From Candidatus Thorarchaeota archaeon (lineage in GTDB: Archaea; Asgardarchaeota; Thorarchaeia; Thorarchaeales; Thorarchaeaceae): a stretch of 32,000 bases of DNA. How positions within the stretch are numbered: the first letter of the stretch is position 1; each line of letters starts with the position of its first letter. The position numbers and the translations under genes are program-made. Under the pieces are notes generated by a model. The model saw only the letters and a list, made by a program, of their open reading frames with translations, was not told the DNA's origin and ran no database searches. Location: assembly GCA_008080745.1 (NCBI GenBank), contig SHMX01000006.1:1-32000 (forward strand). The letters are read 5' to 3'. Positions 1 to 32,000 of the stretch are shown here, one piece after another.

Positions 1-347
1 CTACAAGCCCCACAATCGACTCTCCTACTGATTATTCGTACGAGGCTGGAAGTACCAACAATTGGATCAACTGGACTGTTGGTGATAACTATCCAGATAC
101 ATATGAACTCTACAGAGATGGATCGGTCATAGACTCGGGACCTTGGAATGGTAACAAACTGAATTGTTCCGTTGATGGACTTGACCCTAATGCATACAAT
201 TTCACACTTGTCATCTTTGACTCCAGCGGGAATAGTAATTCTGATGAGGTCTGGATCACCGTAGAAGATACTACAAGCCCCACAATCGACTCTCCTACTG
301 ATTATTCGTACGAGGCTGGAAGTACCAACAATTGGATCAACTGGACT
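1..347 (+). repeat. Exact 77-bp direct repeat (1-77 = 271-347), 270-bp period, inside the Ig-repeat gene
   Basis: ctacaagccc...caactggact is identical at both positions, then diverges abruptly (gttggt vs tgttca). Confidence 0.97.
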
Positions 348-3300
348 TGTTCAGATTTCTATCCGCAAAGGTATGAAATCTATCATAATGGAAGTCTGGT
401 TGATTCAGGTATCTGGAATAATGAATCCATTTCGATAAATGTAGATGGTCTTCAACTGGCGATACATAACTTTACTTTGTTTCTTGAAGACCAATATGAT
501 AATCAGAATACATCATCAACTTGGATTACTGTCATGGACACCATAAATCCGGAAATCAATGATGTCACCGATATGATATACTCAGAAGGAAATCAAAGTG
601 TTTTTGTAGAATGGGTTCCTGTTGATGAAAATCCATTCTATTATAAGATATTTTTGAATAATTCTCTATTGCAATCAGGAATATGGAATACTTCATATGA
701 AGTGATAACACAACAACTAGGTGGATTATCCTACGGATTATACAATACAACCATTATTGTATTTGATGAAGTAAATAACTCCAACAAAGATATGCTATGG
801 ATTCATGTAATTGACACGATTTCTCCCCAATTAGACTCACCAGAAGATATTCTATATCCGGAGGGTGATACTGGATATTCCATTCATTGGACCGCTCAGG
901 ATACAAATCCGTCTGAGTATTACATTCTCTGTAATGATACAGTTTTGCAGGAAGGAACATGGAATGAAACCTATGAAGTTATTTCTATCATTGCTGATGG
1001 TCATCCATATGGATTGTATGAATACAATCTTACCGTAGTTGATATTGATGGAAATTCATTTTCAGACATTGTATTGGTTAATGTCTTTGATGGGAATCTA
1101 CCTACAATACTACCTGTTAGTGATATCTACAAGGGAGAATTAGACGAAACTACGAATTTGACGTGGAATCCGATTGATTTGCATCCTAAGAATTACACTA
1201 TTTTCTTGAATGATACAATCATTCGTCAGGGGAATTGGAATGAAACTACTGAAGAAATCATAGTCAATCTATCAAATCACGAATTAGGATGTTACAATTA
1301 TACTCTTCGAATTTTTGATATTGATGATAACTCAGCTGTATCGGATATTCTTGTCTTTGTCAATGATTTGACAAGTCCGGAAATCAATCACCTTGATTCA
1401 TACCATATGGTTGAAACCACAGAAGGGCATTATATTGAATGGCAAGGTTCAGATTTACATCCGAATAAATACACGATTTTTCTGAATGGAAGTATTGTGA
1501 TAGACCAAGCTTGGAATTCTAGTTCTGAATTATTGAGGTATTCAATAGATACCTTAAGTCGCGGAACTTACAACGTTACAATCATACTAACAGATATTGG
1601 GATGAACAGAGTTAAGGACCAACTATTCATCTATGTAAACGATGAAACTGCTCCAATGATCGAGAAGTCGTCAAATTGCCAGATATCAGAAGGTACAGAA
1701 GGAATAGTGATTTCATGGAATGTATCTGATCTTCATCTTTATACATATAAGTTGTATAGAAATACAACTGTGATTGCGGAAAATTTCTTCAATTCAACCT
1801 ACGAGACCATAACAGTATCACTAAACGGTCTGCAATTGGGAAGATGGAATTTCACACTGCTCTCATATGATTTGGACCTCAATAGCAAAGCTTCTAACAT
1901 TCTTGTTGAAGTCTTTGATGGAACGCCACCTGAAATTTTAGGACCGAATAACCAAAAAGTAGCGATCTCAAGTTTCCCTGCTATCCTATCATGGGAACCC
2001 TATGACTCTCATCCTACTAGTTACCGTATTACAAGGAATCATACCATACTAACCGTAGGTTCATGGACATCAGGAACTAACATTTCAATATCATTGGATA
2101 ACCTTGAGGTAGGTATCTATAACCTAAGTATAATTATCTTTGATATAGGTAATAATGGTGCAGCTCATTCGGTAATTATCACTATCTATGACGATTATAT
2201 TCCAATATTGAATTCACCTGACGATCAAGTCTTCTCAGAAGGAGAGGTACCAGATATTATAACATGGGAGATTTCAGATAATGGACTTAGTCACTATCAA
2301 GTTCTCAAGAATGATTCAATTATAAAATCGGGAGTGCTAGGTGAATTTCAAGACACTGTTACTATCGACCCATCAACATTGGAATCGGGCACCTGGAATC
2401 TAACACTTGTCGTTCATGACCGAAATGGAAATGTAGCGTCCGACTCTGTCATCGTTACAATCACAACATCTGGTGCCTTTACGAATAACGAATTGGTCAA
2501 TCTGATTAATACTCCTATAATAGGAGGATCTTCTATTTTCATCATGTTAGGTATTGCATTACTAACATTGAGAAAGAAGAAGACGAAATCTCAAATACAT
2601 GAATCTAGCACATCAGAATACTCACCAAAGAAACGAGAGATTTTCGTGGATATCAAGAGAGGTGGAGAGTTTACAGGAAACCGATATAAATTCAAGGTCA
2701 AGATTGAGAATAATTCATCAAATGTGATTACCGATGTCAAAGTATCTCTGGCATCATATCCAAAAGATGCATTGACAGCCGAAGGAAAAATGTCGAGAGA
2801 ATATGCAAAGATAGAACGCGGTGGATTCAGAACTCCTACCTTTGAATTTCTCCCGAAGCAAGATTGTGTTCAAGGGAGTATTATTGCAAATGTCACGTAC
2901 ATCGATTCTCATGGAAAACCATATTCTGCAGTTACCGAACCTTTAGAAATACGAGCTGTATGTGACCTCTTACGTCCTGAATCAATCAGCCCTGAAGACT
3001 TCATGTTCAAACTAGCTGGGCTAAACCATGGAGAGATGATGGTTCGGGTAGAAGATTGGACACCAACTGAAATGCTTGAGAAAACTGGAAATATATTGAA
3101 AGATGCTAGTTTCTTCCAAGTTTCAAGTGAGATATCCAATATTGGAGAATATACGGAGGTAAGACTTCAAGGATGGGCAAAAGGAATCTATACGCACAAG
3201 AGTCTCGGAGTGGAAGTGATAATCACTGGCAAAGAAGGTGTCAAAGGGGCAACCTGTGTGATTAAGATGATTGGTGAAGACGATGCTATGATCATGCCAG

Positions 3301-3440
3301 CAATTGATGAGATAGCTAAGAAGATTGGGGCCTGGCTTTGTCCGTATTGCATGGGTAAATTACCTAGCGAAATGGTAAATAAACTCAAAGAAGGTATCAG
3401 TGTTGGCTGTCCATTTTGTGGAGTAACAATTGACTATTGA
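3..3440 (+). CDS. 5'-truncated large single-pass membrane protein: at least 9 extracellular ~90-aa Ig-like repeats, TM helix, cytoplasmic adaptin/COP-appendage-like domain, C-terminal Zn ribbon
   Basis: Frame 3 is open from position 3 (TSPTIDSPTDYSYEAG...) into the 477..3440 ORF, so the TTG at 477 is internal. Repeats follow D-x-x-x-P...W...D-x-x-P...Y-N-x-T-L...D...N, with many N-x-S/T sequons. TM IIGGSSIFIMLGIALLTL followed by RKKK at about 2516-2580. CPYC...CPFC at the C-terminus. Confidence 0.88.
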   Translation, partial: TSPTIDSPTDYSYEAGSTNNWINWTVGDNYPDTYELYRDGSVIDSGPWNGNKLNCSVDGLDPNAYNFTLVIFDSSGNSNSDEVWITVEDTTSPTIDSPTDYSYEAGSTNNWINWTCSDFYPQRYEIYHNGSLVDSGIWNNESISINVDGLQLAIHNFTLFLEDQYDNQNTSSTWITVMDTINPEINDVTDMIYSEGNQSVFVEWVPVDENPFYYKIFLNNSLLQSGIWNTSYEVITQQLGGLSYGLYNTTIIVFDEVNNSNKDMLWIHVIDTISPQLDSPEDILYPEGDTGYSIHWTAQDTNPSEYYILCNDTVLQEGTWNETYEVISIIADGHPYGLYEYNLTVVDIDGNSFSDIVLVNVFDGNLPTILPVSDIYKGELDETTNLTWNPIDLHPKNYTIFLNDTIIRQGNWNETTEEIIVNLSNHELGCYNYTLRIFDIDDNSAVSDILVFVNDLTSPEINHLDSYHMVETTEGHYIEWQGSDLHPNKYTIFLNGSIVIDQAWNSSSELLRYSIDTLSRGTYNVTIILTDIGMNRVKDQLFIYVNDETAPMIEKSSNCQISEGTEGIVISWNVSDLHLYTYKLYRNTTVIAENFFNSTYETITVSLNGLQLGRWNFTLLSYDLDLNSKASNILVEVFDGTPPEILGPNNQKVAISSFPAILSWEPYDSHPTSYRITRNHTILTVGSWTSGTNISISLDNLEVGIYNLSIIIFDIGNNGAAHSVIITIYDDYIPILNSPDDQVFSEGEVPDIITWEISDNGLSHYQVLKNDSIIKSGVLGEFQDTVTIDPSTLESGTWNLTLVVHDRNGNVASDSVIVTITTSGAFTNNELVNLINTPIIGGSSIFIMLGIALLTLRKKKTKSQIHESSTSEYSPKKREIFVDIKRGGEFTGNRYKFKVKIENNSSNVITDVKVSLASYPKDALTAEGKMSREYAKIERGGFRTPTFEFLPKQDCVQGSIIANVTYIDSHGKPYSAVTEPLEIRAVCDLLRPESISPEDFMFKLAGLNHGEMMVRVEDWTPTEMLEKTGNILKDASFFQVSSEISNIGEYTEVRLQGWAKGIYTHKSLGVEVIITGKEGVKGATCVIKMIGEDDAMIMPAIDEIAKKIGAWLCPYCMGKLPSEMVNKLKEGISVGCPFCGVTIDY

Positions 3441-3676
3441 TAGATTTTAGGAAGCTATAGGAAAATTCCATTTTCAAGCAATGAGAAAAAGAAAATACAT
3501 TCTCCATCCGTTCGCATCACATATATCTTGAGATTGTGCTAGATAGTATTGAAGGAGAGCCATCACGTCATAGGATAAGATTTCAAACTCATTCAATCCA
3601 ATTTATTGCTCTACATTCAAATTGGTTTTTCGTAACTACCGAAAAATACCATTTTACCAAGTCTATGAAGTATGGC

Positions 3677-3744
3677 ACACAAATGTGTATCTATTATTAA
3701 TTACATAGCGTATCTTCCAAAATCTTTAATAATAAACAATTGTT
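3677..3744 (+). promoter_or_regulatory. Putative copA promoter: TATA-like TTTAATAA (~3725-3732) flanked by two ACAnnTGT palindromes
   Basis: ACACAAATGTGT at 3677-3688 and AACAATTGTT at 3735-3744; the core matches the CopY-type cop box ACAnnTGT. Confidence 0.4.
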
Positions 3745-3781
3745 AATATCTATATATCTCTAATGAGAGTGGATTAGGTCA

Positions 3782-6574
3782 ATGAGTGAGAAAAAACAGA
3801 CAAAGAGAATGTCTATGTCAATAGAAGGAATGCATTGTGCGTCCTGTGTAGCTACAATTGAGAAATCATTGAAGGCAAAAGAAGGGGTACTCAGTGCATC
3901 TGTCAGTCTATTAGATGAAAAAGCTATAGTTGAATATGAGTCAGGTAAAGTTGAAAGAGAAGATTTGGAGAAGACTGTTGATTCAACCGGCTATAAAGCT
4001 ATTCGACCTAAGATGAGTCTTACAATAAAGCCAGAACCAATTGGCGAAGAGTGGGAAACCGTAAGAAAAGCACTCTTAGATATTGACGGTATCATTTCAG
4101 TAGAGGGTTTTCCTGAGCATAATCGAGTAATAATAGAATATGATGGAGACCTAATTACTTACAAAATAGTAAAGCGTTCTTTTTATCAGCACGGTTTTGA
4201 AGTATCTGAAGAGTCTGATACACAGGACAGAGAAGCTTCTGCAAGAGAAGAGGAAATAAAATACTATTCACGTCTGTTCACATTCTCACTTATTCTTACA
4301 ATACCCGTAGCCCTCATCATGTTTGGAGTGATTACGCCGTTCATTCCAACAGGAATCTCTCCAGAGATAGTCATGTTTGTCCTAACCACTCCTGTCCAAT
4401 TTATTGGAGGCTATCCTTTCTACAAAGCTAGTTTACGGGGATTAAAACATCTCAAGACAAATATGGACACTCTAATCATGTTGGGAACAAGTGCAGCGTA
4501 CTTCTACTCGGTATTTGCAACCTTCTTTTTGGAGGGTTTTCCTTCATTCTATGATACAGCAGCGATGCTGATCACTTTCATTCTTCTAGGAAGAATGTTG
4601 GAAGCTATCGCCAAAGGTAGAACTTCCAAAGCGATTAGAGAACTTATGGGCTTACAGGCAAAGGTCGCAACCGTAATTAGAGATGGTCAGGAGTCTACGA
4701 TTCCAATTGAGGATGTAGAGGTAGAAGATGTTGTCTTGGTACGCCCCGGTGAGAAAATACCCGTTGACGGAAAAGTGATTCAAGGCCAGTCCTCTGTTGA
4801 CGAGTCTATGATTACAGGAGAATCTTTACCTGTAAAGAAAAAGGTAGGGGATTCTGTTGTGGGTGCAACTATTAACAAGAATGGGGTACTTCACATAAAA
4901 GCAACTGAGGTGGGACAAGACACAGTTCTATCACAGATAGTGAAAATGGTAGAAGAGGCACAGGCAAACAAACCACCGATACAGAGGAAAGCTGACGCTA
5001 TCGCCGAAGTGTTTGTACCTATCGTTCTGATAATATCAGCCGCAACTTTCCTATTCTGGGCATTTCTTACACCGGAACCCTGGGTTAGAGCGCTTAGCTT
5101 CATGATAGCTGTTCTAGTTGCTGCATGTCCCTGTGCGTTGGGGTTGGCAACACCAACTGCAATCATGGTCGGTCTGGGTCAAGGTGCGAAACATGGAGTA
5201 CTGATAAAGACAGGTGGAAGCCTTGAAAGAATTCCTCAGATAGACACAATCATCTTCGATAAGACTGGTACCCTAACAATCGGTAAACCCACTGTTACTG
5301 ACATCATCACCGTAAAAGGAGTTGAGAAGGACGAGAGTCTTCGCCTGATAGCAGCAGTAGAACACAACAGTGAGCATCCCTTAGCTACAGCCATCGTTGA
5401 TTTTGCAAAAGAAAATGAAATCGAATATCCTGATGTCCAGGAGTTTGAGTCGGTTTCTGGAAAGGGCGTTACTGCCATCGTTGAATCAGAGAGAGTCTAT
5501 GTTGGTAGTGAGGATTACTTGGTTGAGCAAGGTATTGACCTTCGTTCTCTTCCGGATCATAGTGATATGCTCCAAGAACAAGGTAAGACTACAATATTTG
5601 CAGGCACACAAAAAGGTGCTTTAGCTATATTGGGTATAGCAGATACGTTGAAGGAATCATCTCCTGATGCAGTAAAGACTCTGAAGGATCAAGGTATCGA
5701 GGTCTGGATGATCACAGGAGACAGGGAAATCACTGCACGTGCTATTGCAAAGAAGATTGGTATTGAAAACATAATGGCACAAGTTCTCCCTCAAGACAAA
5801 GCTGGAAAAGTTGAGGAATTGCAGAAGAGTGGTCGAGTTGTGGCAATGACCGGAGATGGAATTAATGATGCTCCTGCTCTAGCACAAGCAGATGTTGGAA
5901 TTGCTATGGGTTCAGGGACCGACGTATCGGTAGAAACAGGAGATATTGTTTTAGTCAAAGATAACCTGATGGACGTTGTCACTGGTATCCAATTAGGACA
6001 AGCAACAATGAGCAAAATCAAGCAAGGATTCTTCTGGGCATTAATCTATAATATGGCTCTGTTGCCCATTGCAGCGGGCATTCTATTTCCAATTGGAATT
6101 ATGCTCCGACCCGAATTCGCTGGACTTGCAATGGCACTCTCCAGTGTTAGTGTTGTTTCAAATGCATTACTTCTTAATCGATTTGAGCCAAGGATATCCA
6201 AAGTTGGGGTCGTAACTGATTCCAGTGAGGTAGAACCTAAGGTAGCAATTGATCCAATCTGCAAAATGGAAGTAGATATTGACTCAGCAGAACTTTATAG
6301 TGATTATGAAGGCAGGAGATATTACTTCTGTGCACCATACTGTAAACAGACCTTCGATGAGAATCCAGAGAAATATAAAAATCAAGACACTCGAGAGGAA
6401 ACCCCTGAAGTATCAAAGATTGCAGTAGATCCAATCTGTAAAATGGATGTTGACACAGAAACCACGGACCTGTACACGGACTATGAAGGAAAACGTTACT
6501 ACTTCTGTGCACCTTATTGTAAACAGACCTTTGAAGCCAATCCAGAGGAATACAAGAATCAAGATCATAGGTAA
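3782..6574 (+). CDS. copA: Cu(I)-translocating P1B-type ATPase with N-terminal HMA and two C-terminal YHS/TRASH domains
   Basis: [44 protein letters not shown] and MALSS transmembrane motifs; two DPICKM...YYFCAPYC repeats. Confidence 0.95.
6251..6565 (+). repeat. Tandem duplication of the YHS/TRASH domain (177-bp, 59-aa period)
   Basis: gatccaatct at 6251 and 6428; [32 protein letters not shown] vs [32 protein letters not shown]. Confidence 0.9.
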
Positions 6575-6672
6575 CTACCAAGAAGCAATTTAGTATATTG
6601 TATCAAGAAGTGATTTTGAGATAGGTAATTGAAGTATGTCTGATAATGCATATCACAAAATAGTAATTAGCG

Positions 6673-7578
6673 TTATATTGCTAACACCACCAATATTACT
6701 CCGAAGACAGTAAGTAAAGCACCTAGTAGTGACAAAGCAGTATAGTTTTCTTTTAGTGCAAATATGGAAATTGGTAGTGCAAAGAGGGGGGCAGTTGAGC
6801 CCAATAATGATGCAGTGGCAGCTCCAATTAGCTGAACAGTGTAAGTATAGAGTAGTGAGCCCAGAGTCATCCCCAAGAAGCCCCCAAAAAGGATGATACG
6901 TATTGATTTTTTTCTGGGGATAGGCATACCCCTCTTTCGCGCACCTAAAAATAAGGGTATCATAATTACCGATCCAAACAACATTCTAATGAAATTGGCA
7001 TCTATAGGGTTAACATCAGTGACGCCAATTTGTAGGAAGATGCTTCCCAAAGACCAACAAATAGCTGCTAGCAATGCAAGGGCAATTCCACCCAAGTTGC
7101 TTACAGCTACTTCTAACTCATCTTCTGTTTTTCTTGCACTTGCCCGTGATATCATAATGACACCAATAATCGCGACTACTACTCCAACAAAACGCAACCA
7201 TACTAGCTCTTCACCAACCAAGAAGATGGCAAAAAGATAGGTGGTGATAGGAAAGATGTTTGCGATGGGGAAGGCATATGAAACGCCAATTTTTTCCTGT
7301 GCAATTAGATATACAAGATCACCAACCACAAGTCCAATTGTTACGGAAGCAACCAAATAGAAAATAGATTCAATTGGGATGTAGAAAGGATCAGTTCTAA
7401 ATGGAACAAGTACGATAATACCCATAATCGCACCAGATAACCACATTTTAACTACCGAAATTGCTAGAGGAGTTGCCTCTTCACTCTGTGATTTGTATAC
7501 ATTTGTGGATATACCCCATAGGAAGGCTGTAAAGAGTCCTATGGATACTCCTAAAATCACATCAGTAGATAATTGCAT
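6673..7578 (-). CDS. DMT/EamA family transporter
   Basis: About 10 hydrophobic helices in two similar halves; EKIGVSYAFPI, GAATASLLGSTAPLFA..LKE. Start moved to ATG 7578 (MQLSTD); the ORF-track start is 7620. Confidence 0.85.
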   Translation of the reverse strand: MQLSTDVILGVSIGLFTAFLWGISTNVYKSQSEEATPLAISVVKMWLSGAIMGIIVLVPFRTDPFYIPIESIFYLVASVTIGLVVGDLVYLIAQEKIGVSYAFPIANIFPITTYLFAIFLVGEELVWLRFVGVVVAIIGVIMISRASARKTEDELEVAVSNLGGIALALLAAICWSLGSIFLQIGVTDVNPIDANFIRMLFGSVIMIPLFLGARKRGMPIPRKKSIRIILFGGFLGMTLGSLLYTYTVQLIGAATASLLGSTAPLFALPISIFALKENYTALSLLGALLTVFGVILVVLAI

Positions 7579-7886
7579 GAGAGAGTTCCACCTTTTTCCC
7601 AAAAGATATTTCAGTACCATTAGAGGATATAGTTAGTCTTTAGAAGAATTTGGAATGACATTAATTTCTATCCTAAAATTCTCAAATTATAGAATATTCA
7701 TATCTTTGAACCTGGATAACAATGAAACGATTTATTCTAAAACATATTAAATTTATTCGAAATGATTATAAGGACTTGTAAGAGGGAAAACCCATCATTG
7801 CGTTAACCACCTTGATTTCTGGGATATAATCCCAAATGTATTTCGCATGAACCTCTGCAATGATGGTTTAGGAGGAGAATATTAAC

Positions 7887-9002
7887 ATGAACAAACAAAT
7901 GCGTGCTATTGTTCTCATAACCTGTCTTGTTCTGATAGCTCCCTCTTTCGCATTTCCTTTCACTCAACCATTAGCAAATCCCTTGATAGTGATGTTTGGT
8001 AATAGTGCAGAGGAAACTGAAGCTGTAAAGACATTAGAATCAAATCTGCAAGATTCGATCGTTGTGGAATTTGGTTCTCTTGATTACGCTTTGGCTAAGA
8101 TGCGATGTATTGGACCTATAATCTATGTGGGACATGGATCTGGTGATGCAATAGCTGGCAATTTAGCTAGTGCTGACTCCCTGCGAATAAACGCAGAAAT
8201 CAAATCATCTATCGCATCAACTATATATCTGCTCTCTTGTAACTCTGCAGATATATCTGATAGCATTGATAGTACTAAAGTTAAAGGCTTCAATCAAGCT
8301 ATTGACGCACACATTGGTGCTGGTGTGATAGCAGTTAGAGTGTTGCTAGAATTTGGACTACTAGATAAGGCAGCATCTGCTTTCTCTAATCTACTTGAAA
8401 TTGCTCAATTAAAGATAAGTGGAGCAATACCTTTCCTGCCCCTCTACATGCTTGATCCAGGTGGAGGAGGTAGTTCATCCGGTCCCTATCTTAGTATAGC
8501 TGAACGAAATAATTTCTTGGCTGTACTTATTATTGGAATTCTAATAGCAGTTATAGGAACTGCAGCAATTGCAGCAATTTCTTCAAAATTTGCCTCTGGA
8601 GCAAGCTCAGCCGCGGCTGCTGCTTCTTCAAGTGTTAAGTCAGCAACCAAGACTATAATCACAAAGATTGCTACAGCTGGAGGAACAAGCATTAGTACCA
8701 TTATCACCGCAATGTTTGGTGGCTTCCTTGCATTTGCTACTGCTTTTGGCCCAACTGTTAAACACGCTTTCGATATCGCCAAGAACAATATGAACGTAGG
8801 AGAGTGGATTATCTTCACTGGCCTCGTTATTGGTGAAATTTTAGCAGTTGTTCTAACGGGTGGTCAAGCACTATGGGTACGAATCGCTGCAAGTGCAGGC
8901 GTAGCTTTAGTCAATGCAGGAATAATCGGAACTACTGATTACTTTGATTCTGACGGAACACCCTGTAAATCCGTTATGCAAGCAATAAGCCAATGGACCT
9001 AA
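7887..9002 (+). CDS. Secreted hypothetical protein: signal peptide, His-Cys caspase/gingipain-fold-like domain, Gly/Ser linker, Ala/Gly-rich hydrophobic C-terminal helices
   Basis: N-terminal signal peptide; IIYVGHG (H83) and IYLLSC (C118); DPGGGGSSSG linker; long hydrophobic helices. The CDS is solid; the function is inferred. Confidence 0.6.
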   Translation: MNKQMRAIVLITCLVLIAPSFAFPFTQPLANPLIVMFGNSAEETEAVKTLESNLQDSIVVEFGSLDYALAKMRCIGPIIYVGHGSGDAIAGNLASADSLRINAEIKSSIASTIYLLSCNSADISDSIDSTKVKGFNQAIDAHIGAGVIAVRVLLEFGLLDKAASAFSNLLEIAQLKISGAIPFLPLYMLDPGGGGSSSGPYLSIAERNNFLAVLIIGILIAVIGTAAIAAISSKFASGASSAAAAASSSVKSATKTIITKIATAGGTSISTIITAMFGGFLAFATAFGPTVKHAFDIAKNNMNVGEWIIFTGLVIGEILAVVLTGGQALWVRIAASAGVALVNAGIIGTTDYFDSDGTPCKSVMQAISQWT

Positions 9003-9010
9003 ACTAACAA

Positions 9011-9045
9011 GAGTGGAAGTAATTCCACTCGTTCTTTTTATTTTT
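9011..9045 (+). terminator. Hairpin (GAGTGGAA-GTAA-TTCCACTC) followed by a T-tract
   Basis: Perfect 8-bp stem with GNRA loop, 8 bp after the stop at 9002, followed by ttctttttattttt. Confidence 0.65.
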
Positions 9046-9745
9046 CAATATTTACACGCCAAAACATATCAGATAAGGCAGGGATAATTCCAGATTCGAC
9101 AAAGCACTTTGTCAATTTCAGTTTGATTTCCCTAGATATGAATTCAGGATTTTGAAAATCAATCACATTATCTAAGGGAGTAGCAACATGTATCGACTCG
9201 ATGGTTTCAGACTTGTTCATTTCGCTTACCATTAGTGAGATAGGCTCTTGTAGCATATCCTTTGTGTTACTTGAGATATAGATGTCAGAATATCCATAAT
9301 CCAATAACACAATGATACAGAAAACAAGAAATAACAAAGGAAGAAATGGTAGGTACATATCGATGATAGATACTATCTCCATATTTCCAAGAAATGCAAT
9401 AATTAATCCGAATATGGCTGAACCTAAGAACAAGAACATAGTAAGGATGATTCCAATAAAACAGACCATCATTATATTGGTAAGCATATCATAGAATCGA
9501 GGATTACCTATTCGAAACAGCATCCCACATACAAAGGTTGAGTTATTACTGTCATGCTCCACCAAAATAGCTTGGATATTATTCTTTCTCAAAATAGACT
9601 GAGATATTGTCTGAGAGTCTACTTCGAATCCAGTTTTTAAGAATACTTTACAGATCCTATCAGCTCTGAAATCCTCATCTTCGATGTAGAAGTAGTGAGG
9701 AATATTAGTCTTGGTAGGTGCCATTAACCATCCTCGCGAAACCAT
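9038..9745 (-). CDS. Hypothetical membrane protein (2-3 TM)
   Basis: 235-aa ORF with a central hydrophobic hairpin; no recognised family motif. Confidence 0.7.
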   Translation of the reverse strand: MVSRGWLMAPTKTNIPHYFYIEDEDFRADRICKVFLKTGFEVDSQTISQSILRKNNIQAILVEHDSNNSTFVCGMLFRIGNPRFYDMLTNIMMVCFIGIILTMFLFLGSAIFGLIIAFLGNMEIVSIIDMYLPFLPLLFLVFCIIVLLDYGYSDIYISSNTKDMLQEPISLMVSEMNKSETIESIHVATPLDNVIDFQNPEFISREIKLKLTKCFVESGIIPALSDMFWRVNIEK

Positions 9746-9896
9746 GATAATAATCCATGTTAGAATTGCTAAAAAGGTTCCTTCAGAAGAAATGATAACG
9801 AGAGAAATTTAGGAGCATTGATAAAGAATAAGTTCTTGAATACAGTGGGATATTACCCCCCGGATTACAAATTAATTCAAGAAGAGGTTTCTAGAG

Positions 9897-11597
9897 ATGG
9901 GAGGTTTCTTTCTAACCAACAATATAGCTCACCCGATTGAAAGAAATGTTATGAAACTATTGGAGAAAAAAAGCCAGGAAGTTGTCACCTATAATTTGGG
10001 AGAGTTTAGGCTTTATTACTTTAGAAGAGTAAATACTTGGGAAAGAGAATCCATATTTGAGCAGAGTGAAGACAAGATATTTGGTATTGGTACTATAATT
10101 TACAAAAATAGAGTTGGAACTCAAGCACTGAAACATATCTACCAAGACCTTATAGAATCAAACCATGATCTCGGAATTCTAAATGATATCAAAGGACATT
10201 ACAATATTATTCTGTACATTGACAGAGAGCTAAGCGTTATCACAGATAGAATTGGAGCATATCATTCTTTTGTGGCAAAAGAAGAAGATTCAATTTTCAT
10301 ATCCAGCTCTCTTTTTGCTATTGCAGAGAACCTTCATTCTTTGAGTATAAGAAAACAGGAAATAATGGAGTTTATTGCGTCAAAGGCATTTTATGGGCCT
10401 ACTACAATCTTCGAAGAAATAACTTTTTTACCATTTGGACATGTCCATAAGATGAAATCGTCCAACTTCGCTTCGTTTCCATTTCACCAAGATATGGGAC
10501 CTTTATCAGAATACACATTAGAAGATCACATGAATAGAATCAGGAGTCATCTAAAACCCCTAAAAGAATTACAGATATCGATTACAGCGGATATCTCTGG
10601 TGGATACGACTCCCGACTGGTCTGTGCCATCCTAAATCATATGAACATTGATTACACTCTAAGTACAAATACCAATTCGCAAGATTCTCTAGACTTGAAA
10701 ATTGCTTCTTTGATTGCCAAAGGTGAAGATAGACCACTTGTAGTCTATGAGAAAAATTTTGATAGAAATAATTACGAAACACTCATCGATAATTCAATAT
10801 TCATCAATGAATTGTTTAGAGGAGCATATGGATCCGAATATTCACATATTTTCTTCTCTGAGAAAACACGAGATTTTGATATGATATTAGGAGGATATGG
10901 TGGAGAGCTATATAGAGATACCAAGTACAAGGGTATTGCTGATTATGAAGAGTTGATTCGTAAAAAATACGTGCATAGAGATCTTGATGGAATCTTTTCT
11001 CATGACGATATTGAATTATTGCATCAAGACCTCAAAAGAAAAATGAGCGGATATGTTACTCACAATAATAATGAGTTATCAAAGATGGACTGTGAGAGAA
11101 TCTATTACTATCAAAGGATGATGTATTGGGGAGGGGCAAGAGTGAATATATTCAATGCATATGGATTAAGATATCATCCGTTACTAGAATACGAAGTTAT
11201 TCATCCCTTATTCTACATAGATGATAGTGAGAAGGGAAAGGGGAAATTCTTGATGCAGTTGATGGAGAAATTCGATCCAAGACTCGCATCTTATCCTTCA
11301 GGATACGGTCATAATTTCATTTGGTCAGAATATGAAGGAAAAAGAGAGCTACCCAATATTATCAATGTTCCATTGAATTTACTGTTTAAAGTATATAGAA
11401 AAATTACACAGCGGCATACGACCGTGACTCTAGATCAAGACAGGTCGGTTTGGCATAAAAAGATGAAGAACCATTTCCTAATTGAAAAATTATTCGACCA
11501 ATTTGATGCAAGAAAGAGTGAGAAATACCTAAGTACAATATACTCAGTAGAAGAAGTTCTGCGGACTTTTCAAGATAAGATCGAATGCTTTGGTTAA
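9897..11597 (+). CDS. Asparagine-synthetase-like (Ntn + PP-loop ATPase) amidoligase
   Basis: ADISGGYDSR PP-loop, LGGYGGELYRD, TDRIG Ntn-domain motif. The N-terminus is MGGFF, lacking the catalytic Cys. Confidence 0.75.
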   Translation: MGGFFLTNNIAHPIERNVMKLLEKKSQEVVTYNLGEFRLYYFRRVNTWERESIFEQSEDKIFGIGTIIYKNRVGTQALKHIYQDLIESNHDLGILNDIKGHYNIILYIDRELSVITDRIGAYHSFVAKEEDSIFISSSLFAIAENLHSLSIRKQEIMEFIASKAFYGPTTIFEEITFLPFGHVHKMKSSNFASFPFHQDMGPLSEYTLEDHMNRIRSHLKPLKELQISITADISGGYDSRLVCAILNHMNIDYTLSTNTNSQDSLDLKIASLIAKGEDRPLVVYEKNFDRNNYETLIDNSIFINELFRGAYGSEYSHIFFSEKTRDFDMILGGYGGELYRDTKYKGIADYEELIRKKYVHRDLDGIFSHDDIELLHQDLKRKMSGYVTHNNNELSKMDCERIYYYQRMMYWGGARVNIFNAYGLRYHPLLEYEVIHPLFYIDDSEKGKGKFLMQLMEKFDPRLASYPSGYGHNFIWSEYEGKRELPNIINVPLNLLFKVYRKITQRHTTVTLDQDRSVWHKKMKNHFLIEKLFDQFDARKSEKYLSTIYSVEEVLRTFQDKIECFG

Positions 11598-11962
11598 ATA
11601 TCCATTTTAACCAAATGAATAATAAATAATAACTCTACTAAAAAGATATTCGTTGAAAGCGGGATTCTTTCTTTAATCGTGTTCCACTCATCAAATCACA
11701 TTTTTGAGTTTCAAAATTGTTTGCATCAAATATACGCAAAACAAGCCTAGCACATCTAAATCTAAATTCCTACAAGAAATGGAATTCTTGTTGACTACCA
11801 ATGTCATAGGTAAAAGACAGGTATGAATTACCGCCCGCACCCCTCAAAATTTCCTCACTATTTCAAGTTTCAATTTATGTCCCAACTTTCAGGATATTAT
11901 AACAAAAACCACATAGATATTATAAGGTGGTTTGCCATCTTGGCTATTGGAGACCTAGTGCG

Positions 11963-13156
11963 TTGAAAGATTTAGTCATTGTTGGAGCTGGACCTGCTGG
12001 CAGTGTTTGTGCAATGTCCGCAGCTAAATTAGGTCTAGATGTTCTACTTGTGGATAAAACCCAATTTCCACGATTCAAATCTTGTGGCGGAGCATTGTCA
12101 AAGAGAACAAAGAAAAATTTAGGCCCAAAAGGAATCGATGCAATAAACTGTCAAAGTGAGGGCCTAACTGTTTTCTCTCCTAGCTATCACGAAGCGGATT
12201 ATGAAGAGAGAGACTCGCTTAATCTAGTTGTTCGAACTGAGTGGGATCATGCTGTCTTTCTTGATGCTCAGGATGCGGGTGCTGAAACTTTGGAAAACAC
12301 AATGGTAATCGATATTGAACCAAAAAAGACCTTCATAAGAGTACATCTCCAGGAAAAAGACCCAGTCAAAGCAAAGTATGTTGTTATTGCAGACGGAACC
12401 GGTCTACGTTCTTATAAGAAGAAGTTAGGCTTTACACAACCTTATGAATATATGGCCAGAACAGTCTGTGCTGAGAATCCTGTTGATAACCAAATTCTTG
12501 ATGACCATTTTGACGGAAAACGAAAAATTCAACTCTATTTCGGTGTAGTTCCCAGAGGATACGGGTGGGTATTTCCAAAGAGAGGATATCTCAATGTAGG
12601 AATTGGATTCAGTAATGAAGAAATTCCCGATATTTCTCAATTAGAAGTGTTTGATATATTCCTTGCCACTATGAAGAAAAGAGGTGTAGTTCCAGAAGAA
12701 TTTGATGGAAGTACCCGCAAGACCCACCCGGTTCCATTTAAGAAACCTTTTGATCCAATAGGTATTGGAAATATATTACTTGTCGGTGATGCAGGAGGAT
12801 TTGTTTCTCCTGTCACGGGAGAAGGTTTGTATTATGGCACAACAGCCGGGCGGATTGCAGCCGAAACAATCCATCAAGACATAGAGGGAAAACTAAGTGA
12901 CGACTTAGTTTCTACTTACAAAGAGAGATGGATGGAAGATTTCGGAGATGACCTAATCAACAAGGGTTTGTCCCTAGCAAATCTGGTATACAAATCTGTT
13001 CGCAGGATGGAACTATTAGTCAAGATGATGGCATCAGATGAAGAAACTTGTAAAGCAGCAGCAGAGATGATTATGGGTGCGAAGAGCTATGGAGAAGCTC
13101 GGAGTAAAGTATACCGAAGAGCTCCCATCTCGGTATTGAAATCATTACTCTCCTAA
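11963..13156 (+). CDS. Geranylgeranyl reductase family FAD-dependent oxidoreductase (archaeal lipid DGGGPL reductase-like)
   Basis: VIVGAGPAG, FPRFKSCGG, GYGWVFPK, LLVGDAGGFVSPVTGEGLYYG. Likely TTG start at 11963 after a GGAG RBS. Confidence 0.9.
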   Translation: MKDLVIVGAGPAGSVCAMSAAKLGLDVLLVDKTQFPRFKSCGGALSKRTKKNLGPKGIDAINCQSEGLTVFSPSYHEADYEERDSLNLVVRTEWDHAVFLDAQDAGAETLENTMVIDIEPKKTFIRVHLQEKDPVKAKYVVIADGTGLRSYKKKLGFTQPYEYMARTVCAENPVDNQILDDHFDGKRKIQLYFGVVPRGYGWVFPKRGYLNVGIGFSNEEIPDISQLEVFDIFLATMKKRGVVPEEFDGSTRKTHPVPFKKPFDPIGIGNILLVGDAGGFVSPVTGEGLYYGTTAGRIAAETIHQDIEGKLSDDLVSTYKERWMEDFGDDLINKGLSLANLVYKSVRRMELLVKMMASDEETCKAAAEMIMGAKSYGEARSKVYRRAPISVLKSLLS

Positions 13157-13764
13157 TAGACAGAGAATCCTGTTGATATTTCTTCAAACAAATGAGGATA
13201 CGTTTCTTTGACCGTAGTGAGATCTATCTCTTGAGGGATGAAGTATACTTGGAATTCGCAGTAGTTGTCACCCGCTGCCCTGCATTTGGTTTCACGACTA
13301 AGAATATTGTATTCACTATCTCGGGTGAGCATACTCCATGTTTGAGCTGCCCCCTGATAAGCTCCTGCTGGAAATTGACAGAACTTGTGAGGGAAAGAGA
13401 TATCTCGGCACCATGGTGAGTCATCGTCAGTAAAGGTGTAGAGATGTGCTTCTTTACCGTCAATCTCGATTTCTTCAAGAGTTTGCTCAGTCGGTTTATG
13501 TCCAGAAAACATAATCCAAGCCGCCTCACCATAAGCAGGAATTCTACCTACGTCGGGTTCTAGATGGGCTGAGAGCTCCATCATAAATTCATGACCTAAT
13601 TGAACTCCACCCTCAAAGACCATCTGAAGACTCTTTTCAGGTCCAACTATATCCAGAAGACTCGTCATGAGAAGATCATTGAGTTTTGTAAGCGTCATAG
13701 TGACTACTTTTTCGCTTCCAAATTTTTTCGCTTTTGAGGCTTGAATAATTAACCAATTTTTCAT
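13153..13764 (-). CDS. V4R-domain protein (V4R/Bet3-like fold)
   Basis: FCQFPAGAYQGA...ETKCRAAGDNYCEFQV is the V4R Cys signature; helical N-half (GGVQLGHEFM). Overlaps the GGR stop convergently by 4 bp. Confidence 0.8.
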   Translation of the reverse strand: MKNWLIIQASKAKKFGSEKVVTMTLTKLNDLLMTSLLDIVGPEKSLQMVFEGGVQLGHEFMMELSAHLEPDVGRIPAYGEAAWIMFSGHKPTEQTLEEIEIDGKEAHLYTFTDDDSPWCRDISFPHKFCQFPAGAYQGAAQTWSMLTRDSEYNILSRETKCRAAGDNYCEFQVYFIPQEIDLTTVKETYPHLFEEISTGFSVY

Positions 13765-13765
13765 T

Positions 13766-14209
13766 TTATTCTACCACCGTTTTAACAGATTCCAATCTTT
13801 CTAATTTTACAAGCTGCTCGCAGAGTATCTTTACTCTAATAGCAGGAATGTCCAGTATTTGTGCAAGCTCGGCCACACTTTTTTCTCCATCTGCTAGTGC
13901 AACAATTGTAACTTGAGCGTTATCCAAATCATCCAAAGGAACTTTCGTTTGCTTAGGAACAGGTATATGTCTTCTTTGATATTTCTTTGGAGCAGCCTCG
14001 GCTTCTTGAATTCGTTGAACAATATCCGCAGCACTTGTGGCACGAACATTATATGACTTATCAATAAAAACAGTCACAGCGTGTTCAGGAGAGCCATGAG
14101 TCACTAATACAGGAACTGGATTTCTTTGTGCCCCCTGAATTTTTTCTTCGCTGACTTCTATTGTTTCCGTCTTCTTGCAAATTGGACAAGTGAATTGAAC
14201 AGAGGGCAT
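13766..14209 (-). CDS. Zn-binding (CPIC...H..PEH) domain plus C-terminal winged-helix protein
   Basis: MPSVQFTCPICK start at ATG 14209, 7 bp after the GTPase stop; LADGEKSVAELAQILDIPAIRVKILCEQLVKLERL is wHTH-like. Confidence 0.7.
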   Translation of the reverse strand: MPSVQFTCPICKKTETIEVSEEKIQGAQRNPVPVLVTHGSPEHAVTVFIDKSYNVRATSAADIVQRIQEAEAAPKKYQRRHIPVPKQTKVPLDDLDNAQVTIVALADGEKSVAELAQILDIPAIRVKILCEQLVKLERLESVKTVVE

Positions 14210-14216
14210 ACAATCA

Positions 14217-14774
14217 CTAATCCCGAGAACTCGTAAGAATCTTACTCTTATCATGAGAATATTCATTTTTGGACTTGATAGCTTGAACAATCCAACGTTC
14301 AAGTTCATCGATATTCTCACCTGTCTTTGAACTCACTTTCAACCAAGGCATGTTATAGCGTTTTGATATTTCAGCAATTTCTGAATCTGATATTTCAGCA
14401 TCCAGATCAGATTTATTTGCTACAAGTATTCGCCCCTTTTTCGGGACATGATCGATGAAATTTATCCATTCTTCAATCTCAACTAGAGAACTATAACGAG
14501 CCAAGTCGATGGTTACCAGACAGACCTTAGAGCCTACTGAGAATTCTTCTTGAAAAGACCGAAATCGATCTTGACCTCCAAGATCAAAGGTAACAACCTT
14601 GAATCTGGATCCATCAATTTCATCCTCCAGCTCACAGGTAGATATGTCAAGGCCAACTGTCATGGTAGATTCAGTATAGGTGCTATCTACGAGTCGAGAT
14701 GCAAGACTAGTCTTCCCGACCCCTCCCGAACCTACGAGTAATAGCTTAGTGATATTAGGGGATTTCTCACTCAC
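14217..14774 (-). CDS. Rab-like small GTPase
   Basis: G1 GSGGVGKTS, G2 MTVGLD, G3 FDLGGQDRF, G4 NKSD, G5 SSK. GTG start at 14774 after a GGTGA RBS. No C-terminal prenylation cysteines. Confidence 0.93.
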   Translation of the reverse strand: MSEKSPNITKLLLVGSGGVGKTSLASRLVDSTYTESTMTVGLDISTCELEDEIDGSRFKVVTFDLGGQDRFRSFQEEFSVGSKVCLVTIDLARYSSLVEIEEWINFIDHVPKKGRILVANKSDLDAEISDSEIAEISKRYNMPWLKVSSKTGENIDELERWIVQAIKSKNEYSHDKSKILTSSRD

Positions 14775-15002
14775 GTTGCTCACCAGGTGGTCGCACGAAT
14801 TGCATCCAGATTGCAAACAAACCGCCTATTAGATATATTGATTTTTTATGGGATGAATGAAGATATCACATACTGTTTCTTTTTTTTCCAGACACAAAGA
14901 TGTAAAATTCCAGATATTAAACTAGGAATTTAATTAGAAGTTTTTTGGCTAGATGGTTACGATATACTATGTCACACTTTGAGTATATTAAGTTGTATTA
15001 GT

Positions 15003-16220
15003 CTAAATCATTGTAAGAAGATATTCTTTCATTGCCTGCGACATTTCAACAGAATATTTAGATTCATTTCCAATTTGCAACTCTAATCCAATTCGTTTCA
15101 GAGCATTCTTAATCTCCTCCATCTGGTAATCCTTGGCTTTGAGACCCATCTCTAATGCTCTGAGGATTTCATAACCATACTGTGTCACCCAAAGAGGTTT
15201 CAAATCATAATATTGGTGATAAACTTGAAAATCATCAAAGTCCTGTACTTCCACTGATTTAGCAATCACTAGATTGTTAATCTCTTGATTTCTTCTGTCA
15301 ACTATAAAGGGAACCATAATGACCCCACTCGAAGATTGAAGTCGCTCTATGTCGATATGTCTAGTTGGACCATTGTTCTTTATTTGTTCAACCATGCAGC
15401 TCTCTAAGACTTTCTTCACTTGATTGACCACCTTTCCAAAGTCATACGAATTGGGAATCTTTTGAAGATACGGACGGAGATCTCCATCATATACTCCAAG
15501 ATCACCAAGACCAAAAGCTGTCATCCATTTGTGTTGCATGCTAATCAGAGAAGTTCCTTCAAGTCTTATTCTTTTATTCATCATAGAAAACAAAGCGTTC
15601 CATCCTTTCTTTTCTACAAAATCAACTAGAACCACAGAGGGGTAAAACCAGTCACAATAAAAATCAGCATTTCGAATTGCAGGATGAAATGTAAGAACGC
15701 TATCCGCATGTGCATTTCCCTCTACAGTGAGTTCTGTCAGATTCTCACACCAAACTAGTGGGGTTAAATTTGTACTTAGATGATGACTGGAACGGGTAAA
15801 ATGAAAACTGCGTAACTGATCACATTTCGATAAAGGTTCCAAGTTTAATTCTCGAAGAGCACCATTCCAACGAATCTCTAATCGTTGAAGGTTTCTACAT
15901 TGCGCCAATGGTTGCAAATCTAATTGCTTCAAGCTAGTATTGTAATTTAGTTTGAATTCTATGAGATTTGGACATTCTGCTAAAGGTTGCAAATCTATCT
16001 CTTTCAAGCTCCAGAGATGTGAGATTTCAAGACTCCTCAGATTCTGGCATTGTGGCAATACTCGGAGATCTATCTCTTGCAGTCGTTCTCCATGATTGAT
16101 CTTCACAGAAACAAGACTCTCCTGTTTTCTAAGAAAACTCAAATCAATTTCTGTAATACTGTTGTGACGCGGAATATCAGTTGAAAGATTGAAATGTGTG
16201 ATTTCGGATTCTTGATTCAC
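15003..16220 (-). CDS. Leucine-rich repeat protein (25-aa Cys-containing repeats) with C-terminal helical domain
   Basis: LQEIDLRVLPQCQNLRSLEISHLWS / LKEIDLQPLAECPNLIEFKLNYNTS / LKQLDLQPLAQCRNLQRLEIRWNGA repeats. Confidence 0.88.
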   Translation of the reverse strand: MNQESEITHFNLSTDIPRHNSITEIDLSFLRKQESLVSVKINHGERLQEIDLRVLPQCQNLRSLEISHLWSLKEIDLQPLAECPNLIEFKLNYNTSLKQLDLQPLAQCRNLQRLEIRWNGALRELNLEPLSKCDQLRSFHFTRSSHHLSTNLTPLVWCENLTELTVEGNAHADSVLTFHPAIRNADFYCDWFYPSVVLVDFVEKKGWNALFSMMNKRIRLEGTSLISMQHKWMTAFGLGDLGVYDGDLRPYLQKIPNSYDFGKVVNQVKKVLESCMVEQIKNNGPTRHIDIERLQSSSGVIMVPFIVDRRNQEINNLVIAKSVEVQDFDDFQVYHQYYDLKPLWVTQYGYEILRALEMGLKAKDYQMEEIKNALKRIGLELQIGNESKYSVEMSQAMKEYLLTMI

Positions 16221-16331
16221 AATAGATATTTACAAAATACATCCTATTGAATCTCACTCTTTGTTCTTCGATTATTTTGCTATGACCGATTGCTTATTTT
16301 ACGTGGTGTATAATTATTCCAAGGAAGAGTC

Positions 16332-17609
16332 ATGAGAAGAAGTGGGATATATCTAGTTGTATTCCTTTTATTGGGATTACAATTGCAGATTGTAGGAGAT
16401 TCTGAGTTTCGATATAATTACCATATTGTGGATACTCCCACAGCAAGTAGTACATACACATTGGTAGATTATATTGCAATTAATGGAAATACAGATTTTC
16501 TGAATCATGTTGAAAAATTCAATTGGACAGGTTCTGGCACAGCTGAAGACCCATTCATTATTGAGAACTACAACATAACCAATAACAGGCATCTTTTTCG
16601 AGTTGTAAATACCGATTATCATTTCATCCTTCAAAATTGTTGGTTGGATGGTATTGACAACTCTTGGTGTGGTTTATACCTCGCAGAGGTAACTAATGCC
16701 ATCATCAGAAACATTACAGTAAAAAACGCAGCAATTGGGATGCACATGTTACAACTAAATGACTCTATTATTGAGAGCTGCGAAATATATTATAATACCA
16801 ACATGGGTATTGCATTAGAATTGACCTGTAAACAAAATCAAATTCTAAACAATAGTATACATAATAATAACGAGGGGGGCATTTGGTTAGACTGGTTCAA
16901 TTCCCAAAATATTATTCAGGGGAATAAAATACATAATAATGCCATTGCAGGCCTTCGTTTGCTTGAGGATACCTATAACAATACCATTACCGAGAACCAC
17001 ATTTTCGAGAACAGTGGTTATGGGATAATCGCTCTTGGAAATGAATCTGATATTTTCAAAAACAACATAACACGAAATACTGCATCGGGTATTCTAATTC
17101 AGGGAGATGAATTCCATATCTATCAAAATATTATATGGAAAAACAATCGAATGGGAATCTGGGTAACCTACAAAGCCAGTCAGAATGAGATATCCAGAAA
17201 CACAATTCTCAATTCTACCAGCTATGCAATAAGAATGGACAGGAGAACCACAGACAATCACATCCACCACAATGATTTCCTTCATAATGGAGATAAATAC
17301 CAATGTAAGGATGATGGAGCAAATAATGTCTTTGAGTGGAACTATTATAATCCTTGGAATACTACTGATGCTAATGGAGATCAAGTGGTTGATTTTCCGT
17401 ATCTAATAGAGGGATTGACAAACAATACGGATTCATTCCCATCTCTAGTGCCAAATACAGAGATTCCCTCTTGGTACGAGTATAACCCCAATGAACCCGC
17501 AGGAATCCCCGAATCTATCCTTCTCGTTCTACCAGCTATAGCATCAGGAACTGCAGTGGTGGTGATAGTTATAGGATTCGTCTGGTGGAGAAATAAACCA
17601 AAGGAGTAA
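16332..17609 (+). CDS. Membrane-anchored parallel beta-helix (NosD/pectin-lyase-like) surface protein
   Basis: Signal peptide, repeated N-x-I-x-N-N-x-x-x-G-I motifs, C-terminal TM followed by RNKPKE. Confidence 0.85.
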   Translation: MRRSGIYLVVFLLLGLQLQIVGDSEFRYNYHIVDTPTASSTYTLVDYIAINGNTDFLNHVEKFNWTGSGTAEDPFIIENYNITNNRHLFRVVNTDYHFILQNCWLDGIDNSWCGLYLAEVTNAIIRNITVKNAAIGMHMLQLNDSIIESCEIYYNTNMGIALELTCKQNQILNNSIHNNNEGGIWLDWFNSQNIIQGNKIHNNAIAGLRLLEDTYNNTITENHIFENSGYGIIALGNESDIFKNNITRNTASGILIQGDEFHIYQNIIWKNNRMGIWVTYKASQNEISRNTILNSTSYAIRMDRRTTDNHIHHNDFLHNGDKYQCKDDGANNVFEWNYYNPWNTTDANGDQVVDFPYLIEGLTNNTDSFPSLVPNTEIPSWYEYNPNEPAGIPESILLVLPAIASGTAVVVIVIGFVWWRNKPKE

Positions 17610-17695
17610 CAAGTATTTATCTCAGAAATATCTCAATATTAAATACAGGTTAATATTTATCAGTTTTCGATAGATGAATGCTCTCGGTGTGAGGA

Positions 17696-18175
17696 TTGGA
17701 ATCAAATCAAAAAAGAATCCTTTCAGTTATATCACTAGTATTGAGTTTTCTCCTCCCATTCATGATAGCAATTGGCCCAATGGTGGGAAATGAGTATTTT
17801 ATGATTTATGCACCTCTATGGATATTTTATGAGGCCGGAACAGAAACATACTTTGGGTTCAGTCCTATGATGCTAATGATAGTGCTGTATTGGATTCCGT
17901 ATGTAATAGCAACATATCAGATTCCAAGATTAGCAGAAGGGAAAATAGACTCGTTCAAAACTCTTGTAAGAAATGTTCTTATCCTGACGATAATTGGCAT
18001 AATTCTGACTCTCCCTCTTTCTTTCGTCCCCAGTGGTATGAGTGGAGGAATAGAGTACTACACCACGATGGTTCCATTGCCATTCGCTTCGATTCTATCA
18101 GTATTATTTGGATATGTTGTAAAACCCCGGAAGATTGAATCTCCATGGGATAAAGAGAGTTCACCTGACAAGTGA
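17696..18175 (+). CDS. Hypothetical 4-TM membrane protein
   Basis: Four hydrophobic segments, charged tail KPRKIESPWDKE; TTG start. Confidence 0.7.
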   Translation: MESNQKRILSVISLVLSFLLPFMIAIGPMVGNEYFMIYAPLWIFYEAGTETYFGFSPMMLMIVLYWIPYVIATYQIPRLAEGKIDSFKTLVRNVLILTIIGIILTLPLSFVPSGMSGGIEYYTTMVPLPFASILSVLFGYVVKPRKIESPWDKESSPDK

Positions 18176-18209
18176 AAATAGTTCAACTAGATCTAAAGTG
18201 ATAGTAGTC

Positions 18210-19496
18210 CTATCTAAGAGATACTATAGCCAGACTATGTGCCTCTGCCAACTTACCAATATCCTTGATAGGTTTAGAACCATACAATTCTAAACCAGCT
18301 AATTCATAGAGTCTGGTGAGTTCTGAAAGATTCTTTCTGGAATTAACAACATCATACAACTCATCACGGCCTAATTCATACCGAGAGGCCTCTTCAATTA
18401 GATACTCACAATTATCCCAAATTTTCTGGAGAATCAAGAGTAATGGTTTGGATTGAGCAATGAGCTTGTAGTCTTCTGGATATTTTTGTCTTGCAATTTT
18501 CAGATACATTTGGGTATAGAGCATGAATTTCAGTAGCCTATGAGTTATACTGGGAGAATCAGAAGGCATTTGATCAATCAGTCGCAGCGTTGTTCTGAGA
18601 CCTCGACAATATGCATTTAATTCATTCAATACCGATTGGAAATCCTGTTTTCCTGAATGGCCCAGATACTCTGAATCGAAATCATCACGATCATCCAGCG
18701 CCTGAAGAATCTCTTGGCGATAGAATAGGCTTCTGGGGATACTACAACCGATAGCATGGTCATCAATAAGATAGATGTATCCCGACCCACCTTCAGGTAT
18801 GCGTAGGTGTTTATCACGAATAACATATTGAATTGTTGAACCAACATGTGTCAATTCATGTACGAGGGTCTCAGAGTTCATAACCAAATCATCAGTTGAA
18901 TCAACGAACATCAGAAAGACGTCTGGTTCCATCATACCAATCTTTACCGCAATCCAGTATCCTTGTTCATCTCTAGTGTCCAAAGCATCGAGAACACTCT
19001 CAGCCCAATCTATTTTATCAGATGAGTCGGTCTTCTTTTTTAGAAGCTTGATCAGTTTCTTTCGTTCAGAAGATGAAACCGAATAGTCACCTACAGACTT
19101 CAAAGGTTTAGGTTCAGAGCTGAAGGTTGGTTCACCACCATCTATCATTGGAAGACCGTCTTCTATCACTTTCCCTACACAATAACCAGGGAAATGATAG
19201 TTGCCCTTCTTGTCAACAGCAAATACATAATAGCTATAGGAGGTCTTGGGTTCTACCTCTCGATCCACTAACATGGTAGCTGAATCATCAAGCGTAAAGA
19301 TGAACAGTTCATTGAAATCACCGCTTCCTTCGATTAACTCGGAACAACCTGTCTTATAGTCATATGTCATTGATCGGAAGACTTTCCATTCTTTGATCTT
19401 CACATCATCCTTAGGTGGGCGGAAAGAAATGAAAGCACCCTCTTTTCTGGTTCGGATTTTTGTAGGCCGAAGCGATTCATTTGGATATCTTACCAT
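18210..19496 (-). CDS. FN3-like domain fused to a putative zinc metallopeptidase (zincin)
   Basis: N-terminal ~126 aa ending YSYYVFAVDKKG (FN3-like); LVHELTH at 18846-18860 and downstream NELNAY as a possible third Zn ligand; no signal peptide. Confidence 0.65.
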   Translation of the reverse strand: MVRYPNESLRPTKIRTRKEGAFISFRPPKDDVKIKEWKVFRSMTYDYKTGCSELIEGSGDFNELFIFTLDDSATMLVDREVEPKTSYSYYVFAVDKKGNYHFPGYCVGKVIEDGLPMIDGGEPTFSSEPKPLKSVGDYSVSSSERKKLIKLLKKKTDSSDKIDWAESVLDALDTRDEQGYWIAVKIGMMEPDVFLMFVDSTDDLVMNSETLVHELTHVGSTIQYVIRDKHLRIPEGGSGYIYLIDDHAIGCSIPRSLFYRQEILQALDDRDDFDSEYLGHSGKQDFQSVLNELNAYCRGLRTTLRLIDQMPSDSPSITHRLLKFMLYTQMYLKIARQKYPEDYKLIAQSKPLLLILQKIWDNCEYLIEEASRYELGRDELYDVVNSRKNLSELTRLYELAGLELYGSKPIKDIGKLAEAHSLAIVSLR

Positions 19497-19504
19497 TTTA
19501 AGAC

Positions 19505-19885
19505 CTACTTGAAAGTGGGTTCTCCGCCATCAGCCATTGGTAAGCCGTCTTCGAGAATCTTGCCTACGCAATAGCTCGGAAAATACAGGTCTCCATTTTC
19601 ATCAACTGCAAATACATAGTAAGAATATCTTTTTCCTTCCTCAGCCTCTTTATCCACGTACATAGTTTTAGTAGAGTCTATTGTAAAAGTTTTCAAGTCG
19701 TCGAAATCACTGCCACTCTCAATCAGTTTGGAACAAGGGGACTTGTAATCATAAGTTAATGAACGATAGATTCTCCATTCTTTTATTGAATCCACTCCCT
19801 TGGGTGGACGAAAGGATACATAAGCTCCTTCTTTGCGAATTCGAACGTTGGTAGGTCTCAAAGATTCGTCTGGATAGTTAGTCAT
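19505..19885 (-). CDS. Stand-alone FN3-like domain protein, paralog of the N-terminus of the downstream gene
   Basis: Gap-free alignment over 126 aa, 79 identities by hand count; ATG 19885 after a GGAG RBS. Confidence 0.85.
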   Translation of the reverse strand: MTNYPDESLRPTNVRIRKEGAYVSFRPPKGVDSIKEWRIYRSLTYDYKSPCSKLIESGSDFDDLKTFTIDSTKTMYVDKEAEEGKRYSYYVFAVDENGDLYFPSYCVGKILEDGLPMADGGEPTFK

Positions 19886-20002
19886 AGGATATATCTCCAC
19901 TTCTCACTCTAGGTCGGTTATGCCTCTCTAAACAAAATAAGGATTTATCCGACGAATTAGTAATATTTTAGATTCCTTTACTACACGAATAAAAGAAGAT
20001 GT

Positions 20003-20749
20003 TTGTCAAGAAATATTAGTCATAAAAACCATGAGCAATGTGATGTAATTATGAGTCAAGTGCGAATGCAACACGACAAGAAATCATTTTCCATATTTGT
20101 GGTCATAGCAGTTGTATTTCTTTCGCTACTGTTCATTCAGCTTGCAGGAGCTGTATTCATCCAGATTGGTATTCCAGCTTGGCTAGCATTTCTTATAGTT
20201 CCAGGTTCCTTACTTGGGAGTCTTGTTAATATTCCAATCTATACCATAGAATCGGATTCTGCACCTTGTGATGCCAAAGAATACAAACAGGTATGGCTAA
20301 TAACCTATCACATCGTTGGATCAGAATGTCCAGGAGAAACGATTGTCAGTATCAATCTGGGTGGCGCTGTTATCCCAGCAGTAGTAAGCGGATATCTTAT
20401 TTTTGTTAATCTGGCAGGTATTATCCCAATTCTTCTAGCAATTAGTATAGTTGCAATCTTTGTAAGAGCAATAGCTAAAGTCGATCCCGATATTGGAATC
20501 ATGACACCAGCCCTACTACCTCCACTTGCAGCTGCACTCATGACTATGATTGTAATGAGTTTATTTCCAATAGGAATTAATGCTTATGCTATTGCATATA
20601 TCTCAGGAACTCTAGGTACCTTAATTGGAGCGGATCTGTTGAATGCTCATAGATTTGATGAATTTAAAACGGATCAGGTATCAATCGGTGGAGCAGGTAC
20701 TTGGGATGGTGTATTTTTAACGGGAATTATTGCGGTATTTCTCGTATAA
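20003..20749 (+). CDS. DUF1614 family membrane protein
   Basis: GSLVNIP, INLGGAVIP, GTLIGADLLN, SIGGAGTWDGVFLTGI motifs. The true start may be a downstream ATG. Confidence 0.85.
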   Translation: MSRNISHKNHEQCDVIMSQVRMQHDKKSFSIFVVIAVVFLSLLFIQLAGAVFIQIGIPAWLAFLIVPGSLLGSLVNIPIYTIESDSAPCDAKEYKQVWLITYHIVGSECPGETIVSINLGGAVIPAVVSGYLIFVNLAGIIPILLAISIVAIFVRAIAKVDPDIGIMTPALLPPLAAALMTMIVMSLFPIGINAYAIAYISGTLGTLIGADLLNAHRFDEFKTDQVSIGGAGTWDGVFLTGIIAVFLV

Positions 20750-20780
20750 GAAGTTGAGAGAAGAAAGGAGTTTTCTTCCT

Positions 20781-21110
20781 CTAACTCTCGCCTTTCTTCT
20801 TGTAGGTATCGGTCTTCTCGCGTTCTTCTTTTTTACCCATAGGAAGAGGTCCTTTCCCAGATGTTTCTTGTCCAGCTCGATGTGAATCATCTGTCGGGTA
20901 AGAACTGGAAGATACACCAGTTCCTGTTGGATCTGGACTTTTTCTATCGGGACTTCTTGCAATAGTTTCTGTGTGAAGATGACCTGCATGCATCGCACGA
21001 CGAATTAGAAAACCAGCTACGAAGATAGCTACTAGTACTGCTGCAAGAGCTATAACTAAAAATGCGAATGAAGAGGGATCGAATATAGGGGATGGATCAA
21101 ATGGTTGCAT
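20781..21110 (-). CDS. Small single-TM protein, paralog 3 of a tandem trio
   Basis: N-terminal TM; PDPTGTGVSSSSYPTDDSH motif; Lys-rich tail; GGGGTGA RBS. Confidence 0.75.
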   Translation of the reverse strand: MQPFDPSPIFDPSSFAFLVIALAAVLVAIFVAGFLIRRAMHAGHLHTETIARSPDRKSPDPTGTGVSSSSYPTDDSHRAGQETSGKGPLPMGKKEEREKTDTYKKKGES

Positions 21111-21198
21111 ACATACAGATTCTCACCCCATGTTATAAATCTTAACAATGTTGAAGAATTTAGGAATTCTTAAGGAATAGCTAAGATTCTCATTTGAC

Positions 21199-21483
21199 TT
21201 AGTCCTCACTGTATCTGCGATGTGTTTCAGTCTTTTTACGGTCCTTCTTTTTGCCTATTGGAAATCCACCCTTATCAGAAGCACGATACATTGGTGAGTA
21301 TGACTCATCATAAGGATATGAACCTGATAAGGCACCACTACCTTTAGGATCAGGTTGTCCTGGTTGACCAATCCGGGTTACTTTACGAGAATCGTATGGA
21401 TTCTGACGCATCAGCCAGATAAATAGCACTAACACCAGCCCAGCCATAACTAAAATGAATGTTCCTGCGAATTCTATTTGCAT
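21199..21483 (-). CDS. Small single-TM protein, paralog 2 of a tandem trio
   Basis: N-terminal TM; PDPKGSGALSGSYPYDESY motif; FPIGKKKDRKKT tail. Confidence 0.78.
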   Translation of the reverse strand: MQIEFAGTFILVMAGLVLVLFIWLMRQNPYDSRKVTRIGQPGQPDPKGSGALSGSYPYDESYSPMYRASDKGGFPIGKKKDRKKTETHRRYSED

Positions 21484-21548
21484 TGTTATACGAACTTATC
21501 CTATAATGAAATAAAGTTATTCAAAACTTATAATGCTTATTCGGAAAT

Positions 21549-21812
21549 TTAGAAATTTTTGTCCTTAACATCTTTTACAGGGTTTGGGTTCACTTCATCA
21601 CAATAACGTAGAGCTGGATGATATGAATCACCGTATGGAGAGGAACCGGATAGAGCACTTCTACTTCGGGGATCTGGCTTCTTTAATAGATATTCAAGAT
21701 TCCTTGAGGTTGTGCTTTCTTGTTCCTGACGATTTATCAAAACACATAGAAACACTGTAATTGCAACAATGAAGATTACCACGGGTCCAGCAATATCAAC
21801 CTGCATATTCAT
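21549..21812 (-). CDS. Small single-TM protein, paralog 1 of a tandem trio
   Basis: MNMQVDIAG start after an AGGA RBS; TM; PDPRSRSALSGSSPYGDSY motif. Confidence 0.72.
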   Translation of the reverse strand: MNMQVDIAGPVVIFIVAITVFLCVLINRQEQESTTSRNLEYLLKKPDPRSRSALSGSSPYGDSYHPALRYCDEVNPNPVKDVKDKNF

Positions 21813-21913
21813 GTGATTATTCCTTAGATAGTTGAAAAATATTTTCAAATAACTACGGTTGAAACCTATCCAAGTATTCGCCCATTTACATCCAGATTTA
21901 CTTTAATCAAAAA

Positions 21914-22696
21914 TCAAATTTTAGATATATGGAATATAATATAGTAACCCAGAAGGATAATCATACCAATTCCGATTAGAACAGGAATCCAAAGACCAGT
22001 CCAAAATGAGAAACCTGTCCAAAATGCAATACTTACAAGAAGACTGCTTGAAACATCAGCATTGATATCTTCAGAAATCCAAATATTCTCTGCCACTAAT
22101 AGATGCATCATTACGGAAGCAATCAGTGCTGTAAGAAACCAACCAGCGTAATTAGAAAGCGGAATCCCATAGTAGGGACCTGGTTCTCCCCAGACCCATA
22201 TATTCAGCACTACCGCTGCTGGATCAAGAATCAAATCAACTATCACAAGTAGTAATGCACTTAGGGGTATTGCGAGAACTGCCTTCTTACTCAATTTGTT
22301 TGCAATTGTTATAGAACCTAATACGAGTGGGGCAAATGCAAAAGAAACACTCCATGGAACAAGGTCAAGAATCTTGAATCCCATCTGGTCTGTGTATTCA
22401 AACGGTCCATAAGGAAAACCTGTGATTATCCCTATAGCTTCTATAATAATGGGAAATATACTGAAAAGTGTAATAATTAGAATTGCGCGAATGGGCGTTG
22501 TCCAACGATACAGGAAGAAATAGGAGGGCAATGCAATAGCTACTATGAAAAGAGCTGATACCCATGTGGCTTGCTCCCCAATGGGTACATTAGCAACTAA
22601 CCAGCTTACAAAGAAGAACACTACGGAAAAGATAGTTATGAATAATTTCTTAGTTCCCTCTACAGGATCTCTGTAGATTGACTTGATGCGTTCCAT
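21914..22696 (-). CDS. cruF: Carotenoid 1,2-hydratase, CruF/DUF422 family (bisanhydrobacterioruberin hydratase-like)
   Basis: IEAIGIITGFPYGPFEYT, DLILDPAAV, WVW..PGPYYGIPLSNYAGW. ATG 22696 overlaps the lyeJ stop (TAATG). Confidence 0.85.
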   Translation of the reverse strand: MERIKSIYRDPVEGTKKLFITIFSVVFFFVSWLVANVPIGEQATWVSALFIVAIALPSYFFLYRWTTPIRAILIITLFSIFPIIIEAIGIITGFPYGPFEYTDQMGFKILDLVPWSVSFAFAPLVLGSITIANKLSKKAVLAIPLSALLLVIVDLILDPAAVVLNIWVWGEPGPYYGIPLSNYAGWFLTALIASVMMHLLVAENIWISEDINADVSSSLLVSIAFWTGFSFWTGLWIPVLIGIGMIILLGYYIIFHISKI

Positions 22697-23565
22697 TAGA
22701 ATACCCCCATGAGTGGTAGACCTACTGCAAAGAATAGAACCATTCCAAAAATTCCTGTATAAATAGGAAAGTACCAATATGATTTCTCTACGCTAACTGA
22801 TGGTTGAATCAACAAGTAGAGTGGAATAAGCGGATATATGAACATCATGAGATTCCATGGAGCATACCATGGTGGATACCAAGGTGCCATGAATGTAAGA
22901 ATTATCGCAAAAAGTAACCAGAAGATAAAACACAATATCAGAGACAGCCTTTTTCCCATAATAACTGCAGTCGTTTTGATGTCGGCTTTGGTATCAGCTT
23001 CTATATCAGGAATTGCTGAAAACAGTTGCATTGCTGAAGTCCAGAAGAAAGCGGCAAGAAGTGGAAGGGGTGGTGGGATAATGGATGTAACTTGATAATA
23101 TGCTAGTAATGCAGGAATAACGTACAGAAAATTAGAAGCAAAATCAAGTATTGGTACAGCTTTGAATCTGAAGGGTTTTACACTATACATTATCGATAAT
23201 GACATCCAGCTAGCAAAAAGCAGAATAGCGGTTATATCGGGCTGGAAAGCCATCAGTACAAAACCATAGATGAATGAGAGTGCAACTAAAGTATAGAGCT
23301 TTAGTTTATCCCTTTCAGCAGCACGATATTCTTTCTCATCTTTCTTAGGATTGAACATATCTGTATCTTTGTCAGAAATGTCATTGACACCATAGAGTAA
23401 AATGTTGGCTGGAATCATGAAGTAGAATAGATGTGCAATAAAGTAAGAATCCATTAACTGACTAATACTGGTGATTCCAATGATGTAGCCAATTAGGTAG
23501 GTACCTCCCAGATACAGCCAGAAACGTATCCGAGAAACTTTGAATGCTAGTCGAAAGATGTTCAT
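22696..23565 (-). CDS. lyeJ: UbiA-family prenyltransferase, lycopene elongase/hydratase-like
   Basis: SRIRFWLYL, LYGVNDISDKDTDMFNPKK, YSVKPFRFK.VPILD..SN.LY, FSAIPDIEAD; lies between crtD and cruF as in haloarchaea. Confidence 0.85.
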   Translation of the reverse strand: MNIFRLAFKVSRIRFWLYLGGTYLIGYIIGITSISQLMDSYFIAHLFYFMIPANILLYGVNDISDKDTDMFNPKKDEKEYRAAERDKLKLYTLVALSFIYGFVLMAFQPDITAILLFASWMSLSIMYSVKPFRFKAVPILDFASNFLYVIPALLAYYQVTSIIPPPLPLLAAFFWTSAMQLFSAIPDIEADTKADIKTTAVIMGKRLSLILCFIFWLLFAIILTFMAPWYPPWYAPWNLMMFIYPLIPLYLLIQPSVSVEKSYWYFPIYTGIFGMVLFFAVGLPLMGVF

Positions 23566-23595
23566 GATAGTGACGTACCTACTTGGAAGGTCTAT

Positions 23596-25065
23596 TTATT
23601 CTTTCATCTCCTCATAAATCAAATCAGCTACAATCTCTGCAGAGATGAGTGCCATTGGTACACCTATCCCTGGGTGTGTGTACTGTCCCACATAGAATAG
23701 GTTGTCTACCTTCTTACTCTTGTGACTTGGTCTAAAGAATGCAGACTGCCAAAATGAGTGTGTAAGTCCTACAGCGGTTCCTCGATAGGCATTATAAGCT
23801 TCGGAAAAATCATCCAGAGTAAACACACGTTGTACTATGATCGAGTCGCGGATATTTGTCTTCAGCACCTTCTCTATGTGATCTACCATTTTATTGAAAT
23901 ATGACTCGCGAATCTCTGGAGTATCCTCAATTCCTGGAGCTAAGGGTACTGTCACAAAGATATTCTCATGATTTGGTGGGGCAACAGAAGAATCCGACTT
24001 TGATGTGCAACACAAGTAGTAAGCAGGTTTGTCAGGCCATTGTGGATTTTCAAATATTTGCTCAAAATGTTCGACCCAATCATGGTCTAGAATTACATTG
24101 TGGTGAGTAAGGTTATCTATGGTCTTATTGAGGCCGACATACATAACATAAGCTGAGGGGGCTATGGTCTTCTTCTCCCAGTATCCTATGTCATAAGTTT
24201 TGTACTTTTCCGGAATATAATTTATTTCAACATGAGGATAATCTGCATTGACTACAACTACGCCAGCCTCCATCTCACCATTATTTGTTATAATTCGATG
24301 TACTCGACCATCAGATATCTGTAAATCAGTTACTTCGGTACCATATTTTATACTACCACCATGCTGTTCTGTCAGGGCAACTAGCCCCTCTACTATCTTA
24401 CCCATACCACCCATCGGATACCAAACACCCAGATTATAGTCGATATGAGAAATCATGGAATAAAGAGCTGGGGTGTTCTTGGGATTGCCTCCCAGAAATA
24501 CGATAGTATATTGTAGGATTTTTTGTACTCGTTCATCATCAAAGTATTTTCGAATGAGTTTATCCATATTTGAGAGAATTGAGAGTTTCCAGCCTGCAGC
24601 CATAAGTTTTGGACTTAGCATAGACCGTAACCCTGAGAGATCTTCATACATGAGACCCTCCATTAGGTAATCGTATTTATCCTGAGCCTGTTTTAGATAG
24701 TCTTCAAATTTTTCAGCACCATTATCTTCAAGTCTATCGAATAATTCCTTATTCTTCTCTAAATCTGCAGAGATATCAATCACTTCATGATCTGGGAAGA
24801 AGAATCGATAAGATGGATCTAATCGTACCAATTCGTAGAAATCACTCACCTTTTTTCCAAAGAGATCAAAATAATGTTCGAATACTTCAGGCATTAAATA
24901 CCATGAAGGTCCCATATCAAATACGAATCCATCTTTTGCCCAAATTCGGGCTCTTCCACCAGGTTCTTGATTTTTCTCAAGAACTGTTACATTATGTCCT
25001 TCTAGGGCTAACAGTGCCGCAGTGGCAAGACCTCCAACTCCAGCGCCAACTATCTTCACATCCAT
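23596..25065 (-). CDS. crtD: Phytoene-desaturase-family enzyme, probable carotenoid 3,4-desaturase
   Basis: IVGAGVGGL, FDMGPSWYLMP, QYTIVFLGG.PKNTPALY, HPGIGVPMALISA; first gene of crtD-lyeJ-cruF. CrtD rather than CrtI is inferred from synteny and motif style. Confidence 0.75.
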   Translation of the reverse strand: MDVKIVGAGVGGLATAALLALEGHNVTVLEKNQEPGGRARIWAKDGFVFDMGPSWYLMPEVFEHYFDLFGKKVSDFYELVRLDPSYRFFFPDHEVIDISADLEKNKELFDRLEDNGAEKFEDYLKQAQDKYDYLMEGLMYEDLSGLRSMLSPKLMAAGWKLSILSNMDKLIRKYFDDERVQKILQYTIVFLGGNPKNTPALYSMISHIDYNLGVWYPMGGMGKIVEGLVALTEQHGGSIKYGTEVTDLQISDGRVHRIITNNGEMEAGVVVVNADYPHVEINYIPEKYKTYDIGYWEKKTIAPSAYVMYVGLNKTIDNLTHHNVILDHDWVEHFEQIFENPQWPDKPAYYLCCTSKSDSSVAPPNHENIFVTVPLAPGIEDTPEIRESYFNKMVDHIEKVLKTNIRDSIIVQRVFTLDDFSEAYNAYRGTAVGLTHSFWQSAFFRPSHKSKKVDNLFYVGQYTHPGIGVPMALISAEIVADLIYEEMKE

Positions 25066-25162
25066 GTTTAAACACACACCTTAACAATCTCTAATAGAAT
25101 CCTTCATCCCTAATAACCTAATTGTTCAAATTCAAAAATTTTATCGGAAAGTTTTAGAAAAC

Positions 25163-25195
25163 CGTCAAATTAGAGAACGATATTCGTCAATATCG
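25163..25195. promoter_or_regulatory. Candidate operator in the divergent crtD/crtB intergenic region
   Basis: Perfect inverted repeat CGATATT-cgtc-AATATCG (25178-25195) at the centre of the region; CGTCAA direct repeat at 25163 and 25185. Confidence 0.4.
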
Positions 25196-25300
25196 AAAGG
25201 GAACTAACCAACTATTTAATAATACGAAAGTTATAAGATTCGCACTATATTAGGAGAAAAAATCAGGGAATAATTCATTATTTGATGGAGGATTCAAATA

Positions 25301-26305
25301 ATGGGGTGTCCAAAAAGGTGTGTGCAAGTGTTTAGTGATTACAAGGCCCATCTCACAGTGCTGCCTTCGCAGATTGAGATAATAGAAGAAATAGAACAAG
25401 ATAATTTAGAACATGCTTATGACTATTCATTGAACCTATTCAAGTTACATGCAAAGTCATTCTACTTCGCATCAAGGTATTTGGAGGAAAAAGAACGAAG
25501 AGCGTTTGCAGCGCTCTATGGATTTTGTAGATTAGCAGACGATTTTGTAGATGAGATAAATCTTGAAATTTCGGAGATAGATAAGGAATTAGACATTCTC
25601 AAAGATATGACATCAGGACTTGCCAAAGGCAAGACATACAATCATCCGTTGTTTCTTGCTTTTGGAGATACCATGATTAGATATAAGATTCCTGTCAGGT
25701 ATTTACATGAACTCATTGAAGGAGTTCGTATGGATGTAAATCTAGATGAAATTAAAACTGAGAAAGAATTGGAGAAATATTGTTATCACGTAGCATCAAC
25801 AGTTGGTCTCATGATGTGTCATATATGGGGAAGTACTCGAAGAGATACATTAGAAAGAGCTGCTGACCTTGGACATGCATTACAGCTTACTAACATCCTC
25901 AGGGATGTTGCTGAAGACTATGATAATGGTAGAATATACATACCTTTGGAAACCAGAGAATTGTTTCGAGTCACAGCTAATGAGTTTGAACTTCGTGAGG
26001 TACGACCTAATTTTCAGAGGTTAATTGAACATGAGATTCATCGAGCAAGAACTCTTTATGCTAGATCTGAAGTTGGTATACCCGATTTACCTCCAGCGGG
26101 ACAATTCACAGTAAAAGTTGCGTCTAGAGTATATGCATCCATTATGTCCGAAATCGAGAAGATGGACTATCAAGTTTTCAAGAAACGTGCAATTGTTCCC
26201 AAATGGAAGAAAATCTGGATAGCTTATCGCGTTCGTTCGGAGTATTTAAGAGAGAAAAAGGCTTACGAGCGAAAAATGGCGGATGGGATTAGACAGATCG
26301 CATAG
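25301..26305 (+). CDS. crtB: Phytoene synthase
   Basis: HAKSFYFAS, YGFCRLADDFVD, YCYHVASTVG, LQLTNILRDVAED..GRIYIP. Confidence 0.93.
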   Translation: MGCPKRCVQVFSDYKAHLTVLPSQIEIIEEIEQDNLEHAYDYSLNLFKLHAKSFYFASRYLEEKERRAFAALYGFCRLADDFVDEINLEISEIDKELDILKDMTSGLAKGKTYNHPLFLAFGDTMIRYKIPVRYLHELIEGVRMDVNLDEIKTEKELEKYCYHVASTVGLMMCHIWGSTRRDTLERAADLGHALQLTNILRDVAEDYDNGRIYIPLETRELFRVTANEFELREVRPNFQRLIEHEIHRARTLYARSEVGIPDLPPAGQFTVKVASRVYASIMSEIEKMDYQVFKKRAIVPKWKKIWIAYRVRSEYLREKKAYERKMADGIRQIA

Positions 26306-26338
26306 AATTTCTATGATTTCTCAGGAGGGAGAAATAGA

Positions 26339-27841
26339 ATGAATACAAAGAAAAACAAAGAAATAGTAGTAATAGGCGGAGGTCTCGGAGGACTTGCAGC
26401 TTCCATTAGAATGCAGGCTGCAGGACATTCGGTGACACTCCTTGAGAAACGCCATCAATTGGGTGGAAGAGCAGGTGTATTTGAAAGAAAGGGTTATGTG
26501 TTTGATACTGGACCTACCATACTGACCCCACCAATGGTTGTAGATGACCTGTTTCAAACTGCAGGTAAAGAAACATCGGAATATGTACAACTTGAGAAGG
26601 TATCTCCAAAATACAGATTATACTTTTCTGATGGAAGCAAGATGGACTATTCTGGTGAGGAAGAGAACATCTCTCAGATTGAGAAGATGAGCCCAAAAGA
26701 TGTTGAAGGATATAAGAAATTCCTCAAAAGAGTTAAACCGATTTACGAATTAGGTTTTGAGAAATTTGGTTCCATGCCCTTTGAGAGTATTTTTCAAATG
26801 GCTAAGATGGGACCTGCTGGGTTGAAGCATAAGGCATACAGGAGTGTATATGGATTTGTTTCAAGTTATGTGAAAGATCCAAGACTCCGTATTGCAATGT
26901 CATTTAATCCACTGTTTATTGGTGGCAATCCCTTCACCACAACAGCGATATATACTCTGATAACCTACATTGAAGAGAAGCACGGAGTATGGTGGGTAAA
27001 GGGCGGCACGCACAAACTTGTAGAGGCAATGGGACAACTGATTAACGATTTAGGCGGGCAGTATCATCTCAACTCTGAAGTATCGCAAATTCATGTCACC
27101 GATAAGAAGCGAGTAAAGAGTGTTGAAACCATTGATGGATCAGTATATGATGCAGACATTGTCATCTCGAATGCTGATACTGCACATACCTACATGAGTC
27201 TCATTGACAGCAAATATCGTAAAAAGAACAAGGATAAGCGATACAGAAAAGCCAAGTATAGTATGAGTCTGTTTATGACTTACTTCGGCGTGAAGAAGAA
27301 ATACGAGGATATGGTTCAACACAGCATTGTTTTTGGTCCCCGATATAAGGACCTAATTGAAGACATCTTCAAGAAGCACATTGTTCCAGATGACTTCTCA
27401 ACATATCTTCATATCCCAACTCGAAATGATCAGAGTCTTGCACCTCCGGGATGTGAAGCCATGTACGCATGCACACCAGTCACGAACTTGGAAGGAGAGG
27501 TCAATTGGGAGGAAAAGAAGGATGAATTCCGAGATCATATTCTCGGTACATTGGATAAGTCGGTTCTACCAGGATTGCTAGACAATCTCGAAGTGGCAGA
27601 AGTCTTTACCCCTGCAGACTATGAGAGAGAGTTCCATTCATTCCGTGGTAGCGGATTTCAATTGCAGCCAATTCTACTCCAATCTGGATCCTTCAGACCC
27701 CACAATCGGTCAAAGGATGTCAAGGGACTTTATCTGGTTGGTGCAGGAACGCATCCTGGAGCTGGAGTTCCTAGTGTCATCATGAGTGCAGACATCACCT
27801 CGCAATGTATCTTTGAGGATATAGAAAAAGAGAAGATATAA
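26339..27841 (+). CDS. crtI: Phytoene desaturase
   Basis: VIGGGLGGL, FDTGPTILT, SFNPLFIGGNPF, YSMSLFMTYFG, FRPHNR, LVGAGTHPGAGVPSV. Confidence 0.88.
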   Translation: MNTKKNKEIVVIGGGLGGLAASIRMQAAGHSVTLLEKRHQLGGRAGVFERKGYVFDTGPTILTPPMVVDDLFQTAGKETSEYVQLEKVSPKYRLYFSDGSKMDYSGEEENISQIEKMSPKDVEGYKKFLKRVKPIYELGFEKFGSMPFESIFQMAKMGPAGLKHKAYRSVYGFVSSYVKDPRLRIAMSFNPLFIGGNPFTTTAIYTLITYIEEKHGVWWVKGGTHKLVEAMGQLINDLGGQYHLNSEVSQIHVTDKKRVKSVETIDGSVYDADIVISNADTAHTYMSLIDSKYRKKNKDKRYRKAKYSMSLFMTYFGVKKKYEDMVQHSIVFGPRYKDLIEDIFKKHIVPDDFSTYLHIPTRNDQSLAPPGCEAMYACTPVTNLEGEVNWEEKKDEFRDHILGTLDKSVLPGLLDNLEVAEVFTPADYEREFHSFRGSGFQLQPILLQSGSFRPHNRSKDVKGLYLVGAGTHPGAGVPSVIMSADITSQCIFEDIEKEKI

Positions 27842-27850
27842 TAGAACTAG

Positions 27851-27867
27851 AGGCCGAAAGGCCTTTT
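27851..27867 (+). terminator. Hairpin AGGCC-GAAA-GGCCT followed by a T-tract after crtI
   Basis: 5-bp stem with GAAA tetraloop, 9 bp after the crtI stop, followed by ttt. Confidence 0.6.
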
Positions 27868-27885
27868 ACGTATTTTAATAATTTA

Positions 27886-28224
27886 TTGCAGAATTATGTA
27901 ACAAATTGCTATCAGATGGGGTTGCTAGAATTATTTATGGAAATGTGTAAAATAGGAAAAGCACTATCGTCTGAGGTCCGATGTTTTTTACTCACAATCT
28001 TAGAGATACCATTATCACTATCTGGTATTTGTGATACATTGGAAAAGATGGGTATTTATAGACTCAGAAGAGAAACAATCTATAGACATTTAGAAATTTT
28101 AACGAATGCGGGTCTGGTTGAAAAAGAATACCATAGAACAGATAAGATTCTGAAATATACGACTATAAAAGGAAATATGATATTGAATCTGCTAGAAGGT
28201 ACTGTTGAAATTATTGGTGACTAA
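27886..28224 (+). CDS. ArsR-like winged-helix transcriptional regulator
   Basis: EVRCFLLTILEIPLSLSGI...RETIYRHLEILTNAGLVEK. Start uncertain. Overlaps the MTase ORF. Confidence 0.75.
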   Translation: MQNYVTNCYQMGLLELFMEMCKIGKALSSEVRCFLLTILEIPLSLSGICDTLEKMGIYRLRRETIYRHLEILTNAGLVEKEYHRTDKILKYTTIKGNMILNLLEGTVEIIGD

Positions 28225-29308
28225 TTTGGTTGAGGAAAATGAAACATTTCAAAAAACATTGGTTTCTGATAGGATAATATACGATGTGCCTTTTCCCTCC
28301 ACTAGATTTCAGGGAAGTAAGAGAAGAGTTATCAAATGGATTAAGAAACAAGCTATGAATTTTGAATTTAATTCAGTTCTCGATTGTTTTGGCGGTACTG
28401 GAATTGTTAGTCATCTTTTCAAAAGATTAGAAAAACAGGTTACATACAATGACTACCTTAGATCTAATGTAGTAATGGCAAAAGCTCTGATTGAAAATAG
28501 AGACGTTACCATTTCAACAAAGAAAATTGCAGACCTGTTCCATCAGACAAATCCCCCCTATGATGATTTTGTTCAACGCACATTTCAAGATATTTACTAT
28601 ACAGATGCAGAGAATAAACAGATAGACATAGTCACACAGAATATACATTTAATTGAAAATGAATATGAGAGAGGTTTAGCTTTCTTTGCATTGTTCCAAG
28701 CCTGTCTTATCAAAAGACCATATAATCTGTTTCATAGAAAAAATCTGTATATGAGAACATCTGATGTAGAAAGATCCTTTGGAAATAAAACCACATGGGA
28801 AAGACCATTTGATGAACTGATGATTCAGTTTGCGAATGAGGCGAACAAGGCAGTCTTTGATAATGGTAAGGATAATACTGTACTGAATCGAGATGCACTA
28901 TCGATTACACAGCAGGATTATGATCTTATTTATGTTGATACACCATATATCTCACCCAAAGGAGTTGGTGTCGATTATCACCACTTCTATCACTTTTTAG
29001 AAGGACTGGTACAATATGATGTATGGAAAGAGCAAGTGGATTTCAAATCCAAACACAGAAGGTTGCGTTCTATAGATAATCCTTGGCATGATAAAGATCG
29101 AATTTACGAAGCTTTTAACATGCTCTTTGAAGAATTTAGAAATTCTATCATCATGGTTTCATATAGGTCACCCGGTATTCCAAGCATAGATGAATTAGAG
29201 GAAATTCTATTAAAATACAACAAGGATGTTCAAATATTTGAGAAGAAGCATCAATATGTGTTATCTAAGAGAAGAAGATCACACGAAGTATTATTGATTG
29301 CAATCTAA
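28205..29308 (+). CDS. N6-adenine DNA methyltransferase (alpha class, Dam/D12 family)
   Basis: TRFQGSK, motif I VLDCFGGTG, motif IV LIYVDTPY (DPPY variant). Start uncertain. Confidence 0.88.
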   Translation: MKLLVTNLVEENETFQKTLVSDRIIYDVPFPSTRFQGSKRRVIKWIKKQAMNFEFNSVLDCFGGTGIVSHLFKRLEKQVTYNDYLRSNVVMAKALIENRDVTISTKKIADLFHQTNPPYDDFVQRTFQDIYYTDAENKQIDIVTQNIHLIENEYERGLAFFALFQACLIKRPYNLFHRKNLYMRTSDVERSFGNKTTWERPFDELMIQFANEANKAVFDNGKDNTVLNRDALSITQQDYDLIYVDTPYISPKGVGVDYHHFYHFLEGLVQYDVWKEQVDFKSKHRRLRSIDNPWHDKDRIYEAFNMLFEEFRNSIIMVSYRSPGIPSIDELEEILLKYNKDVQIFEKKHQYVLSKRRRSHEVLLIAI

Positions 29309-29379
29309 TTACAAACATTCGTAATTTATTGTATATTTCTGTAAAGATTACTTAATTATATTCTACTCATCATTAATTC

Positions 29380-30027
29380 ATGAAATACTGGGAGAATCTT
29401 ATTGAGGATATAGAAGAGATTGCATCAGAAGTTGAATGGAATGTCAAAGGAATTCTTTTAGACAACGATGAACTCATAGAAATGCCATCTATGTCAACAG
29501 TTGTTACTGCACTCATAGAGTGTTTTGCAATAGCAAAATATACACCTTATTTTGATTCAAAAAAAATCAACTACACTTTTGGAGGTGAAAGGTCATATCC
29601 AGATATAGTATTGGAAGGTAAAGGAATTGAAAATGATGTAATTGCCCTAGATATTAAAACATGTAGAATGAAAAGCAAGAAAAAAATATCGGGTTTTACC
29701 TTGGGAAGTTATGGGGAGTATTTCAGAAATCCGGCTGTGAAAAAAAGAGGATGTCTAAGGCCATATGGTGAGTTTAGAAAACACATAGTTGTAGGATTCA
29801 TATACAAATGGGATAAAGAGGCATCAACTCCGGATAAAGTAGAAATATTAGAGAGAATAGTTGCTGAAAAGTGGCAGTTATCTTCAAGGAAGACAGGAAC
29901 TGGAACAACTACTGCAATAGGATCAATCACTGAATTATCTAGAATACTAAATAGAGATGGAGAATTCTCTTCAGAAGAAGAGTTCGAAAAGTATTGGAGA
30001 AAATACGAAAAAAAGAAGAAATCATAG
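29380..30027 (+). CDS. EcoRV-family type II restriction endonuclease
   Basis: YPDIVL...IALDIKT (PD-DxK), FTLGSY..YFRN, KW..., GTGTTTAIGSI, GEFSSEEEFEKYWRKYE; colinear with EcoRV as I recall it (YPDFTL, IAIDIKT, FTLGGY, GSGNTTNIGSI, FDSEDEFLDYWRNYE). Confidence 0.85.
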   Translation: MKYWENLIEDIEEIASEVEWNVKGILLDNDELIEMPSMSTVVTALIECFAIAKYTPYFDSKKINYTFGGERSYPDIVLEGKGIENDVIALDIKTCRMKSKKKISGFTLGSYGEYFRNPAVKKRGCLRPYGEFRKHIVVGFIYKWDKEASTPDKVEILERIVAEKWQLSSRKTGTGTTTAIGSITELSRILNRDGEFSSEEEFEKYWRKYEKKKKS

Positions 30028-30031
30028 CCGA

Positions 30032-30517
30032 CTATTTCTCGTGGGCTCGTTTAGCTCCACCTAACCATTCATTAAATACAATAATTCGAAAATCATCAGT
30101 AATATCCAGAGAATCGTCAACTATGGTTACAGCAGGATGTCCAAAACCATCTTCCTCAGCGTGAAGAAGACTTTCAAGACAGGCCTTGTACTTCTTTTGC
30201 GCTTTGTCAAATTGATCCTCCGCAAATGTCCAACCTTTGAAGAGAACCCATTGATTTTGACCCAAGACTGGTTCAACTCTGACCTCAACTCTATAGTATA
30301 TGCTTGTTTCCTCATCCTGCGTATCGACTACCTTTGCAATTCCAACACCCCAAGTCACATCAAATGATGTGATATCAGGTCTCCATTCAATCCATTCACG
30401 TGTATGGTTTTCTGCGCTCAAAATAATCGCACTAAGGATAGTTGATTTCCTGATAGGTCTTTCTATAAAAATAGAGGGAAGAGGGAATCCCCTGTTACTC
30501 GGTTGATCCCCATTCAC
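30032..30517 (-). CDS. Hypothetical protein
   Basis: 161-aa ORF overlapping the upstream CBS gene by 23 bp; no family recognised. Confidence 0.65.
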   Translation of the reverse strand: MNGDQPSNRGFPLPSIFIERPIRKSTILSAIILSAENHTREWIEWRPDITSFDVTWGVGIAKVVDTQDEETSIYYRVEVRVEPVLGQNQWVLFKGWTFAEDQFDKAQKKYKACLESLLHAEEDGFGHPAVTIVDDSLDITDDFRIIVFNEWLGGAKRAHEK

Positions 30518-31715
30518 TTCTTAGAATCTCTTTGATCTTCCGTTCAGCATACTCCTCATCCATATCTCGACCACGTCGGTCCTCAATATTTCTCTCAACT
30601 TTATCGAGAGCGAATCTGAATGCTTCTTCAGGACTCCAAGCATCAGCAATACCATAGAACTGTCCCTGATGGGTATAGAATTGTAATTTACATTGAATGT
30701 GTTGATCTCCTTTTGTTGCGGGTCCAAACCTTTTCATATGAACAAAGAGACCTCCAATTCCTACGGTGTCTTTATACTTCTGTGCAAAGGCGGTGAATTG
30801 TTTTCTGATAATCTCACGTTCTCTCTCAGATATCTCGACATTTGGTTTAACTGTGAACTGAACTGTCACCTGTCTTTGTTCACGGACCTCCGATGCTAAA
30901 GGTTGGAGAAAATCAAGCTTGGTCATAATCCCAACTAGTTGTTCATCGTGATCTACCACAGCGAGAGATGATATGTCATGACTCTGCATTTTATCAAAAG
31001 CATCTCTGAGAGAATCATCAGGTCTCACAGCTACTACTGGTGAGGACATAATATGACGAATCTCTATGTCCTGAAGATTTTTCGTCTCTCCGCTCCTCTC
31101 ACCATGACCTCCGTGATCTCTTGTACTACCAAAGCCACCTTCGGTCCGGTTTCTCCTTCGATATACAATGTCTATGACATCACGAAGACTTACAATACCT
31201 TCAGTCTGCCCATTCTTCACAACTGGAGCATGGGAGAAACCATGTTCTCTGAAAGTTGCGAGTAGTTGTCCAATCGTCTGACTAGGAAACATATAGACGG
31301 GGTTTTTCGTCATGACAACTGATACAGGATTGTTCCCCCAATCTTCTGCTATTATTCTTCCAATTATATCCTCTCGTGTGAGATATCCTTTGAGTCTTTC
31401 ACCTGAATAAACCGGAAGAATGGTGGCTCCGCTTTCAACCATCAATCGTGCTGCTTCAGCCAGAGCATCGTGTTCTTCAACTTTGGGAACTTTTCTAGTT
31501 AAATCCTTCACCTTTCTTTGTGAAGTGTCAATCTTTGATCTATCTAACCATCGTAATGATAACGTACCGGAATAATTTCCCTTCTCATCTTGTACAACTA
31601 ATGCGGGTAACGAACTATCCTTGAAATAACTAATTGCTTTTGCTAATAGAGCATCTTGTTCTATAATACCCAATTCTTCATCTGAGTATACATCTATAAC
31701 TTTGATTTCTGCCAT
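30495..31715 (-). CDS. Four-CBS-domain protein with C-terminal HPF/RaiA-like domain (Hib-like archaeal ribosome hibernation factor)
   Basis: CBS repeats (LVVQDEKG..G.LS, VMTKNP, IMSSPV, LAVVD..LVGIMT); C-terminal beta-alpha-beta-beta-beta-alpha segment ending AWSPEEAFRFALDKVERNI. Confidence 0.72.
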   Translation of the reverse strand: MAEIKVIDVYSDEELGIIEQDALLAKAISYFKDSSLPALVVQDEKGNYSGTLSLRWLDRSKIDTSQRKVKDLTRKVPKVEEHDALAEAARLMVESGATILPVYSGERLKGYLTREDIIGRIIAEDWGNNPVSVVMTKNPVYMFPSQTIGQLLATFREHGFSHAPVVKNGQTEGIVSLRDVIDIVYRRRNRTEGGFGSTRDHGGHGERSGETKNLQDIEIRHIMSSPVVAVRPDDSLRDAFDKMQSHDISSLAVVDHDEQLVGIMTKLDFLQPLASEVREQRQVTVQFTVKPNVEISEREREIIRKQFTAFAQKYKDTVGIGGLFVHMKRFGPATKGDQHIQCKLQFYTHQGQFYGIADAWSPEEAFRFALDKVERNIEDRRGRDMDEEYAERKIKEILRSEWGSTE

Positions 31716-31792
31716 ATGTTAAGTACTCCAAGATAACTATAGTTATTCCCCCTTTTGTATTCTCGGGTCTGAAATAATTTAGAGGCATGATT

Positions 31793-31831
31793 AAAAAAAA
31801 AAGAGTACCAGAGAGGAGAAATCTGGTACTC
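31793..31831 (-). terminator. Intrinsic-type terminator: 10-bp stem plus T10 on the minus strand
   Basis: GAGTACCAGA (31803-31812) / TCTGGTACTC (31822-31831) with A10 at 31793-31802 on +; lies about 33 bp after the stop at 31865. Confidence 0.75.
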
Positions 31832-31864
31832 CAAAGGAGAGAATAACGGACTTCACACGCATCT

Positions 31865-31999
31865 TTACATTGTCTTGGCAATCTTGTCTAGTCTACCTGT
31901 AATAGCCAACCAGAAAATCAGAAAGCTTACTATGGAAAGACCATAGGAGTAGTCTAATCCTGGAAAGGAGATAATCAGAACAGGTAATCGTATTGCAAA
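31865..31999 (-). CDS. C-terminal end of a membrane protein (gene starts beyond the window)
   Basis: Open frame FAIRLPVLIISFPGLDYSYGLSIVSFLIFWLAITGRLDKIAKTM*, followed by the hairpin-T10 terminator. Confidence 0.65.
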   Translation of the reverse strand, partial: FAIRLPVLIISFPGLDYSYGLSIVSFLIFWLAITGRLDKIAKTM

Positions 32000-32000
32000 T

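Follow-up and report, generated by a model that had tools for sequence, protein, structure and literature searches.

A predicted adaptin/COPI-type ear and a zinc ribbon form the cytoplasmic tail of a Thorarchaeota surface protein and of many other membrane proteins

Eukaryotic vesicle coats use appendage (ear) domains as interaction hubs, and the origin of these coats and of their coupling to cargo is an open question in eukaryogenesis. In an adaptor large subunit, the ear is carried on a HEAT/alpha-solenoid trunk by a long flexible hinge, within a soluble heterotetramer; the ear serves as an accessory-protein hub, and cargo is selected by the trunk/mu part. The beta-COP appendage (residues 711-953; Pfam families Coatamer_beta_C and Coatomer_b_Cpla) likewise comes after an alpha-solenoid trunk, and its coat is a soluble heptamer. 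According to the paper behind the beta-COP appendage structure, this ear and the cargo adaptor GOLPH3 bind through the extension of a beta sheet in the ear; the beta-COP strand that contacts GOLPH3 is W849-K852. Makarova et al. 2024 (doi 10.1101/2024.02.06.579148) describe eukaryotic ears more generally as hubs that bind short linear motifs. The same study reported archaeal appendage regions composed of an Ig-like and a TBP-like domain, one form of which has a Zn ribbon while another is TM-linked to an outer GOLD domain, and located such regions in ESCRT proteins and loci of archaea, including Asgard ESCRT-I-like proteins. In addition, Asgard homologues of Alpha_adaptinC2 and B2-adapt-app_C have been reported as ears unfused to adaptin trunks (Eme et al. 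2023, PMC10307638).

The gene analyzed here lies at the start of a 32-kb Thorarchaeota sequence (the window). An earlier reading of this sequence, the original prediction, had described at least nine Ig-like repeats, one transmembrane (TM) helix, a cytoplasmic tail, and a zinc ribbon in it, and all of these elements were found in the same place (Table 1); the tail, put at ~270 aa, is slightly longer, with 289 aa after the TM helix. The N-terminus of the protein is missing because the contig begins within the repeat array, in which nt 1-80 and nt 271-351 are 98.8% identical. A tblastn/blastn search for it on the genome's other contigs returned no near-identical piece and only paralogous repeats of at most 48% identity. 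Two DNA sequencing runs from marine sediment may be the origin of this DNA, and no RNA run is listed for it. The repeats are anchored by an [ILV]xW...D motif at residues 22, 112, 202, 294, 386, 478, 570, 662, and 753, and they gave weak Pfam matches above cutoff to K319L-like_PKD (33.5 bits against a cutoff of 27) and ChitinaseA_N (26.4 bits against 21.2). This outer part contains 34 N-x-S/T sequons in 830 aa versus 14.8 +/- 3.3 in shuffled sequences, an excess from which the repeats are probably glycosylated, and the tail contains 3 versus 1.2 +/- 1.0.

Table 1. Features of the ear-tailed gene, in nucleotide positions of the window
Feature	Position	Strand	Description	Basis
ORF	3..3440	+	1145 aa; 5'-open (cut by contig start)	
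Outer (extracellular) part	3..2480	+	Nine ~91-aa Ig/PKD-like repeats, sequon-rich	Translation, W-anchor periodicity, Pfam
Single TM helix	2514..2570	+	Residues 838-856, PIIGGSSIFIMLGIALLTL	Kyte-Doolittle mean 2.06
Juxtamembrane linker	2571..2645	+	Residues 857-881, basic, Ser-rich, starts RKKKTK	Sequence
Ear subdomain 1	2646..2957	+	Residues 882-985, nine-strand Ig-like beta-sandwich	AF2 model
Inter-subdomain linker	2958..2990	+	Near-invariant C-x-L-L-x-P (AVCDLLRPES)	Conservation, model position
Ear subdomain 2	2991..3329	+	Residues 997-1109, alpha/beta platform	AF2 model
C-terminal zinc ribbon	3330..3437	+	Residues 1110-1145, Cys4 with helical insert	Invariant cysteines, model
Stop codon	3438..3440	+		ORF call

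The TM helix is the sole 19-residue window with a Kyte-Doolittle mean above 1.8 in the whole 1145 aa. Basic residues flanking a TM segment mark its cytoplasmic side (the positive-inside rule), and a basic cluster follows this helix directly. Of the features of a type I single-pass protein, the TM helix, the basic cluster on its inner side, and the sequon asymmetry are seen; the N-terminal signal or anchor would lie off the contig. Among full-length relatives, the closest (P0003; 1495 aa, tail 62% identical) has hydrophobic segments at residues 7-25 and 1177-1195. This relative sits on a 4.8-kb contig without neighbours. The tail is predicted with high confidence to be cytoplasmic, as the original prediction had it, since all topology indicators agree: RKKKTK obeys the positive-inside rule, the sequon excess is confined to the N-terminal side of the helix, the four cysteines of the zinc ribbon are invariant, and relatives have a hydrophobic segment near the N-terminus in addition to one TM helix.

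We modeled the tail with AlphaFold2 (AF2) from a 52-sequence alignment, which gave a pLDDT of 93.7 and a pTM of 0.78 and superseded a single-sequence AF2 model with a pLDDT of 57. Confidence was lower in the first residues of the model, on the side of the juxtamembrane linker (mean pLDDT of 83 in the first 10-residue block). In the model, the sandwich strands span residues 5-108, mostly with pLDDT above 90, and are followed by a linker in which C110, L112, L113, and P115 (model numbering) are near-invariant across the 52 sequences. The platform then runs in the order helix-strand-helix-four strands-helix (H120-129, E131-139, H144-157, E161-214, and H217-232), and its motifs G-x-A-x-G-x-Y-T and GED-x-AM are conserved. 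The segments on which the original prediction relied fall where it had assigned them in this model, with FKVKIENN (residue 897) in the sandwich, AVCDLLRPES (residue 985) in the inter-subdomain linker, GWAKGIY (residue 1057) in the platform, and CPYC (1113) and CPFC (1136) in the zinc ribbon. Candidate ligand-site residues conserved in the family include, in model numbering, K21, K23, N26, F70, and D77-C78 as well as G180-x-A182-x-G184-x-Y186-T187, D216, M219, and E226. The ribbon is modeled with pLDDT of 91-95, its cysteines 1113, 1116, 1136, and 1139 are invariant in the 52 sequences, and 21 of the 52 family members match Zn_ribbon_9 (best E value, 1.5e-5). The same ribbon, alone, ends a helical 246-aa protein encoded on C7 that has no predicted TM segment.

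When the tail model was compared with solved structures, every one of the top 16 Foldseek matches in the PDB was an appendage domain of COPI or AP-2. The leading match, 9qpq_H (E value, 2e-10; TM score, 0.69/0.75; rmsd, 3.3 A over 244 columns), has 243 residues, as many as the beta-COP appendage segment, and was taken as the beta-COP ear on that basis, the text of the structure's paper not giving this PDB code. VIA-align returned the alpha-adaptin ear 1w80_A (Z 16.5 over 210 residues), followed by 3h1z_A (Z 14.3) and 1r4x_A (Z 14.0). Matches to a single subdomain scored lower: the best platform-only match was to the beta appendage of AP-4 (2mj7; Z 13.2 and rmsd 2.5 across 113 residues), with unrelated platform-like folds coming next at Z of 9.7 or less, and sandwich-only matches, which include GAE and ear domains at Z 9.6-10.3, reached at most Z 12.2, below 1w80_A, 3h1z_A, 1r4x_A, and 2mj7. 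Among ESM-Atlas models, beta-COP clusters superposed with TM scores of 0.66-0.69 and Thorarchaeota relatives with 0.75-0.88. The predicted structure shows a roughly nine-strand Ig-like sandwich, a platform following it, and superposition of the whole unit on solved ears. We thus confidently predict from the model that the tail folds as an ear of the adaptin/COPI type, closest to that of beta-COP and then to the AP-2 alpha/beta2 and gamma-COP ears, in agreement with the original proposal of a sandwich-plus-platform fold like that of beta-COP.

At the sequence level, the homology to ears that had been claimed did not emerge. Searched against the Pfam families PF02883, PF09066, PF07718, PF14806, PF08752, and PF16381, the tail had no match at E values of 1 or less; hmmscan of the 52 family members against Pfam at E values up to 10 listed 25 families and no ear family among them; and the family profile found no ear chain among PDB sequences at E values up to 10. 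Searches of Pfam, NCBIfam, and the PDB with the tail yielded generic zinc-ribbon matches only, and in an ESM-Atlas feature search the family's own Thorarchaeota cluster alone reached a meaningful score. Hits to beta-arrestin (E value, ~0.85) and to GAE_BBS1 (three members; E value, 0.039) were below threshold and were taken as noise. Because no sequence-level similarity was detected, common descent with eukaryotic ears is argued from predicted structure only.

This lack of a sequence signal would also suit a resemblance of fold without adaptor function, in which the joining of an Ig-like sandwich to a TBP/helix-grip-like domain came about, or was kept, independently. The domain would then have another ligand, either membrane lipids, as for KA1 domains, or some small molecule. 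Each subdomain fold is common, the platform alone resembles KA1 domains (Z 9.0-9.7), and the domain lies near the membrane with lysines K21 and K23 conserved. However, superpositions of both subdomains outrank every match to one of them, the top Foldseek matches are ears exclusively, subdomain order is kept together with the relative orientation in the case of beta-COP, and appendage regions have been independently reported in archaeal sorting proteins (Makarova et al. 2024). We consider a resemblance of this kind rather improbable.

The tail shares with the beta-COP appendage (9qpq chain H) a sandwich followed by a platform in similar orientation, yet the two are only 16% identical in sequence, with no HMM-level match. 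They also differ in context, the Thorarchaeota ear following a TM helix instead of a trunk, and in the extra Cys4 zinc ribbon of the former. The ears of AP-2 alpha/beta2 (1w80, 1b9k, 3h1z, and 1e42) and gamma-COP (1r4x and 1pzd) and the AP-4 beta platform (2mj7) have the same bipartite fold, but whole-domain TM scores to the AP-2 and gamma-COP ears are lower (0.41-0.55, rmsd 5.4-7.4), which suggests a different angle between the subdomains in the model. The GAE and platform domains of the BBSome (BBS9, PDB 6vbu chain 9) are also similar (Z 12.0 over 189 residues), although they score below the adaptin and COPI ears, and BBS proteins have a beta-propeller at the N-terminus and lack a TM segment. 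Unlike an adaptor large subunit, the Thorarchaeota protein has neither adaptin hinge nor trunk: the ear is preceded by the TM helix and a linker of ~25 residues, and the remaining protein consists of extracellular Ig-like repeats. A tether of this length, in place of the long flexible hinge of adaptins, may imply a different mode of action. Describing the protein as "cargo plus adaptor in one chain," as the original prediction did, is an overstatement: of an adaptor, the protein has the ear alone and lacks a HEAT trunk as well as mu and sigma parts.

By architecture description, the tail fits the published archaeal appendage regions, i.e., Ig-like plus TBP-like domains with an optional Zn ribbon or TM-linked outer domain, as represented by WP_013898571.1 and WP_013898578.1. 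Novelty of the fusion is not supported, Zn-ribbon and TM-linked archaeal appendages having already been published (Makarova et al. 2024). What differs is the setting. Earlier reports dealt with methanogen and haloarchaeal proteins of ESCRT neighbourhoods and with soluble Asgard multidomain proteins. A location within or beside an ESCRT (Vps4/ESCRT-III) locus, taken as a mark of the published regions, was not found for the present gene: no ESCRT family was found among the 20 ORFs scanned from nt 3782 to 27841, the upstream side lying beyond the contig end, and no ESCRT or coat-like gene adjoins the ear gene in the 32-kb window. In our literature search, we found no account of a Thorarchaeota family in which hundreds of different membrane proteins share an ear and ribbon as their inner tail.

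The tail belongs to a large family, with at least 433 representative clusters at E values up to 1e-3 and 109 at E values up to 1e-30, far in excess of chance, and its named relatives are Thorarchaeota MAGs. Architectures were counted in 141 representatives with a long match to the tail: TM segments lie upstream of the ear in 103 (~73%), no more than 90 aa away in 67 of those, and the zinc ribbon is kept in 96 of the 141. The heads include PKD/Ig arrays, NosD beta-helices, PQQ and SBBP propellers, and multipass bundles. In a tree of the domain, the ear of the window falls in a clade with 98% support (43 rows) in which single-pass and multipass heads are mixed, and the well-supported branches require at least 13-16 changes of architecture. 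Some relatives have C-terminal extensions of ~150 aa in place of the ribbon, mostly without a Pfam match; the exception is an EAP30/Vps36 (ESCRT-II) domain C-terminal to the ear in one relative (E value, 2.6e-10). Paralogues of the tail within the same genome (E values from 1e-108 to 5e-16) differ from the gene described here in heads and repeat numbers. One of them (C1:540580-548691; 2704 aa) shares its overall architecture of Ig repeats, TM helix, and ear, with a tail 59% identical; the others include a soluble tandem-ear protein with two ear-plus-ribbon modules (C4), a protein with Zn-ribbon repeats and an ear (C3), and a 420-aa protein whose ear has no zinc ribbon (C1:265615). In a genome of the same genus, no orthologue closer than 41% identity was found for the last 446 residues, so this particular gene is poorly conserved. 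We conclude with high confidence that one ear-plus-ribbon tail, in a family centred on Thorarchaeota, is carried by many unrelated membrane heads.

Such a distribution could be read as that of an anchoring foot, with tails binding either to one another or to a lattice of the cytoskeleton or envelope, so as to array giant surface proteins, and with no role as a motif hub or in sorting. Soluble proteins of the same genome with two ear-plus-ribbon modules, the tandem arrays of TM-ear genes in relatives, and heads that resemble adhesion or envelope proteins are all compatible with it. A complex prediction for two copies of ear plus ribbon (score, 0.00) says nothing either way on a homodimer. Nevertheless, multipass and very small heads likewise bear the tail, and eukaryotic ears are not known to act as self-associating lattice units; we regard anchoring as unlikely. 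Relatives have EamA transporter genes within their TM-ear arrays, and the gene studied here is followed by one 3 kb downstream; this proximity was not taken as functional linkage.

The single-pass, receptor-like layout, in which a conserved inner domain is combined with diverse outer domains that resemble sensors, could alternatively be that of a one-component transmembrane signalling system, in which an outside ligand or clustering would alter the accessibility of the ear and recruit a signalling protein such as a small GTPase. Ras/Rab-like GTPases do occur in the genome, one of them in the window at 14217-14816, but this gene is 11 kb from the ear gene and on the opposite strand. Moreover, neither an enzymatic nor a known signalling domain is present in the tail, and lone TM helices relay conformational signals poorly unless dimerised. 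A receptor output domain of this kind seems to us improbable.

The reading toward which we lean, with some confidence, is that the tail serves as a membrane-proximal docking module common to many surface proteins, i.e., a cargo-borne hub rather than a full adaptor. According to this proposal, a type I surface protein would expose glycosylated Ig/PKD-like repeats outside and, past its one TM helix, would hold the ear and zinc ribbon ~25 residues beneath the membrane. There, like eukaryotic ears, the tail would dock cytosolic partners by their short motifs or edge strands. Because the tail is borne by the membrane protein itself, it would offer one common handle for many different surface proteins, by which shared cytoplasmic machinery would sort, position, cluster, or remove them. 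A link to sorting machinery is suggested by the ESCRT-II domain of one relative, by the appendage regions that Makarova et al. 2024 found in ESCRT proteins of archaea, and by the GOLPH3 binding of the beta-COP ear. Candidate partners are the soluble ear proteins, the ESCRT-linked ear proteins, and the small GTPases of the same genomes.

Archaeal ears were already known, and what is added here is their context as a conserved cytoplasmic tail whose outer part is often swapped. A soluble bait of ~270 residues (residues 878-1145) could reveal the binding partners of an archaeal ear, and whether it is by means of this module that surface proteins are sorted or positioned in Asgard archaea. If the tail were to bind nothing specific, an ear-like fold in archaea would be a eukaryotic signature to read more cautiously. 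It is also conceivable, though doubtful, that the Thorarchaeota ear is mainly cargo-borne and recruits a primitive sorting or remodelling machinery, the HEAT-trunk ear of eukaryotes having arisen later by a move from membrane proteins to adaptors. If such an origin were true, the beginnings of adaptor-cargo coupling would become open to experiment.

The ORF at the start of the contig (C6, whose first 32 kb make up the window), in a source genome of 3.16 Mb (completeness 98%), is 5′-open and encodes 1145 residues. Since the contig begins inside a repeat array (nt 1 to 80 are 98.8% identical to nt 271 to 351), we consider the assembly break explained and regard P0002, the version of the same gene in the public protein set (987 aa, TTG start), as a truncation artefact of a longer protein. 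Nine repeats of ~91 aa, with a conserved [ILV]xW...D anchor at residues 22, 112, 202, 294, 386, 478, 570, 662, and 753, fill the first ~826 residues and match the Pfam families K319L-like_PKD and ChitinaseA_N with modest scores above the cutoff. The elements that the original prediction had read in this protein were all present in the sequence. Residues 838 to 856 form the sole strongly hydrophobic 19-residue window, immediately followed by RKKKTK, and 289 residues remain C-terminal of the TM helix. The protein's N-terminus is missing from the contig, so that a signal sequence is not visible. Full-length relatives carry an N-terminal hydrophobic segment and then one TM just ahead of the ear, as in the closest of them, P0003 (1495 aa; segments at 7 to 25 and 1177 to 1195). 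N-x-S/T sequons number 34 in the outer part, compared to 14.8 ± 3.3 in shuffles, and 3 in the tail, compared to 1.2. The positive cluster after the TM, the sequon excess restricted to the N-terminal part, the four invariant ribbon cysteines, and the layout of the relatives agree with each other and strongly predict a cytoplasmic ear, as had been proposed.

An exhaustive phmmer search with the tail returned 433 representative proteins at E ≤ 1e-3, including 109 at E ≤ 1e-30. In an alignment of 52 domain segments of this family, the four cysteines (CxxC...CxxC) are invariant, as are N26, P43, F70, P74, G81, and F160; near-invariance extends to the linker, C-x-L-L-x-P, and to two motifs, G-x-A-x-G and D-x-x-M. 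A single-sequence AlphaFold2 run was poor; the model used rests on the alignment (pLDDT 93.7, pTM 0.78). When this model was compared to the PDB with Foldseek, appendage domains occupied all top 16 ranks, led by 9qpq_H (E 2e-10; TM 0.69 on the query and 0.75 on the target; rmsd 3.3 Å; 16% identity over 244 columns) and followed by the AP-2 alpha, AP-2 beta2, and gamma-COP ears. We take 9qpq_H to be beta-COP from its length of 243 residues, which matches the appendage segment (711-953) in the model-building section of the paper that describes the COPI-GOLPH3 leaf's structure and whose text lacks the PDB code. VIA-align, a structure comparison independent of Foldseek, retrieved the alpha-adaptin ear (1w80_A; Z 16.5, 210 aligned residues), an AP-2 adaptor chain (3h1z_A; Z 14.3, 206), the gamma-COP ear (1r4x_A; Z 14.0, 213), the AP-4 beta platform alone (2mj7; Z 13.2, 113), and BBS9 (6vbu_9; Z 12.0, 189), along with generic Ig-like sandwiches (Z ≤ 12.2, about 90-110) and KA1-like platforms (Z ≤ 9.7, about 90) from various chains. 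Models in the ESM-Atlas, which come from another predictor, gave concordant results, with TM of 0.75-0.88 for Thorarchaeota clusters and 0.66-0.69 for eukaryotic beta-COP clusters. At the sequence level, the tail alone had no significant match in Pfam, NCBIfam, or PDB sequences, the 52 family members had no ear family among the Pfam families listed at E ≤ 10, and the family profile matched no ear chain among PDB sequences. The ear fold and its specific likeness to beta-COP, both named in the original prediction, are thus supported where predicted structures are compared but not at the sequence level (Pfam and the PDB profile search). That the tail resembles ears in fold only and binds another ligand, such as a lipid, seems quite unlikely to us.

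Positions of ear-bearing genes, tail segments, and neighboring genes (C1 to C7, contigs of the window's genome; unprefixed nucleotide positions, window)
Feature	Position	Remarks
Window's protein	ORF 3..3440 (+)	ear-bearing
2704-aa paralogue	C1	same architecture as window's protein; tail 59% identical
Soluble tandem-ear protein	C4	
CxxC-rich repeat protein, then ear	C3	
420-aa protein	C1	ear without ribbon
Ear fragment, 83 aa	C1:550726-550974 (+)	platform end and ribbon; 2 kb downstream of 2704-aa paralogue
246-aa helical protein	C7:47366-48103 (-)	no predicted TM; same helix-containing Cys4 ribbon alone at its end
Beta-sandwich	model residues 5-108	nine strands, then short linker (AlphaFold2)
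Platform	model residues 120-232	helix-strand-helix-four-strand-helix (AlphaFold2)
Zinc ribbon	model residues 233-268	small, with helical insert (AlphaFold2)
P1B-type (CopA-like) metal ATPase	3782-6574 (+)	directly 3′ of ear-tailed gene; N-terminal HMA domain, two C-terminal YHS domains
EamA-family transporter	6673-7620 (-)	3 kb downstream of ear-tailed gene
Minus-strand gene run	13153-16220 (-)	V4R-domain protein, DUF742 protein, Ras/Rab-like small GTPase, leucine-rich-repeat protein
Ras/Rab-like small GTPase	14217-14816 (-)	Ras match E 1.6e-26
Carotenoid gene cluster	21914-27841	Caroten_synth protein, UbiA prenyltransferase, two phytoene-desaturase-like amine oxidases, phytoene/squalene synthase

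The window's genome holds six full ears spread over five proteins, plus one fragment. Elsewhere in the window, the carotenoid gene set resembles a C50 (bacterioruberin-type) pathway, which is unusual in an Asgard MAG. When 300 other genomes sampled within the same phylum were surveyed with the ear profile (genomes matched/scored), it matched 72/76 in family f1, to which the window's genome belongs, 63/68 in f9 (E-values mostly much weaker), 5/5 in f16, and 6/7 in f24; f5 (0/28), f12 (0/19), and f22 (0/21) had no match. Where a relative's record gives an organism name, it is that of a Candidatus Thorarchaeota or Promethearchaeota MAG; three records are labeled "uncultured archaeon" only. Relatives' loci (L009-L014) contain conserved arrays of three to five small TM-ear genes. 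An EamA transporter gene and genes for proteins with a hydrophobic segment at both ends lie within these arrays, and PRC-barrel genes and a helicase gene border them. The presence of EamA near ear genes, here and in relatives, may reflect linkage or coincidence. The same-genus genome encodes nothing closely orthologous to the window's gene (best match, 41% identical across the final 446 residues), which fits a fast turnover that ear-tailed surface proteins appear to undergo between close relatives.

Among the 141 representatives whose domain match was long, TM segments were predicted upstream of the ear in 103 (none in 38), at most 90 residues from it in 67 of the 103, and the ribbon was kept in 96 of the 141. 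Their heads are mutually unrelated and include PKD/Ig arrays, a NosD-type beta-helix, propellers of the PQQ and SBBP kinds, and small multipass bundles that match no Pfam family. In a FastTree of ear domains (n = 143), the window's ear grouped with P0003, P0004, and one further relative, all four single-pass (96% support), within a clade of 43 (98% support). Of these proteins, 19 are multipass or small, 14 are single-pass, 5 have an N-terminal anchor only, and 5 appear soluble. Even if only well-supported branches are counted, the architecture class must have changed at least 13-16 times, which means that many heads have been recombined with one conserved tail. We judge it quite unlikely that the tail is a receptor output domain. 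In relative P0119, an EAP30/Vps36 (ESCRT-II) domain replaces the ribbon after the ear (residues 590-780; E 2.6e-10, above the Pfam cutoff), and about 25 other representatives carry an unannotated helical extension of ~150 aa at that position.

In real adaptors, the trunk, mu, and sigma parts select cargo and bind the membrane. Only the ear is present here, and "cargo plus adaptor in one chain" therefore overstated the case; the fold and topology of that interpretation hold, and its adaptor function stays putative. In eukaryotes, ears act as hubs on which short motifs dock. This role is summarized in Makarova et al. 2024 (10.1101/2024.02.06.579148), and the ear of beta-COP binds GOLPH3, a cargo adaptor, through the extension of a beta sheet in the ear (COPI-GOLPH3 leaf structure paper). 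The ear in archaea is not new as such: Alpha_adaptinC2 and B2-adapt-app_C homologues unfused to adaptin trunks are on record in Asgard archaea (Eme et al. 2023, PMC10307638), as the original prediction had stated, and Makarova et al. described archaeal Ig-like plus TBP-like appendage regions, one with a Zn ribbon, one TM-linked to a GOLD domain in an ESCRT locus of a methanogen, and others in Asgard ESCRT-I-like proteins. Our full-text literature search found no description of a Thorarchaeota family with ear and ribbon as a general membrane-protein tail.

Architecture, fold, cytoplasmic position, and the behavior of the family are observed or strongly predicted; as to function, we infer a role from architecture and analogy. 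An ear ~25 residues below the membrane might be a self-associating or anchoring foot, which we consider unlikely. Given its conservation on many different surface proteins, the simplest reading is a common handle, towards which we lean slightly. Sorting machinery is a likely class of partner, based on the EAP30/Vps36 domain of P0119 and the archaeal ESCRT appendage regions of Makarova et al. Through this handle, a shared set of cytosolic partners would recognize, sort, position, or remove surface proteins.

What the first reader, a model, noticed from the sequence alone, without database searches (positions are those of the whole stretch)
21914..27841. Apparently complete C50 bacterioruberin-type carotenoid pathway in a putative Asgard archaeon
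Seen: cruF-lyeJ-crtD operon (lyeJ/cruF coupled by TAATG) divergent from crtB-crtI. Knowledge: in Haloarcula japonica, CrtD, LyeJ and CruF (same gene order) convert lycopene to bacterioruberin, CrtB and CrtI make lycopene from GGPP, and archaea already make GGPP for ether lipids. No cyclase, blh or rhodopsin gene is in the window. Inference: the organism can make an acyclic C50 membrane-spanning antioxidant pigment, which is unexpected for a lineage known mostly from anoxic sediments and suggests exposure to oxygen, light or salt stress. The taxonomic assignment and novelty are unverified.
Basis: partly seen in the sequence, partly recalled or inferred. Interest (0 to 1): 0.78.

Follow-up and report, generated by a model that had tools for sequence, protein, structure and literature searches.

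The report
Thorarchaeal C50-type carotenoid gene cluster
A Thorarchaeote (Asgard archaeon) from marine sediment carries an intact five-gene cluster predicted to build a red, bacterioruberin-like C50 pigment, but the same tailoring genes occur in many strictly anaerobic archaea, so it says little about oxygen, light or salt.

Summary
Window 21914-27841 encodes cruF, lyeJ and crtD on the minus strand, divergent from crtB-crtI. The lyeJ stop and cruF start overlap as TAATG.

- **Family scores:** LyeJ (281 bits, cut-off 205) and CrtD (676, cut-off 640) pass NCBIfam equivalog cut-offs. CruF (135, cut-off 154.7) and CrtB pass Pfam only.
- **Origin:** The contig is Thorarchaeal, not mis-binned. The cluster is syntenic in other Thorarchaeota, including a closed chromosome. 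Logan contigs from two sequencing runs span it without a difference.
- **Distribution:** lyeJ is in 34 of 400 Asgard genomes: 17 of 85 in the window's own family and 13 of 19 in a Hermodarchaeota-like family.
- **Phylogeny:** The crtD-lyeJ-cruF module groups with cassettes from methanogens and Bathyarchaeia, with Patescibacteria and Armatimonadota further out. Halobacteria are a separate long branch. CrtB and CrtI are an Asgard-wide type.
- **Rest of the genome (98% complete):** No haem-copper or bd oxidase, rhodopsin, Blh or convincing cyclase was found.

Best reading: a native, selected pathway to a bacterioruberin-like C50 carotenoid. The product is untested.

The inference of oxygen, light or salt exposure is not supported. 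Putative lyeJ in a Heimdallarchaeon and bacterioruberin gene sets in sedimentary Thermoprofundales are already published. This scan has noted the same cassette before in methanogens and a Woesearchaeon. It is a new member of a known kind.

The parts
21914..22696 (-). cruF-like carotenoid hydratase. It is 260 aa from the ATG at 22696; the longest ORF reaches 22777.
   Evidence: PF04240, E 2e-44, covering 8-208 of 209 profile positions. TIGR03460 scores 135 bits, below the 154.7 cut-off, and NF041333 scores 103, below 300. The ATG overlaps the lyeJ stop as TAATG. It groups with methanogen and Bathyarchaeia CruF, not with Halobacteria.
22696..23565 (-). lyeJ-like UbiA prenyltransferase, a predicted lycopene elongase/hydratase of 289 aa.
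   Evidence: NF009516/PRK12875 scores 281 bits against a cut-off of 205. Both Asp-rich motifs are present, NDISDKDTD at residue 61 and DIEAD at 187; all their Asp/Asn residues (N61, D62, D65, D69, D187, D191) are invariant across 13 diverse homologues. It is a single copy in the genome.
23596..25065 (-). crtD / CrtID-type carotenoid desaturase, 489 aa from the ATG at 25065.
   Evidence: NF058655 scores 676.6 bits against a cut-off of 640. The FAD motif GAGVGG is present. It lies in the same well-supported clade as the haloarchaeal lyeJ-adjacent CrtD.
25066..25300 (.). AT-rich 235-bp divergent intergenic region, presumed to hold promoters for both transcription units.
   Evidence: Sequence read. 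The promoter function is inferred and was not tested.
25301..26305 (+). crtB, a phytoene/squalene-synthase family enzyme and predicted phytoene synthase of 334 aa.
   Evidence: PF00494, E 6e-71. Asp-rich motifs DDFVD at residue 80 and DVAED at 202. It is below every NCBIfam equivalog cut-off: HpnD 221 against 279, CrtB 187 against 550. All named hits among its 120 best are Asgard (about half carry no name).
26339..27841 (+). crtI, a bacterial-type phytoene desaturase of 500 aa.
   Evidence: TIGR02734 scores 577 bits against a cut-off of 238. The FAD motif GGGLGG is present. It belongs to an Asgard clade whose next relatives are bacterial CrtI at 47-49% identity.

Best explanation
This is a native, functional carotenoid cluster of a Thorarchaeaceae genome, assembled from two modules.

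1. crtB-crtI, of a type shared across Asgard archaea, condenses two GGPP to phytoene and desaturates it to lycopene.
2. crtD-lyeJ-cruF is the tailoring module. LyeJ adds a C5 unit from DMAPP to each end of lycopene and hydrates it. CrtD introduces the 3,4 double bonds, and probably can also desaturate phytoene. CruF hydrates the added C5 units.

The predicted end product is bacterioruberin or a close acyclic, hydroxylated C50 relative, sitting in the membrane.

Shown here: gene identities, conserved motifs, synteny, conservation, phylogeny and genomic setting. Inferred: every catalytic step and the product. Also inferred: because the host and the module's closest relatives are anaerobes, the desaturases would use an acceptor other than O2, and the pigment would serve as a membrane or antioxidant component rather than a marker of aerobic, sunlit or hypersaline life.
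For: - **Family scores.** LyeJ and CrtD pass curated equivalog cut-offs. CruF, CrtB and CrtI pass Pfam or subfamily cut-offs.
- **Motifs.** Catalytic Asp-rich and FAD motifs are intact.
- **Gene order.** crtD-lyeJ-cruF matches Halomicrobium katesii, and 41 of 41 sampled Halobacteria carry lyeJ. The haloarchaeal trio is experimentally tied to bacterioruberin (Yang 2015, cited in PMC9258230). The lyeJ-adjacent desaturase C0507 is a bifunctional CrtI/CrtD (PMC11946383).
- **Conservation.** The five genes are syntenic in other Thorarchaeota, including the closed chromosome CP070761. dN is 0.05-0.13 with saturated dS against the same-genus genome.
- **Co-occurrence.** lyeJ and crtB are each present in 17 of 85 family genomes, and nearly the same ones.
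- **Shared history.** The LyeJ, CruF and CrtD trees give the same picture: an Asgard clade next to a methanogen/Bathyarchaeia clade.
- **Precursor.** The genome has two polyprenyl synthases.
- **No competing branch.** No cyclase or Blh was found.
- **Assembly.** Logan contigs of 50.7 kb from two runs span window 17000-31000 with no differences.
Against: - No enzyme from the non-halophile clade has been characterised, as far as the searchable literature shows.
- Thor LyeJ is only 39% identical to the haloarchaeal protein, and Halobacteria sit on long separate branches.
- CruF is below both CruF equivalog cut-offs.
- CrtB specificity, C40 versus C30, is unresolved: its best NCBIfam hit is HpnD, below cut-off.
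- The genome has no terminal oxidase. No quinone pathway was examined, so the electron acceptor for two CrtI-type desaturases is unknown.
- A CrtI homologue in Methanosarcina acetivorans acts on membrane lipid (hydroxyarchaeol) rather than on a carotenoid (cited in PMC9128505).
Confidence: 0.6

Rival explanations
1. The cluster makes a carotenoid, but not bacterioruberin. Candidates are a C40 or C45 hydroxylated acyclic carotenoid, a less desaturated C50 such as a bisanhydro- or tetrahydro- form, or a C30-derived series if CrtB uses FPP.
For: CruF is below its equivalog cut-offs, and CrtB's best hit is HpnD, below cut-off. The module is a different subclade from the characterised haloarchaeal enzymes. 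In some Thorarchaeota cruF is separated from lyeJ by an aldehyde:ferredoxin oxidoreductase gene and two ThiS-like genes. Many relatives outside the Asgard group show no cruF within the fetched flank.
Against: All three tailoring genes are present, in the haloarchaeal order, and translationally coupled here. LyeJ and CrtD pass equivalog cut-offs. CrtI is a canonical bacterial-type enzyme, 47-49% identical to bacterial CrtI.
Confidence: 0.27
2. The LyeJ-like, CruF-like and CrtD-like proteins modify some other isoprenoid, such as membrane ether lipids or polyprenols, and not a carotenoid.
For: A CrtI homologue in Methanosarcina acetivorans is responsible for hydroxyarchaeol (cited in PMC9128505). 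TIGR03460 also rings in M. acetivorans. An earlier scan note (e1-3090265) describes lyeJ/cruF-like genes in a methanogen with no backbone genes nearby; this was not checked here.
Against: In this window the module is divergently paired with crtB-crtI. Across the family, lyeJ and crtB are present or absent together. In 62 of the 66 non-Asgard, non-haloarchaeal loci a PSY-family gene lies beside lyeJ. CrtD passes the CrtID equivalog cut-off.
Confidence: 0.08
3. The cluster is a mis-binned or chimeric fragment, or a very recent transfer from haloarchaea, and not a Thorarchaeal trait.
For: Its distribution within the family is patchy, 17 of 85 genomes. A restriction-modification system lies next to crtI. 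The bin carries about 5% contamination, including small 62-65% GC contigs.
Against: The host contig is 181.7 kb with 38.9% GC, like the main contigs. Ras-like GTPase genes typical of Asgard archaea lie in the same window. The cluster is syntenic in many Thorarchaeota, including a closed chromosome, and a flanking gene (orf428) is 86% identical in the same-genus MAG. Logan contigs bridge both borders. Gene trees place Halobacteria far from the Asgard clade.
Confidence: 0.02

Closest known systems
Haloarchaeal bacterioruberin pathway: Haloarcula japonica CrtB, the bifunctional CrtI/CrtD enzymes C0507 and D1086, LyeJ and CruF (Yang et al. 2015; PMC11946383)
   Same: The five enzyme families are the same, and crtD-lyeJ-cruF has the same order and orientation. 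There are two CrtI-family paralogues, as in Ha. japonica. LyeJ and CrtD pass the NCBIfam equivalog models.
   Different: LyeJ is only 39% identical. Halobacteria form separate long branches in the LyeJ and CruF trees. CruF is below the equivalog cut-offs. CrtB and CrtI are an Asgard/bacterial type. The host has no oxidase or rhodopsin and comes from marine sediment.
crtD-crtB-lyeJ (with or without cruF) cassettes of methanogens, Bathyarchaeia, Thermoplasmata, Woesearchaeota, Patescibacteria and Armatimonadota (uncharacterised)
   Same: These are the closest non-Asgard relatives of LyeJ (43-50% identity), CrtD (about 45-52%) and CruF (31-43%). They are sister to the Asgard clade in the LyeJ and CrtD trees; the CruF tree is compatible but unresolved.
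   Different: Those cassettes carry one desaturase and a short, divergent PSY (about 25% identity to Thor CrtB) between crtD and lyeJ. The Thorarchaeal cluster keeps the haloarchaeal order and adds a separate Asgard-type crtB-crtI pair.
Carotenoid genes of 'Ca. Kariarchaeum pelagium' (Heimdallarchaeia): crtB, crtI, putative lyeJ, crtD and a glycosyltransferase (PMC12137139, Extended Data Fig. 3)
   Same: It is an Asgard archaeon with crtB, crtI, a LyeJ-like prenyltransferase and crtD. A Heimdallarchaeota RS678 locus was recovered here (L072).
   Different: The Kariarchaeaceae LyeJ and CrtD sit on long branches outside the Thor/Hermod clade. lyeJ and crtD are convergent there, and no cruF was found in the flank. 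That host is planktonic and has rhodopsins.
Thermoprofundales (MBG-D) subgroup E bacterioruberin/zeaxanthin gene sets (PMC9585477)
   Same: This is a sedimentary, non-halophilic archaeal lineage reported to have a complete bacterioruberin gene set, including CruF.
   Different: There the genes accompany heliorhodopsin and photolyase genes and were read as a light response. No heliorhodopsin was found in this genome.

Membership tests
LyeJ / Lye lycopene elongase-hydratase (NCBIfam NF009516, PRK12875) | Score above the curated equivalog cut-off | tested here: met
   281.3 bits against a cut-off of 205.
LyeJ / Lye lycopene elongase-hydratase (NCBIfam NF009516, PRK12875) | UbiA-type Asp-rich motifs for prenyl diphosphate and Mg2+ binding | tested here: met
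   NDISDKDTD at residue 61 and DIEAD at 187. Their Asp/Asn residues (N61, D62, D65, D69, D187, D191) are invariant in 13 diverse homologues.
LyeJ / Lye lycopene elongase-hydratase (NCBIfam NF009516, PRK12875) | Groups with the characterised haloarchaeal enzymes in a tree | tested here: inconclusive
   It is the same family, but the Asgard clade groups with methanogen and Bathyarchaeia sequences. Halobacteria are a separate long branch (1.54). There was no outgroup.
LyeJ / Lye lycopene elongase-hydratase (NCBIfam NF009516, PRK12875) | Adds C5 units to lycopene and hydrates the 1,2 bond | not testable with these tools
   Needs heterologous expression and LC-MS.
CruF bisanhydrobacterioruberin hydratase (TIGR03460, NF041333; Pfam PF04240) | Full-length PF04240 domain | tested here: met
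   E 2.2e-44, covering profile positions 8-208 of 209.
CruF bisanhydrobacterioruberin hydratase (TIGR03460, NF041333; Pfam PF04240) | Score above the curated equivalog cut-offs | tested here: not met
   TIGR03460 scores 135.4 against 154.7, and NF041333 scores 103.4 against 300. Halomicrobium scores 199 and Methanobacterium 167, both passing TIGR03460.
CruF bisanhydrobacterioruberin hydratase (TIGR03460, NF041333; Pfam PF04240) | Located directly downstream of lyeJ, as in haloarchaea | tested here: met
   TAATG overlap with lyeJ. Halomicrobium katesii has the same order.
CrtID bifunctional phytoene desaturase / 3,4-desaturase (NF058655) | Score above the curated equivalog cut-off, plus an FAD-binding motif | tested here: met
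   676.6 bits against a cut-off of 640. GAGVGG motif. The same clade (99 SH-aLRT) holds the lyeJ-adjacent CrtD of Halobacteria.
CrtB 15-cis-phytoene synthase | SQS_PSY fold with two Asp-rich motifs | tested here: met
   PF00494 scores 239.7 bits. DDFVD at residue 80 and DVAED at 202.
CrtB 15-cis-phytoene synthase | Equivalog-level assignment to C40 phytoene synthase rather than HpnD, HpnC or CrtM | tested here: inconclusive
   HpnD scores 220.8 against 278.6, cyanobacterial CrtB 187 against 550 and CrtB 159 against 480. All are below cut-off. Context beside CrtI favours phytoene synthase.
CrtI phytoene desaturase family (TIGR02734) | Score above the subfamily cut-off, plus an FAD motif | tested here: met
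   577 bits against a cut-off of 238. GGGLGG motif. 47-49% identical to bacterial CrtI.
Complete bacterioruberin pathway (system level) | All five enzyme functions plus GGPP supply in one genome, with no competing cyclase branch | tested here: met
Complete bacterioruberin pathway (system level) | Bacterioruberin is actually produced | not testable with these tools
   No culture, pigment or RNA data are available.

The most novel reading that the evidence does not exclude
The crtD-lyeJ-cruF module is not a haloarchaeal speciality. It would be an old, widely shared trait of anaerobic archaea (Asgard, methanogens, Bathyarchaeia, Thermoplasmata) and some Patescibacteria. Under this reading, membrane-spanning C50 carotenoids are made without O2 and act as structural 'rivets' or redox buffers in anoxic sediments. 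Thorarchaeia and Hermodarchaeia would have inherited the module from a common ancestor, with many later losses. Bacterioruberin-type pigments would then be unrecognised lipids of Asgard membranes and possible sediment biomarkers.
Probability: 0.3. Interest if true: 0.7.

Novelty: new member of a known kind. Interest (0 to 1): 0.45.

Why it matters
If the prediction holds, some Thorarchaeota would be pigmented and would carry a membrane-spanning C50 carotenoid. That bears on how Asgard membranes are built and stabilised. It could also help in recognising or enriching these uncultured cells, by colour or by a pigment biomarker.

The wider pattern matters more than this one genome. The same tailoring module sits in many strict anaerobes. 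That raises the question of which electron acceptor CrtI-type desaturases use without oxygen or, in many of these hosts, without known quinones. It also cautions against reading carotenoid genes in MAGs as evidence for oxic, sunlit or saline lifestyles.

Tried and rejected
- **RNA evidence.** No RNA holder was listed for the cluster or for lyeJ+cruF alone. This says nothing about expression.
- **Weak negatives.** The searches for PF01036, PF18761 and PF15461 found nothing, but they rang in no control genome either.
- **CrtY-type cyclase.** PF05834 gave only weak hits of at most 32 bits, mostly to the N-terminal FAD-binding end of the profile, on flavoproteins. It also rings in E. coli. I did not accept these as a cyclase. 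The window's own candidate (11927-13156) is a geranylgeranyl reductase family protein (TIGR02032 219 bits against 159).
- **dN/dS.** dS is saturated, above 2 or undefined, so only 'dN much smaller than dS' can be said.
- **Reference sequences.** I could not obtain the characterised Ha. japonica or H. salinarum LyeJ, or C. glutamicum CrtEb, by name. Halomicrobium katesii and 11 unnamed Halobacteria, identified by synteny, stand in for them. The LyeJ tree has no outgroup because the genome's other UbiA proteins are too distant.
- **Neighbouring small ORFs.** orf99 and orf94, downstream of cruF, have no Pfam hit. orf94 is matched only in the same-genus MAG; orf99 had no match at E <= 1e-5 in any of the eight loci. 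I do not count them as part of the cluster.
- **The HTH gene after crtI.** It overlaps a D12 methyltransferase gene followed by an EcoRV-like endonuclease gene. I read it as part of a restriction-modification unit, not as a carotenoid regulator.
- **Literature.** Searches found no paper describing this cluster in Thorarchaeota or characterising the methanogen-type cassette. The library lacks most subscription journals.

Full report
**Observation**

ORF listing and profile searches confirm the five genes at the stated coordinates.

| Gene | Coordinates, strand | Evidence |
|---|---|---|
| cruF-like | 21914-22777 (-) as longest ORF | PF04240, E 2e-44 |
| lyeJ-like UbiA prenyltransferase | 22696-23565 (-) | NF009516/PRK12875 281 bits, cut-off 205 |
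| crtD | 23596-25077 (-) | NF058655 'bifunctional phytoene desaturase/3,4-desaturase' 676.6 bits, cut-off 640 |
| crtB | 25301-26305 (+) | PF00494, E 6e-71 |
| crtI | 26339-27841 (+) | TIGR02734 577 bits, cut-off 238 |

The lyeJ stop and a cruF ATG overlap as TAATG at 22698-22694. CruF is therefore most likely 260 aa. The in-frame ATG at 25065 is the likely crtD start.

The catalytic motifs are intact:
- LyeJ has two Asp-rich motifs, NDISDKDTD and DIEAD.
- CrtB has DDFVD and DVAED.
- Both desaturases have a GxGxxG FAD motif.

CruF misses both CruF equivalog cut-offs. CrtB misses every equivalog cut-off, and its best hit is HpnD.

**Is it really Asgard, and really one piece of DNA?**

- The window is the first 32 kb of a 181.7-kb contig with 38.9% GC, in a 3.16-Mb, 19-contig genome. 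The genome is 98% complete with 4.8% contamination.
- The same window carries a Ras-family GTPase, a DUF742-like protein and an LRR protein, typical Asgard content.
- The closest relatives of LyeJ, CrtB and CrtI are all Thorarchaeota or 'Promethearchaeota' MAG proteins.
- The five genes keep the same order and orientation in eight named Thorarchaeota species representatives. These include SMTZ1-45 and the closed chromosome CP070761.
- In the same-genus MAG, synteny continues into a flanking gene (orf428, 86% identity).
- Logan contigs of 50.7 kb from two marine-sediment runs cover window 17000-31000 with no difference. These runs may be the source sample, so this shows continuity, not independence.

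Mis-binning and chimerism are effectively excluded.

**Distribution**

- Among 400 Asgard genomes, lyeJ is present in 34. That is 17 of 85 in the window's own family, 13 of 19 in family f14, 2 of 12 in f10 and 1 of 5 in f30. Loci of f14 are named Hermodarchaeota or Hodarchaeota. Family f10 includes the Kariarchaeaceae MAG RS678.
- crtB of this type is in 48 of 400 genomes. In the Thor family it is in 17 of 85, nearly the same genomes as lyeJ. So the cluster is present or absent as a unit.
- One further family, f11, has crtB (15 of 22) without lyeJ, suggesting a C40-only pathway there.

**Evolution**

A degenerate-pattern scan of species-representative genomes found 576 LyeJ relatives, and the best 80 were kept. 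After the Asgard sequences come many other lineages at 39-50% identity:
- Methanogens: Methanobacteriaceae, Methanocalculus, Methanoculleus, Methanolobus, Methanosalsum and Methanomassiliicoccales.
- Other archaea: Methanofastidiosum, Bathyarchaeia, Caldarchaeales and Woesearchaeota.
- Bacteria: Patescibacteria and Armatimonadota.

Almost all of these carry a crtD-crtB-lyeJ cassette, often with cruF nearby.

The trees give a consistent picture.
- **LyeJ.** Thor plus f14 is one clade (99 SH-aLRT). It sits in a 97-supported group with the methanogen/Bathyarchaeia/Thermoplasmata clade. Halobacteria are a separate long branch.
- **CrtD.** The arrangement is the same. All of these sequences, together with the lyeJ-adjacent CrtD of Halobacteria, form one 'CrtID' clade.
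- **CruF.** The tree is compatible but less resolved. Thor and f14 are separate clades in an 88-supported group with the Bathyarchaeia/Methanomicrobiales clade, and Halobacteria are again a long branch.
- **CrtI.** Thor CrtI is a different paralogue. It belongs to an Asgard-wide clade (Thor, Hermod, Sif, Hod, Heimdall, Kari) whose next relatives are bacterial CrtI.
- **CrtB.** Among its best 120 hits, every one that carries a name is Asgard (about half carry no name).

The cluster is thus a composite. An Asgard-type lycopene pair is joined to a tailoring module shared with anaerobic archaea. It is not a recent gift from haloarchaea.

**Function**

The haloarchaeal trio CrtD-LyeJ-CruF converts lycopene to bacterioruberin (Yang et al. 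2015, as cited in PMC9258230). In Haloarcula japonica the lyeJ-adjacent desaturase C0507 and a second enzyme, D1086, each have both CrtI and CrtD activity (PMC11946383). That matches the two CrtI-family paralogues seen here.

Several lines point to a bacterioruberin-like acyclic C50 carotenoid made from GGPP:
- the same gene order as Halomicrobium katesii;
- translational coupling of lyeJ and cruF;
- equivalog-level scores for LyeJ and CrtD;
- dN far below dS;
- two polyprenyl synthases in the genome;
- no cyclase or Blh found.

I put this at about 0.6. About 0.27 goes to a different carotenoid end product and 0.08 to a non-carotenoid substrate. No enzyme of the non-halophile clade appears to have been characterised.

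**Ecological inference**

- The genome has no haem-copper or bd oxidase (both controls rang).
- No rhodopsin or heliorhodopsin was found (these are weaker negatives).
- The sample is marine sediment.
- The module's closest relatives live in strict anaerobes.
- By its isolate name, one carrier (Hermodarchaeum yapensis, Yap4) appears to come from a deep trench. This is my inference from the name and was not checked.

So the cluster is not evidence for exposure to oxygen, light or salt. It instead raises the question of what accepts electrons from CrtI-type desaturases in such hosts.

**Novelty**

I found no paper reporting this cluster in Thorarchaeota. Related reports do exist:
- a putative lyeJ/crtD pair in Kariarchaeum (PMC12137139);
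- lycopene pathways in Heimdallarchaeia;
- complete bacterioruberin gene sets in sedimentary Thermoprofundales (PMC9585477).

Earlier notes of this scan had already flagged the cassette in methanogens and a Woesearchaeon. I therefore rate this a new member of a known kind, of moderate interest.

Noticed in passing
window 27886-30027: An ArsR-type HTH gene (27886-28224) overlaps a D12-class N6-adenine DNA methyltransferase gene (28205-29308), followed by an EcoRV-family endonuclease gene (29380-30027). This looks like a type II restriction-modification unit with a controller protein, directly downstream of crtI.
   Followed up: no
window 13153-16220: Minus-strand run of a V4R-domain protein, a DUF742/winged-helix protein, a Ras/Roc/Arf-like small GTPase and an LRR protein. 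This is an Asgard-style small-GTPase neighbourhood.
   Followed up: no
window 11927-13156: A geranylgeranyl reductase family flavoprotein (TIGR02032 219 bits, cut-off 159) lies 9 kb from the cluster. It gives a weak, non-specific hit to the lycopene cyclase Pfam. It could saturate isoprenoids, but there is no evidence that it acts on the carotenoid.
   Followed up: partly
G000 contigs C14, C15, C17, C18, C19: Five small contigs (2.4-14.6 kb) have 62-65% GC, against 39-43% for the rest of the genome. They are probably bin contamination.
   Followed up: no
L002 about 4385-5299 (CP070761, closed Thorarchaeota chromosome): The crtI orthologue matches only residues 2-306 of 500, so the C-terminal 190 or so residues are missing. 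crtB, crtD, lyeJ and cruF are intact. That genome would have to rely on the CrtID-type enzyme for phytoene desaturation.
   Followed up: partly
L054 6966-9442; L055 6985-10062: In some Thorarchaeota an aldehyde:ferredoxin oxidoreductase gene and two small ThiS/ubiquitin-like genes are inserted between lyeJ and cruF.
   Followed up: partly
L064-L130 (loci): A compact crtD-crtB-lyeJ cassette, often with cruF nearby, is widespread. It occurs in cultured and uncultured methanogens (for example Methanobacterium sp. ACI-7, Methanoculleus frigidifontis and Methanosalsum natronophilum), in Bathyarchaeia, Caldarchaeales and Woesearchaeota, and in Patescibacteria and Armatimonadota. I found no published characterisation.
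   Followed up: partly
window 3782-6574: A heavy-metal P-type ATPase with an N-terminal HMA domain and two C-terminal YHS/TRASH domains.
   Followed up: no
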